DNA of 61,655 nucleotides, counting the filler, from Asterionella formosa (taxonomy: Eukaryota), in NCBI GenBank assembly GCA_002256025.1. It is 15 parts of 15 records of this genome, joined end to end, with 100 filler letters (N's around TTAATTAATTAA, not from the genome) between each part and the next. Parts side by side here need not be neighbours in the genome. Positions count along the whole stretch, not along the records: positions 41,221 to 45,233 come from NKIB01013771.1; 14 more parts are not named here. One strand, 5' to 3'. The notes below the pieces were generated by a model. It ran no database searches. It worked only from the letters and a program-made list of their open reading frames with translations, and was not told where the DNA came from. Shown here one piece after another: positions 1-61,655 of this stretch (within the stretch, counting starts at the first letter, position 1; every line of letters starts with the position of its first letter). The translations under genes and the position numbers were made by a program.

Positions 1-2
1 GC

Positions 3-3000
3 AATATTGCTTCTCACTCCATCAAGAAGTCAGTCAATGACTATAACTACTACCTCGGATCATCGAAGCAGGCATCTGACTATGAGACTACTACTGAGTA
101 CCTCATCAATCATATCAAGAAAGTGTTCGACTATGGCAATGACATAGGAACCGCGCTCGAGTTATTAGAACCAATGAGCACATTGGCATGGAAGCCAAGA
201 ATGCAAGTGAGCATTGCAACAACAGAAGAAGATCGCGCTGCAGAGAATCGACAATATGAGATTGAGTTCAAGGCTGACTATGACACCTACAGTAAAAGGG
301 TACAGGCCTACGAAAATAATAATACCAAGGCATATGCGTTGCTCTGGGAAAGATGCAACAAAGCCATGAAGAACAAGATTGAAGCGAGCTCCGATTACAA
401 TAGGATCAAAAATAACCCAATAACATTGCTTATGGCAATTAAAGAACACGCATTAAATTTTCAAGAGAATCGATATTCAATGTCGATCATTTTAGATGCG
501 ATGAGAACGCTTTTGTTCACGAAGCAAAAAGAAGGAGAAAGTCTACAAGACTACACCAAGAGATTTCGTGTGGCACGAGATGTGCTCAAGTCACACATGG
601 GAGGACCCATTATCCTCACCAAGTTCGTTGAAGCCATGGATGGATACAATGAGAATGACATCAAACAACGAGATAAATTTCGCGAACAAGCTTTCAGTCA
701 ATTTATGGCATATTTATATCTCGATAATGCCGATAAAGCTAAATACGGTTCAATTATGACCGGGCTGAACACTCAACAATCACTCGGCAACGATCAATAC
801 CCAAAGACCATCACCGAATCAAATAATGTTCTCAGCAACCATCGGTTTGACGTAACAAATAAATCTGTCTACAAGAAACCAGGAGATAATGATAAAGAGA
901 GGAAACAGAAGGATGCAGGCAAGGAAGACGAAGACGTGAACTTATCGTTCGCACAGTTAGAAGGAAAATGTTACTGCTGTGGAAAAGCAGGTCACAAATC
1001 TCCTTCGTGCCGAGACAAGAATAAACCCAAAGAGGAATGGGCTATCAACAAGGCTCAAAGCCATGCACAGGCACAGGCTACTAATACATCCGACACGAGT
1101 ACAGTTACCTCTGTTAATTCCAACAACCCGCCGTCATCACAAGCTTCACAGCAAGCAAATGCCAATCAATTTGGATGGACGGGAGCTCATATGAAACTAC
1201 AATTTTACCAAGCATCTGAGATGCGTGACTGGATACTATTGGATAATCAATCAAGTGTCACAGTCTTTTGCAATCCAAAAATGGTTAATAACATTCGATT
1301 GTCAACCAACGGAAGCATGCACCTGGCCACAAATGGTGGATCCATGGTAACTAATATGAAGGCTGATCTTCCAGAATGGGGAGAAGTATGGTTTAATGAA
1401 AAGGCTATCACAAACATCTTCAGTTATGCCGAAATGGCAGATAGGTACAGAATTACCTATGACTCTGAGAAAGAAGATGCATTCATTGTTCATTTGCCAG
1501 ACAAAACAGTTCGATTTGAAAGAATTGGGATGAACTTATATGTTTTCAAGCCAACTACAAGAATTAGAGCGGAGAATGCTCAAATGTTAAATACACTTGA
1601 AGAAAACAAAACATTTTACACTGAACGTCAATTTCAGAGAGCTAAGCGAGCTCGTGATCTATTTCATGCCTTGGGTACACCATCAATTAATGACTTCAAG
1701 GCAATAATTCGTATGAATACGATCAACAATAATCCAGTGACTACCGATGATATCAAAATTGCAGAGAAAATTTTTGGACCTGACATCGGAACACTAAAAG
1801 GCAAGACAACTCGTCGCAAGCCGCTGCCAGTTGTGAACGACTACATCGAGATTCCTAAGGAGCTTATCCAAGCTCAACGCGAAGTGACTCTTTGCATGGA
1901 TGGAATGAAAGTCAATGGACAATCATTTCTCACAACAATTTCTCGAAACATTATGTATAGGACAGCGCAATGGGTCAAGAATCAGACAGCTGAAGTCTAT
2001 CGAGATGCTTTGATTCAAGTATTCCGTGTTTATAATACCGGAGGATTTAAAATTACAACAATCCACTGTGACAACGAGTTTCGACCTTTGATGGAACAAA
2101 TTTCCAATGAATTTCAAGTCACTATGAACTACGCAAACCCACAAGAACATGTTCCCGAAGCGGAGCGAAATAATCGAGTGATTAAAGAACGCGTGCGAGC
2201 AGCTTATCATCGATTACCTTTCAAACATTTGCCGCGACTGATGATTAAGATTCTAGTGACAGAATCTGCAAGGAAACTGAATTTCTTTCCGGCAAAGAAC
2301 GGGATATCCCCGTATTACAGTCCTCGTATGATTTTACATCAACGAAACCTGGACTATGCTCGACATTGCCAGTATACATTTGGCACTTATGTCCAAGCAC
2401 ATGAAGAACCTGTGTTTTCAAACACAAATGCACCTCGCAGCCTAGATTGCATTTTTCTACGCTACAATGACAATGTGCAAGGAGGTCATGAATTGTTACA
2501 CCTACCTACGAATTCATTGATCACTAGACGAACAATTACTCCTCTACCACTTACCCCAGCAATCATGAATCAAGTACACGCCCTTGCTGTGCAGGAAAAC
2601 ATGCCAGATGGTCTCAAGATAGCAAATCGAACGGGACAACTATTTTATGATAGTGCTTGGATTGCAGGAGTGGATTATGATAATGAAGCATTTGAAGATG
2701 CACAAGACGAAGATTATGAAGATCAAGATGCTAGTGACAACGAAAGCAATGATGAAATTCTCGGAGAAGAAGACTATGATGAAATGACTCCGGATGAAAT
2801 ATATGAAGCAGAACAGCTCGAATTAAATGACAATACTCAAGAGGATGACCCTGAACCTGACGAGGGCAACAATGAGAATAATATTGAAATGAATGCAGAT
2901 GAAATCCAAGATGAGGATGAAGAGCAAGCAACTGAAACTGAAAATGAAGAGGCATTGTTAGAAGTCAATCCAAGCACTCAGGATGACTCAGACCCAAATG

Positions 3001-4033
3001 TTAGAACTACAAGGTCTGGAAGAGTCTCAAGACCACCATCAAAACTAACTATGGTCCAAAATCATTTGCATACCCAAGCACACTGTCGAGAAGAATACAC
3101 GACTGATAATGCGAAAGTGATCGCAAAGACAATGTGTTATATGAATGAGATGTGTATCGATAAAGAAGCATTTCACTTTGTTCAGTCATACAGCTTAAGG
3201 AAAGGCCTCAAGAAATTTGGCCAGAAAGGAAGAGACGCTGCTTATAAGGAAATGAAACAACTACATGATAGAGTTGTGTTTGAACCGATTAGGATTGAAG
3301 ACCTAACTGATATCGAAAAGCGACGTGCAATGGAAAGTCTAATTTTTTTGGATGAAAAGAGAGCCAAGAGCATTAAAGGCAGAGCATGTGCCAAAGGCAG
3401 TTCGCAACGTGAATACATGGAAAGAGATGAAGCAGCTAGTCCAACTACCATGACTGAATCTGTTATGATAACAGCAACAATTGATGCGAAGCAAAATCGC
3501 GATGTTATGACTGCAGATATACCCAATGCATTTGTGCAAGTGGATATCGATGAGAAAGAAAAAGGGGAACGAATCATTATGAAGATTAGAGGTTTACTTG
3601 TCAATATGTTGACAGAACTCAGCCCCGAGACTTATGAAAATTATGTTGTTTATGAAGGGAACAACAAGGTCCTATATGTTAGGATGATCAAGGCATTATA
3701 TGGCATGTTACAGTCATCATTATTATATTATAAGAAATTTCGGAAGGATATTGAGTCAATTGGATTCAAGGTAAACCCATATGATCCATGTGTTGCAAAT
3801 CGCATTGTTAATGGCAAACAGCACACAGTTACTTGGCACGTAGACGATTTGAAATCAAGTCACGTGGACAGCAAAGTGAATGATCAATTTTTGGAATGGC
3901 TCAAAAAGAAATACGCTTCTGACGAAATTGGTGAAGTCAAGGTCATGCGTGGAAAGAAGCATGATTATTTGGCTATGACGCTAGATTACTCTATTCCAGG
4001 AGTGTTGAGGGTGGACATGACCAAATATGTGAA
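3..4033 (+). CDS. Ty1/copia (CoDi-like) LTR retrotransposon Gag-Pol polyprotein, partial at both ends
   Basis: Frame is open from base 3 to the linker. Motifs in copia order: zinc knuckle CYCCGKAGHKSPSC; protease WILLDNQSS; integrase D-D-E (CMDG / HCDNEF / HVPEAERNNR); acidic linker; RT (ADIPNAF, KALYGMLQS, WHVDDLK). Confidence 0.95.
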
Positions 4034-4133
4034 NNNNNNNNNNNNNNNNNNNNNNNNNNNNNNNNNNNNNNNNNNNNTTAATTAATTAANNNNNNNNNNN
4101 NNNNNNNNNNNNNNNNNNNNNNNNNNNNNNNNN
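4034..4133. other. Artificial assembly linker N44-TTAATTAATTAA-N44 (first of 14)
   Basis: The same 100-bp spacer with stops in all six frames lies at 4034-4133, 8162-8261, 12277-12376, 16402-16501, 20526-20625, 24648-24747, 28769-28868, 32886-32985, 37004-37103, 41121-41220, 45234-45333, 49344-49443, 53450-53549 and 57554-57653. Intervening contigs are 4002-4033 bp, in roughly descending size. Confidence 0.98.
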
Positions 4134-4759
4134 GGGGGGCAGCGCTTTGACTTTCACACCCTCTCTACAGAGCTGCGACAGAAAATAATAGGGATAAACA
4201 TAGTACCACCATAACTGTACATGGCAGCCTCTACGGGAAAAACATAATACCACCATAACCGTACATAACATTTAGCATGACCGCGCCGGTGTTTTTCTGG
4301 TAGAAAGTACGTTGTTGTGGTACAACGAGACAATCCAGGCCGCGCCAGGAGTTTTGCCACACAGCAGGAGGGTCCACACACACAAAAATTAGCATGGTGA
4401 AAAAGTAATCAATCAATGCAGCCAACAGCCAATCACCCCCTACTGGCTCTTCAGCAGCTAGATTAACATGTTTTTGTCGTGTATCTAAATGCTAGTATGG
4501 CTTGTCAGCTCACGCACTGTTGTTGATAACAGGCAGGGACAATGAGGTCCGGAATGAAAGTTGTTCTGGTAAGATTACCGCGCTATTTTGACGGCTATAT
4601 GAGCAACGCTACTGATAACTCACACTGATTTTCCTTTTCGTTCAATTGACATTGCAGCAAACCCTTTCAATTCAGGAGCATTCGCATGCCGTTCCGAATG
4701 AGCAGGCTTTATTTCATTAATGAAACTCATTAATTTAGTTGAATGAACTCTAGAAAATT

Positions 4760-5095
4760 ACGTAAACAAATGTTACATATTAAGTGAACTTTATTCTAGA
4801 ATTATGTGAACGAAATTACAGAATTACGTGAAGTATTTCAAATAATTATGTGACGTATTTCAAATAATTATGTGAAGTATTTCAAATAATTATGTGAAGG
4901 TGATCACATAATATAGTGATGATCAGGAATGCATGCATGATACTTTGATCAAATATTTAACGTGATGTATTCAGATAATATATAGATATATTCAACTACG
5001 TATTTTGATGTATTCAACTAATTCATGTGATGCATTCAAAATCAACTGGGCTTATTTACGTGATGGTCACTTCACATAATACGCGGCTTAGATGT
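4760..5095. repeat. AT-rich dispersed repeat with internal 22-bp tandem units; second copy at ~37110-37407
   Basis: Near-identical sequence on two contigs (GTGAAGTATTTCAAATAATTAT units; GGTGATCAC.TAATATAGTGATGATCAGGA). Similarity stops in both copies at TACGCGGCTTAGATGT. Confidence 0.85.
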
Positions 5096-5142
5096 AACGT
5101 ATTCCGTAAATTTGGGAAGTTTTATACTCTGTCTAACATGCT

Positions 5143-5418
5143 TGTTGAACTTGCGTCCCGAAGCCCTCTATTGCTTTCTTGTATCCTGTAAGCACACGTC
5201 AGGGACCAAATAGGCTGTAGATATGAACAACGATGTTGCAGTAATCGATTGTAATCGTTCCTAAGAGTTTTAGTACTAGAATTATGGGTTTTACTGGTTA
5301 TGTAGATTGTTTTCGAATTCTGAGTTTTCCCTGGTACCATATTTTTTAATTCATTCGATTCTATATGTAGTAGGTAATTTATACCGGGATTTTCTTTCCT
5401 AAAATAATTTCTCCAACA
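5143..5418 (-). repeat. 3' LTR (276 bp) of the copia element
   Basis: On the minus strand it starts TGTTGGAG right after purine-rich CAGCAGGAGTG and ends TTCAACA (TGTTG...CAACA termini). Both boundaries match the homologous copy at 49750-50033. Confidence 0.88.
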
Positions 5419-7530
5419 CACTCCTGCTGGACACGGATGCTCACTTTGAATTCATAATTTGGTCACGAAAATGAATAAATTTCGTTCCAACCAGTGGTTT
5501 TGTCATATAGTCTGCAATCATTGCATCCGTTGGACAGTACTTAATCTGTACTTCCTCTCGTTCAATAAGATCAGTAATGTAAAAAGACTTGATGTTGAAA
5601 TGTCATGTGCGTTTTCCTGAACTTGCTTTTCTAATTACTTCTAGCTTCATTGCGCTAGTGTTGTCACGGTAAATGACATTCGTAGTCACCTTGTGTCCTT
5701 GTGCTTCAATAAATAATTTCGTCCACAACACCTTTGATATAATGTCATCGACACCAACCAATTCTGATTCAGTCGAACTTCTAGTGTTCACTTTCTGTTT
5801 TGTAGACATAGAACAAATAATTCCGTTTCCAAGTGACAATGTAGCTCCTGTGTAACTCTTTGTGTACTGCAAACGGCGCATCAACATACCATTTAATGCT
5901 CTGAGTGTCATCAGCACTCATAGATGCAACCTCATTCTGAGTTGCTTTCAAGAAATTCATGATCTTGACTAATTTTACCCAATCGCTTTCATTCGGTTCG
6001 GTAGTTCGTGTTAACATCAATGCAATTCCTGGTTGAATGTCCTGTCATCCTCGCTTACATAGGAACATTCCTTTCAAAACAAAAGTATGAAATAATTTTG
6101 CTTTTTCATATTCAAGCTTCTTTGACTTCGTATCAACTGTGAACAATCTATCTGTCCATGGGAATTTTCCAGCACCTTAAAGTTTATCTGGAAAATCATC
6201 AATCATTGATTTCACATATTTGGTCATATCCACCCTCAACACTCCTGGAAGAGAGTAATCTAGTGTCATCGCCAAATAATCATGCTTCTTCCCACGCATG
6301 ACCTTGACTTCACCAATTTCGTCAGAAGCGTATTTCTTTTTGAGCCGTTCCAAAAATTGATCATTTACTTTCCTTTCCACGTGACTAGATTTCAAATCGT
6401 CTACGTGCCAAGTAACTGTGTGCTGTTTGCCATTAACAATGCGATTTGCAACGCTTGGATCATGTGGATTGACCTTGAATCCGATTGACTCAATATCCTT
6501 CCGAAATTTCTTGTAATATAATAATGATGACTGTAACATGCCATATAATGCCTTGATCATCCTAACATATAGGACCTTGTTGTTCCCTTCGTAAACAACA
6601 TATTTTTCATAAGTCTCGGGGCTGAGTTCTGTCAACATATTGACAAGTAAACCTCTAATCTTCATCATGATTCGTTCCCCCTTTTTTTTCTCATCGATAT
6701 CCACTTGCACAAATGCATTGGTATATCTGCAGTCATAACATCGCGATTTTGCTTCGCATCAATTGTTGCTGTTATCATAACAGATTCAGTCATGGTAGTT
6801 GGACTAGCTGCTTCATCTCTTTCCATGTATTCACGTTGCGAACTGCCATTGGCACAAGCTCTGCCTTTGATACTCTTGTCTCTCTGTTCAACAACAAAAA
6901 AGACTTTCCATAGCGCGTCGTTTTTCGATCTCTGTTAGGTCTTCAATCCTAATCGGTTCAAATACAACTCTATCGTGTTGTTGTTTCATTTCTTTATACG
7001 CAGCATCTCTTCCTTTCTGGCCAAATTTCTTGAGGCCTTTTCTTAAGCTGTATTACTGAACAAAGTGAAATGCTTCTTTATCGATAGACATCTCATTCAT
7101 ACAACACATTGTCATTGCGATCACTTTCGCATTATCAGTTGTGTATTTTTCTTGACAGTGTGCTTGGGTATGCAAATGATGTTGGACCATAGTTAGTTTT
7201 GATGGTGGTCTTGAGACTCTTCCAGACCTTGTAGTTCTAACATTTGGGTCTGTGACATCCTCAGTGCTTGGATTGACTTCTAACAATGCCTCTTCATTTT
7301 CAGTTTCATTTGCTGGTTCTTCATCCTCATCTTGGATTTCATCTGCATTCATTTCAACATTATTTTCATTGTTGCCCTCAGGTTCAGGGTCATCCTCTTG
7401 GATAATTCAAGCTGTTCTGCTTCATATATTTCATCCGGAGTCATTTCATCATAGTCTTCTTCTCCGAGAATTTCATCATTGCTTTCAATGTCACTAGCGT
7501 GTTGATCTTCATAATCTTCATCTTGAGCAT
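5143..7530 (-). mobile_element. Degenerate 3' half of the same CoDi-like copia family (acidic linker, RT, RNase H, PPT, 3' LTR)
   Basis: ORF fragments 7053-7352 and 6177-6710 are nearly identical to the contig-1 polyprotein. 5603-5917 carries RNase H motifs (RSSTESELVGVDD, IYRDNTSA). Several stops and frameshifts; 5'-truncated at ~7530. Confidence 0.93.
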
Positions 7531-7802
7531 TTAAACAACTGGCACATAAAGATTCGCTTAGTCGATCAATAATTCAGTAGAAATGCAGCATCAGCTGGCA
7601 GCATGACAAACAGCATGCCAAGGCACACTAACAACTCATGATTTACGGAGCCCTGTTATCATATGACATTAACACAGAATCAGAAAGCATCAATACTCAA
7701 TCCTGGATTTCATCCGAATGCTCCTGCACTGAATGGGTTTGCTACAATGTTAATTGAATGCAGAGGAAGATCAGTGTGAGTTTTCTCAATGTATATTGTT
7801 CC

Positions 7803-8161
7803 TGTTAGCTAGTCATGTTACATTGACACAACGACACACAATTCCAACGTATCCTCTTGCTTCACTTACCACAACGCAATGCAACTGATGCATAAGTCTG
7901 TAATAGTAACTTGTCAGTAAGCCAAGTTCTTGAATAAGTAAGTTTCAGGTATCCAATGTTGTCGAATAAAACTTACCGGTTCATTTTTGTCATCTTAACT
8001 TTGAGAGAAGGTAAACGTTTTGTCAGTTTTGTTCCAACAGAAGTGAATAGGTCCAACGAGCGACAAGAGCACTTACGCAATTTGGTTTGGTTTGGTTTTA
8101 CATTGCTGCTCCCCAACAAGCGAAACGAGCTGTTGAATCAACTGAGAAAAAAGGAAATGTG
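7803..8161 (-). repeat. Copy of the intron-dense dispersed repeat family
   Basis: Near-identical to 38615-38976. GTAAGT donors at 8076, 7976 and 7869; CTGAC/CTAAC branch motifs at ~8024, ~7915 and ~7806. Confidence 0.85.
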
Positions 8162-10110
8162 NNNNNNNNNNNNNNNNNNNNNNNNNNNNNNNNNNNNNNN
8201 NNNNNTTAATTAATTAANNNNNNNNNNNNNNNNNNNNNNNNNNNNNNNNNNNNNNNNNNNNGAAACGACAGCGCGCAGCAGCGAAATGAAAGAAATCAAT
8301 ATTTCATTGTTGAGATCTTTGCTCATCTTCTTGACCGCGATTCTCACCTCGCTCTGCATTGGTTCGAAGTTAATGGACTTGCGAACTAAACTCCTCATAT
8401 TACTAAGTGCAAAATTATTATTCCACAGCCAGTCTAAAATGAGTCAATTCAAATGGATTTAGTCACATCAGGCAGCAGCATCAAATAGGATTGGCTGCTT
8501 ACCGGTCGTGGTTTCTTATTTCAAACATATATTCTTACATCCTCCTCAATAATACTTTTGAACATTGCTCCTCAATAGTGTGTTGCCACTGCCACGCACA
8601 TTTATAGTAATTTTCAGGGGCGGGACTTGATTAATTGATGCTAAACTTTTCCAAATTCGTTCCTTCGCCCTTCGGCTCTATTCATCTACCAGTTGCTGGT
8701 AGCTAGCTACATATGATGATATGAATATTTTTTTTGTAGCAACGCACATCATAATATCATTCATTGGGTAGCTATTGTATAGGTCAGGATGGTAGGCGTA
8801 GCTCTTGGTCCAGAGGCGAGGCACATGTCGGATTTTATGATACAGAGATCATACTCTCCTGCCTGGTAAGCCAGCCAGCCAGCCAGTCTTGTCCATCTTC
8901 CAACATTGGGGAACATGGAGAGTGTGCACGCACAACAAGGGATTGTGGTCGATTTCAAAAAAGCAAGGGCTGGCTTTCTCAGATTCGCTCTCACTCAACA
9001 TGCTCAAAATGCTCAAAATACTTTCGTAGCCAGCCAGCAGTGCGCGCATGAAAGCAATAGCTGGCTGTCTGTATTGATATTGTGAATTTTAGTCACTCTC
9101 AATCTCATCAGAGCGAGTTGAGGAAAACATACAGTACGTTCCCATGTTCCCATGTTCCCATGCTTCTTGTCAAAGCAACTTGAGCCAAAAAAACTGAGTC
9201 CACTTGCCATCTTTGCTTGGTGGCCTGGACTGGTTACATTTGTACCATCAACTCTGTTTACCTTATTCCCAGTCCAATGTGACGTTATTTTCTGCCAAGT
9301 TTGAGCTGCTTTACCACGAGAGAGCTGATGACAAGACAAAAAGAATGACAATGTGCGTACCAAGCGAATGAACTGCAGATTGCAGTGCACAAGTGGCCAA
9401 CATCTACCCATTGTTTGCTCGTCTCAGTCTGGAATGAAAGGAACAAGGTAGGTGGTACCTAGTTTACCATACCACGCCCGTGCTACCTATACAATGATAT
9501 ATTATTCATACCGGTAGTAGTACTATATGCATATCATACTCTCATGTGCACTTTGGTATCAATTTGGCTGCATACGCTGGCTTCCTTCGACCTGTTAGTA
9601 TCTGACTCGATATGGACAGTCAGAATACAACATTCTGCAACATTCTGGGTAAGATATGTGGAGACTCCGGCCTCAGCGAAAAATGAAAGGAATACTAGCT
9701 ATACTTAGCTATACCCGCCTTCTGGCCAAGAAGTTCGCCAATGACCATGCATATTATCATGACGGACGATAAGATTTGCCAAGCAGGTTAGATTCAGCAA
9801 ATTTCTCATCAGCAACTCCACCTCGAGAAGCTGCGGCACCCCCACACCACCCACAGGACCAGCAGATCAATTTAAGTCAAAGTCAACAAAACATTTTTCA
9901 TTTTCCATTGGAGGGCGGAATTTCTCGTACTCGCTCTTCTTGAGGCTAAATTACTTACCGGTACTACGACTGGTACTCATTTACTGGGACCTTGTCCCTT
10001 ACTACATAAGAACAAAGCAAGCAAACTTTCGGTGTACTAGTACATTATTGACGAAATTCTACCAAAGTAGTATTTTTCTGTTGGGCTCCGGTAGTGTTCT
10101 ACTCTGGACA

Positions 10111-10293
10111 GGTCAATACTGTCCGGTATTCCTCCCTTGCTTGACCGTGGTGAAAATATGGTATAGAGAAAGGCAAAAATTCTACCCAGTAGTACTGGGG
10201 GTAGAATTTTTTTTCACATTTTGGTAGAATATTCTACCAACGGACCGATGGAACCCTGCAGTATGCCATGGTATTGTCCAAGAAATTCTACCA
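10111..10293. repeat. Palindrome-rich dispersed repeat (MITE-like); second copy at 48126-48312
   Basis: About 185 bp shared between two contigs. Contains an imperfect palindrome at 10175-10211 and the perfect 20-bp palindrome TTGGTAGAATATTCTACCAA at 10221-10240. Confidence 0.8.
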
Positions 10294-12376
10294 GGGGTAC
10301 TTGGTACCTCGTACTGGAGTACCGGTAGTTGCACCAGTACCAGGTACCAGGGTTCCTAGAGTACTGCTACTGGTACCTGGTACCAGGCATGTGTCGCTGG
10401 TTAGTACTTTTGGGCACGACTCGTACCTGTACCTGTGTACCTGGTGCACTGGCTGTGTTGTGTTATGTTGAGGGATTATACTACTGGTAAAACATCATAA
10501 ATTAAAATAAACTTAAACATCAGTACAATTAAACATCAGCATGGCAACAAGCAATGTTGACCAGGAGAGTAAATGAACTGACACATTCCCATGCTTACAA
10601 AAATGTACTTATTTCCATGATGTTGTACAGAGGTTATGGCAAATAGCCAATGATAGTACTCCAAGCAAGTTGTGAGTTTAGTGTAGAGGAGCATGGGGAA
10701 AACAAGGATGATAACCAAACACTTGGCCAGTATTATTCCATTAACTATCACTGCAAAAAAGGCATTGTAGTACTTTATGCCACATTGTCTTTTCACTTGG
10801 AATGTCATTACCCACAGTGGAAATCCAACAAGGTATGGCTGTGCCTGTCAATGACCTTGTCATTAAAAAGGCCATAAAACAGAACAAGTCTGCAGACAAG
10901 ACAAGGGAAACATTACAAGTAAGGCAGCCTCTAGAGTCTCACATTTAGCAAGAGTTCAATCATGATGGTCATCCTTTTCTCATTCAAGTATAAAATATCC
11001 AATTCATCAATGGTATAAGCTGCCTGCGTGCGTGTTGTGTCTGTCAGTTCCAAGTGGTCAGCCAAATTGACAATTGCTTCCAACTAACAAGAAACCAACT
11101 GCAAATATTCGGTTCCTTGTCGCTCTGATGGCCAAGCTGCATCTGTGTTGAACGCAAATTCTAAGGACAAGAGGGATGCGCCAAGCCAGGTTCTCATTGA
11201 CGGCATCCCTGTCAAAAGGCAGTTGTTTTCTTGTTTCCTTGGCCATTATCCTGAGACGGAGTGTATGGACCAATGCACTAACCCAAAAACAGTGGGTTTT
11301 CTGCTAAGAACTGACAATCCAGCAAATGCTAAAGAAAGACTTAGACAATTCTGCAAGATGATGTGTATGCAGGAAAATCATGAGTTTTGACAATTGAACA
11401 ATGGTAAATTGTCAAAACAGGATCTCTAAGTAATCATTAACACATACAAGTTGAAATGAATGCTCCTGAGATGATATTGTTGGAAAGAGGGTCGCATATA
11501 TCGTGGTGGTCAGCGTTGGGCAGTGTTCCTGACAAAGTTGCTTTTGCTGCAACAAATGCCAACAGCAACCCAAAATGGAAATATCAGCCATATGCTATCA
11601 AGGCGATCAATCCTAAACAATTTCAGAGGTAACAAACAGAGTTGAACGATTAAAACGAGTGAGCTAAAAAGTTTTTTAATCTATTTTCGATCGCTTGGTT
11701 GAGCTGGGCTTGAAAAAATGATGATGTGAGCCCTGTATGTCATTGTAAACCTTTCTAGTCACCTAGCCAGAGTACCCATGATGTGCAAGACATCGGGGAT
11801 TATAGTCCACTCTTAGTTTATTTATTTCAAGTTCAATGCTGACTTTGAGACTGACTAAGTATAGATTACTCATGAATTCCTGGTTACTAGAGTATAAGTT
11901 CTACTTTCTTTGTAGAGGTGACCGTTTAACCATAAGGAAATCACTGTATCATGATATCCTACTTCGAAATCAAACATTGTAATAAGTGTTCTGAAATGTG
12001 TGGTTATGCCTTTTACTAGTCTAAATGTTAGTAGAACATGTCTATAGCTGATGAATCATATATCTGGGGTTGGTTTACATAGCCACACTATCCCTACAGG
12101 TCAGATCCATTCTTGAGCTAGCTAAAGTTCTACTTTAGTAGAGCTTGTGGAATGGTCAACATTTGCTATGTTTGTTGTAACTATTTAAATAGCCTTATGT
12201 GTAGGCTAACCAGCCAAGCAATGTACCATAGGTCCATGTTACACCACAGCTTGCTCTAGGAACCAACAAACCAACANNNNNNNNNNNNNNNNNNNNNNNN
12301 NNNNNNNNNNNNNNNNNNNNTTAATTAATTAANNNNNNNNNNNNNNNNNNNNNNNNNNNNNNNNNNNNNNNNNNNN

Positions 12377-12790
12377 CATCACCTCTGCAGTTCGAATTTG
12401 CCTTGAACCCCCTAATAGTCGCTTTGTGACGCTATTATTAAGAAAAGAAGCGACATTACTGTTCTTCGGAAACAAAGGAGCAGGAGAACCATGGTCAGAA
12501 AAGAAGAATATGTTGTAGCGGACGCTCTTGACTTGACAGTTGGCTCTATAGAAGTCCACCACTGTGCCACTTGGAATGGTGATTCTATTGGGATCATAGG
12601 ACATTGAAGGGTAGCACTTGTTCATGTATGTCATCAATGTTCGCGTAGTCAATAGCATGTCGCTTCCAATGTTGAATTTTTGGTTCATGTAGTGAATGAG
12701 GAGGTCGGCCGGAATCCAGCGCCCACGTAGTGATGACTCCGCCATCACCAAAGAAAAATATCGTCCAAACAACTGAAAGTTTGATGTCAT
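12377..12790 (-). CDS. Hypothetical protein, 5' part (runs into the linker)
   Basis: ATG at 12790 (MTSNFQLFG...) opens 138 codons to the contig end. Protein-like composition but no recognised domain. Confidence 0.4.
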
Positions 12791-15359
12791 CTGTTTTGCG
12801 GTTTGGTTTCCGATCAGCGCTATGATCACGGTTCTAATACTATATCGCAAAACACAAGGCACTGAAGGGAAGCAAAGGGAACCAACCGAGCGCAATCAAC
12901 ATGGTGATGGTTGTAACAACAAGAGATTCATCGCACAAAATATTTAGCTATATTTTTAGAAATAATGGTTTGTACCAGGCCTACTAGAGCTACTATATGT
13001 TCTTCGATCATGCACCCAGCCATATGACTCTCAGTTTTTAGGTGGTACTCTGTACCCGCACGTGGTACAACCGCACATGCTACAACCTAAGAAGGATGGA
13101 AACATTGGACACTACCCAGGGAGCTCGAAGAAAAGGCGACGCAAGTTTACCTGTTCAGTATGCCAATGAAGGTGGTGCAGACTCCGCAGATGGTGGGAAC
13201 ACATCCAATTGGCAGAATTGTGGGATTATACCAGCCACAATAAAGTATTTGCACCACAATCCATCATTTTTCTGAAGAGTGGTTTGGACTGGTGTTGTTG
13301 ATTGTTGATCCTCATCCGGAGCTGTTGTTGGAACAGCACTTGATCAGGTTGGTTCTTGCTGACAGTTAGCAAGAATGGAGCAGAAAAGAAAAAAATCCCA
13401 CCTCCCACCCTTACTAGGCATTTAAACTGGATGCCTGGTCTGAGGTACTAACGAGTGTTGACTTACACTCCTTTAACGTTTGGTTTGGAAAAACATGTAC
13501 TCGAATTTTATTTCGTGAGGAAAGTGGTTGGGACTTTTGCCCCTTTTCCTACTGTTTCTGCATGCCTTGAATGTGCATGCGATACAAAAAGCAGGTGACA
13601 TGTGTTGTTCAAGAACCTATGTTGGGTCCAAGTAAACATTCATAGTTTAAGAGTTCAAGGACAAGGTGAAGGAAGATAGTGACCCTGTTGTGAAGGAATG
13701 TAATTGGTTGATCACTTGACTAATTAAAAATATAAAAAGAATAGTGAACCCTGCTGTGCTGGTCTCATTGCCAGAAAACCCCTTTGAATTTGTTCGTGTC
13801 TGTGTGCATCATACATAGTAACAATAATTTTTGTATTCCTGCTACATATTGTCATGACTTTCTGTATTAGGTATGCATGGGTGTGGTCCGCCCAGGATAG
13901 AAGTAATTCTCGTGTGCTACATTTTGTACTGACCATTTTAAAGGTTTTGGTTTGACCTAAAATTCAGGGTGTGAAGAAGAAGTTTTGTTGTTTGACCATG
14001 GAACGTCTGACACCCAAGAATTTGGCGCAAAATCGAGGCACATGTTCCCCAATCGGTTGTAGTAGTTGCTTGCTAGACCAATTTGGACCAAAATTGGTAG
14101 CATAAGAACTGTCATCACTCTCATCTACATCTTGAACATCATCAACATAAGAAATTTCATCCTCAAGTTTGGAGGGTCAAGTAGTGACATGATAAATTGA
14201 GATTTCTTGTACTCCAAAAACTCCATGCCTTTCTTTTTTTCTTGAAATTGTTTCCATTATTGATTGTGACTGGCAGCCATATAATGTTAAATTGCAAGAG
14301 ACACATAGTAGCTGTTTATTACTAAGCAATGTTGCAGGGCGAATATATGAGCAATACACATCTGGAACGCACAGTCGCGCACCTTTCTCCCATGATACTG
14401 AAAGCCCAGAATTCCAAATTTGTCAAATAATGTCATTTTTGACTTCCGCAAATTGCTTGCTAAGAACGACATCGCATAATTCAATGATCCTTTGAAGTGT
14501 CAGTCTCATCAACAGAACTGACAAGGGTTTGAACATACATGAGTTTGCCCTCGAAAAAATCCCATTCTCTGCGCATGTTATTCCATAAACAAGTTATTTG
14601 AAAATTTCATTAACCTGTTTATCAGTTGGTTTGTCGCTTTGACAGGACCTGAAAATTTGAGGGAAACAACTACATGTTTCACCACGACACGCACTTCAAA
14701 ACCTGAGCACATCCTCACTATTTCGACCATCCTATTCCTTTCAAGGATTCTATCAAGTGCATTCTTTTCAATGAATAGATTTTCAAAGAGTGCTGCAGAA
14801 CATTGTTGAGGCAATGTTGTGCCTAACAAAGAAATGATGTGACCCCGTCTCAGACTTTTTACAGTTATCCCCTCTCCTCTGATCAGTTGTCGAACATACC
14901 GCTGGTCACTTCTGCCCAAAGCAGGAATGGCGCCAATCTTTCAGTGGCTTATATCATGAAGGACAACCCTTTCTACTATCACTTTATCAGCTCCGGTTTT
15001 TGGATAATGATTCACATGGCTTGGCAAAATTATTATTCCTTATCAATTAGGATTAAAGTTGGTGAGAAATTGGCAATGATGAACTGTAAAGTGTTGCGAT
15101 CTCATGCAACATTAAAGTATCGTGTATAGGATCAAGTTATTCTTGTAGACTAAGTGTCATAGGATTTTCCGTATAAAATAGTGCAAAGGTCATATTTATG
15201 ATCAATTCATACTATACTTACGAATATACAATCATAATTATGATGGCTATATTACCATCATCATTATACAACCTGTAGAATTAGCGTCACATACATACAC
15301 ATACATGAAAGGGATTGTACAGCATGTACTATGCATCACCTGTACATTCAATACGGAAA

Positions 15360-16140
15360 TGATTACCAAACTGGATTTCATTGTTGTGATGACAATGGAA
15401 TCCCTGTGGTAGAATATCATGCTGACAATTTTGAGACCCCACCAGATCTTCTCGTTAGAAAGTCAGTAGTAGCGACTAGGCAAAAGTTAGCTATACTGAC
15501 GAGGAAGTCGCTATTGAAATACATGGAATTGAGAAAAGGAAACCCCTTTCTACAAAAATCTTCATTCTACGTTGATTATGGAGAATATCATGATGGCTAC
15601 TGGAGCTACAATCATAGCTATGGTGTGGCAATTCGAAGACAAAATTGATGTTCTGAAGGTTATGCATCCAACAACTTATGTAAGTTTGCTTACCGAATGT
15701 TTGATAACTCATTAGGGCAGCATTACAAGCAGCCAGCAACCTGATGGACTGAATTCCCTACAAATGAAAAGAAGCTTTGGTAGCGATAATTCCAATGTAC
15801 ACTCAACCATCATTGAACAGGGACCTGGATTTCTTGGAATCTGTGACTCACTACTACTGCAAGTTGGAAAAACACAATATTTTCTATTCCAGCCTGCCTG
15901 CTGATATTGTCCATTCTGTATAACTACTGGTGACTGACATTCATGCCCAAAAGGTGTCCAAAGTGGTGAAATAAAACACTATCTGGACCAAGAAAAAGGC
16001 AAGCTTCAGAAAATCTTCTTTGCAGCATGAAATTGATACTACAAAGCAATAATAAAAGTCAAGGAAGACTGAAAAAGCAGAAGGCAATGCGAAGGGATGG
16101 TACTAATGCAATTCTTGTGGGAAAGAGGGTTGATTGGTGA
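15360..16140 (+). pseudogene. Heavily decayed DDE-type transposase remnant (IS630/Tc1-mariner-like)
   Basis: Fragments in shifting frames (YGEYHDGYW, QFEDKIDVLKVMHP, PDGLNSLQMKRSFG, FLWERG) resemble motifs I recall from fungal/stramenopile DDE transposases. The family assignment is from memory only. Confidence 0.45.
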
Positions 16141-16501
16141 TTGCCAAACTTTCTTTGCTACATTTTAACTGGATGGAAAGATGCTGAGGAAATTGTCAAC
16201 AAGTTTTGAGACAGATCATGTCAATGTATACAAGCATCTTCATACAAACTAACAGGTGCTCAATTTTTTGTATTCATAATACTTTAGTCTTATCTGTCAA
16301 CTAATGTAGATAATAGTATGATGAACATAAGTGCCTGTCCAGCACCACATTGTTGGTTTCAGCAAAATGACAGCAACTTGCTTGTACCAGGTACAATATG
16401 TNNNNNNNNNNNNNNNNNNNNNNNNNNNNNNNNNNNNNNNNNNNNTTAATTAATTAANNNNNNNNNNNNNNNNNNNNNNNNNNNNNNNNNNNNNNNNNNN
16501 N

Positions 16502-16774
16502 CGCTAGAGATGTTGTACCCTTGGGTGCCCCACTTGGAGAGAGTGATGTTGTACCCTTAGGAACCTTAGAAGGCGCTAGAGATGTTGTACCCTTGGGTGC
16601 CCCACTTGGAGAGAGTGATGTTGTACCCTTAGGAACCTTAGAAGGCGCTAGAGATGTTGTACCCTTGGGGACCCCAATGGGCACGAGAGATGACGGAGCG
16701 ACAGCAAGGGTGTGAATAACGTTGGTGTTGACTGTTGCCAGCAGACACATGGATGAAATCGATAGGAACTTCAT
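16502..16774 (-). CDS. Secreted Pro/Ser/Thr/Lys-rich tandem-repeat protein, 5' part
   Basis: Signal-peptide-like start MKFLSISSMCLLATV, then alternating 12-aa units PKGTTSLAPSKV / PKGTTSLSPSGA (36-nt units, 72-nt higher-order repeat). The contig ends inside the repeat. Confidence 0.8.
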
Positions 16775-17899
16775 GATGTCGTCTGAATGATAGATATGAA
16801 ATGTAAGTTGCGTTTGACAGATAATGACTTGAAATATTTCCCAAAGAAGAAACACTCATGATGCATACCCAGTAGGCAGAGGCGGCCGGTGCTGGTTCCA
16901 ACGGATGAGATTGACATACCCCGGTATATATAATTAAGGAGTGGAAATCTTGTTACGACCTGCAGAGTATACGAAGTTAGAATAAAAGAAGGCGTTGAAC
17001 AAAAATTCATGTGATAGGCTTGTTTATTTATTCATGTGTCCACAATAACCGTGTCGCACGCTGAGGAATATTTAGTGAGTATTCTTGTAATCATTGTCCT
17101 TGCTCTTTCTACCGGTACCAAGGTACCAAGTACCAGTCGTAGTACCGGTATATTTCTTTCTCCCGCTGGATTCGTTGTTACCGGTGAGGATACCAGTAAA
17201 AAACTGCCATAACCCATTGAGTTAGTGTGTTTGTTTGACTTCTCCGACTAACGGTAAATTCTATCGAATTTCGGACCCATGATCTGTTCGAGATGAAATG
17301 TTATGCTATGTAAATGTACATACCGCTGTATATACCGGCATACCTTTGCGCGCTGTTCCTTTACTATGGTACCTGGTACCAGGTACCTTGTACCAGTAAT
17401 ACAGTTACGGTGACAGTAGTACTCCTTCCTACAACGAAACAAAAGCATGCATGATTGCGGGATGGCTTGAGGTGAGGAGACAGAAACATGCTACCTATGT
17501 ATGTATCGTGTTATATCATCATGTAAATGCTACCTATAGATGTGGAGATATTATGATTGGCTGAACCCCGATGTGGAGCGACTCAAGATGGTGGAGGGTC
17601 CATGTGGAGTAATTATTGTTGAAGAGAACCTTGTCGTTAACAAAGGTGAACTACTACTACATTATGACTATTCTAATGCTGTCTTTGGCATGGTGTTGTT
17701 ATGTTACATGCATGTACCAAATCTGGTGGCTATATGTGGTGCAAAGTCAGTACGGGGCTCATGCAGTACATTGTACTCAGGTATTAACACACCCTTACCA
17801 CCAAAGACAGATGATGGGAAAGGATCAATAGATGACAAGGAACCACACAGAGGAGCACAGGAGGAAGCGGTGGGAAAGGTAGCATCGTCGGTAGCCAAC

Positions 17900-19497
17900 A
17901 ATTTTTTTGCATAGCAATGTGATGGGAACCCGGATGATGTTTAGTGAAATAATTCTGCACAATTGAGCATGCCCTTTTTCCGAAAAACCCGAAATTGTCC
18001 TTGGTGGACAAGACCGTGCACCCAATAGAAACACATACTATCCATCGCTTTGGAGCATTTTTGGCAAACAGAATCATTAGCAATACCAATAGCCATGCTA
18101 TTATCTGTGACAACTGGTGTAGCGGATTGTGGGTGATCAAGTTCAGCAAGAATAGTGAGGATAGCATTAGCCTCCTTACCATTATGAAATAACTGGACAA
18201 GACTTCCTTAAGGATTTGACAATGAACATAGATGGCACCATTCAGAGGGGGGACAGTGGGGGAATTAGCCAACACAGGAGGGGGGGAAATGGGTGTACAG
18301 CTTAAAAAATGCAACCGGCAGCATGGGATCGGCCGCAAGATTCTGACAAATAAGACGGGGCATTGCTTTCAACATGGAGGATCATTTCACTGGTGGTGTA
18401 GCGTATGGCCATGGCCTCCCAATGTGTGGCGCAAAAATTTAATATTGAGTACTAAGGGTATCCATGGTGGCGATGGTAGGTGTAGACTGTTGTGTAGCAA
18501 GAGTGCATATAGCTGGCAACATGCTGGTGCTGTCCACAGCACAGGCGTATTATAGGAGTGTACCAAGAACTTCTTGAACACGCTTTTTGTCCGTCAAATT
18601 GATGACAGGCTGAGTGCTATCATGAACAACAAATCGGTGGCGGGCCCCATGTGTGGGGGTGTCCATGCATGGGGTCAATGTTGGGGGCGGACAGGGATAG
18701 GGTGGGCAAAGTGTTGTACAGTCAGTGGTGAGGCGGTATTTTGTCTGCAAGGTAGCAATGAGGCGGTCAACATCGGCCGGTCTTCTTGGTATAACGCACC
18801 CCAAAATCATCAACAACAAGGTTAAACATAAGATCGCTGTTGTGATCAGTCCATAATCTGGGTTGAAATAGGACATGGAGAATACCCATGGGAAGCCAAA
18901 AAATGCCCTAGTTGTTCATGGGCAAGCTTGCCTGCCTGGGGTAATTTGTACATACCATGGCGGATTTCTGCATAGACATCATGGCCATCACTGATTTTAG
19001 TTGCTAATCCATACAACTCCTGAATGTGGGATGGAATCATCCATACAGGAATGCGAACATATTCATAGGTGTTGCTGGGTAAGTGACTCTTGAGGTAAAA
19101 ATCGGACAGATCCAGCCAATGTCATGAAGCATCAATTGGGAGTGCTGATAGTGCTATTGAAAAAACATTTGGTTGTAGTGTGGTCTGTGGCGGTCTTTGC
19201 GGGCTATTGCCGCCAGCTGTCCATCGTAGTATGCAATGGGAAACCGCCTTTTTGGAGCGGTCGGCACAAACAATAAATGGATGTAGGTGGCGCGCTTGTT
19301 GGCAGGGATTTCATGTTTGGAAATAGAGAAGCAGCAGTTGGTGCCTGTGGGCATAGCGGAATCAGCGCCGAGGCCTTGGAATAAGTGGCCCATTTCAAGG
19401 CCATGGAGGTTGCCCAGGAAGCTGCAGTACTGCACCGTGATAATTCCCGGTAACCAGCAGTCTTGCTGGTCTCAGGGTTAATAGCTGTGCCATGAAT
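17900..19497 (-). mobile_element. Decayed Ty1/copia (second CoDi-like family) RT-RNase H remnant
   Basis: Fragments AINPETSKTAGYREL, EIPANKRATY, YAEIRHGMYKLPQAGKLAHEQL and NYFTKHHPGSHH, with many frameshifts. Confidence 0.8.
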
Positions 19498-20013
19498 CCT
19501 AACCCGAACCCGAACCCGAACCGAACCTGGAACCACAGACATTTCAGTTACACAGTGGCAAGTGTGCATTGTTGAATGGTGCAGGTACCAATTGGTACCA
19601 GGTCACCTGGTAAGAGTACCCTTGTCTATTGTGTGCCTGTACATTTGTAACTTATGATCATGCACTGTTGTATTTTTTGGTTTTTGGGGAGTGCACATAT
19701 TGTGTGCACATTGTTGTAGTCTACATGAGCATTATACTGTATATGCGGAATATATATCAGTATCAAATCTTCTCTTTTTTTTCTAAGTACAACACCATAT
19801 GAGTACCTGGTATTACATGTTCTGTCGCTATGCATATTGCAAGCACTCAGATAGTATATCTCTTCTTTAGCCTTAGTCATATCATGTGCTTCATGCACAT
19901 GCCCAGCCCTGGAAGGGCTGGGTGCTATATAGGGATGACGCCTAGAAGGCAGAATCCCCTAACTCTAACAGTTCTATGTAGGGATGACACCTAGAAGGCG
20001 GAATCCCATGACC

Positions 20014-20525
20014 CTAACCCTCACAAAAACCCTTAGATTGTGTCATTTTGTGAAGTGCACTGTGACCTTCTTTTCCGACACAAACATTGGATGTGTCATG
20101 TTGCATAGCAGATGCAATTGCGACTTTTCCACCAGCATTGACAATCGTCACCCTGTTGTTTTCATTATTCTCAGCCAAGCACCAAAGTGCTGCACACCAT
20201 AGTATTGAATGGTAGCATTGGAGAAATGAGTCTTCATTGCAGACAGAATCAGAGCAATACCTTTTGCGTAAACGATCTTCTCCTTGTTAATTTCATTCTC
20301 AGCCAACTTCTGAAGTGCTCCACAACCATGTTCTTGGACATTAGCATTATATAGATGAGTCCTTATTGCAGACACAATCCTATCAATACCACCTTCATCA
20401 GCAATCACCACCTTGTTGCTGTCATTCCCAGCCAACTTCTGAAGTGCTCCACAACAATATCCTTGGATATTAGTATTGTTTGGATGAGTCCTCATTGCAG
20501 ACACAATACTAGCAATACCTCCTTC
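20014..20525 (-). pseudogene. Armadillo-repeat protein, 3' part, with a 1-nt frameshift at ~20197
   Basis: 42-aa repeats (GIxxIVSAMRTHxxNxNVQxxGCGALxKLA). After NATIQYYG the pattern continues in another frame (CAALWCLAENNENNRVTIVNAGGKVAIASAMQH) to a TAG at 20014-20016. Confidence 0.8.
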
Positions 20526-20883
20526 NNNNNNNNNNNNNNNNNNNNNNNNNNNNNNNNNNNNNNNNNNNNTTAATTAATTAANNNNNNNNNNNNNNNNNNN
20601 NNNNNNNNNNNNNNNNNNNNNNNNNCACAACATAATGGTATTCTTTTTGTTCATTTTTATTTTTATAAATTACTGTTCTCTGTAAAGTATCATCACATAC
20701 ATGAAAAATAGCTATTCTTGCACACCATATGCTGGTCCAAGTAGGTATATTCATGCAGCAACATGAGAATTGCGGATGACATTTATAATTGCGAAATCCT
20801 TGGCCTCAGAGGTACTACCAATGGAAGAAGCTGTGAGCAAAATGTCTGCTGTATGGCGATGGTGAGGTCAAATGACTGTGTTT

Positions 20884-21058
20884 GATTTAGATTCAAAGCA
20901 AGGTAACCTTCAAATAGCTTCAGTATATAACTTCTGGTGAGAAACTGCAGAAAGGAACTTCGAATTTTTTACTATGCCAAATAAAGTGATTTCCCCCGAA
21001 ATTTCCAGTCTTAATAGCATAGTAGTAAAAAACAGAATTTGTTCCTTTCTGCAGTTTT
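20884..21058. repeat. Dispersed repeat with an internal inverted repeat; second copy inverted at ~61104-61257
   Basis: Shared CAAATAGC.TCAGTATATAACTTCTGG. Inverted arms AAACTGCAGAAAGGAAC ... GTTCCTTTCTGCAGTTT occur in both copies (one mismatch in the second). Confidence 0.8.
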
Positions 21059-21239
21059 GCGCCTCATCCTACATCGTGACGATATATAGTAGCGTCGACC
21101 TAAACCCCTACTTTGATTGATGGCTGTATGTAAGGATATAAAAAGGGTGTCTATTGGAAAAAAATTGCAGAACAGTGCAACAAAGAAAAACAAAAGCTCG
21201 CTCGGATGTTCATATATTCACTCAAGCAGAGCTCGCTCG

Positions 21240-21810
21240 GATGTTCATATATTCGCTCAAGCAGAAAAGTTGATGACACCATATGTTTACTGTCTTGTCT
21301 TCATCTGAATAGTTGTTATTAAAAATCTGGTATTTTTTGATAGCAGGTGGGAATGTATAGAAAAGTTGATGACACCATATGTTTACTGTCTTGTCTCGGT
21401 CGCAGGCCACAGTGGTGTTGTTCTGAAGGATTTCACCACTTTCAGTTCGAATCAGTGGACTGTCTTCTTTTACTTCTTTGTGTTTTTGCTTTCCCAGAAA
21501 AGCCAGGATCGCAAAGTAAATGACAGCGACGGCCCACCAAGCAAGTGATTTCTGCATTTTGCTTGATTCTTCATCTCTTCTGGATATCAGAGGAAAAAAT
21601 TCAAAATTGAAAACCTCACCATAACATCTCCAAGCATTTATATCCAACACACAAAGAACCATGATATGAATGGCAAGTATAGGGAACAGGAATAATTTGG
21701 ACCAATTGCAAACTCATTGTGAGAAAATGTCGTCAGTTGTTTGATGATAACATAAATTTGCAAACTCATTGTGAGAAAATGTCGTCAGTTGCTTGATGAT
21801 ACTAACATGC
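21240..21810 (-). pseudogene. Decayed paralog of the membrane protein at 23132-24244
   Basis: HQTTDDIFSQ*VCNWSKLFLFPILAIHIMVLCVLDINAWRCYGEVFNFEFFP aligns with HQTTDSLQWACNFSKFLLIPILVIQFIFPIVVAISTWRDYGSSFDGRLFP. It has an in-frame TGA and several small duplications. Confidence 0.75.
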
Positions 21811-21991
21811 ATAATAGCTAAGGTCGTATGGCTGAACTGGATACAAGGAAATTTAGGCACAAATACATTTTCGATAGACTCATAACTACATTCCTTGATG
21901 ATGACAATGATGACAGTAATAATCTTGCTTTTTCACAAGATCGAACAAATGGGGATAGACAGTTGCTACCCAAAGACGTATGATGCTCTGT

Positions 21992-22120
21992 CGTCTGCAA
22001 ATAAAAAGTATCATGTATATAGGATCGAGGGTATCATATGCTAAGTGGCACAGGATTTTCGTATATATGATAATTTTTGGATTAAAACTATGATCAAGGT
22101 ATCTTGTAACTATGATGATT
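21992..22120. repeat. Terminal fragment of the intron-dense repeat family
   Basis: Starts CGTCTGCAAATAAAAAGTATC and is near-identical to 37874-38002. Related segments lie at ~15112-15250, ~48470-48570 and (inverted) ~51845-51907. Confidence 0.85.
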
Positions 22121-23131
22121 TGCTGTTGCCATCCAGCCAATTCACCACTGAATGCAGCTGCATCCTCAGTGTCACTGGCATCATGAGGCAATGGAGATCG
22201 CATGATGGAGGGGAGTCTGGTAAAGGAGGAGTAGTAGCTAACCTGTGTGTGTTGAGGGGGAGAAACGCTTGCAACGGATGCCAGGGACAGCTACATTAAT
22301 AAGGAACTGAGATTCTAAAGCAGTATTTAAGTTGCTGTAGATGGAAAAGCACCGACGGAAATTGAGCACTTACAGGAAGCTTGGTTGGATATACGGTGTA
22401 ACCGGTATATGGTACCAACAATGTACTCTACACAATATCAGATGCGGTAAAACAACATAAACTTCGGGTATACTCCAATATATATGTATACTGAATCTAT
22501 TTTTTATGTTGGGTTACATTGTTTGAATATATATATTGTACCCGGTCTGCATGTTCGAACAAATATTCGCAATATTCGGACTTTCTCTGAACTCCCGGGT
22601 ACATTGTTTGATTGTATAATATTCCCGGAACTCCAAACTCCCACCAGGTTTGGTAACAATGGGCACATACGGTATAGTAACAGGTACAACACACGAAGAA
22701 TACCAAGAGAGAGTTTTCTAAGTCCCAGAGGCGTGGTGGCAAAGAAATGGAAGCAAATTTTGTCAGAAGGATTCAAGCATCGCAGGATTATTGGACTTGT
22801 CCAACATGTGGTGGAAAAAAGGAAGACTATACGTGTGACTCTGAATAAGCTACTGCATCGCAAATGAACACGTCAAAAATTTATCAAAGCACCAAGCTAT
22901 TTCATGCTGGTGGTGGTTTGTGGATTGAGAATGAATTCATTTTCATTACATTTGATTTGATTTTCTACAACAGGTACTGCGGGTTGGTGTGGGATCCTTT
23001 CGAAAACAGCAGTGAAACTTCTGAATGTTAAATTATATATATATTTATATTTTTTATATTTATGGTAGACGTACAGAGAAATTCACATGCTCACACAACA
23101 AGTCATGTTCAAATCACTGATGGCTTGAATA

Positions 23132-24244
23132 CTATGGAAAGGTAAAATATTCCGAAACCTGCAACAACGCAACAGACAAGATTAATGGAGAAGAAAACGA
23201 GTTCCAAAAAGTGGAAATATGGAAGGAATCTTTTTTTACCTGCCTTTTGGGTACTCCACTTGGATTTTCCTCGTTATTCAAAGCCATATAGTAGTAGTCG
23301 ACTTTTGGTGGGAATATATTGATGAACATTGCTTTGAACAAGTAGTCTAGATCCAAGATGAATTGCAATGCTGTCGCACTAAAAACAATGTTATAAGTGT
23401 CCGGCTGGAGGAAAACATACCAAAGATTGACCAGGTATGTCAAAGGCTCATATACAAAGTGCATGAATCGGTCACAGATTTTTGTATACATAATGATTCC
23501 ACCAGTTTGAGTAATGTTTCCACCGATAAGGTTAAGTCCAGATTGATGAACTTTCTGAATTAACCGGAAAACCAGGCTCAAGAAGTAAATGCAAGCGATG
23601 GCGCCAGCGAGTGATCCATTGTCTATACAGCTAGCTTCTTCCGCAGCTCCTTGTTTCTTTGGAAAAAGTCTTCCATCAAAACTTGAGCCATAATCTCTCC
23701 AAGTACTGATAGCCACCACAATCGGAAAAATGAACTGAATGACGAGAATAGGAATCAGGAGGAATTTGGAGAAATTACAAGCCCATTGTAGTGAGTCGGT
23801 TGTTTGATGAAACCTGATTAAGGTCATGAGTCTGACATCCTGACTGGTTTTTATGTAAGCCTCCCATTCATTGATGCTCGCTTTACTCCTTTCCTCAAGT
23901 TCAGCCGTATATTGAGCAGTGAGAGGAATTTTGGCATAAGCAATTGCTGCCCCATTCGAAATTGTCATCCCCCATGATTTCGCTGCAACGTCAAATTGAT
24001 AGAAATCCCCACCTCCGTCTCTGATGTTTCGTACTATGGCTGTAGCAACAACTACTTCGAGTTCGGCACGTGTGGGTGTCGCCCAATTTGTTAGTATATG
24101 GAAGCCAGGTACACTGTATAGTTCTGTCTTCAACGTTTCAAAACCACGATCAGTCAAAGCCCTGAGCATTTCACTCCAGATTATATTGAATTCAACGATG
24201 GCTGCATTTCTATTTAGAACATCTCTCGTAGCTAAATACGGCAA
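23132..24244 (-). CDS. Hypothetical multi-pass membrane protein (both ends uncertain)
   Basis: 370-codon ORF with several hydrophobic segments in its C-terminal half. A tandem paralog remnant supports coding status. The ORF begins at TTG, so the true start is unresolved. Confidence 0.65.
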   Translation of the reverse strand: MPYLATRDVLNRNAAIVEFNIIWSEMLRALTDRGFETLKTELYSVPGFHILTNWATPTRAELEVVVATAIVRNIRDGGGDFYQFDVAAKSWGMTISNGAAIAYAKIPLTAQYTAELEERSKASINEWEAYIKTSQDVRLMTLIRFHQTTDSLQWACNFSKFLLIPILVIQFIFPIVVAISTWRDYGSSFDGRLFPKKQGAAEEASCIDNGSLAGAIACIYFLSLVFRLIQKVHQSGLNLIGGNITQTGGIIMYTKICDRFMHFVYEPLTYLVNLWYVFLQPDTYNIVFSATALQFILDLDYLFKAMFINIFPPKVDYYYMALNNEENPSGVPKRQVKKDSFHISTFWNSFSSPLILSVALLQVSEYFTFP

Positions 24245-24748
24245 TCACGAGAGGGAGAGGAAGGACCACGGGGGCGATCGTAGTCATTATTGTTAGTAGT
24301 AAAGAGTAAGGAAAGCCTGTGTGCAAGGATATTGGCAATGCTATTCTATTGGTCTAAACTGTTAAATAAGTTTAGAAATTATAATGCAATTATGCTGTTC
24401 CTGAATATCAATTATATTTGGTCAAGGATAATTGAATAAAAATTTGAAATTGAAATGTGGACGAAAATAAAGAATCACGTGACAACGGAAAAATATGCTG
24501 TCTAGATTCCTTGTCAAAATCGCTAAATATATATATAAACACTCTAAGTCACTGGATGTATATATACGCTAAAAATACGATCAACATGTATGCATGGACA
24601 CTCTATACTCCGATTAACGATTTAATATCCTATGCATTGAATCCGTTNNNNNNNNNNNNNNNNNNNNNNNNNNNNNNNNNNNNNNNNNNNNTTAATTAAT
24701 TAANNNNNNNNNNNNNNNNNNNNNNNNNNNNNNNNNNNNNNNNNNNNG

Positions 24749-26266
24749 CATCCAGCTGTCGTAGCTTACGATTCGTTCATCGAGTCAGCTGTGGTTCCAT
24801 TTTGCAATTCATGTTGCGAACTGGAAGGCATGCAGAATACTGGAGACCTTTTCAGGAACGCATGGGTAGGAATTCGGACTATTGTTATCTTGGCATCGCG
24901 TAGTAGGATGCCTGCTGGTACGTTGCACACGGAGCTTCAACCTCAATTGAAGCCAGTTCAGAATGCCTTGGAAGAGATGCGTAAGCTTCGTTTAGATCGA
25001 AAGTTTGACTGCCATACCAAGGCTATCGTAGAGCTTTGCGGGGCGCTCAGTTGGGTGCTCATCAAGCCACCTCCTCAACTCCCAGCTGTCTTTTGCAAGG
25101 AAATGGTATCTAGTTGCGAGTTTTGGTCCAATAAAATTAGAAAGGAATACAAGGGAAAGGATGAAAAGCACGTTGTATTCTGTGATGCTCTCAAAACGGT
25201 GGGAAAGGAGATTGTAGCTTACATCACTGAATACCACAAGACTGGTTTGGCTTGGAATCCCCATGGAGTGTCCCTTGCCGAGGCTATCATTACTCTGGAG
25301 TCAGAACCCGAGCCTCAACAAAATGATCCAGGTTCACCAAGGAGACGCAAGCAGAGTTTTGTAACTGGAGGGGCTGGAGGAATGAACACTTTGATGGCGG
25401 AGCTGCAGAAGAAGCAAAACTCCGATGGATCGTCAGCTGCAACTGGACTGAAGCGAGTAAGTATTCAGACAAGCAATAATTATGTCAACCAATGCGTTCA
25501 TCATTTTATTAATTACTGACATTTTCAAAACTAGGTAACAAAAGACCAGCAGACGTGGAGAAAGGAGTTCAAAGGTGAAAAATTGGCTGTTGTACCTGCT
25601 GCAATTGTCGAGAAGCCTGTCGATATCCACAACAAACATCACAAGAAGCTTTCTGGCTTACCACTTTTAGAATACCAAGACCGCGGCCATAAGTGGGTTA
25701 TTGAGCATCAGACGAAAGAGTCAGCGGCACTTGTTTGCGAGAACGGGATGTTGGTTGTTGAAATTACAGATCCAAAACAGCAAGTCTATATCTTTAGCTG
25801 TGACCATATCACTATCCAAATCCAGGGCGAAAAAGTCAAATCTATTATCATGGACAGTTGCTCAAATGTCAACCTAGTATTTGGAAGCTGCTTGGCAGCA
25901 TGCGAAACCGTCAATTGTAAAAAGATTCAAATCCAGACAACGGGCCTCTGCCCCAGCTTCAGCATTGACAAGACAGCAGGTTGCTTGATTTATCTCAGTC
26001 AGGACACGATTGATACGACCTCCTTTGTAACATCTCAGTCGAGTGAAATGAATGGTGAGTTATGCATAGCCATTTCTTTTTTTGGCTGTTTGATTTGAAT
26101 GCAAGTCACAGCATTTCTCATCCATTTCTCGTTTGGTTTTTCTTCCGTCCACCCAGTGAGCTTTCCCAATGGCGACGAGCACAAGGAAGTTCCTATTCCA
26201 GAGCAGTTCGTGCATAAAATATTGAAGGGAAACCTAACGAGTGAGGTATCTGATCTTTATCATTAG
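24749..26266 (+). CDS. CAP: Adenylyl cyclase-associated protein (CAP/Srv2), 5'-partial; exons <24749-25456, 25535-26054, 26157-26266
   Basis: Motifs EFWSNKIRKEYK, EYHKTGLAWNP, WH2-like GLKR|VTKDQQTWRKE across the splice, and CAP_C with SSEMN|VSFP...EVPIPEQF. GT-AG introns of 78 nt (CTGAC branch) and 102 nt restore the frame. Confidence 0.93.
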
Positions 26267-26794
26267 AATTGATCGTAGTTTCAGCAGGGCAGGTAGGTAC
26301 CCTGGCACTTGCCTACTGCTGTACCAATTGATATGTTGTGTAAGGATTCTAGTAGGCATAAATGTTTGAAGTGCTCTAAGTACACAGTAGTCAACGATCT
26401 TACAGAGTAGCTAAGGCAGTCTATTGTGGCCCATGACTTGACGTGAAGAGCATTCCCATACAGACCACTCTGATGACGCTGTATGCTCCATAATATCCTG
26501 ATACCTTGCGACGAATGATTCCTGATTCGCATCCACAACAAGGTTTACAATTTATTGCTGGACTTCAAAGTGTTTCTTTCAAAAAATTGTAGATCTTCAA
26601 TCTTCGAATCAAATGGTACAATACATATCAAACAATGACCAAGTAGAACAGGGTCACCCCATTAATTCTCATGTCAACGAGAACCGGAGCAACATAGAAT
26701 TAGGTCGAATTGCATTTGATATTATCGACACAGCTGCTAGTAAAGCACATGCATCCCAACTCGTTGCAATCACTATAGAACATCTCGATAGAGA

Positions 26795-28156
26795 TCACGT
26801 TGCAAAAATGTTGTCCGAGGAACCGAGATTAATGACATTCAACGAATTCAGAAGAGCGATTTCGCTCGGGAGCGGCCCAGAAAAGTGATTATTCTGGAGA
26901 GAAATTACAGACAAGGATGTCATTTGACCAATCGAAGTAGGAAGCGTACCAGTCAGGCTGTTGTTTCCTACACCGAAGATTCCAACGTTTGATAGCTGTC
27001 CTATCTCCGACGGCAAAGGACCTATCAGAGAATTATTGCTCACACTGAAGTAGGTTAGGCTGCCTAGGTTCCCAAGATTCGTTGAAAGGCTACCGGTGAG
27101 AATGTTACTCGCCAAGTTTAGCTTTTGCAAGCTGCGCAAGTTGTATAATTCTTCCGGAATGGTACCAAGAATTTTGTTTCCTTGTAGCTCCAGGACCTCC
27201 AGACCAGAAAGTAGACCCAACTCTGGTGGAATCGACCCTGCGACATTGTTATCCTGTGAATCGATAGCGATTACCATCCCATCGCTATTGCAACTAACGG
27301 CTGCCTTGTTTGCCCAGAGACATTCATCCCTTTCGATAAGCCAGCCTGACTTATTCCACCATTGTTCACCAATGAGACCGTAATAGAGGGTGGCCATGGC
27401 GTACCTTTGAACTTTTCGCTGATCGCTGTAAATAAAAAACAGATCATCTGATGCCAACCATTGCAAAGCAGAATATTGTATTGCTGACGAGTCTCGGAGA
27501 GATGCACCGCCATCTCTTGCCAGAGGAGTCAACAATTTCAAGAGTTCCTGAGCATTAGGGGATGTGCCAGGAAACGTTGGTGCCAATGTTAATGGTCTCG
27601 GCGATGGTTGCATAGTTGGTTGCGTGGATGAGCTAGGTAGGACGACCGTTCCTTCTGATGCGTTGGCGTTGTTCCCGCCATTATGATTGCCACTGGTCAA
27701 AATAAAAATGAAAACCACAACAATAACAAAAATGAAAACAAGGACGAGGGCAGCACCAAAGTAGTACATCCTTCGATTTAAGTTCGTCCCGTTCGCCTTA
27801 ACCACACCAGGTCCCTTAATGGTTGCTCTTGAGGTAGTGGAAACATACGATTCCGCTGGCATTTCATCCGATTCTTTCTTCTCTTTCTTTCCTCCTGCTG
27901 AATCCTTCGTGACCGATTGGCGAGACTGGTAGCGTTGCGAGCTTACTAGCGCGGACCCGCACCTTCCCAAGTCGTCTTCCTCGTCCATCGAAACATAGCT
28001 GTCCTTAGTAAGAACACCATCATCGTCCGAAAAATGAGTAGATTTCCTCTGGTCAAACGAAAGCGAAAGTGTGAGATTTATGTCTTGTCCTTTATCTGCT
28101 AGTACATTTGATGAAACACGGGGCGGCGAATGTAGTATTCCATTCGGATTCGACAT
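26795..28156 (-). CDS. Single-pass membrane leucine-rich-repeat protein (diatom-type LRR family); C-terminal Cys cap out of frame
   Basis: Likely start MSNPNG. TM segment YFGAALVLVFIFVIVVVFIFIL; Pro/Thr stalk; QYSALQWL / QRYAMATLYY / ECLW N-cap; plant-type LRRs (LxxLxLxxNxLxGxIPxE). Confidence 0.88.
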   Translation of the reverse strand: MSNPNGILHSPPRVSSNVLADKGQDINLTLSLSFDQRKSTHFSDDDGVLTKDSYVSMDEEDDLGRCGSALVSSQRYQSRQSVTKDSAGGKKEKKESDEMPAESYVSTTSRATIKGPGVVKANGTNLNRRMYYFGAALVLVFIFVIVVVFIFILTSGNHNGGNNANASEGTVVLPSSSTQPTMQPSPRPLTLAPTFPGTSPNAQELLKLLTPLARDGGASLRDSSAIQYSALQWLASDDLFFIYSDQRKVQRYAMATLYYGLIGEQWWNKSGWLIERDECLWANKAAVSCNSDGMVIAIDSQDNNVAGSIPPELGLLSGLEVLELQGNKILGTIPEELYNLRSLQKLNLASNILTGSLSTNLGNLGSLTYFSVSNNSLIGPLPSEIGQLSNVGIFGVGNNSLTGTLPTSIGQMTSLSVISLQNNHFSGPLPSEIALLNSLNVINLGSSDNIFAT

Positions 28157-29347
28157 GTTTGCTCCTCTTGCAATAAATGCAGACGATTCTCGATATATGT
28201 TTCTCTTTCCGCTGGAATTCACTTCTCTGAATTTGCTGAAACAAAAATAAGCTTCGATGTAGGCTTTATTGTATGAAAGCAAATATGAGTATCAGTGCAG
28301 TGACAAAGAACGGGGTGGGCGTAGCAATTGAGTTTCGTCCTCAATGAGCACACCAGGGCACGAAATGGTGCGAAAGCGAATTTTCGGGGAACTTCATCAC
28401 CGAGATACATACCGGCATGATGTTATCGTACAAGGTCACCGACCTACATACGAGTACCTGTACACACTTTGTCTGGAAACAAAATTCGAAACACGAACAA
28501 GTAATTTTTCAAGGCGACAAAAATGCTAACAAGAGTAAGTCATTCTCGAAATTATCCAGCAATTCCCGCTCCAGCTATCGTCTTGCCATTCGGGTACTTT
28601 TTAAGTAATTTTTAGGCTCTAAGTAATTTGTTAAGTAATTTCTATTTAGGGGCAATATGGGGCACATCGAATTTTTCGGCATAAAAATTGCCGATTTTTA
28701 GCATGACCCAGCCGGAACGACGGAAATATACAAACATGGAGCAACCAAAGAAACGGTATTTTATGCAANNNNNNNNNNNNNNNNNNNNNNNNNNNNNNNN
28801 NNNNNNNNNNNNTTAATTAATTAANNNNNNNNNNNNNNNNNNNNNNNNNNNNNNNNNNNNNNNNNNNNTCCCATTGTATCAATATATCTGGTAAGTAAGC
28901 AGTAGATGTTTTGTTGCAGGTAATGGCGCATCGCCAATTCGTTTGTACCAAGACACCATTGGTTTTGTTTGCGGCATTCAATTCTGTCTGGGTTGCTGAA
29001 ACTGCTGTCAGTTGTATTTCATCATGAAGAAGTGTGGTCGGAGTATATATATTTACGGCACTACTGGTAAATTGCGGGGAAAACTAACTAATTCCAAAAT
29101 AGGAATCATAATATTTCATTTATAAAAGTAGTCTAATAGAAATATTTTACTTTTTTTATAATGGGTTTGTCATCCTACGTCACAGTAGATGGGTGGTTGA
29201 CAGCATTTAGGATTTCCCAAAAAACGATAGCATCGTTTTTTTCGTCAGTTGACCAAAACCAAAACCAATCCAAAAAAAGTTTTTGGGTTTTGGTTTGGGT
29301 CAACAGTTAGCAATGGCCTTATAGCCATCAATGCTATATTCTTGACA

Positions 29348-32300
29348 TCCTCCTCGTTACCATGTTCAAGAAGTTCTAAAAATGTACCGCTCAGTACAGG
29401 TCCAGATAACCTTGTAAAAATCTGCTCTTTGACATTCTTCATCAAAATGTCTGCTGGATTGTTTTCTGATCTTAGAAAAACAATATTCAACTCACCCTCA
29501 TCTATCATGTTCTTGACATGATGAAACTTGATATCAATATGTTCTGTTCTTTTTCCGAGCTGTTGATTCTTCACTGTGAATATTGCACTTGTATTTTCCT
29601 CACGTCAAATGCTTGGTAGGATATTTTTACCACCTGTCACTTTGTTCAGTAACATTGCAATAAATTTGATCTCTTGAGCACATTGCAACATCGCAACGTA
29701 TTCTGCTTCTCTGCTTGACAGTGCAACGGATGGCGGCCCTTTGATTGCCAACTGATCAACGCACCACCAATGGTAACCAGAAAACCCGTAGTACTTTTCC
29801 GGCTTACCTTATTAGTGGCCCAGTCACTATCAACATAAGCAATAACCCGTAATTCCTTAGGTTTTCGAATCTTGAAAACTCTGTCCAATTTGCTTGATAA
29901 GAATCCAATAACTCGTGAAACTCCATCCCAGTTTTCTTCGCCTGGACAGCTTAAATATGAAGATAATTCACGTACTGCATTGGCACAGTCCGGGGAATCT
30001 TTCTTAGTAGACCATAATAATTTCCCAACAATCTTGCGATATTCCGCCTCCATACTAATAGTTTCTCCATTATTGGCTCCTAATGTTTTTCCTGGTGCTC
30101 CTGGTGTCACATAAGACTTTATCTTCTTACCAGTACGCATCTCATATTCCAGTAGCATTTCAGTACGAAATTTCTTCAGCTGTACTTCCCAGTATTCTCC
30201 AAATTTGTCATGCTTGCGCATATATTCCAACCCTAAGTGTTTTCGTAGGGAACCTTGTTCCGTGATATTAAAATCTTCCTTGATCATATTTTTCATATAG
30301 TCGACTGCATTCCTGGTACCACATATAATTCCATCATCCACATAGTTTGCCAATAGCCCTTCAATTTGTCCATCATTCTTACGGTAGATAAACAACATTG
30401 GGTCTATTTCGATTTTTTTATACCTGTCTTGCTGGTGACGCATTTCGCAAATTGTCTTGGACCAGCATCTTGGAGCTTGCACAATTCCATACATAGTCTT
30501 AATTAGTTTGCAGATGTGTGTATTCTGATCATTCCCTGTCAATCCTTCTGGGGGCTCAAGAATATAAATGTCTTTGTCGACGTCAGCATTTAAAAATGCT
30601 GCTTCAACGTCGATTGCTTCCGCTATTGAGCCATAGTACATAGTAACAGCCAGAACAGTTTTTATTGTAGCATCACTTGCAACAGGAGCAAATGTCTCAG
30701 TAAAATCAACTCCCGGGATCTGTTCATATCCCTTCATGACCAACCGTGCCTTGTATACTGTCTTGCCAGTTATCACGTCCTCCTTAATACAGAAGACCCA
30801 CCTTGTCTTAAGAGCTCGCTTGTTCACCTCATTTCTCTTAAGAATTTTCCACACTCCTCTTACTTAGAAGTTTTCGAATTATTTCTTTATAGCTTTCATC
30901 CACTCTTTGCGGTCCGGTCTTGCCATCGCCTCATCATCACTATTTGGTAAACCTGGATCCGATGCAAGACTTGCATTGAATACGGAATTTACTTCAGTTT
31001 CCTTATTCGAAGAAGTTTCCTCCTCAATCACATTTGGTAGTGAGGTGTCTGGAGTGAATTTAACACTTTTAGTTGGATTATACGATGAGCGAGTCCAACT
31101 TCTTCATTTCTCATCCCAACTTTGCCTGTTTAGATAGGAGCGTAGTTGGGTTTTTAGTCTTTGCTCATTGCTTCAAAACATTTCTCTCTCCTAGGTGAGA
31201 CATTTCATAACTCCTTGAGGTAGATTTTCCTTTTTCAGTGTCTGCGGTTGATTTATCCTTGTCGTCGTCATCTTCCTCATTGTCTGAAACTTCTGGTAGT
31301 AAATCTTCATTGTAGAAATCATCATCTAATCCGTCATTATTGACTTCAGTTTCTGGTTGAACTGCAACTTTCTCTTTGGCATTGTCCTTGTAGATTTTTC
31401 CTAGTCCGTCTGTAGGTGCATTTGTTCCATGCCACTCACTGCACTTAACATTGCGTGTATTGATGACAGTGTTAGTCTCATGATTATACATACAATACGT
31501 ATCTTGGGAGTGGTCCTCCGAATAACCCAAAAAGACACATTTGAAAGAACGTGCGTCTAATTTCTTAATACCATGTCTTGCAGTAACCCAGCCTATGCGC
31601 CCAAATTGCTTGTATAACTTGTAGGGCCTTCTTGGATTCATCTCGCCGTAGAACATGTCGTCGGGACTTCTTTTAGTTACTGAGTTAACTTGACTATATG
31701 TTAAATTGTCATGATGCCGCTCAACTTCCATCCAAATAATTTCGCCGTAATCGTGCAAACATTTCTCGCCCACATGACCAAGCATTGCATGCGCTTCATT
31801 AATATCGACAATCACATAATTATTTTCAAACTCACCATTTTGATTATTCCATTTGTTCTTTCCCTTATTCGTTTTCTTTGCTTCAACTTTCGTCCAATCG
31901 TTTCGTTGTAGTCGTCGATCGATTGTTGTGTAGTGTTCTCTTGTAGTTGCTCGATTTCCATCACCGTTTGCTTGATGATCGGATTACCTTCGACATGATA
32001 CATTGCTCCGAGTTTTCGAGTTTTATCTCTTTTGCAGGTTAGAAAGCCGCTGTTGTTTCGTATAGTCATTATCGTCCTCGAAGATCACTTGATTACCCTT
32101 GTCGATCATTCTAGAGACACTGATGATGTTCTGCTTGAATTCCGGTGCATAAAGCATATCGGTGAGTTTCAAGCGTTTTCCTTCGTCCGTAGTCGTCAGG
32201 GTCATGGTACCAGAGACAGTTGATACTATCTCAGTTCCATTCCCTACCACGACCGTTTCACTCACTTGTTTCTTGTCTTCCATCATGCGCACGTCCGTGC

Positions 32301-32885
32301 AGATGTGAATGGTAGCACCGCTGTCTAACAACCAGCGATTTCTGACGTCACGAGCGAGGTTTACTTCCTCGTTGTAACTAATTGCGACGCATGTGGCGAC
32401 GAACATTCCTTGCTGGGTAGATGTAGTCGTGTTGTTCTCTTCGTTTTTATTATATTTAGATGCACTGTTACTAGTGCACTCACTTGCGTAGTGTCCCATG
32501 CGTTGGCACTTGAAACACTTAATCGTTTTCCACCTTTCTTTCTGCTCAGGAATGAGCTCCTTCTTGTCGGCGCTATTGCCCTTGCTGCGACAGTCAGCCG
32601 CCTTGTGGCCATACTTGCCACACTTACAACAGTCACCTTTGAACTTCCCCTTCGTGTAGAAGGCCTGTTCACTCTTGTTCTTGTTAGTCGTTTTGACGTC
32701 ATCCCGGACATATAGATCGTAGTAGTCCTGGATGTCTGTCTTAATCTCTTCGACCGTTAGCGTGTTGCGCGCCAGGCCGAACCTTCCTACTACCAAACTC
32801 TTGTAGCTTTCAGGTAGGTTGTTGATCATGTGTGCCACATAGGCACCATCCAAAACGGCGGAGCTTGTATTGCCCAATCGTTCCC
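29348..32885 (-). mobile_element. Third Ty1/copia family, degenerate gag-pol with integrase core deleted
   Basis: Two zinc knuckles (CCKCGKYGHKAADC, CFKCQRMGHYASEC); protease WLLDSGAT; HAMLGH pre-integrase; RT (YKARLV, IDVEAAFLN, YVDD); RNase H (YVDSDWA, NPADILMK). The purine tract GAGGAGGA is followed by TGTCAAG at 29347, a probable 3' LTR start. Confidence 0.93.
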
Positions 32886-33725
32886 NNNNNNNNNNNNNNN
32901 NNNNNNNNNNNNNNNNNNNNNNNNNNNNNTTAATTAATTAANNNNNNNNNNNNNNNNNNNNNNNNNNNNNNNNNNNNNNNNNNNNGGAAAACGAGGTAAT
33001 ATTTTCTAACCGTTTACCATTAAAAAGTATATATACATGATGAAAAATAAATGAATGGCTTAAGACCACTAAAATGCAAAATGAACGACTTAAAAAGTTG
33101 GATATCGCAAGATATATCCTTCCAATTGTTAAAATGATTCATTTATCTAGTGCTTGCATGCATTAGTTGACCTCTGTTCAAAGGGTTTTAAATGGCGTCG
33201 GCTGAACATTTTTCTAATTTTAGTCCAAAAACGGGGTAATATAGTGGTCTTAAGCAGTTTTTGACTGGTACCTGGTACCAGGGTACCTCAATCCACAGAT
33301 TACGTAGACTACAACGAAGTAAAATATAGTGAAAAGTAAAATTAGCTTTCACCAATAGCACGCTAAGGCCGGCCTAAGGCCATTGCTAACGGTAGACCAA
33401 AACGCAAACCAAACAGTGTTTTGGTTTCGGTAACCCTAAAACACGATGCTATCGGGAGTGAAAAACCCAACGCAACTGCATTACGTTTAGGGGATTCCGT
33501 GCCCATATCCCAATAAGTTACCCAAATGCATTACATTTAGGTTTTTTTTCAAGTTACCTAAACATAGGATTCCATATTGACTACTTTGAATGTAGTCACT
33601 AGAAAGCCAATTATTATCATCATAGGATCAGTACATATAGGACGCATCATTTACCAGTATATCTACATAGATACAACAATAGTTAAATGGTACTCTGGTA
33701 CCAGGTACCAGGGGACCACACTGTC

Positions 33726-33821
33726 AAGAACAACAAGAACAAGAACAACAAGAACAAGAACAACAAGAACAAGAACAACAAGAACAAGAACAAGAACAAG
33801 AACAACAAGAACAACAACAAG

Positions 33822-33918
<97 letters not shown>
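33726..33918. repeat. Compound microsatellite (AACAAG/AAC)n grading into pure (AAC)n
   Basis: Directly visible. It accounts for the poly-N, poly-T, poly-V, poly-L and poly-C ORFs in the track. Confidence 0.97.
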
Positions 33919-34724
33919 TAATGGCCACTGAACATGATTCCATGTTATTTCAACCACCAGAAGATGATAGTAGATGGTCATGTGGACCATTCACAATTGT
34001 GAAAATATTGGAAACTCTATTGCAACTAGAAAGGAATGGCAAAATCAAATTTCTTGGCAACCGGGCACAATTCCGTTTGGAGACGGAGTCCTGGAAAATT
34101 TTAAATTATCAGGTGGTAGCAACAGATGGAACAGACGATTTGTTATCTGTTACATCTGACCCACCAACCAAGTCAACATACTTTCATCTTGGAACAGTTT
34201 GGCCTCAAGTGCTGACAACGACAAATTCTAGTGAGAATATGTTTTTAAACGAGTAAATCATCAGTCCATTGATCAGTGAGACCATTTGAAACTGAACTTT
34301 CTTCCCTCACACTTTTTTTGATAAGTGGTTTCCCACCAATGTCGACAAAATCAGTACTAGAATGACGAATATCGTTCTCTGAAATTTCATGCGTATCTGG
34401 ATTGAAACCCACATATTTTTGTTGCAATCGGAATTTCCCTTTCAGCACCAAGAAGCAAAAGGCTTCTGCACTGGTATTGATCAGCAAACCAACAAAACGT
34501 GATTGCAATTCACACTGTGCCCGAAGACTTAGTTGAAATTTGGTCACACCAGACTTGTCTCCTGTTAAAAATGGTTCTCCACGGCTTGTCCTGCCTATAA
34601 ATACACAGGAGCAAGAACATCACGCCAGACTTGGTATCCATGGCTTCCTCTCTCAATGTCCTTTGACTGCGCAAGACGATAAAGCGTGAACGCCAGCTAA
34701 TAAAGTCATCAATATCCATAGTCT

Positions 34725-35190
34725 GGAAGTTATATTCTGATAGACCAGCTGGTGTGTCATGAATTATGTTAGCATTTTTAAATTGAAACATATTTGCTTG
34801 ATAAGAATATAATCACCGACTCAAAACATCATGCTTTCAGAGCATCTCCCGCCCTGCAAGAACTTACCTAAGATTCGCTCCTTTAAATTGATTATTCAAT
34901 ACATTCTGACATTCACTCGCTCAACTTTTTAATGCACATGCCACCAAATGTTGATTTGATTTAATCCAAACGTGCCTTGTTGGTACATTCAATGGTCTGA
35001 TTCATCGGAAGTAGAGCATTAGAACATTCCATATGAACAAATCGGCAAGCTCTGGGTCACTCTCGTCAACTTCTTTGCCTAACTCCAGTTTCACTGTGTA
35101 TAGCCGAGTTAGGCAAAATTCGGCAAACCAATCCTGTTTGTGATTGGAAATGCCTTTCATACTACTTGGACCTGATAGGGCGGGATGTTT
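34725..35190. repeat. Segment duplicated in inverted orientation at 40681-41120
   Basis: Nucleotide alignment by eye. Both copies translate to LSGPSSMKGISNHKQ.WFA..CLTRLYTVK.ELGKEV. Confidence 0.85.
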
Positions 35191-35477
35191 AAAAGAAAAA
35201 CGTTTTTCCTGATTGAACAATCTACAACGATTGGTATCCCCTTCACAACCAATACCGTTCCATTCCTTGTAGCACTCGGAACATTTGCCATTCCGCCCAG
35301 ATAACAAGTGATATATTGCACTATCGATACTAGCGTGCGAATGTCAAGAGAAACGTGTCTGTGACAGAAGGAAGCAGAAAGGGATAATGGTCTGTCTACT
35401 ATAGGATTAGACAGTGGGCAAGAAGTGCTGGATCGGAAGCGATGCAGCACTGACATACTCAGTAATAGACATTAGAT

Positions 35478-36036
35478 TGGTAGCGCAAAGCTACAGCTTC
35501 ATAGTACCAGCGTAGTAATAGGTATAGTTTCTTAGTACCTGCATCATGTTCCATCCGGGTATTGAAACAAGGGGAAAACAGGAATGCTGGTAGGGCAAAC
35601 CTACAGTTTCACAGTACTAACGTAGTAATAGGTATAGTTTCACAGTAGCCACGTCATGTTCCGACCGGCAGGTATTTGAAACAAGGGGAAGAACGGAATG
35701 CTGGTAGGGCTAACCTACAGTTTCACAGTACCAGCGTAGTAATAGATATAGTTTCACAATAGCCACGTCATGTTCCAAGCGGCGGGTATTGAAACAAGGG
35801 GAAGAAAGGAATGCTGGTAGGGCAAACCTACACTTTCACAGTACTAACGTAGTAATAGATATGGTTTCACAGTAGCCACGTCATGTTCCGACCAGGTATT
35901 GAAACAAGCAAGGCGAAGAAGGGAATGCTGGTAGGGCAAACCTACACTTTCACAGTACTAACGTAGTAACAGCATGGTTTCACAGTAGCCACATCATGTT
36001 CCGACCGGGTATTGAAACAAGGGGATGATGGGAATG
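35478..36036. repeat. Tandem array of five ~113-bp units
   Basis: Units begin TGGTAG at 35478, 35588, 35702, 35815 and 35929 (periods 110, 114, 113, 114). Each unit has two TTTCACAGTA-like sub-repeats. Confidence 0.95.
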
Positions 36037-36146
36037 TGGAAATTTTATTCACAGATGTTGGTGCCCATTAATCTAATTTAGTTTATGCTCATACTACTTT
36101 TCTTTTAGTTTCTAAATAGATAATTTTATGGTTTAGGGATGATCAT

Positions 36147-37003
36147 TTACATTACGAAGTGATGGACAAACAATCTTGTTTTGTTTCCATAAATATCAAA
36201 ATGTTCAATGAGTTTACTCTTGAAGAAATGTAAACTTAAATGCCGGACCACTCGAACTGTATCAACATTCTTTGTTAGCACTTCAATATTGAAATTGTCA
36301 TTTGGATCCGGCACTAAATTGTGAATTGCATCAGGAATTTCTCCATCACCATCATTACCAGGACCCATTCCAGAGGTATCAATTGTTTGCAAGCTGGCTA
36401 ATCCAAGTACCGCTGGTGGTCTTGCAACTGCATTTATCCTTTGAATAGCAAAAGGTGCTTCAGCTAAATTTAATTGGCCTAATGGTCCTTCCCAGTCACT
36501 TAAAACACCATTTTGCCATTGCAGGTCTAAGCCATCAGCCAATATCAAGAAATATGTCATGAAATGCGCAACATGTTAGCCAGACCTGACCTTGCTTGTC
36601 AGGTTCTGTTACTCCATGTATTCGGATGCCTGATTTTAAAATCCGCCAGCATCCCTTGAGTATTCCAAAGGTACATTCCACATCTTTTCTAAGTGACTCT
36701 AGCCATTCAGACCATCTAAGTTCTTGTTCAGTTTCTGGGTTTTTGGTTGGAGGCACTGTTGTAGACCATTTTAGATATCCATTGTCAACTATCAAAAAGC
36801 ATTTACTATACTTTATGGATACAACAACTGCTCCATTCCGATCTTTTTCTTTAAGCTCAAACTCCACATCTTTTAAGGCATCTCCACCATTCTGGATGCC
36901 TCGAGCAAAAGTATCAAAGTTGATTAATGTTTTATCATTCCATCGACAAGGATGCCCTGTGGTACTAGTAGACAGGATCCTCTGGCGATGATTCACAGTA
37001 GCA
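36147..37003 (-). pseudogene. PIF/Harbinger DDE transposase, 3' part, frameshifted near 36555
   Basis: Motifs GHPCRWNDKT, LIVDNGY, WLESLRKDVECTFGILKGCWRIL and TCCAFH. Confidence 0.88.
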
Positions 37004-37873
37004 NNNNNNNNNNNNNNNNNNNNNNNNNNNNNNNNNNNNNNNNNNNNTTAATTAATTAANNNNNNNNNNNNNNNNNNNNNNNNNNNNNNNNNNNNNNNNN
37101 NNNTATTATAGAATTACGTGAACAAAAATTTAAGGCAATGTGAACTGAATTACAGAATTAATTGAAGTATTTCAAATAATTATGTGAAGTATTTCAAATA
37201 ATTATGTGAAGGTGATCACGTAATATAGTGATGATCAGGAAAGCATGCATGATACTCTGATCAAAAAATGAATGTGATGTATTCAGATAATATATAGATA
37301 TATTCAAAAAAGCATTTTGAAGTATTCAACTAATTCATGTGATCCATTCAAAATCAACTAGGCTTATTTACGTTATGGTCACTTCACGTAATACGCGGCT
37401 TAGATGTGTTGTACACATAGATCTGAATATCATCAATATTACTGATACTTTGTTTTATTTTATTCAATGTTGAATGGTTTCACTTGATTAGAATTTAGTC
37501 TGTAAAAAATTCAGTAAGTGATATTGGAATATATACAATGCTGTATGAGTTCATCTTTTACCACGGTGTAATATAGAGTATAAATAAAGGTTGTACGACA
37601 ATTAGGTACAGAGTAATAGTTAATGATATAATTAAGCCCCATCATGGAAATGACATAGACATAAAAAAGGGTTAGGGTTAGAATGCGAAGTATGGATATG
37701 TACTGCAGTCGTACAAAATTTGACGGAAAATGATCTTATGATTAGTTGTTAATGATTTTAACTCTAGTGTTTGTATTATCATGGTATACAGTAATACATT
37801 TTAAATGTTGTAAGTAGGGCCCTATTTCATCTACATCTGCTATCATGTTCACAAGTAAGGACTGCTAGGAGAA

Positions 37874-39440
37874 CGTCTGCAAATAAAAAGTATCATGCAT
37901 ATAGGATCAAGGGTATCTTACGCTAAATGGCACAGGATTTTCGTATATATGATAATTTTTGGATCAAAAATATGATCAAGGTATCTTGTAACTATGATGA
38001 TTTATTAATATTTTACCGACCTTGAAGTATAATGATAATAAGAACATTATCATCACACAATGTATATAATGATCAACAACATTTCCCATCAATATCATAA
38101 ACCTTCTCATATTATTTTCACTTCTTGTGATCGCCCAATGTAAATTATAACTACAACGTATCCTAAAACCAACTCAACCCTATGCTACCATGTGAACTTT
38201 TTAATCGTAAATCTATCATAAACATGATCATAATTCGAATCACAAGCATTGTTCAAAAAAGATTGAAATGGATCGTAATTTAACTATCAAATTCAGCAAT
38301 GCTATCTATTATTCTACATGCCAGCGACCCAACATTTCTCTCTCTACTCAGCTCAATGTATATTGTATGTGTCTCACCCTTTTCTTCCTCTTTTCTGAAT
38401 CTTGTGCCAAGCAATGCCTTACTAATGTTGTGTCTCTCTCCATGCTGTTAGTGTCATTGTGAACTCGCCGGCTATTCCGTTTGATCAATGTTGTCGAATA
38501 TACCTCTTGTTTCACTTACCACAAATCAATGAGACTGAGGATGCATAAGTCTGTAATAGTAACATGATTGGTTTTATGGTCCTATGCAGTTACAGAAACA
38601 ATGAGAAGGAATGATTTGTTAGCTAGTAGTCATGTTACATTGAAACAACGACACGCAATTCCATCGTATCCTCTTGCTTCACTTACCACAAATCAATGCA
38701 ACTGAGGATGCATAAGTCTGTTATAGTAACTTTTCAGTAAGCCAAATTCTTGAATAAGTAAGTTTCGGGTATCCAATGTTGTCGAATAAAACATACCGGT
38801 TCATTTTTGTCAGCTTTACTTTGAGAGAAGAAAACGTTTTGTCAGCTTTGTTCCAACAGAAGTGAATAGGTCCAACAAGCAACAAGAGCACTTACGCAAT
38901 TTGGGTTTTGTTTTACATTGGTGCTCCCCAACAAGCGAAACAAGCTGTTGAATCAACTGAGAAAAAAGGAAATGTGGCTGCGTTTAGTTAACAATTTGTA
39001 GTTGCCCTGCCTCCAAACAATTGTCATCCAAGTACCACATTGATGGTTTCATTAACTTGAACATTCTCCATTCTTCGAAGGCGCAATGTGTCGAAGTCAC
39101 AATGTTTTTCGTTATGTATTGCGTAAACTTTCTTTGCTTGTCATGTGCTTTACTACGACGTATCTTTTCATGAAACAGCAGGCATTGTTTGTTAACATGA
39201 CAGAACGATTTCAAAAATATATATGCCATGAATATAGTTATAAAATTTGTATATATATATATATGGTGTTATAAATTTATAAAATTCAATGGCGCTCTCG
39301 ATATGGAACATCTGATATGGTTAAAATGATCATACTCGAATATACATAATTCGAAAATACTAAATGCTCTATATGTCCATTGCTTTCCACAACTACGTGT
39401 ACCGGAATTGTTTCTGAAATTTGTTTGCATCGATATTTTC
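37874..39440 (-). mobile_element. Longest copy of the intron-dense dispersed repeat (putative non-autonomous element; right boundary uncertain)
   Basis: Sharp left boundary CGTCTGCAAATAAAAAGTATC shared with other contigs. The interior is homologous to 7803-8161, 48470-49343 and (inverted) ~50820-51907. Predicted introns: 39035-38957, 38895-38819, 38796-38718, 38686-38582. Confidence 0.65.
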
Positions 39441-39654
39441 TACGTCCGTTAAAACTAATTATTTAGACCATCAATTGGTGTAAGTCATAACCGCCAGGGT
39501 TTTGGTAGCAAATTGTCTTAGCCCCTTTTTTGGTTGGGAGCTCTTCATGTGTACCGGTACATCATATGACAATAACAATATATCATATATATATATACAG
39601 AGTACCAGTAGCAGGTAGAAAGTGATATACTGGGGGTAGTCGGAGTAGTAAACT

Positions 39655-39916
39655 AGCAACAGAACACCATATGTTCAGGACTGTTGCTACTGCAGTGGGA
39701 CAGTAAATCATCATAGTTGTAGGATTGTACGTTTGTAAAACTAAAAACCAATAGAACACCATATGTTCAGGACTGTTGCTACTGCAGTGGGACAGTAAAT
39801 CATCATAGTTTTAGGAATGTATGATTGTGAAACTGAAAAGCGGTAGTCGGAGTAATAAGCAAGCAATAGAACACCATATGTCTATGACTGCTGCTACTGC
39901 AGCGGGACAGTAAATG
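39655..39916. repeat. Three direct repeats of a ~50-bp core
   Basis: AGAACACCATATGTTCAGGACTGTTGCTACTGCAGTGGGACAGTAAAT at 39661, 39753 and (diverged) 39868. Confidence 0.9.
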
Positions 39917-42514
39917 AATCTAAGATCATCAAACTTTAAGGAAGACAACGACAGCAGTTATCAAGTAGTACAATGTCTTCAAGAAACCATAAAGAGGTTC
40001 ATGGAAAAAAGCGACATGTGGCAAATTGCTACTGCCGGTATGGAACAAAGAAGCAAGTTCCAAAATGAGTTTACAAAGAAAAAGCGAATAGGCGATTATC
40101 CAAAGCAACCCAATCAGCGATTAGGAGACGTTGGGGGTAATACCCCATTGTCGATGGGTACACCATCAGCTACTAGTACAAAGAATCCCGTAATTGATAC
40201 TGACAGCGATGATGACATTACTACTTAAATGGTTGATACAAGAAAAATGGCTCCTGTCGATGATGCCATTAATAACTCCCGGATGTTGATGGACTACATG
40301 GTACCATATCATAAATTTTCTATTTGCACGGACCAACATGTTCATGAAAAACTAAGTGAAAAACATTTTGCACTTGCCAAAGAATATTATCAATCGGTCA
40401 ATGAACTCAATCACTACAAAGGTCATATTTTGGTTCAAAACTCACTTGTCTATACGAGGTTATCAAGACTCTTCAATTTCAGCAGCCTTATCAGAACATC
40501 GTTCTTGCCTAGCTAAACTTGAACCATCAATTGTCACAAAGGTTGTGAGTTGATTTTATTTTCAAGACCAAGAAGTTTTGCTGTGAACCTGTAAGTTTGA
40601 TGTTATAGTTTGTGAATTGCAGGTACTGTAAAACAGAATATCAATCAAATGTGTTTTTTTCTGTTCCCAAAAGAGAATCAAACATCCCGCCCTGCCTATC
40701 TGGTCCAAGTAGTATGAAAGGCATTTCCAATCACAAACAGAAATGGTTTGCCAAATGTTGCCTAACTCGGCTATACACAGTGAAACCGGAGTTAGGCAAA
40801 GAAGTGGAGAGTGACTCAGAGCTTGCCGATTTCATATGGAATGGTTCTGATGCAATACTTTCAATGAATCAGACAGACCATTGAACATACCAACAAGGCA
40901 CGTTTAGATTACATGAAATCAACATTTGGTGGCATGTTCATTAAAAAGTTGAGAGAATGTCAGAATGTATTGAATAATCAATTTAAAGGAATCTTAGGTA
41001 AGTTCTTGCAGGGAGATGCTCCGAAAGCATGATGTTTTGAGTCAGGGATTATATTCTTATCAAATATGTTTGCCAACATAATTCATGACACACCAGCTGG
41101 TTTAACAGAATATAACTTCCNNNNNNNNNNNNNNNNNNNNNNNNNNNNNNNNNNNNNNNNNNNNTTAATTAATTAANNNNNNNNNNNNNNNNNNNNNNNN
41201 NNNNNNNNNNNNNNNNNNNNAGATGCTCCACAAGATTGCAAACATGAACCTTTCCGTTGCAGACGATGACACAAAGGTTTTCAGGCCTGTCAATCGATGA
41301 AAATTGGTTGATAATTATGACATACAAAGCGGTTTTGTGACTGCTCATCATCGCATGGCGGCTGCTCTGAATCCTAGAAGGACAGAGGAGGACATGATAT
41401 CCTTTCATCATGATGCATGCAAAATGGTACTATTTTGAATCTCTGGCCCAAATTAAACCTGAAACCGGGTTCAACATTGTATTGACACACTGCACAGCTG
41501 AATTTTCTTCAATTGAATCTGCCGTGGGGCTTGCCAAACTATAGGAGCATGAAAAAAATGATGGACAAGGAATGCTGAACAGCATTGTTCCAACATTTGT
41601 AGTACTGCCATGGGGGCTCATCCTGATGTGCAATGTGCAGAGATTCCTGACATTGCACAAGCATCTGTTCCCAATCAGATCGCTATGAAAGAGGGCTATT
41701 CTTGAATGCATCTTTTGATTGAGTTTTACCATGCAGCTTTCCGGCAACATGGACTTCAGATGCTCCATCATTTTCTACCACTGCAAACTTTGCTAACAAA
41801 GATAATGCTTTGTGAATATTGAATTTTACTGTTACCTTCAGAGGTAAAGGAATCAATTTCCGGAGGGTTAATGAAGTGTCTGGAGATGTCAGCTGCTCTC
41901 TCTGGTGGAATCTAGGCATATGAAGTTTTTCATTGGATAGGTTCAATCAATTGACCACTGGTGGAGGGTGAGACAAGCCTGTACTTGTTGATATAATGTC
42001 TGCCGGAAAATTGCTGGGCATTGCATCAGCTGCAACACCAAACAGTACAAAAAATCATTGCTGCATCCATTGTCATTGACAATTCCTGCAAAGAAATCCA
42101 GGATTGCTTCTCTTCTCATGCATACTTGCTATTACAAAATCTTTCTTAGAGCAGTTGATTTGTTAATTTTCTCTCCCGAAATTACAAGGAGCAGAAAAAC
42201 TATTTTTCGAGAGAAAAAGCACATCATCAAAGTTAGCATCAAATCATAAAGAAATCAAAAATAATGTAGATGACTGTAGAATGACTTGGCATGCAATGAC
42301 TGTTAACAATAATGCAAATTTGAAGCTGAAGGATTTTTGAGTATTGAGACTACCAAAATGATTTAGTGAATGACTTTAAGCGAAAATGCTATTTAAAAGA
42401 AGAAATGGCACAGTATGCATTTTTCAAAGCTCCTGAGTGGGATTCGGATTTCTTTCTATATTCTATTGGGTGTATAATAAAATATATCTTCTTTTTAATT
42501 CATCTTAATTATAT

Positions 42515-45046
42515 TTATCCAATTCGACGTCTTTTACTTTTGACAAGACAATTAGAACATATTGTTCCTTGCTCACCTGCAACTTGATAGCCTGATATAT
42601 GTTTTTTGTAAGAGATGATACATTGATGCAATTGAATGATGATGTCACCACACACATCACACATACCGGTTGTCATCAATGTAGAATTGTATGCATCACC
42701 AACTTTCGCAACTTTGGCTACTTCAATTGCTTCAGTAATGGTTCCAACTGTGGTTTGTGGAATATGATCCTTGTATGCAGGTTTAGCTGTCAATTCAAAT
42801 TCAACTGTAGGTTTGATGACACTTTTTGCCTTCACTGCAGGCATCTCAGTAGCTGATGGTGAAGATGTCAAACCTTGATTAGAAATTTGCAATGCTAGAT
42901 AGTCGAAATTTTTTGTCAGATGCTGCTCAATATTTGTTATGGTAATCATTTTCGAATTCAAACCGGTTAAGGAATCATCTACAACTTGCAGAATGATTGT
43001 TGATGTTTTGTTTGTCTTCAAAATGAGGGCTTCAATGCGCTTAACAACTAGCTTGATTCTTGAAAATCTTTTGCTTTCTGCTTGAGTGAAATTGAAACGC
43101 CATTGGTTTTTGAATTTCGCTTCTAGCTGAAAAATGCCGCCCTGGAAACACCCTAGATTATTATTGTGATCAAAGAAGTGTGTACCAAACCATTCATGCC
43201 AAATCGACAGGCAGCTCAAATGATTCTTATAGAGTTCATACCTTGGACATCCATTTTCATTTTTCTTCATGTGAATGGCACTAACAGATGTTGAAACCCT
43301 TTGATCATTCAAAGATCTATTACTTTGTATTGATGATGAGGGCTGTGCAGATGATGAAAAATCGAAGGATGACAAATGATTCAAAAGAGACTGTAAGTGT
43401 TGTGGTCGAACTAAGCCATCAACTCTATCGTTCAACTGTGAAAAGTTTGCTCTCATTTCAGAATGCAAATTTGTAAATCGATCTCTGACACCAGGTAAAA
43501 TATAGTCAATTCTAAGATCCACTGGATCCTGAACCAAATTCAGATGATGACTCATATTCTTTAAAAATTCTTTGAACTCTTCACAGTTAAACACATCCAA
43601 TGTGAACAAAAAATGACCCCGACCATTCAATATCATTGTTGCTGCATCTTGCAGAATGATGACACGGAGGCAAGAGAGCAAATTAAGAAAAGCATAGACG
43701 GCAGAATTGGTAGCTGCATCAATAGATTCAATTTCTTTTTCAATAAATGGAAAGATAGTTTGTTGCAGGGTGATTGAAGGTTTGATGTGATCTCGTGGCA
43801 AAAAAACACTTCCTTTTTCATCTGGATGGCCAGCCATAACACGCATGGCTTTCATTGGCAGTTTAGCTTAACAAACATCACGTCGAGTATCCACATTCCA
43901 ATTTCCAAGGTCATTGATGTTATAGCCATCAAGTTCATCCAGCTCTGCTTTGACTGAACCAGCCGATCGACCAAAATGCACGAAATGTTTTGAAATAATG
44001 CCAAGGTGTCTGCAAGCATTCTTCATGTTACTCGCATATGCCTGATCAGTTACTGAAAAAGTGTTGTCGAAGCCCCGAGAATCTGTCAACAGCTTAATAT
44101 TGAACCAGGCTTTGTTTGAAGTAAAATCAAATGATTCTGCTTCTCCACTCTGCATAAATCTTGCCATTAAATAAAATCCAAGAGCACCAATAGCACACTC
44201 ATTGACATTACGATGTCGAATACAACGTCCATAAAGAGTCTTTAAACCATTTGTTTTCCCAGTAGCAATGCGCATCACATGAATTAAAATATCCTCTAGA
44301 ATTAAAATATCCTCTAGACTATTTTTATCCTTGTGTAACAAGGAACAAAGATCACTAAGTTCGCACTTAAAGAGTGATTCGCCTCTTAAGATCCCATTTG
44401 TTGTCATCAAAAGACAATATCGATCACATAAAGATGCCACTGAATAAATGGATGATAACGAATTTTTTTGAAAGAAAAAATCTTCAAGTCTTGGTATATC
44501 TTGAGCAGCAGTGTATGGCGTGAATTCACTTGTCAATTTTTCATCGAAATTGCTTTTCGCAGTTTGTGTCTTTCTCGTTTCTACTGTCTTCAGCAATCTT
44601 TTGACATGGCCAGACATTAGTACTTCCTTGGGTATGTTGTTGCATCCTCCATCCCGTTGTTGTGCATGCAAATCTAGGATGGCTGATCGATATTGATTGA
44701 GTACACTATATCCAATTGGCTTGTCTGAAATCCAATCAGTGTTGGAAATTACAGATTCATGATCATCCTTTGAAAATTGTTCTTCCACAGGTGTACATTG
44801 ACCTGGTCGTCCTCTGGGTCGCTGATGACGTCTTGATTGATACCATAAAAAGCCAAAGAACTTTTCTTCTGTCACTGTTGTAGATGGGATGCCATCCACC
44901 TCGGACGGAAAGGCATAACGGGAAAAATCAAGGAATTCTGCCATTTTTCTTCTATAGGCAAGAATGGTGTTTTCCGGACGACCAGCCTTATCGTCTGCTG
45001 CAACCTGTTTTGCTTGAGCTGCGAATTTTCCACTTGTGTATGACAT
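42515..45046 (-). mobile_element. Crypton-type (CryptonF-like) tyrosine recombinase transposon gene, NDC10-like YR + GCR1_C, inactivated by one in-frame stop
   Basis: ORFs 43868-45046 and 42515-43855 are in the same frame, separated only by TAA (RRDVC*AKLPMKAM). Motifs: RPENTILAY, ILRGES (R), GKTN (K), RHRNVNECAIGALGFYL, HFGR (HxxR), LGNW. GCR1_C-like IWHEWFG...LEAKFKNQWR...KRFSRIK. Confidence 0.85.
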
Positions 45047-45333
45047 GCTTAAATTGGAATAAATGATGTTGGTAATTTGGGAGGAGGTTGTATAGATTAT
45101 GTGGTAACGAATTCAATTCAAATGAAGAAGGGATGAGACAGGCAAAGAAGAACGAGAGTTTGGTTTTGGTTGTAACAAGATGATGATAACAGCGAAATTA
45201 CAAACATTCATGATCACTGCCTGTGTAAACGGTNNNNNNNNNNNNNNNNNNNNNNNNNNNNNNNNNNNNNNNNNNNNTTAATTAATTAANNNNNNNNNNN
45301 NNNNNNNNNNNNNNNNNNNNNNNNNNNNNNNNN

Positions 45334-46388
45334 AACAAGGTTGGGGTCCATTGAACTACAACTTTTTGCTCAATCTGGGAATCCAACTGACAAGTACCTC
45401 AAATCTGCAAACAGAAGCAAACAATTATCAACCAGTCTCTTCCATTCCCCCATCCGGAATAAACTTGAGCCAAGGCATCAATGGAGCCCTTCTTGTTGAT
45501 CAGGTTGTACAGTATCGACATCATGAGGACGCTAGAAACAGAATAAATCTGGACAAACTTGCCAGCCAACAAAAAGAAACAGCACCAAGGGCGATTACAA
45601 GCAATAAACGATACACAGCCAGTCTTCATGTCGCTACAGGTAGGTTCTTCAACTCCTGAAGTGGTCGATGACAAGCTGAAAAGGAAGAGGCATGCTGAAT
45701 AAGTGCCGAAAGGGAAAGAGAATAAGAAATTAGATGCACATACAGCACTTGTAAACAAGATTTATGCAATCAGAACTCTAAACAAGCAGCTTGTAGAGTG
45801 GACAGTGGCGCAAACAAAAAAATGCAATGTGGTACAAGCGAGCAAGCCAACAACAAAGCAACTTCTACTAACCAGATACCATGACACCATGATGTGCAGC
45901 AATGCTGCAGTACCAGTTGCAACTGCAATGGTACCACTTCCTCACCCTTTGGTTGCTCCTATTACATGACAAGATATGATGGGAGGACCACCAGTCTAAG
46001 AACAATGCAACGACTACTGCGACAAAATGGGGGGAGTCTTTGATGGAACCGACAAGATAAAATGGGAACACCATCAATATAAGAATGATGCAACCAACTA
46101 CTGAGAAAAAACATGCAAACGATGTAATATTTTCTACCCCTCGCCTATGAGAATTACTAAATGTATGTTAAAATTTTAATCAATGGCTTTGAGCCACTTC
46201 GACCGGTTTTGTCACTTTTAAAAGGGATAGATCTCAGTTAATATATACCCGGTATGTTCAAGTAAAGATTGATCTAATTCTCATGTAGGTTAATGAACTA
46301 ACTAATATTGTGCCAAAGGGCAAAAGAGGGGATCGATTTAGCATAATTCCAGTTCAAGTCGGAAAACGGTATTGATCACTAATATGTG
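45334..46388 (+). mobile_element. Partial second copy of the pogo-like element at 58743-60823
   Basis: Collinear nucleotide similarity from GGTTGGGGTCCATTGAACTAC through the 3' subterminal region. The right TIR is missing. Confidence 0.8.
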
Positions 46389-46603
46389 AACATAGAGATG
46401 AAGTAAACACCACAAAGCAGTCGGCATTCAAATTTCTTTAGTCTATTTGCTTTCAGATAGCCAAAATCTGATCGCATTTTGATGGTAGGCTTTTGCCAAT
46501 TGTGTTCTAGCAGCAAACAGTCGGAGCCTACATATATCAGACCTAAGCTGTTATCTTTATTACGTTGGGTTCTCACTATTCAGAACCAAGTATTTATATG
46601 TGT

Positions 46604-47749
46604 TCATTCATCACTGGTGGGAGGAGTGTAAAATGGAAAATCAGTGTATCCTTTCTCCCCAGTTGGATACCACCAGTGCTCGTAAGCCGCTTCGGGTTCA
46701 ACTGGCCAGTTGTTGGCAAATCGCTCGACCAAATCGGGGTTGGAAATGTACAGGCGTCCAAAAGCAGCAAGATCAGCTGCCCCAGAACGAATCACACCTT
46801 CAGCACTTTCCTTGTTGAGACCAATATTTGTAATAATGGGTCCACTCCAGACCTTGCGAATGTCTGCGACAGTAACCACCTTGCACAAAGAATGGAAGCC
46901 AAAGCCAAGGCCATCCATGACGTGAACGTACGCGAGACCATACTTGTCCAATTCTTCGCAGACGTAAGGGAACATGGTGTCATTGTCGGCAGATCCCATA
47001 CTTCCATAGTTCCCATTAGGACTGATGCGAAACCCAATGCGATTTGCAGGGAAAGCACCATCTTCAATGAGAGCCTCTACAGTCTCCTTGAGGAAACGAA
47101 GGCGGTTTTCGGGACTGCCGCCATACTGGTCCTCACGTTGGTTGCTCGAGCTCTGAAGGAACTGGTCAAACAAGTATCCATTGGCACTATGAAGCTCGAC
47201 GCCATCAAAGTCTGCTTCCTTGGCAAGGCGGGCTGCCTTGACAAAGTCTTGAGTGGTTTCCTGCACCTCCTCAGCGGTCAAGGCGCGAGGAACTTCGTAG
47301 TCCACATACTCGCCGGTGACGGCGTGGGTTTGACCCACAGCTGCGATAGCAGATGCAGAAACAGTGTCGTTTGTGGAAGGGTGGTGGCTGCTGTGCGCAG
47401 CACGTCCCATATGCCACAACTGTAGATAAATGACTCCACCCTTGGCGTGAACAGCGCTGGTTACCTTCTTCCAGCCTTCCACTTGGTCGGCGGTGCGAAT
47501 GTGAGGGGCGTTGCGCCAACCAGCGCCCAATTCTGAGACGGCAGTAGCCTCCGTGACGAGGAGTCCACCCGAGGCACGCTGAGCGTAATGCTCAGCCATG
47601 AGATCGTTGGGGATTGCGTTGATCGGATCGAAGGGCTCTTCCGTCGGCGTGCAGCGACCTCTGGTCATTGGAGCAAGGACGACCCGATTCTTGAGCTCTT
47701 GTCCTCCAATAGTGAAAGGAGAGAGAAGCTGCATCTGAGGAGCTGCCAT
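46604..47749 (-). CDS. Old Yellow Enzyme family NADH:flavin oxidoreductase (OPR/NemA-like ene-reductase), 381 aa, intronless
   Basis: Motifs NRVVLAPMTRGR, YAQRASGGLLVTEAT, LQLWHMGR, DGVELHSANGYL, FGRLYISNPDL, GYTDFP. True start is likely MAAPQ at 47749. Confidence 0.95.
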   Translation of the reverse strand: MAAPQMQLLSPFTIGGQELKNRVVLAPMTRGRCTPTEEPFDPINAIPNDLMAEHYAQRASGGLLVTEATAVSELGAGWRNAPHIRTADQVEGWKKVTSAVHAKGGVIYLQLWHMGRAAHSSHHPSTNDTVSASAIAAVGQTHAVTGEYVDYEVPRALTAEEVQETTQDFVKAARLAKEADFDGVELHSANGYLFDQFLQSSSNQREDQYGGSPENRLRFLKETVEALIEDGAFPANRIGFRISPNGNYGSMGSADNDTMFPYVCEELDKYGLAYVHVMDGLGFGFHSLCKVVTVADIRKVWSGPIITNIGLNKESAEGVIRSGAADLAAFGRLYISNPDLVERFANNWPVEPEAAYEHWWYPTGEKGYTDFPFYTPPTSDE

Positions 47750-48469
47750 GGTGATTAGTTGTTGCTTGTAGGTGGTCCAAGACGTTGCTGTTGCAGCCTG
47801 TTTCGATTTTATGATCAACCAAAGACCGGTATGTAGTTTTGCTGAATCCAAATCTTGGTATTCTCCGGAGGCCGGAGTACTTTGTATCTTTTTACATGGA
47901 CTGGCGGTACCTGGTACCTGGCACAAGCATGTAGAGTACCTGGTACCTGGGTATCATACGGGTAAAGATACCGGTATGAATTTTGATTAGGTACCTACTG
48001 GTACCAGGTATGCCACTACATACCATCGCTCTTTTGCCGTGTCAGCAACTTTTGGTCTGTGTTCGAAAATGTTCTTCGAATCTCCAAGAAGGGCGAATGA
48101 ACAACAATTTCTAGTACACATAGGTGGTCAGTACTGTCCGGTACCTCTCCCTTGCTTGACTGTGTTGAAAATATGGTATAGAGAAAGGCAAAAATTCTAC
48201 CCAGTGGTACTGGGGGTAGAAATTTTTTTCACATTTTGGTACATAGAATATTCTACCAACGGACCGATGGAACCCTGCAGTATGCCATGGTATCGTCCAA
48301 GAAATTCTACCACGATACAACAAGGTATGAAATGGGATTGAATTTAAAAATTAAACTAAATATCAACATGGTGACAATGCCAACAAGAAGAGTAAAAGAA
48401 CCTACACAATCCCCTGTTTACAAGAGTGTCTTTATTGCTATGATTGTCTGTAATTAAAAAATATCATGA

Positions 48470-49343
48470 AAATATGATCAAGGGTATTGTGCACTAAGTG
48501 GCACAGGATTTTCACATATATGATAGTTTTTCGATCAAAAATATGATCAAAGTATCATATAATTATGATCATGCAGTAAACTTTTACCCAGCTTGAAGTA
48601 TGATGAGACTATCATAGTTATAATACCATTGCATCATATAATTAGTTAAACATGGTCATATGATGTGTATACTTTTGTCATACATCCATCTTAGCATGAT
48701 CGTAATTCTCATCGATATCACTGTCTAAAATAGGATGAAATTGATCGAAATTTAGAAGTATATTTAGCTAAGAATGGTTCTATGATTCTATATCTTAAGT
48801 GGCTACAGAATGTTCTACAATGCTCTCATCGCAATGATTGTTGGTGCCGCTTTCACTTCCACCTTCCCCCCAATCCAATTCTGAAGGTTGTTGTACTGGT
48901 TGCCTTGCCGTTGTTCCCCTGCTTTGTTCCATTTACTCCTGAGTGTTGTTCTGAGTTTGCACTCACGCATTTTCCTATTACTATTGAATCCGTTTTGTTG
49001 TTCCAATCAGCCATACTAACAAAGAGAAGCAATTCATTGTTAGCTGTTCATGTTTTGCTTACACAACAACATTCATTTCGCTTCTATCTTGCTTCACTTA
49101 CCACAAATTGAGGAAGTAACTGATGCTTATTTCTGTAGAAGAATGTGTCAGTCGAAGATTGAATGAGAAGCAAAGTATCGATCAATAAATGGGCTCCAAC
49201 ACTGCTCTTTGTAACATACAAATACTGTTTGTCTACCATTATCCTGAAAGAAGCAACACATATGTGTCAGTTTTTCTAACAGTTGTGGATTGATCCAAAG
49301 ATGGCTGATAGGCAGCACTTACCGATTTCTTTTGTCCACATTG
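48470..49343 (-). repeat. Diverged copy of the intron-dense repeat family
   Basis: Subterminal AAGTGGCACAGGATTTTC. Predicted introns 49322-49244, 49219-49133 and 49101-49016, each with a CTGAC/CTAAC branch motif. Confidence 0.75.
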
Positions 49344-49443
49344 NNNNNNNNNNNNNNNNNNNNNNNNNNNNNNNNNNNNNNNNNNNNTTAATTAATTAAN
49401 NNNNNNNNNNNNNNNNNNNNNNNNNNNNNNNNNNNNNNNNNNN

Positions 49444-49637
49444 TTACCTACAACTTCCACCCCTTCTGTGTAATTCGCTCGCATCTCGTTGATAGAGTGT
49501 CTTGATATAATCGCATAGTTAAAAAGCAGCATTGTGATAATGGTGATTCCGAAATACAATTTGACCACCGGTACCGACATTTTCTTCTCGTTCTTCGCTA
49601 TCTTCCCTCTATTCATTGAGGCGAGACAGAAGGACAT
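49444..49637 (-). CDS. 5' end of a hypothetical type II membrane protein
   Basis: Basic N-tail followed by hydrophobic LYFGITIITMLLFNYAII; the frame is open to the contig end. Confidence 0.4.
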
Positions 49638-49749
49638 GAGTCATGGACGAAAGAGTCCATTGCAGATTGAATCAGTGATGTCCAAGCAAATGTGAAGTTT
49701 TTGCAAAATTACAATAAAATTTATTTGTTATTCTTCCTACCGGTAAGGT

Positions 49750-50033
49750 TGTTGGAGAATATATTTTAGGACAGAAAAGTCTCGGTATGAATTACCTACT
49801 ACAAATGGAATCGAATGAATCAAAAGAATATGGTACCAGAGAAACCTCAGAATTCGAAACAATCTACAATGCCACTAAAACCCATACCGGTAATTCTATT
49901 AAAACTCTTATGTAGGAACGATCACAATCGATTACTACAACATCATTGTTTATATCTACAGCTTATTTGGTCCCTGAACTGTCCTGACAGGATAAAAGGA
50001 AGCAATAGAGGGCTGTAGGACGCAATTTCAACA
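49750..50033 (+). mobile_element. Solo LTR (284 bp) related to the LTR at 5143-5418
   Basis: TGTTGGAGAA...TTTCAACA, alignable end to end with the contig-2 LTR. No retroelement coding sequence recognised on either side. Confidence 0.85.
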
Positions 50034-50819
50034 TTGGTGAAATCCCACTCCAAGGCAAACTACATACATGATAATATTTTTACTGCTATATACATATATC
50101 TTTATCATATAGTACTATGGTATTCCTACCAGGGTACTTCCTGCTGTAATTTAACATGGCAACTGAAGGCAACTTCCTGATATCAAATATATTCTACACC
50201 CTCTATTTCACAGATACTGGTCCCACAGCCCCATCCCTACGTGCTGCTGCAGGATCTTTTTGCCCCCACCATAATTTTGTCTTTGGACAAGGCAGCATGT
50301 ACTGTTGCCAATCTGAGAAATTCTCCTATGGACAATCATAACCGCTTTGCTTATATTGACACTCCCCAAAAGGAAGCGCCCAAAAGCACAAACAAGAAGT
50401 AAAAGCTTGAAATCTGGACATAGATGCAAAGTATATTTGGCACCTACTTCCAGCACCACCTGCATGATTCATAAAGCTTGATTCATATATCCTACACATT
50501 TGATCAAAGCATATTTCGATGATATGATAAAATGAATCAACTAATTAATAAAAGATTTGTAACATGTTAAGAATATTGTATGACTCCCGCTACAAGAATT
50601 GACATGGAAAAAATTATAAAAACAGCACATCAGGTCGTGGAAAAAATGATATCCTCATGCATTATATATATTTGAATTATGAATAAGCTTAACTGATAAT
50701 GGTATTCACATGAGGTGCGATATAAAGAGTGTCTTTGAACTATGAAATTGTTCAACTCAAGTTTATATATTTATGCATTTAATTTTTTTTTAATTTTTAC
50801 CTGACAAAGATAGATTTTA

Positions 50820-51907
50820 AATCGTGTTAAAAGGTTTCTTGTCATGCATACTACCGATAACACATCCTGAAATGAGAGATCACATCAGCCACATGACAAA
50901 GAAAACTGAAGCGACTCTACAACACAATAATAAACCTTGCGGCTGCGATAAATTGAAAATGCATCGTGAATGGAATCTAGCTATGCTATCATGTTAAGGG
51001 CAAATGCCTGGATGATCTTTTGTTGGGTACAAAAAGAAAAGTTTTTTAAATTTCGCATTTGGTGGGAAACTATCAATGTCGAAAAAATACAATTGGTAAG
51101 TGCTCTTATTGGATCGCCCATCAATATACAACCGTTAGAACATCACTGACATATGCGTTTTTAGGATAATTTTAATCAAAGAGTTTTGTTGAAATTCATA
51201 AATATCATTGATAGAACAATTTGTTGATAATGCGTACTCATGCGATATTCAACTGACATATTATTTTAAAGAATTATGCGAAAAGTTTAGTGTTGAGGTT
51301 TAAACAAAACATGGATGACGGATTATTCCTTCTCTGTGTTAGTATGATGAGAAAATCAAAATAGAAAATAAACAGAATAGCTCATGCGAATTCAGAATCG
51401 GAGCAAAGGAAAAGGTAGTTGCAGCAAAAAGTCAAACAAGTTTAGGAATCAGAGTAAAAGGGAGGCGGGAGGCAAGCATAAAGATCATTGAAGGGAGGTG
51501 TGGAGAAGCATGCATCCTCAATAGCATTGAAGGGTGGCGAGAAATATGCATCAAAAGCATTGAGGCAGTAGAAAAGGGGAACATTGGCTGGTGTTTAATT
51601 GCCCAGAGTATAGAAAAAAAATCATTTCTAGATATAGCAGTAAAATTATTGTCCATTTCAAAAAAATTTAAACAGTCATTTTGATAAGAACTACCATCAT
51701 GTTAAGATAGCATATATATGATAAAACAATGTAAATAATAGGATAATGAATTAATAAATATATGGTGTATTGTTGTCATTTATAAGTCTGCTTAAAATGA
51801 TACACTTATATTATGCATTTATCATGCAAATAAATAAATAAAATTCTGTGCCAGTTAGCATACAATACCTGTCATCTTATAGATATGATACTTTATATTT
51901 GCAGACG
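50820..51907 (+). repeat. Highly diverged, inverted copy of the intron-dense repeat family (left boundary uncertain)
   Basis: Ends GATACTTTATATTTGCAGACG, the reverse complement of the family terminus. Retains GTAAGTGCTCTT...CTGAC...TTTTTAG at 51096-51164. Confidence 0.6.
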
Positions 51908-52524
51908 TCGCCACCCACACATCATTGCTGCTCGTACCTTGACTTGCCTTGCTCCATGCTCTCTGACCTTTGAATTCCACCCAGATATCTTCCAGCCTTG
52001 TTCTGATTCCTACATTTCATCCTGACAATCAACTGCCAGGCTTCTCAATTTCATTTACCTGAAATAGCCACAAAGCTTGCCAAACATCGTTTCTGTGTCT
52101 CCCAAGACCCTTCTTATCGTCTCTCTTGCTCTCCGATCATTTCTTCATCATTCTACATTACTCATATTGATTCTTCCAATTCTCGGATTCTCATTTCAAT
52201 ACAATTCTCCCAAAAAATGACCACGCAGATTTCATGAGCATATTTGCTTCCTATTTATTGATTGGCCTTCTAGTCTACTCTTTTTACTGTTCTACATATG
52301 AGTCCAAACTCTCCAAGAGCCCTACCGAAATCGCCATGTTGCCCTTGCTCACCCTCTCCACCGTTGGTTTCTTACCTCAAAACTGTAACCCCTAAGATTC
52401 CCATAATCGACCTCACCCTCACTCATCGTCATTCCTTTATGGCCTATGTAGTCCCTCCTAGTGCTACTCCATGTACTCCATTAGATTTGAGTTTCAGTAA
52501 AAACTTGCTTTAAGATTCACTTCA

Positions 52525-52952
52525 TTTGCTGACTATTGACATGAAACCGCTGACTGCTAACTTCAAGTTGCTGACATCAAGCAACCTACTTTGTTCTTAG
52601 AAAGAGACTATCTACTGGTACTGGTATATGAGTCGTGTTTACTTTTCATATTTAAGTAGGATGGAAGCATCTTTTTGTTTTTGGGATACTGAAAGCGATG
52701 CCTTCTACACTCATACTATTGGGAGTGACAAAGAGGTACCTGGTACTCCGTACATAATCAAAAACTGTGAAATAGACATTGATGCCTGAAAAAATCATTG
52801 CTATCTACTTCTTCATATTGCTACCACCATGCACTGGTAATATCGTAAAAATGGTGACTACAAACTGCTGACTTGATTCACTGAAAATTTTGAAAAAATT
52901 GCTGACTGCTGACTGCTGACTGATGATATGAATTCGCTGATTGCTGACTTAA
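52525..52952. repeat. Two clusters of GCTGACT heptamer repeats
   Basis: GCTGAC(T) copies at ~52528-52577 and ~52866-52950, including TGCTGACTGCTGACTGCTGACTGA. Confidence 0.6.
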
Positions 52953-53716
52953 ATGTTCATTTTGACAATAAAATGACTAACGGCTTAACGTCTATGTACG
53001 CAACTATTTGAAGATTAACGGAGTGGCACAAAACTTAGGGGTTCGACAATTTTGGGGGTGTACCCCTGCCTTATCTCATATGTGAATCAATGAAAAGAAA
53101 ACAAGCAACCTTCATGCTATGTACGCTGATAACCAGACATTCCAGATCATTCATCATGCTGTGAAAAAGTTCATTGAAACAAGTTCAACCCTTTGGTGTC
53201 ATCTGGTACCAAGTCGAGGTGCTTTGACAAAGTATGAGTGGTACCAGGTGCACTACGAACCTTGACACACATTAGTCTCATCATGGAGGGAATGCCCCTT
53301 GTACCAACTTTTCGCAACATGAAGCTGGTGTTGTGAGTAACATTTATTGTTGCTAAGATGCATAGCAAATCGACCGAAACCTCCATATCCAAACGAAATA
53401 CACCGTGCCTCCATGCCAAGGTATAAGTCTGCGAAGACAGGATAAAAGTNNNNNNNNNNNNNNNNNNNNNNNNNNNNNNNNNNNNNNNNNNNNTTAATTA
53501 ATTAANNNNNNNNNNNNNNNNNNNNNNNNNNNNNNNNNNNNNNNNNNNNTTTACATAAGGTTGTTCTAGTACCGGTACTTCGTCCACTCGCTTCCAAGGC
53601 CGGGGACATAAAACTTGGATAAAAATCAAAGTGCCTCGCTATTTGTATACTGTATATACTTTTTTGTCGTTGTTCAAATCATTGCCAAATCAATACAATC
53701 AACTGGCTATTCTATC

Positions 53717-54799
53717 ATGCCAGCTCTAATACTCCTAACTGCACCGCTAGAAGATGCCCTTTTGCCTCGAATGGATGTATCAGAAGTCGCAGATCGAATC
53801 GGGGGGATGAGACAGCAAGAGGAGACTGCTTATTTATGTCACGATTACCTGGCCATAACAGCCGACGTTCGATCAACTGCTCGAAAGCCTGTTGACGAAG
53901 ACTGCCGAGTCAAGATGACAGAATGGTCATACCAAGTAGTTGATTTCTGCAAGTTTCGACGAGAGACAGTGGCCATTGGCATGTCCTTTTTGGATAGATT
54001 CCTCTCCACGCCTGCAGGAATTCACGCCTTGTTGGATCGCAAGTCGTACCAACTAGCTGCCATGACAACACTCTACATGGCAATCAAGTTGCACGAACCA
54101 ATTGAAATGGAGACATCCCTACTTGCTGATTTGTCGCGGGGTTGCTACAATGAAGTTGAGATTGCTGAGATGGAGGGCGATATACTGGAAGCTCTGCGAT
54201 GGCGAGTGATGGGCCCTACCCCACTGGCCTTCGTGCAGCACTTTCTCGCTCTGTTGCCGAGCAATATTCATGCTTCAGTGGCAAATGCCGTGATGGACTA
54301 TGCTCGCTTTCAGACGGAATTGGCGGTTTCAGATTATTCATTTGTCGTTTGCCCATATAGTCACATTGCGATGGCATCTGTTTTGAACGCTGTCGAAGGT
54401 ATAGACCGAAATCTATTTCCTCTGAAGCAACAAGGCAAGTTCCTGCGCACACTAGAAAATTTCTCTGGGATCATGGTGGAGCAAGTGGCTGAAACCCAAA
54501 CTTATTTAAACAACATCCTCGTTGATGTCTTTGCTGTTGACGAGTCACCTCAATCCTCTGTACATGCAAAGACCAGTCCAGATTCGGTTGCCCGGACTGG
54601 GATATTTCGAAGCCCATCAAAGAATCAATTTTCACAGCAACCGGGACATGCGGCTTCGCAAGTTACTGCTCAAGGACAATCTCGACAAAGAAAAACAAGC
54701 TTTAGTAACAACATTCGAGCAAAGGTTAACACGAGCCCTGTCGGTGTCGTCGCCGAGATCGGCCAGACGACAAGGTCCCGGCAACCATACATTTACTAA
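53717..54799 (+). CDS. Cyclin (diatom-specific cyclin type)
   Basis: Motifs MRQQEETAYLCHDYL, CRVKMTEWSYQVVDFCKFRRETVAIGMSFLDRFL (cyclin box), YQLAAMTTLYMAIKL, ME..IL.AL.W...GPTP. Start is ATG 53717 or the next Met. Confidence 0.92.
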   Translation: MPALILLTAPLEDALLPRMDVSEVADRIGGMRQQEETAYLCHDYLAITADVRSTARKPVDEDCRVKMTEWSYQVVDFCKFRRETVAIGMSFLDRFLSTPAGIHALLDRKSYQLAAMTTLYMAIKLHEPIEMETSLLADLSRGCYNEVEIAEMEGDILEALRWRVMGPTPLAFVQHFLALLPSNIHASVANAVMDYARFQTELAVSDYSFVVCPYSHIAMASVLNAVEGIDRNLFPLKQQGKFLRTLENFSGIMVEQVAETQTYLNNILVDVFAVDESPQSSVHAKTSPDSVARTGIFRSPSKNQFSQQPGHAASQVTAQGQSRQRKTSFSNNIRAKVNTSPVGVVAEIGQTTRSRQPYIY

Positions 54800-55050
54800 T
54801 AGAATGGCTTCCAAAAAGTCTGTCAAAAGCTATTAACAATTTGGTTTATAACATTGGAGTTCGATGTACCTTCGTGTCGCCTTTCAAATTCCGGTACGAA
54901 TCCACTAGTGATGCAGGTGAGATTGTGACTGCGAATATACCCTGTAGATAAAGGTTCACTCATCTAATTAACCAGGTGACATATCCACTGACGCGCTTGT
55001 TGGAACCGGCGACGTTAGCACTATCGCATCGTGAGACAAGTGCATGGCAT

Positions 55051-56753
55051 TTAACGACAACTTCGGCCTCGTCCCAGCTGACCACGACTATGTCCGTCAA
55101 AGCCCCGTTGCTGCTGTCCTCCTCGCTGCTGCTGATCATATCTCCGATCAAATCCACTTCCCCCGTCATCTTGGCTTGGAGTATACATGCGGGCTCCCCT
55201 GGGCGGACCGACTATTGCGGCGTAGCCATCACTCCTCTCACCTCGGTAATTGCGGGGCGGAGGTTGGCTCTTGGGCCGAGATCGGTTTTGATTTATGTCT
55301 CGTTGATGATCCCTGCCTCTGGAACTAATTTGATCGTTCAAATCTTCGGTTCTGTCAATGCAAAGCATATTGTAAGACCCAAGCAATCTAAACACGTTCG
55401 TAGCAAATCACTGTACACTTACACTGACGTAGATTCAGCACGATCAATCTCCTGCCGAACAAGGTCTTCGTCTCTGGTAAATTCTTCGAACCTTGGGCGA
55501 TCACAGTCGTAACCATGATGCCCGTTCCTACCACAATTGAAGCACGTTATGCCATCTAATCCAAAAAACCATTTCATTTCCTGACACATGAAATGGCCTT
55601 TTTGTTGACATACCATGCATATCGCATCTTCACTCGAAGCATAATTCAAATCCCTCCTACATTGCACTCGATGATGTCCACTATCAAAACAAATACCACA
55701 AACCATGCGCTTTACAGGAAAGCGCTCTTTGCAATCTCGATTGATGTGACCTGGTGCCCCACATTTGAAGCAAGTCCGACCTAGGTGACAGTCTCGAATC
55801 TCATGTCCCACCTTCCCACACAGCACACACGGTGTTGCCTTGGCTTCATTGGTGCATTTCGCCGCCAAGTGACCTACTTGGCCGCAACGATAGCACTTTG
55901 TGGAAATGTCAATTTCCCAATATCGTGCCCCGCCATTACCGACGGATTTGCGAGTTTTTTTGGGAAGCTCATCCGCTAAAGTGACGCGAATTGGGCGGCC
56001 TTGGAATGTGGTAAATTTCTGGATGCATGCGTCAGCTGATATGGTAGATTCAAACGTGATATAGGCACGCCCCATGTTACGAGGGTTTGCTGTCGCGAGC
56101 GAGTCCTTGTCCATGAGTAGATTCACATCCACTACGGCACCAAAGGCAGCGCAAGCCCTTTGGAGGGCATCTTGAGTAGTTGTGTAAGCGAGGTTAACAA
56201 TTTTTATTTTGCAGCCTTGCTTCGAATCCATCTGCGTACCAGATTCAAGACGGTCGTCGTCGTCACTTTCGCTATCGTCACTGTTGTTCTCGACATCTAA
56301 ATTGGTGGTGTCAATGTCTATTGTACGTCCCAATGCTTTGTCGAACTCCCTTTCGCGCTGACCAAAAGCCTGCAAAAACTCGTCGTTTAGGGGTATTACT
56401 TGAGGAGCTTGGACCAAACCACGCGGACGATTTGGATCAAACAATCTCGCAGCCCATTTCGATAATTTGCCCTTGGCTGCTTCTATACGATCCATCTTGT
56501 CGGGCTCGATAACCTCGGCTACCAGTGTGCCATCATGCTGCGCTCTCCTTTTTCGTGTAGGTGTCTTTTGTGGCTGATCATCGTTCATGTAATCACCAAC
56601 ATTATCATCTTCCATGCTGGGAAATGCATCCAACAGTGCTTTCTTTTCAGCGTCATTTAAATCATCCTTTTCCTGCCCTTCTGAAACTTCTGAATGAATC
56701 GACCACCCACGTTTTCGCATGGTTTCTTGGTCTACTGTATTACCCTTACCCAT
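55051..56753 (-). CDS. RRM + multiple CCHC zinc-knuckle RNA-binding protein (AIR1/2-ZCCHC7-like knuckles); exons 56753-55423 and 55351-55051
   Basis: RRM (IKIVNL, GRAYITF) and CX2CX4HX4C knuckles. A 71-nt GTAAGT...CAG intron (55422-55352) joins in frame to an R/G/Q-rich tail. Confidence 0.9.
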
Positions 56754-57653
56754 ATTCTTGACAGCTGATATGGTATTATGATATATTTAGGAATGGATAC
56801 GGAATAGAAAAGGTTTGCATCGGTACACGGCCTAGGATGTAATGTAACAACAACTCGCTACAAACATCTTCTCAAACTTCGATTTTGAAGTCAAAAAATA
56901 AATTAAAATTTATATCCTGTCTGTACCAGGGTACCTGGTAGCTGTTACCTGGTAGTACTGTAGCTAAACCCTGCCAAGCTGCCAAATAAGTGCCGGTAGA
57001 CTACCTGTATTCCGGCACCTACCGTACTGTTGTAGTGCACAACCGGAAAACTGTATTCTACGAGTAGTCCAGTTTGAATAAATATTTGTATGGTCCTCAA
57101 AGCCCGCAGTCTACCGGTATGTAGTAGTAAAAACAACTACCAGGGTATTACATATTTGCCCACATTGTTGTGCAATGGACTTCAATTTCAACATCACTGT
57201 GAAACAACTTAACCATGACAACAACAAGATCGGATGGTACAATTATTAATAAAATGTATACTTGTTAATTAAATTTCTAAGAACATACATTGTGAAGAGT
57301 CTGTACTCCTAGAATGGCAACATGCATTGGACAATTGTTGGATGTAAACAACTCATGGGACAGATACATTCCCCTCCAAGCATATCGAAAGAATACAATT
57401 TTTGCACAAAAGTGTCTGAAAATGAACAAATCATCAGTCAGGGGCGGAATTGAATTCATGACTATTCATGCCATGCAAATTTTCACACAGTCAACTAAAG
57501 GACAAGCAGTGTATTGATAAATGTCTATATGTAACTTTGAAATGACCTAGTATNNNNNNNNNNNNNNNNNNNNNNNNNNNNNNNNNNNNNNNNNNNNTTA
57601 ATTAATTAANNNNNNNNNNNNNNNNNNNNNNNNNNNNNNNNNNNNNNNNNNNN

Positions 57654-58685
57654 CCACCTTTTGCTTCTGCTGATTCACTATTCATTGAAAATATCTTGAA
57701 TAGAAACTCATCACGTTGAGTTTTTACCTTTCTTTCAAGCATCATAACATGCTTCAGCTCAATGACAAGCTGAGCATTTGCAACATGCTTGTCATTCTTG
57801 GCGGCTTTTGCCCCCATGGGACGCAACTCATACTTCAAATCATGGAGCTTAAATTTCGAATGATCCCGAACATAACCGCAACCACATTTCCACTTCGGGT
57901 TTCCTTTAAAATATGCCAACACCCTTCGAAAATAAAATCTTTGCCTAGCCTTTTTCCTTTTCCTTCCAATTTAAATAGCTCCATAGATTCTGCGATATAT
58001 TTATCCTCCATCCATCCCGATTTTGGAACACTTGTCACCTGTACAAAAAGGCCGCAGAACTTTGTGACGTCTTGATTTGTCGTTCCCCATCGAGCCGTGC
58101 ATGCAATTGACGTCCACTCCTTGCCATCCGTGATGAGACCTACATAGATCTCAAACACCCGGCCCCAAAACTTGCTTGCCTTCTCACCACCAGTCCCAGT
58201 GATTGAGTCTTCACTGGCTGCAACCCAGGAACAAGCAAGAGCCTCATCCTCTTCCTTCTCCCATGTAACACCTGAACCCATACTGACAAGGTTGAATATA
58301 TTCTGCGTATATTTATGAGTCGACACCAAACACACACTCTGATGGCTGTATTTGTACTAGTCTACATGAAGATTGTACCGAAAATGTATTGCAACTATTT
58401 ATGCACTCATTAAACCATAAACGTTAGGTTGTTGCCGGCGCAAACCACAATTTAAACCAATAGAAATGCTTCTTTTATTTGGCTACGGCCGGAGTCTAAT
58501 CGACCAAATACCTGATATTTGGTCGATAAGGGGGTCATCCTCGAACAAGACCAAAGCATATTTGGTTTTGGTTGATGCGGTGGCTAGAATATTTTTCCTT
58601 TTTTGACCAACACAACACATTATGACGTGTAATGACTCCCAACTGCAATCGGCTTGGTATTTGGTCGATGCGGTGGAGATGCTCT
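57654..58685 (-). mobile_element. PIF/Harbinger element end: TIR plus frameshifted Myb/SANT-NAM-associated accessory gene (ATG 58281)
   Basis: WEKEEDEALACSW...FWGRVF...ARW...VTKFCG...FIFEGCWHILK, then frameshifted NPKW...RPMGAKAAK. Harbinger/Tourist-type terminus GAGCATCTCCA on the minus strand at 58674-58684, with subterminal TCGACCAAATACC repeats. Confidence 0.85.
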
Positions 58686-58742
58686 TTTACATAGTCAAAT
58701 ATGATCACCCAAATGAATGGGGTGCTGGCCCAATATGGGTTA

Positions 58743-60823
58743 CCAGTTAAAAATGGCTCTGAGCCACTTAACTATATAATATTCACAATGTATACATAGA
58801 TTTATTCTAATTTTCCAGTTATGACTATTTTTAGTACGACAAAGTTGTTCCTGATCTTGCGCCGGATACAACATTTCTAGTTGTCGATTAGGTCTTGTGT
58901 TTTAGAAAAATCAGATATATGTGTCTGAAAGTAGCGATCGGCCCAAAAGAGGCAAAAATATTATACCATTGAGCCAGCATCTCCTGGAAATACATGTATA
59001 AATTTGTGTAGAAAACTTAATATCTAACATATATTTAGTTGCGTTTAACCGCCATGGACCATGTACTATAGCAATTAATGAATCAATTAGTCACTTCAAG
59101 GTTAAAAAATGGAGCCATATAATTTATGTCAGAGATCGTAATTCACAGCAGAAACTGCTTCCGACACACCAAAAATTGAGGCAAATCGCAGTCATCTCAT
59201 TAACAACGATGAAATCTTCAGCAAGAAAACAGCCTCAACCACCCAAAAAGTACAAGGTGATACCTATTTCTTTGGATAAGACTGTAGTGTTACTTTAAAA
59301 AAAAATATAGTAATGGAATTAGAAAGTTTGAAGGCAAATAACAATGACAAACTACTATATGGTGGAATATCGAATATTGTTGCATCGAAGGCGGCGACAC
59401 TGGCTTGTCAAACAAAACCTATAGTCCAGGACCATTTGTAGAAGCTAAATCAGGCGGGAAAGGCAACTAATTCACTAGTGCAATTAAATGCTACTATGAC
59501 AATAAATGATTCACAGTCGTTGGCAGGACATAGCTCATCAATTTCTAACCTGACTATAAATTCAAGTTTAAAGACGATCCAACTCATGAAATGCAAGAGA
59601 GACTTACTTACCCAAAAGGAAAGACGCCGTGCTGCAATTGCTGTTGAAAAGGAAGATATTGTTGACCTGGTGTCGAAAGCATGGGATGAATCCTCTGCCC
59701 ATATCGCTACAAACCAAAAATCTGTTGCTGAAAGGCAGAGGTTGGGGTCCATTGAACTACAACTTGTTACTCCGTCCGGAAATTCAACTGTCAAGTTCCT
59801 CAAATCTGCAAACAGAAGCAAACAATAATCAACTCGCCTCTTTCATTCCCCCATCCGGCGGACTAAACTTGAGCCAAGGCATCATTTCAACCCTTGTTGA
59901 TCAGGTCGCACAGTATCGCAATCGTGAGGACGCTAGAAACGGAATAAATCTTGACAAACTTGCCCGCCAACGAAAAGAAACAGTACTAAGGGCGAATGCA
60001 AGCAATAAACGATACACAGCCGGTCTTCATGTCGCTTCAGGCAGGTGCTTGTTGGGTCCTGAAGTGGTCGATGAACAACTAGAAGGAAGAGGCATGCGGA
60101 AGAAGTGCAGAGTGAGCGAGAGAATCGGAAAATAGGTGAACACATGGCTCTTGCAAACAAGCAGGTTTATGTAACCAGATCGCTTAACAAACAGCCAGCT
60201 GAGCGAGTGGACAGTGGCACAAACGAAAACAATGGCAACGTGGTGGTACAAGCGAGCAGGCAATATTCCATTACCAACAACAAAACAACTACTACTTACC
60301 AGATTCCATGACACCATGAGCGAGGTGTGGCGACGCTGCAGTCATACCAGTTGCAACAGCCGTAATGGCACCACTTCCTTAGCACCCTTTGGTTGCTCCT
60401 ATTGCACAACAAGATATTATGGGAGGACCACAAGCCTAAGAATGATGCAACAGCTACTGCGAAAAAAATACAAGGAGAAAGAACCAACAAGAATACCATC
60501 AGTCTAAAAACGATGCAACTACTGCGACAAAACATGCAAACGATATAATATTTTCTAAGCGTCGCCTATGAAAATAACTACAGGTACGGCAAAATTTTAG
60601 TCATTGGCTTTGAGCCACTTCGACCGATTTTGTCAATTTAAAAATGGATAGATCTCAGTTAATATGTGTTCAAATAGAGAAATGATCTATTTCTCATCTA
60701 GATTAATGAGCTAACTAGTATTATCGTGCCAAAGGGCGAAAGAGGGGATCGATTTTAGCATACTTCTAGAATTAGTTGGAAAACACTATAATACTAATGT
60801 GGCTCAAAGCCATTTATAACTGG
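58743..60823 (+). mobile_element. Tc1/mariner-superfamily (pogo-like) element with 25-bp TIRs and an internally deleted, decayed transposase
   Basis: Left TIR CCAGTTAAAAATGGCTCTGAGCCAC (preceded by TA) and right TIR GTGGCTCAAAGCCATTTATAACTGG differ at 2 positions. DDE_1-like C-terminal motifs DIVDLVSKAWDES and GWGPLNYNLL. Confidence 0.8.
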
Positions 60824-60843
60824 AATGTACATATGCAATTTTT

Positions 60844-60943
60844 GGTTGCTGCATTTCAACACTATGTTAGAGGTAGGGTTAAAAAAATAATAAGGTTGCT
60901 GCATTTGAACCCCTTGCTCGAGGTAGGGTTAAAAAAATAATAT
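60844..60943. repeat. 50-bp tandem duplication
   Basis: GGTTGCTGCATTT.AAC...GAGGTAGGGTTAAAAAAATAATA occurs twice. Confidence 0.8.
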
Positions 60944-61655
60944 TGAGTCAGACTAATCGAACACATACTTTCCACATACAAATCAATTATGTATAACACT
61001 CAACGGAGCTTTCACCAATAGACACCCTTTCCATATGCTTAAATACAGTCTTCGGACAAAGTAGGGGTTTAGGACCACTCGATATATTGTCAGTATATAG
61101 GATCTGGTCAGAAACTGCAGAAAGGAACTTCTGCTTTTTTAACTAGGCTAAAAAGACTTGAAAATTTGGGGGAAATCCGAAGTTCCTTTCTTCAGTTTTT
61201 CGCCAGAAGTTATATACTGATGCTATTTGAAAGTTACCTAGCTATGCATCTAAATCGCCATTAGACCCATCCAATGTTTAGCTATTGTTGTCCAAAAATT
61301 AGACAAAATCGGCCTTTTCTACGGTCGCCAAAATATCGGAATCAGAATTTTTAAGTGCCGAAACGTCCTCATCATCGGAATGGAAGTCGTGTGCCGGAAT
61401 TTTTAGTCATAAAATCTCCTGTCCAAAAAATTCCATTCTAAGTGCCCGCTTCCACAAATATAATATATGATTGGTGAACGTTAATTAAATTTTTTGATTG
61501 GCCTGGTTTGCGAGGTCTTGCAAACCCACCGGCCACATTGGATAAACATGTAACATTTTCTTTGGTGTACTGACAGTACGGTACCAGGGTACTATACTTA
61601 CGATGGGTATCAGTAGATGATCATCATTGGACACATGCGTACCGCTCCATGAGTG

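Follow-up and report, generated by a model that had tools for sequence, protein, structure and literature searches.

The window analysed here, a 61,655-nt stretch of the Asterionella formosa assembly GCA_002256025.1, consists of 15 separate unplaced contigs of 4002-4033 nt each, joined by 100-nt linkers (N44 + TTAATTAATTAA + N44). One of these contigs (NKIB01013770.1) harbors a copy, named c38, of a repeat whose core, M1, carries a minus-strand unit with four predicted introns; a tandem repeat and a plus-strand gene lie beside it (Table 1). Further copies were assigned to three subfamilies: subfamily A (c38, c7, and eight metagenome loci), subfamily B (c49 and the metagenome loci L010 and L011), and subfamily C (c51). 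The c38 core aligns collinearly with 48446-49343 and 50640-51907, with BLAST limits of 39393 to 37875.

Table 1. Features of the M1 repeat, its copies in the window, and the neighboring sequences (positions along the whole window)
Feature	Position	Strand	Remarks
Core repeat unit M1, copy c38	37875..39400	-	Homology common to subfamilies A, B, and C
Putative exon 1 with AT-rich, TATA-like start region	39056..39270	-	Ends ...TTCAAG in c38, ...TTTAAG in relatives
Intron 1, 99 nt	38957..39055	-	Consensus donor GTAATG (c38 TTAATG), branch CTAAC, acceptor CAG
Exon 2	38896..38956	-	61 nt in c38, 60 or 65 in relatives, 63 in subfamily B
Intron 2, 77 nt	38819..38895	-	GTAAGT, CTGAC, AAG
Exon 3	38797..38818	-	22 nt; 24 in subfamily B
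Intron 3, 79 nt	38718..38796	-	Consensus GTAAGT...CTGAC...CAG; c38 has GTATGT and CTGAA
Exon 4	38687..38717	-	31 nt in c38, 28 in most subfamily-A copies, 31 in subfamily B
Intron 4, 105 nt	38582..38686	-	GTAAGT, CTAAC, TAG
Internal duplication of 38670-38730	38503..38563	-	61 nt, 93% identical, c38-specific
Putative long terminal exon, c38-type unit	37875..38581	-	No ORF >65 aa; exon status predicted
Conserved terminal region, sharp boundary	37875..38053	-	Plus strand starts GTCTGCAAATAAAAAG; repeated GATCAAGG(G)TATC motifs inside
Three tandem copies of ~92 nt	39657..39955		Between minus-strand unit and plus-strand gene
Plus-strand gene, pseudogene in c38	39914..41120	+	GTAAGT...AG intron ~40591-40675, second donor near 40998
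Copy c7 (subfamily A, variant 3' part)	7531..8161	-	Contig end at 8161
Terminal-region-only fragment, 130 nt	21992..22121	-	94.6% identity
Copy c49 (subfamily B)	48446..49343	-	Three intact tiled introns; contig end at 49343
Copy c51 (subfamily C), decayed	50640..51907	+	Full signal set only in intron 2 homologue 51096-51164

A sequence-only reading had proposed a dispersed, multi-copy family at this locus. The multi-copy nature is borne out by five copies or fragments in the window, ten metagenome loci, and one sharp end with five different flanks. The copies at the three further positions named in that reading are present as well: 7803-8161 is 92% identical to c38 over 365 nt, 49016-49322 holds three tiled introns of 79, 87, and 86 nt (49322-49244, 49219-49133, and 49101-49016), and 51096-51164 is a 69-nt intron candidate on the plus strand. 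As to dispersal, the five copies or fragments do lie on five separate contigs, but their window positions carry no information on it, since the contigs are separate pieces joined by linkers. Three window copies are cut by contig ends, c7 stopping at 8161 and c49 at 49343.

A 19-nt motif retrieved 22 loci from metagenome contigs, 10 of which are family members with 72-98% identity. For the contigs of the DNA and RNA sequencing runs, comparison was made with the 4-kb piece of c38 (37104 to 41120) alone; 253,687 contigs of DNA run X1 matched it at ≥90%, with a summed depth of 0.4-5.1 million versus about 1,150 for single exact-match contigs. The repeat is very abundant, about 1.5 kb in length, located in a diatom-like alga, and without class assignment. 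Within subfamily A the repeated unit is a mosaic and larger than M1, and the relatives of c38 show three downstream types that diverge within intron 4 or 1 nt past its acceptor.

The sharp M1 end at 37875 reads GTCTGCAAAT..., and the flanks differ among all five copies compared. Its terminal region also occurs at 21993, 48446, and 51906 (minus strand), as well as once in metagenome locus L008. At the loose ends of DNA run X1 at 37874 and 37876 (among the best 24 of 940 loose ends), the continuations past the M1 end matched each other poorly, with an agreement of 0.40-0.45, and the opposite M1 end is resolved to about 39393-39440 only. A head-to-tail or circular arrangement was considered for L008, in which the 37875 end directly adjoins the 3' part of the plus-strand gene; four other copies have unrelated flanks there, which leaves this as an isolated case.

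Examination of the minus-strand unit showed that the four GT...AG segments reported at 39035-38957, 38895-38819, 38796-38718, and 38686-38582 are all present as placed. However, the GTACTT at 39035, taken as the first donor, is a stand-in for the true donor AAG|GTAATG at 39055, which is mutated in c38; GTAATG is found in eight of nine related copies, and the acceptor of intron 1 in all nine. The end of exon 1 was placed at 39056 because an RNA junction, described below, defines it. The signals of intron 2 are kept in all 10 subfamily-A copies, and its donor and branch are identical in subfamilies B and C. Exons of 61, 22, and 31 nt and an additional GTAAGT at 38519 were likewise present as proposed, but the latter sits in a duplication that relatives lack. 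The duplicated source spans the 3' end of intron 3, exon 4, and donor 4; the duplication is absent from L008 and other relatives, and 20 DNA-run contigs skip it, with joints from 38561-38563 to 38744. Hence, the GTAAGT at 38519 reflects a c38-specific duplication of the donor 4 region. In the start region, an AT-rich block and a TTTGAAATC motif are kept across subfamilies A, B, and C, and transcription probably starts within this putative region.

The four introns of the subfamily-A consensus and the three introns of c49 show the features used here to recognize U2-type introns, i.e., a GT donor, a YAG acceptor with a YTRAY branch site 10-45 nt ahead of it, and a host-typical size, except that the acceptor of intron 2 in subfamily A is AAG rather than YAG. 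A strict intron scan of the window yielded 15 candidates compared to a mean of 5.5 (standard deviation 2.5, maximum 13) in 200 first-order Markov simulations, and a run of three tiled candidates as in c49 occurred in 0/200 simulations. The GT-AG segments of the repeat exceed chance. Their sizes (77-105 nt) had been likened to those of host introns, which holds for the real-looking CAP intron (78 nt; 25457-25534; GTAAGT, CTGAC, TAG). In the RRM gene region (55000-57553), for which a 71-nt intron had been given, a relaxed scan found candidates of 73 and 98 nt only. A satellite or tandem origin of the intron run was rejected, with just three short internal repeats there (13, 15, and 61 nt), as was a derivation of the four introns from one introner, since, also by eye, nothing but the signals is alike among them.

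In the comparison of subfamilies A and B, the donor, branch, and acceptor signals match at 44 of 45 positions, while the other columns agree at 222/392 with gaps or 222/293 without gaps (57-76%). The difference is significant in both countings (Fisher p = 1.4e-9 and 1.3e-4, respectively), with the proviso that this test compares two sequences and that the aligner anchors on identical motifs. Exons are no more conserved between A and B than the remainder (47/67, 13/24, and 22/32), and intron interiors are the least conserved parts between subfamilies. Thus, the proposal that splice signals persist while interiors drift describes subfamilies A and B well, whereas subfamily C has lost most signals; the comparison within subfamilies, in which the branch 4 motif was misaligned by 3 columns, is left out of this statement. 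Individual copies show decay: three signals are missing from c38 alone, namely, donor 1, donor 3 (GTATGT for GTAAGT), and branch 3 (CTGAA for CTGAC), and deletions take out acceptors in the metagenome loci L004 and L009. The best reading of these alignments is that splicing may be under selection in the source copies of the repeat.

The exons look non-coding, judging from their sequences. Lengths of exons 2, 3, and 4 are 60/22/28 nt in subfamily A (61/22/31 in c38) versus 63/24/31 in subfamily B, so the subfamilies differ by non-multiples of three, and spliced copies contain stops in every frame. In agreement with the earlier manual splicing, c38 gave short peptides with stops only. The spliced consensus was also checked for a known transposase or host protein, and no family was matched; a Pfam search with the upstream frame of the minus-strand unit returned nothing.

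One RNA contig points to removal of intron 1. A cDNA contig of RNA run X22 continues for 13 letters beyond 38958, and in six family loci the same 13 letters directly precede AG|GTAATG. This overhang would represent the exon 1|exon 2 junction with intron 1 removed exactly, as seen in one contig from an environmental sample. Introns 2 to 4 may be spliced as well. Unspliced RNA contigs cover introns 1-3, namely, X22 record 27 (38904-39004) and X20 record 20 (38686-38859), the latter with intron 3 and part of intron 2 unspliced; RNA libraries may, however, contain DNA. Among the best 15 of 101 joints ranked by support, a list dominated by the DNA run, none came from RNA. Over the putative terminal exon, polyA and cDNA RNA contigs were found at 38304-38429 and 37875-38010, and positions 37506-37773 of the 4-kb piece were without RNA contig cover. 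Furthermore, a polyA RNA contig of 2449 nt (record 18) contains the terminal 136 nt of the element fused to unrelated sequence, which indicates that some copies are located inside transcripts.

The plus-strand gene is part of the larger subfamily-A repeat and lies outside the core common to subfamilies B and C; metagenome contigs often terminate within the adjacent tandem copies. Of this gene, 39928-40588 and then 40674-40995 are matched by a polyA RNA contig of 1680 nt, and the form of the gene represented in RNA contigs, which lacks four 4-nt insertions, is rare in DNA. Pfam assigned 0 families to 14 ORF pieces of the gene, and a profile search against PDB gave 0 matches. An exhaustive phmmer search against 1.8 billion representatives returned 23 matches, all of them family fragments (56-93% identity), and a word-based search returned 12 close fragments. 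The window separately contains NDC10_II/GCR1_C Crypton-type ORFs at 42515-45112. Comparison of the gene with the NDC10_II Crypton-type ORFs gave a probability of ≤0.2% in hhalign, and tblastn with the Crypton-type ORFs found no match to it. In a language-model look-up (Atlas), the gene was nearest to DUF3435, DUF3504, and ResT-TelK clusters at scores of 0.87-0.89. An affinity to tyrosine-recombinase-related clusters is a lead only, given these scores below 0.9 and no further support.

The idea of a mobile element with a spliced non-coding transcript stands as far as copy number, conserved signals, non-coding exons, and one putative splice junction are concerned; on the side of mobility, no hallmark of transposition was found. 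Neither TIR nor LTR was seen at the ends and flanks of M1, poly(A), a tRNA head, and Helitron ends were likewise absent, and no target-site duplication was common to the flanks of five copies. With regard to TIR elements or MITEs, the 23-nt terminus has four matches in the window, each the same end of another copy and none an inverted partner. Direct repeats as in LTR elements are absent around M1, and the Copia-type RT ORFs of the window lie on other contigs. Nor does M1 resemble SINEs or LINEs, with no tRNA or Rfam match, an A-rich tail at neither end, and both strands of the larger repeat still carrying introns. The end GTCTGC... is preceded by C in 4/5 copies, and the Helitron motif CTRR is found at neither boundary. 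A gathering-threshold Rfam scan of the whole window gave 0 matches, and a snoRNA, tRNA, or other RNA family was accordingly rejected for the window.

Introners are transposons that generate introns and occur in Micromonas, Aureococcus, fungi, dinoflagellates, and others, many of them being non-autonomous and unassigned to a class (PMC12130899). M1 resembles them in being a high-copy repeat of an aquatic protist with functional-looking spliceosomal signals conserved across copies, whereas an introner is a single intron, spliced as a whole element from a host gene with its own ends supplying or co-opting the splice sites (PMC12130899). M1, in contrast, extends over ~1.5 kb and encloses micro-exons along with four internal introns, its 37875 end is not a splice site, and no copy was observed as an intron of a host gene; copies adjoin other repeats or sit 490 nt from a gene, never in coding exons. 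Some non-autonomous DNA transposons still show, in part, how exons and introns were arranged in the transposase gene from which they derive. M1 is similar to these in having a conserved end, an internal decayed intron-bearing transcription unit, and, for the plus-strand gene, abundant defective beside rare expressed copies. It differs in that no TIRs or TSDs and no transposase-matching exons were found, and in that its splice signals are conserved between subfamilies but a reading frame is not.

Cryptons, tyrosine-recombinase transposons with CryptonS members in oomycetes and a diatom, share with M1 the lack of TIRs or long repeats, ends that are hard to define, introns, and a stramenopile setting (PMC3212892). 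Unlike in Cryptons, no tyrosine-recombinase match was obtained by Pfam, phmmer, PDB profile, or hhalign searches, and the pieces of the plus-strand gene contain no tyrosine-recombinase ORF that we could find. Genes that host snoRNAs have short, poorly conserved exons and conserved snoRNAs inside their introns. The M1 unit is likewise multi-intron, non-coding, and probably spliced, with exons that are not conserved, but its intron interiors drift, the signals alone persist, and no C/D boxes were visible by eye. A limited full-text search of the literature on introners or Cryptons in diatoms and on splice-site conservation in non-autonomous elements found no such element described.

On balance, we hold it probable that M1 is a high-copy repeat with a spliced non-coding unit whose splicing is selected in the source copies. 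M1 would carry a gene-like, non-protein-coding RNA polymerase II unit on the minus strand of the window, beginning with an AT-rich start and exon 1, followed by four introns (99, 77, 79, and 105 nt) with exons of ~60, 22, and 28-31 nt between them, and a terminal exon of ~700 nt that would reach the sharp end of the repeat. This unit would be transcribed and at least intron 1 removed. In lineages giving rise to new copies, selection would preserve the donors, branch sites, and acceptors, with exon and intron interiors free to drift, and single copies would decay afterwards, c38 being already short of three signals. M1 probably moves by a DNA route, since introns on both strands are retained in copies. 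What splicing contributes is a matter of guesswork; it might yield a stable host-like transcript that aids the element, for instance, by intron-dependent enhancement or avoidance of RNA silencing. A stronger version, which we regard as doubtful, is a mobile "intron cassette," i.e., a non-coding transposable element that needs to be spliced in order to propagate. Its transcript would then be marked as host-like in the spliceosome and be shielded from RNA-based silencing, or the spliced RNA would be needed in trans; such a cassette would account for the signals being the sole constant parts across subfamilies.

Several other explanations have to be weighed against selected splicing. The introns may be fossils of the 5' part of a host gene that was captured by or duplicated with the repeat and then amplified, with splicing being incidental. 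The missing coding capacity, the mosaic with its three different downstream parts joined inside intron 4 or 1 nt past its acceptor, the free decay of single copies, and the unspliced state of most visible RNA contigs would all suit such a neutral relic. Yet A and B have kept 44/45 signal positions in spite of a divergence of 24-43% in the other columns, the three intact tiled introns of subfamily B have no counterpart in 200 simulations, and a parent gene of the host did not turn up among the sequences compared. We consider this origin unlikely, though worth keeping in mind. A relic of an intron-rich accessory gene, as suggested in the sequence-only reading, is disfavored because the signals are selectively retained.

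It is quite improbable that the unit is a true protein-coding micro-exon gene, either the second gene of an autonomous element or one for a small secreted peptide, of which the intact form is rare and the copies seen are frameshifted. The plus-strand gene with its RNA form rare in DNA offers a parallel, and in subfamily A a 94-aa open frame (38984-39268) stays in frame with exon 2 once intron 1 is taken out. However, when exon 2 has one of its commonest lengths (60 or 65 nt), the frame meets a stop in exon 3; exon 3 itself measures 22 nt in A and 24 nt in B, the matching frame of subfamily B is stopped 9 codons ahead of the end of exon 1, and the upstream frame was blank in Pfam. Very improbable, too, is that splice sites are kept for the sake of the host, with an inserted element being partly spliced from host transcripts in an introner-like or Ds-like buffering. 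Consensus-strength signals within a non-coding element and the 2449-nt polyA contig with its 136 nt of element would fit, but removal of the introns would shorten the element, which measures at least 1.5 kb, by only ~360 nt, its termini do not coincide with splice sites, and none of the copies was observed as a gene intron. Chance intron-like segments in AT-rich repeat DNA, of which nothing is spliced, are hardly credible: short GT...AG segments are common and the GTACTT at 39035 is weak, but the simulation excess, the signal conservation, and the RNA junction all speak to the contrary.

Diatom genes are intron-poor, and four consensus-strength introns within 500 nt of an abundant non-coding repeat are therefore an odd concentration. 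In practical terms, the family breaks assemblies, with three contigs of the window and several from metagenomes terminating inside the repeat, and it is expected to seed spurious multi-exon gene models in diatom annotation. If the signals are fossils, M1 is just another unclassified repeat. If selection truly maintains them, the family would allow tests of why mobile elements keep introns, be it for expression or for escape from silencing, and of the origin of intron-generating elements. Should the intron cassette prove true, the family would represent a reservoir of pre-adapted splice signals and a source for single-intron introners in diatoms.

Since the pieces of the window are separate unplaced contigs, adjacency and spacing across the spacers carry no meaning. 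The window is split at 14 spacers (4034-4133, 8162-8261 ... 57554-57653) into 15 pieces of 4,033 to 4,002 nt in near-descending order, and each 100-nt spacer, recurring every ~4.1 kb, consists of 44 N, the stop-codon linker TTAATTAATTAA, and another 44 N. The dispersed copies proposed for the M1 repeat in a sequence-only reading are present where it had placed them, but their window positions say nothing about neighborhood. The copy described there, c38 (minus strand), sits in the piece 37104-41120, c7 (7803-8161) ends at the contig end 8161, and c49 (49016-49322) ends 21 nt short of the contig end 49343. BLAST and global alignments within the window revealed 92% identity of c38 to c7 over 365 nt, collinearity with c49 over ~1,060 nt (38935 down to the end at 37875), and collinearity at low identity with the plus-strand copy c51 (50640-51907) over ~1.5 kb. 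At 15100-16401, weak and roughly collinear similarity to the core repeat (e.g., 37887-37947 versus 15114-15175, 77%) suggests one more copy, much diverged, that reaches the contig end.

Public metagenome contigs were screened for copies by means of a 19-nt motif that lies across the boundary of exon 4 and intron 4. Ten of the 22 loci with this motif (L numbers below) are family members, eight of the c38/c7 kind (subfamily A, 87 to 98% identical) and two of the c49 kind (subfamily B, 91 to 98% identical to c49); the other 12 have the motif alone in common. Homology among subfamilies A, B, and C (the latter being c51) extends from ~39393 to 37875, in agreement with the limits of 37874-39440 drawn from sequence alone. 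The end at 37875 is sharp (plus strand GTCTGCAAATAAAAAG...), with five unrelated flanks in five copies, and contigs of the DNA run X1 leave the repeat at 37874/37876 into sequences agreeing mutually at 0.40 to 0.45.

In X1, which is labelled as an algae metagenome and may be the sample from which the piece came, 0.84 of the words of the piece are present, and 253,687 contigs match the 4-kb piece at a likeness of at least 90%. Summed word depth, which does not equal copy number, amounts to 0.4 to 5.1 million over the repeat versus ~1,130 to 1,190 for single exact-match contigs in 37414-37818. The repeat is very abundant, and we read this depth as hundreds to thousands of variants. Among the matches listed, the piece 37104-41120 is partly present in 24 runs of 20 studies, mostly freshwater metagenomes. 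A second high-copy repeat, found at 37104-37411, 4755-5095, and L022 2141-2482, has a sharp end (...CGCGGCTTAGATGT) with three different flanks and is dense in TTACGTGAAC/ACGTAA and ATTTCAAATAATTATGTGAAG motifs, recalling the subterminal region of a DNA transposon. It lies ~500 nt downstream of the intron run in L022-type copies.

The four minus-strand GT..AG segments of c38, the exons between them (61, 22, and 31 nt), and the GTAAGT at 38519 were all found where they had been described. A strict intron scan of both strands of the whole window (donor GTA[ATC]GT, YAG acceptor, length of 60 to 120 nt, and a CTRAY branch 8 to 45 nt before the end without AG between branch and acceptor) yielded 15 candidates. 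Six belong to the M1 family (7976-7898, 38686-38582, three tiled in c49, and 51096-51164); the CAP intron (25457-25534) and a candidate just upstream of the oxidoreductase ORF (48023-47947) were also among them. In 200 first-order Markov simulations of window length, 5.5 candidates were expected on average (sd 2.5, maximum 13), and in none of them did three non-overlapping candidates follow one another within 500 nt; the longest run had 0 candidates in 2 simulations, 1 candidate in 177, and 2 candidates in 21. The intron pattern in the window is well beyond chance.

The anatomy of the unit was drawn from ten subfamily-A copies. Exon 1 ends in ...TTTAAG followed by GTAATG in eight of nine covering copies, and in c38 the G of GTAATG is changed to T. 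Intron 1 therefore corresponds to 39055-38957 (99 nt), and the GTACTT at 39035, previously taken as the first donor, is not a donor. Intron 3 of c38 has also changed in its donor (GTAAGT to GTATGT) and branch motif (CTGAC to CTGAA), and the additional donor proposed at 38519 does read GTAAGT but is the product of a 61-nt internal duplication found in c38 alone. X1 contigs skipping this duplication are frequent (20 contigs, joints 38561-38563 to 38744). c38 is a decayed copy. Furthermore, L004 carries a 42-nt deletion between two ACTTAT repeats that ends exactly at acceptor 3, and L009 is without acceptor 1; all ten copies have kept donors 2 and 4, branch 2, and acceptor 2. In c51, intron 2 alone is kept whole, and subfamily C looks dead.

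Downstream of intron 4, the subfamily-A copies show three sequence types (see table), of which the one in c38 and L008, being common to B and C, represents the old arrangement. The L006/L012/L022 type has ...CTGCATAGG through the acceptor AG in common with c38/L008 (38581-38582), followed by unrelated sequence. This divergence at the intron 4 acceptor could have arisen by chance, or through recombination or RNA-mediated joining at the splice site. Beyond intron 4, inspection of L022 (1672-1844) by eye showed further exons (62 and 28 nt) and introns (71 and 74 nt). One of these variant exons recurs with the 3' part of its intron at 4469-4558, where a different donor (GTAAGA) follows the exon.

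To compare splice signals between subfamilies, L022 was aligned with L010 (subfamily B) from acceptor 1 to acceptor 4, and three 6-nt donors, three 5-nt branch motifs, and four 3-nt acceptors were marked in A (45 positions). Identity was 44/45 at these positions versus 222/392 (57%) of all other columns or 222/293 (76%) of the ungapped ones (one-sided Fisher p = 1.4e-9 and 1.3e-4, respectively). The higher conservation of splice sites than of neighboring bases, the check proposed by the sequence-only reading, was thus borne out at 44/45 versus 57 to 76% in one A/B pair, with the caveat that aligners tend to anchor on identical hexamers. Exon columns were identical at 47/67, 13/24, and 22/32 positions, no better than the remainder. 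Free of any alignment, subfamily B has three fully intact tiled introns.

RNA evidence was sought in Logan contigs of three RNA runs and one DNA run at 90% likeness to the 4-kb piece. One contig of cDNA run X22 follows exon 2 as far as 38958 and then has 13 non-intron letters, one base different from c38's own exon 1 end. Since their reverse complement is found in six family loci, always directly before AG/GTAATG, the contig reads the exon 1-exon 2 join at the corrected donor. Record 20 of the polyA run X20 (38686-38859) is unspliced through intron 3, exon 3, and part of intron 2, and record 27 of X22 (38904-39004) is unspliced over acceptor 1. The RNA run X12 covers 28 of 30 bins, as expected from DNA contamination or pervasive transcription. 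None of the best 15 of 101 joints came from an RNA run, in a ranking that favors the deep DNA run, and the DNA joints among these 15 were structural variants, none coincident with an intron. One contig thus supports the removal of intron 1 from RNA, and introns 2 to 4 are candidate introns; the proposed search for RNA junctions returned one junction, but also two contigs unspliced across sequence of introns 1 to 3. Two RNA contigs (X20 and X22) join 38304-38429 (loose end 38429) to degenerate telomere-like repeats (CCTAACC.../CCCTAA) and, at a depth of ~280 to 290, are the top of X20/X22 here. A short CTAACCCTAACCC stretch also occurs in c38 (37690-37702). Some copies may be subtelomeric or a source of telomere-repeat-containing transcripts.

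Once spliced, c38 and c49 are each interrupted by stops in every one of the three frames. Most A copies have exons of 60/22/28 nt, where an AAAC repeat makes exon 2 60, 61, or 65 nt long; the lengths are 61/22/31 in c38 and 63/24/31 in B, differences that are not divisible by three. A 94-aa upstream open frame (38984-39268) continues through the corrected intron 1 junction and enters exon 2 in frame; where exon 2 measures 60 or 65 nt, a stop in exon 3 closes it, and the matching frame of subfamily B has a stop nine codons ahead of the exon 1 end. Pfam yielded no family for this frame, and no RNA family or tRNA was found in the window. Because of the stops, the frame-breaking exon lengths, and the lack of a Pfam or RNA family, we read the intron-run unit as non-coding, as the earlier statement of no convincing ORF had it.

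X20 record 23 (polyA RNA contig, 1,680 nt) maps to the neighboring plus-strand gene at 39928-40588 and 40674-40995, with a gap that fits a GTAAGT...AG intron at ~40591-40675; a second GTAAGT donor lies at 40998. The RNA contigs are without four separate stretches of c38, each exactly 4 nt, after 40026, 40550, 40691, and 40870. The form without them is rare in X1 (5,000/300,000, 2,369/668,000, 4,639/1.48 million, and 17/170,000 depth units), and in L022, which is without the first insertion, the frame stays open at the site of the stop in c38. c38 thus holds a pseudogene copy, and, in a comparison of differing samples, expression appears to come from a rare intact form. The encoded protein gave no family in Pfam, only 12 close fragments in a word-based search, 23 matches in an exhaustive phmmer search against 1.8 billion representatives (all fragments of the same repeat), no match in PDB searches, and none in hhalign against the window's own Crypton-type ORFs. 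A language-model look-up found tyrosine-recombinase-related clusters nearest (0.87 to 0.89), a lead at most. The gene lies outside the core common to B and C, whose upstream flanks differ, and the amplified unit of subfamily A is larger and mosaic. In L008 (1-790), the 3' part of the gene abuts the 37875-type terminus of another copy, with an open frame spanning the join, as would be compatible with a ~4.0-kb unit arranged head to tail or as a circle. Unlike L008, four other copies have unrelated flanks at this terminus.

Other pieces hold eukaryotic genes (CAP, an LRR protein, an FMN oxidoreductase, a cyclin, and an RRM/zinc-knuckle protein) as well as Copia-type RT and Crypton-type NDC10_II/GCR1_C ORFs. 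The best named relatives of the FMN oxidoreductase are diatoms (Cyclotella, Seminavis, Nitzschia, and Epithemia, 61 to 69% identity), so that the diatom assignment is reasonable.

Features of the M1 unit, its downstream sequence types, and other elements of the window
Feature	Position or copies	Strand	Remark
Three tandem 92-nt repeats	39657-39955		Upstream of intron-run unit in c38 and L022
Divergently oriented gene beyond tandem repeats	39914-41120	+	
Part of the plus-strand gene, window's own copy	34246-35190	-	Breaks off at 34246
Open frame, 189 aa	33687-34256	+	Mostly (CAA/GAA)n = poly-N/K, beside truncated gene copy; probably microsatellite expansion, not gene
Terminal fragment of repeat, 130 nt	21992-22121		
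Type with run to 37875 end	c38, L008		As in subfamilies B and C
Type diverging one base past intron 4 acceptor AG	L006, L012, L022		More short exons and introns
Type diverging inside intron 4, just past branch motif	c7, L001, L003, L004, L009		
Crypton-type pair	42515-45112	-	Adjacent ORFs, 450 and 414 aa, NDC10_II and GCR1_C domains; no sequence kinship to M1
Copia-type pieces	29646-31983; 6177-6758	-; -	RVT_2 and retroviral SH3-like domain
Long inverted repeats	2698-4033 vs 6211-7530		First two contigs, 94-96% identity
Several 85-158-nt blocks	45338-46244 vs 59739-60665		87-89% identity, same order, two contigs, offset ~14,400; another repeat, or diverged duplicate or allelic contigs

The element is most likely a high-copy repeat with a conserved core, a gene-like, non-coding, multi-intron transcription unit. 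The mobile element with a multiply spliced non-coding transcript suggested by the sequence-only reading agrees with the repeat, its non-coding nature, and one junction, but no transposon hallmark was found. TIRs were not detected, the terminal 23-mer occurring four times in the window and always at the same end, and neither LTR, poly(A), tRNA head, nor Helitron ends were found for the M1 unit. Introns are kept in copies on both strands, which argues against retroposition of spliced RNA and for a DNA route. Cryptons, which occur in a diatom (PMC3212892), are like M1 without structural hallmarks, but no recombinase was found with M1. Closest in concept are introners, transposons that carry splice signals; PMC12130899 describes them from many transposon classes and mentions diatoms. 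An introner, however, is a single intron of a host gene, whereas M1 has four introns of its own and ends that are not splice sites. A full-text literature search found no description of a non-coding multi-intron unit of this kind.

According to the main rival explanation, the intron run is a neutral captured gene fragment. Non-autonomous transposons keeping intron remnants of a parent gene are the most ordinary analogue, from which M1 differs by conserved splice signals without any conserved frame. M1 is a repeat with an internal spliced unit; the original observation was real, although the joined contigs, the misidentified first donor, and the decayed reference copy had to be corrected for, and its interpretation is partly supported. 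Source copies keep consensus splice signals while the rest drifts, and daughter copies decay. Such a pattern would be expected where splicing is important for the element, or for a small set of functional source genes, and not for the thousands of copies. Our preferred guess is that splicing may help to express the transcript or to protect it, with intron-dependent enhancement or evasion of RNA silencing as the means.

Follow-up and report, generated by a model that had tools for sequence, protein, structure and literature searches.

A probable CryptonF-type DNA transposon of pennate diatoms, carried as an inactivated copy on a contig of Asterionella formosa

A CryptonF-type DNA transposon living in pennate diatoms is very probably represented, by an inactivated copy, on a 4-kb contig of the Asterionella formosa assembly GCA_002256025.1 (NKIB01013771.1). 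The element is predicted to span ~4.8 kb and to hold one intronless gene encoding a protein of ~838 amino acids, made of a tyrosine recombinase (YR) similar to Ndc10, Flp and Cre, a GCR1_C domain and a Cys/His-rich tail restricted to this subfamily. This large diatom branch is absent from the searched literature, which records the group in fungi, oomycetes and green algae.

The contig was analysed as part of a stretch of 61,655 nucleotides (the window), formed by 15 unrelated contigs of 4002–4033 nt joined by N44-TTAATTAATTAA-N44 spacers. Because the window is such a concatenation, the contigs flanking the one of interest are uninformative as context. The other 14 contigs harbor no further copy and no element end, and an Rfam scan of the whole window gave 0 matches. 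The 4-kb contig sequence was present in sequencing runs whose labels include freshwater, lake, river and marine, among others, and 4 of 24 runs (the public runs X1, X2, X10 and X16) were examined for depth.

The recombinase gene and its domains

The preliminary description, made from the sequence alone, had proposed an intronless frame of 843 codons. The frame and its set of motifs were recovered and no splice joint was seen, but the frame is not open, as a TAA occupies codon 393 (Table 1). It is 96% identical to the relative P0002, an intact protein of 838 amino acids. Contigs from RNA libraries, among them a 1841-nt contig of run X10 covering positions 43389–45233, are colinear with the ORF and unspliced, which fits an intronless frame, although such coverage is no proof of transcription. 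All the motifs listed earlier (ILRGES, GKTN, HFGR, LGNW and the tail CDVC...HQC...CSNC) are present. The succession of YR and GCR1_C that had been taken as the CryptonF architecture is likewise borne out by Pfam, with NDC10_II and GCR1_C both above their curated cut-offs. The former was matched in two pieces of 29.6 bits (profile positions 34–203) and 43.1 bits (211–317) for a cut-off of 26.3, and the latter corresponds to residues 604–690 of the read-through protein, C-terminal to the recombinase.

Table 1. Features of the contig, in window coordinates. A1 is the alignment with 13 relatives and A2 the alignment of 47 sequences used to assess residue conservation.
Feature	Position	Strand	Basis or remark
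Whole contig, 4013 nt	41221..45233	-	Predicted internal part of the ~4.8-kb element; spacers bound the contig
Region of 1.3 kb downstream of the ORF, part of the element	41221..42514	-	~98% conserved in L001, L002, L004, L007
Recombinase reading frame, 843 codons including one internal TAA	42515..45046	-	ATG 45046-45044, stop 42517-42515
Cys/His-rich tail (CxxC...HxC...CxxC), then KRRR basic patch	42518..42664	-	Sequence
GCR1_C DNA-binding domain	42977..43237	-	Pfam PF12550, 26.8 bits vs cut-off 23
NDC10_II (tyrosine recombinase), interrupted by the internal stop	43571..44413	-	Pfam PF16787
In-frame TAA, codon 393, Ser in relatives	43868..43870	-	Sequence, alignment
Catalytic Tyr codon, TGT = Cys (Tyr392Cys)	43871..43873	-	Tyr in 12/13 aligned relatives, gap in 1
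Trp of LGNW, W383	43898..43900	-	At least 90% conserved
HxxR, H357...R360, HFGR	43967..43978	-	47 sequences: His invariant, Arg at least 90%
Catalytic Lys, K264, GKTN	44255..44257	-	Invariant in A1; at least 90% in A2
Exact 18-nt tandem duplication, in frame, LEDILI twice	44281..44316	-	Repeat family D8
Catalytic Arg I, R221, ILRGES	44384..44386	-	At least 90% of sequences keep this residue
Arg207 to Cys	44426..44428	-	Column invariant in 47 relatives

The closest known structure is that of Ndc10/Cbf2 of Saccharomyces cerevisiae (4aco, 6gyp, 6gys), the best match by both profile and fold. A single-sequence search of the PDB gave 0 matches and Ndc10 was reached by profile alone (E 8.8e-09), the A1 profile also aligning the GCR1_C part with the C-terminus of the yeast protein. 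The AlphaFold model of the relative P0002 (mean pLDDT 80.7) yielded 19 fold matches at E<=0.001, led by Ndc10 (4aco, E 3e-07) and followed by Flp and Cre (Foldseek, E 1.7e-04 and 2.7e-04). Flp of the 2-micron plasmid and Cre of phage P1 share the catalytic fold and act at sites in which a short spacer is flanked by inverted arms, but they are only 10–14% identical to the diatom recombinase and are devoid of GCR1_C. Their sites are also longer, with 13-nt arms and 8-nt spacers. Ndc10 differs in another respect, being a domesticated kinetochore protein with Phe at the catalytic Tyr column, whereas the diatom family keeps the full catalytic set; the available text of PMC3212892 also reports the Ndc10 catalytic site as unpreserved. 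At the catalytic R, K, H, R, W and Y columns, at least 90% of the 47 relatives, P0002 included, keep the expected residue, and the family therefore looks enzymatically competent, as judged from these columns, unlike Ndc10.

The Cys/His-rich tail was found in P0002, L001 and L002 and is missing in the other 12 aligned relatives. It has no Pfam match and is modelled at pLDDT <50, and a zinc finger would be a guess. Downstream of the ORF, a second gene was sought in positions 41221–42514, which hold short ORFs alone and no Pfam family at cut-off; PBSX_XtrA, the best Pfam match there (21.9 bits vs a cut-off of 29.7), was taken as noise. Pfam detected no reverse transcriptase or other protein family on the ORFs of the contig, and no terminal inverted repeat or long terminal repeat occurs on it. 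A YR retrotransposon of the DIRS or Ngaro type was rejected, given no reverse transcriptase on these ORFs and a single long ORF in the ~4.8-kb unit.

Lesions of the window copy and of its relatives

With Tyr392Cys, the stop at codon 393 and Arg207Cys, the window copy is predicted to be unable to make an active enzyme. These lesions are scarce in the reads. In run X1, where values are summed contig depths that give no copy number and are used as within-site shares alone, the Tyr letter at 43872 accounts for 133837 of a depth of 134795, the Ser letter at 43869 for 133053 of 134747 and the Arg letter at 44428 for 94947 of 100357; in X2, X10 and X16 the three letters account for all depth. The window copy is a rare variant among a majority of copies intact at Tyr392, Ser393 and Arg207. 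Since reads of the four runs almost all carry Tyr-Ser and Arg, it would represent a minority, dead copy. The 18-nt duplication is distributed differently, one unit being missing from X2 and X10 contigs and from L002, while no X1 contig lacking it was seen.

Six metagenome copies were found at 96–98% DNA identity, and four of them carry different lesions, namely Q193* in L001, R354Q within HxxR in L002, a +4 frameshift in L004, and Y178* together with a -2 deletion in L005. No lesion is seen in the two others, L003 and L007, which are both partial, and P0002 is intact. Many variant copies were thus seen, in metagenomes and in one deep run, X1, where 7752 contigs of three identity classes lie along the 4-kb contig. 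Relatives are mostly carried by contigs of 2–5 kb, others by contigs of 47.8 kb, 105 kb and 3.2–6.6 Mb.

Such copies bear on the possibility of a domesticated host gene, in which an old Crypton would have given rise to an immobile Ndc10-like centromere protein or GCR1-like transcription factor. Nitzschia relatives are named 'centromere DNA-binding like protein' in databases, the profile matches Ndc10, and yeast Ndc10 and Gcr1 are themselves described as domestications of this kind in the accessible part of PMC3212892. However, the family has kept its catalytic columns, when Ndc10 has lost the Tyr, and near-identical copies are disrupted by nonsense and frameshift lesions that differ from one copy to the next. 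Also against it are the thousands of variant contigs of a single run, the relatives mostly on short contigs typical of collapsed repeats, and the defined ends with a common core and a head-to-tail junction (see below). A domesticated Ndc10/Gcr1-type gene is thus very unlikely and was rejected on the kept catalytic columns and the multiple decaying copies.

Ends of the element and proposed mobility

The full contig aligns at 97.9–98.3% within L001, L002 and L004, all three of which extend past both of its sides, and both element ends lie off the contig, ~261 nt past 45233 and ~577 nt past 41221. A circular 4013-nt contig was considered and rejected, as its ends do not overlap and the loose end beyond 45233 in X10 differs from the other end; that loose end corresponds to the interior of a longer unit. 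The short terminal direct repeats that the preliminary description had suggested searching for exist in the near-identical metagenome copies, under the form of an 11-nt core, ATAAATAACTA, which marks both the left end (L002:660-670 = L003:843-853) and the right end (L001:4673-4683). The contigs cease to resemble one another precisely at this core, beyond which L002 and L003 on the left and L001 on the right pass into flanks that have no relation to the other end. Each end is known from one locus, L002 and L003 sharing their left flank and the right flank coming from L001 alone. The flanks of L001 and L003 show no convincing coding sequence.

Next to the right end, the palindromic motif AATAAC-N(1-11)-GTTATT occurs three times in L001, always within 130 nt of the end, for an expected count of 0.01 (0 of 200 shuffles reach 3). 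A scan for this right-end motif gave 0 matches in a genome-contig collection and 0 in a viral-contig collection. In addition, the right end runs into the left end on L004 with just one core between them, as expected from a circle or a tandem pair. This junction lies on one low-coverage metagenome contig with 106 nt of right-end sequence before the core, and it may be an assembly artefact.

In keeping with Goodwin's Crypton model, the recombinase would bind the inverted AATAAC/GTTATT arms at the ends of the element, which would then be excised as a circle retaining one 11-nt core. Site-specific recombination between the circle and a target with a similar core would then re-integrate the element, leaving a core at each of its ends.

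A circle could also be the normal state of the sequence, as in a self-maintaining episome comparable to the yeast 2-micron plasmid and its Flp, with no chromosomal transposon. L004 is a permuted contig of near-unit length crossing the head-to-tail junction, relatives mostly sit on contigs of about unit size, X1 shows a very high summed depth and the fold resembles Flp. Against this, L002, L003 and L001 continue from the core into unrelated flanks as integrated copies do, relatives occur on contigs of 47.8 kb to several Mb, decayed copies with stops persist, and no replication gene was found among the ORFs of the contig or by Pfam; a circle is moreover the expected intermediate of a Crypton. 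The episome is very unlikely, and a chromosomal CryptonF-type transposon remains the preferred reading.

Placement among Cryptons and significance for diatoms

The family was placed in a tree of 77 rows, where a clade of 54 rows holds the window protein and all six named diatom proteins and is split, with an SH-aLRT support of 100, from a clade of 23 rows holding all seven named fungal proteins. The diatom-associated clade is thus the sister of named fungal proteins with NDC10_II and GCR1_C. The tree comprises neither Repbase Crypton references nor the CryptonF of oomycetes and Chlamydomonas, and the label 'CryptonF' therefore rests on the domain architecture together with the sister position to fungal proteins. 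Searches returned 255 representative clusters at E<=1e-30, with a Nitzschia relative at E 9.5e-82 and named fungal proteins at E 7.5e-39 to 1.2e-07. The diatom-associated clade thus appears, on this sequence comparison, deep and diverse rather than the outcome of a stray transfer. The under-described diatom lineage proposed at the outset agrees with this clade, whereas for its stated alternative, a horizontal acquisition, a recent event from fungi is not supported, given the separate clades and fungal matches that are far weaker. An old horizontal transfer may have taken place.

The preliminary description had also envisaged a contaminant. A contig derived from a fungus or an oomycete, or a very recent transfer from one, would accord with the description of CryptonF from these organisms (PMC3212892, in the text available), with a contig of just 4 kb devoid of a linked host gene, and with an ESM Atlas row labelled oomycete that scores 0.94. 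But the GC content of the contig (38.1%) falls within the range of the 14 others (35.0–45.2%), and another contig of the window is clearly of diatom origin, encoding a cyclin that is closest, among named proteins, to those of pennate diatoms. The depth and diversity of the diatom-associated clade, its fully supported separation from the fungal proteins and the gap in E-values with Nitzschia point the same way, and contamination or very recent transfer is highly improbable. An origin in an algal giant virus, whether as a viral gene or through recent delivery, is hardly credible. In one ESM Atlas cluster labelled 56% viruses, 55% of the members carry NDC10_II, but neither the family alignment nor the end motif retrieved a relative in the viral-contig collection, and the ~4.8-kb unit has its own ends and no viral gene. 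Scans with the family alignment and protein similarly confirmed 0 relatives in the genome-contig collection.

The element of pennate diatoms may be compared with Cryptons described so far. Kojima and Jurka (2011) reported CryptonF (YR and GCR1_C) in fungi and oomycetes, and the available part of their article (PMC3212892) attributes to a diatom CryptonS alone, without GCR1_C. The earlier statements that CryptonF comes mainly from fungi and oomycetes and that diatom Cryptons are CryptonS both follow this source, in which CryptonS is described in one diatom; the former statement was too narrow, as CryptonF is also active in Chlamydomonas (PMC9977147, in the text available). As in the CryptonF of fungi and oomycetes, a single protein bears a tyrosine recombinase followed by GCR1_C and is kin to yeast Ndc10/Gcr1, and the element shows identical short terminal direct repeats with neither reverse transcriptase nor TIRs (PMC3212892, same part). 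It differs by its diatom host, by proteins forming a deep clade apart from the named fungal ones, by an extra C-terminal extension of ~130 amino acids, Cys/His-rich at its end, in this subfamily, and by its 11-nt core, compared to the 6-nt terminal repeat of fungal and oomycete CryptonF and the 4–6 nt described for Cryptons in the accessible text of PMC3212892. No C48 peptidase or second gene was found on the diatom contig. CryptonF-1_cRei of the green alga Chlamydomonas reinhardtii, likened here by description alone, has the same YR and GCR1_C and a short end motif matching its target, in this case of 5 nt (CACCG / CAYCG); its insertion and clean excision are documented in the available text of PMC9977147, whereas the activity of the diatom element is inferred. 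CryptonS of oomycetes and Phaeodactylum tricornutum, the latter being the only diatom Crypton described in the accessible part of PMC3212892, shares the stramenopile host, the YR DNA transposon type and short terminal repeats. It has no GCR1_C and mostly TATGG termini, and assignment to CryptonS was rejected on the presence of GCR1_C and of ATAAATAACTA termini.

To our knowledge, no class of eukaryotic DNA transposons is less well understood than Cryptons. Their activity was seen directly in Chlamydomonas only, according to the available text of PMC9977147. The present element extends the YR and GCR1_C architecture to diatoms, for which the searched literature, as far as its text was available, gives only CryptonS or an unspecified 'Crypton' tally, and it supplies testable ends, i.e., an 11-nt core, palindromic arms and a head-to-tail junction. 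The 'centromere DNA-binding like protein' annotations of diatoms are more likely transposon recombinases. Rather tentatively, diatoms might hold a CryptonF lineage of their own that is old, diverse and still active, and in which a Cre/lox-like recombinase and its 17-nt palindromic site AATAAC-TARAG-GTTATT would drive rearrangements in widespread freshwater populations. Bearing on this reading, intact copies dominate the reads of this subfamily and a one-core circle or tandem junction was seen on one contig. Should intact members prove active, inversions and translocations of diatom genomes could result, as in Chlamydomonas. The recombinase and its short site could also be put to use in diatom engineering, as a native tool for site-specific recombination.

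Origin and affiliation of the element

The window is composed of 15 separate contigs (1-61655), each of 4002-4033 nt and of roughly descending size, separated by spacers in which TTAATTAATTAA is flanked by 44 N on either side (4034-4133, 8162-8261 and so on to 57554-57653), and gene order read across these spacers would be wrong. The Crypton frame is found on a 4013-nt contig (41221-45233), and the contigs adjoining it in the window carry no information on its genomic context. Other contigs are eukaryotic, with a Copia-type retroelement and genes for cyclin, CAP_N, LRR and RRM proteins according to Pfam; the CAP_N, LRR and RRM/CCHC proteins are located on three contigs other than that of the Crypton. 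The Pfam domains of the Copia element are spread over three consecutive frames and include, besides RVT_2, a CCHC zinc knuckle, Pol_BBD and the retroviral SH3-like domain. The best named relatives of the cyclin belong to pennate diatoms (Epithemia, Phaeodactylum, Seminavis, Nitzschia and Cylindrotheca; 56-63% identity), that of Seminavis bearing the name "diatom-specific cyclin".

Features of the window and sites of the Crypton copy compared with four public sequencing runs (X1, X2, X10 and X16); read support is summed contig depth, which is not copy number
Feature	Position	Strand	Evidence
CAP_N (adenylyl cyclase-associated protein N-terminal domain)	24749-25516		Pfam
Leucine-rich-repeat protein	26798-28291		Pfam
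Copia-type LTR retrotransposon, occupying one contig	29649-32883	minus	RVT_2 153.9 bits (Pfam)
Ser letter restored	43869	plus	X1 133,053/134,747 depth; X2, X10, X16 all depth
Tyr letter restored	43872	plus	X1 133,837/134,795 depth; X2, X10, X16 all depth
Arg207 letter restored	44428	plus	X1 94,947/100,357 depth; X2, X10, X16 all depth
Old-Yellow-Enzyme-type NADH:flavin oxidoreductase, intronless, on the contig next to that of the Crypton	46604-47953	minus	Oxidored_FMN 266.5 bits
Cyclin, N and C domains	53612-54796	plus	Pfam; 99%-identical protein in public data
RRM and CCHC-knuckle protein	55422-56786		Pfam

The minus-strand frame extends over 843 codons, from an ATG at 45046 to a stop at 42517-42515, and contains every motif quoted in the preliminary description. 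Both predicted domains score above their Pfam cut-offs, NDC10_II as two separate matches (profile positions 34-203 with 29.6 bits and 211-317 with 43.1 bits; cut-off 26.3) and GCR1_C with 26.8 bits (cut-off 23).

Of 5335 candidates in a word-indexed protein search, 61 matched at E<=0.001, the best being P0002, an intact protein of 838 aa with 96% identity and both Pfam domains. Named diatom matches comprise four proteins of Nitzschia inconspicua, called "centromere DNA-binding like protein" in the database, one of Cylindrotheca closterium and a record tagged jgi/Psemu1, presumably Pseudo-nitzschia multiseries. Named fungal matches (Circinella, Tricholomella) were much weaker, with E-values of 7.5e-39 to 1.2e-07 compared to 9.5e-82 for Nitzschia. 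When 1.84 billion representatives were searched in full with HMMER, 2015 clusters reached E<=0.001, of which 965 had E<=1e-10 and 255 had E<=1e-30. In the ESM Atlas, P0002 retrieved a look-alike cluster labelled mostly viral, in which 55% of the members harbor NDC10_II. No relatives of the family were found in a viral contig collection scanned for them.

A tree of 77 rows, made of proteins of at least 520 aa from the word-indexed search and one further set, excluding P0003 and shorter fragments, was obtained by a quick IQ-TREE search in which SH-aLRT was the sole measure of support. A deep, much branched clade of 54 rows, with the window protein and all six named diatom proteins, was split from a clade of 23 rows containing all seven named fungal proteins (SH-aLRT 100). 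As the tree is unrooted and built without oomycete or green-algal references, it speaks against a contaminant or an import from fungi in recent times, but leaves an ancient transfer untouched. Contamination and horizontal acquisition had both been considered in the preliminary description; given this split, and for contamination also the GC content of the Crypton contig (38.1%, within the 35.0-45.2% of the other contigs), neither contamination nor recent transfer from fungi is supported. Relatives are mostly on contigs of 2-5 kb, as for collapsed repeats; some are on longer ones (47.8 kb, 105 kb and 3.2-6.6 Mb), and chromosomal residence is therefore seen in the wider family. The Pfam domains and the 54-row clade thus support a CryptonF-type (YR + GCR1_C) element of a diatom lineage, as initially proposed.

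In Kojima and Jurka (2011; PMC3212892), CryptonF elements with YR and GCR1_C are reported from fungi and oomycetes, and the sole diatom Crypton, that of Phaeodactylum, is a CryptonS, in line with the preliminary description. As characterized there, CryptonS lack GCR1_C and mostly have TATGG ends, whereas the window element encodes GCR1_C. CryptonF are also known and active in Chlamydomonas (PMC9977147). Diatom genome papers, in the portions available, mention "Crypton" as a category only (Phaeodactylum, 13 copies; Fragilariopsis; Cyclotella). In the literature searched, no Crypton combining YR and GCR1_C is described from a diatom, which agrees with an under-described diatom lineage, though Repbase and the supplements of PMC3212892 could hold one.

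Decay of the copies

The window copy of the Crypton is dead. Its frame exists on the minus strand as described but is broken by a TAA at codon 393 (43870-43868): an alignment with 13 relatives reads RDVC*AKLP in the window and VYSAKLP in the relatives. Since the window Cys occupies a column with Tyr in 12 of the 13 relatives (a gap in the other) and TAA follows, the catalytic tyrosine is lost and the protein truncated one codon later. In addition, Arg207, invariant in 47 relatives, is replaced by Cys, and the protein gains LEDILI through an exact tandem duplication of 18 nt.

Four public runs (two DNA and two RNA libraries, all as Logan contigs) were compared with the contig, and the variant seen in the window accounts for a minority of their reads. 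X1 alone presented 7752 contigs on the 4-kb stretch (3723 at >=99% identity, 2797 at 95-99% and 1232 at 90-95%), indicating a deeply sampled and heterogeneous family; X2, X10 and X16 presented 10, 18 and 38. Contigs from RNA libraries were colinear with the ORF (e.g., 1841 nt over 43389-45233), which is consistent with the claimed intronless gene and falls short of proof of transcription. The stretch or part of it was found in 20 of the 24 runs listed, from 15 studies, and at least half of the sampled words in 16.

Seven loci (L001-L007) were obtained from one scan of metagenome contigs and their lesions compared using L002 as reference, from which the window copy differs by 20 amino acids, three at conserved sites. 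L001 carries Q193*, L004 insertions of +3 and +4, the latter a frameshift, L005 Y178* and a 2-nt deletion, and L002 itself a Gln instead of the Arg of HxxR; no lesion was seen in the partial copies L003 and L007. A host gene would be a less good fit to these sequences than a decaying transposon, as near-identical copies bear different lesions. In a relative of about 80% DNA identity (L006:1-1294), 73 nt from upstream of the start codon are joined directly to about codon 184; these are 94% identical to window 45145-45217, better kept than the ORF, and the locus looks like an internally deleted derivative.

Recombinase, element ends and proposed mobility

The His of HxxR is invariant in 47 aligned relatives, and conservation of Arg I, Lys, Arg II, Trp and Tyr is at least 90% in every case. 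The family profile (A1) matches yeast Ndc10 (4aco, 6gyp and others; E 8.8e-09), which has Phe at the catalytic column whereas the diatom family has Tyr. The structure model of P0002 (mean pLDDT 80.7) is of low confidence only in the linker 556-585 and the tail (722-795 and 811-838), and among 19 Foldseek matches at E<=0.001 Ndc10 came first (E 3e-07), followed by Flp (1.7e-04) and Cre (2.7e-04). The family accordingly appears to be a functional tyrosine recombinase, not a domesticated Ndc10.

The element ends fall outside the window contig, which aligns over its full length at 97.9-98.3% within L001, L002 and L004, all continuing on both sides. L002 and L003 have a common left flank followed by the 11-nt core ATAAATAACTA (L002:660-670) and the element, whereas in L001 the element runs to the same core (4673-4683) and then unrelated sequence. 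The first 106 nt of L004 match the right end of L001 (4574-4683, 88% identity) and lead through a single core (107-117) to the left end. Contigs of these left-flank, right-flank and junction kinds part exactly at the core, delimiting a unit of about 4.8 kb (4807 nt on L001, 4838 nt on the L002+L001 composite), of which the window contig lacks 261 nt on the left and 577 nt on the right. The contigs sharing the left flank also part 570 nt further out (L002:1-89, L003:1-272), possibly at a further polymorphism or the edge of a repeat.

L001 contains three AATAAC and three GTTATT hexamers, confined to the final 130 nt of the element and palindrome-paired throughout (3 pairs observed vs 0.01 expected; 0 of 200 shuffles reached 3). 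The site is AATAAC-TAGAG-GTTATT at the L004 junction, and the left end of L002 has AATAAC-TAAAG-GTTATT; read by eye, the right sub-terminal region also presents a repeated ...GACTTGGTATA(A)ATAAC... motif and further small palindromes.

The domains, fold, conserved catalytic set, core at both ends and end-confined palindromic arms are the observed base of a mechanism in which the recombinase would excise the element as a circle carrying one core, GCR1_C perhaps recognizing the sub-terminal palindromes, and the circle would integrate at a core-like target. The one head-to-tail junction, also observed, may come from a circle or a tandem. Such excision and integration correspond to Goodwin's proposal for Cryptons, and a mechanism of this kind was seen for CryptonF-1_cRei in Chlamydomonas (PMC9977147). 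The element adds to the known CryptonF kind rather than founding a novel type of system; what sets it apart are the host group, the 11-nt core and its compact palindromic site, and a Cys/His tail specific to the subfamily. The result is of use for transposon biology and diatom genome annotation, and possibly as a tool.
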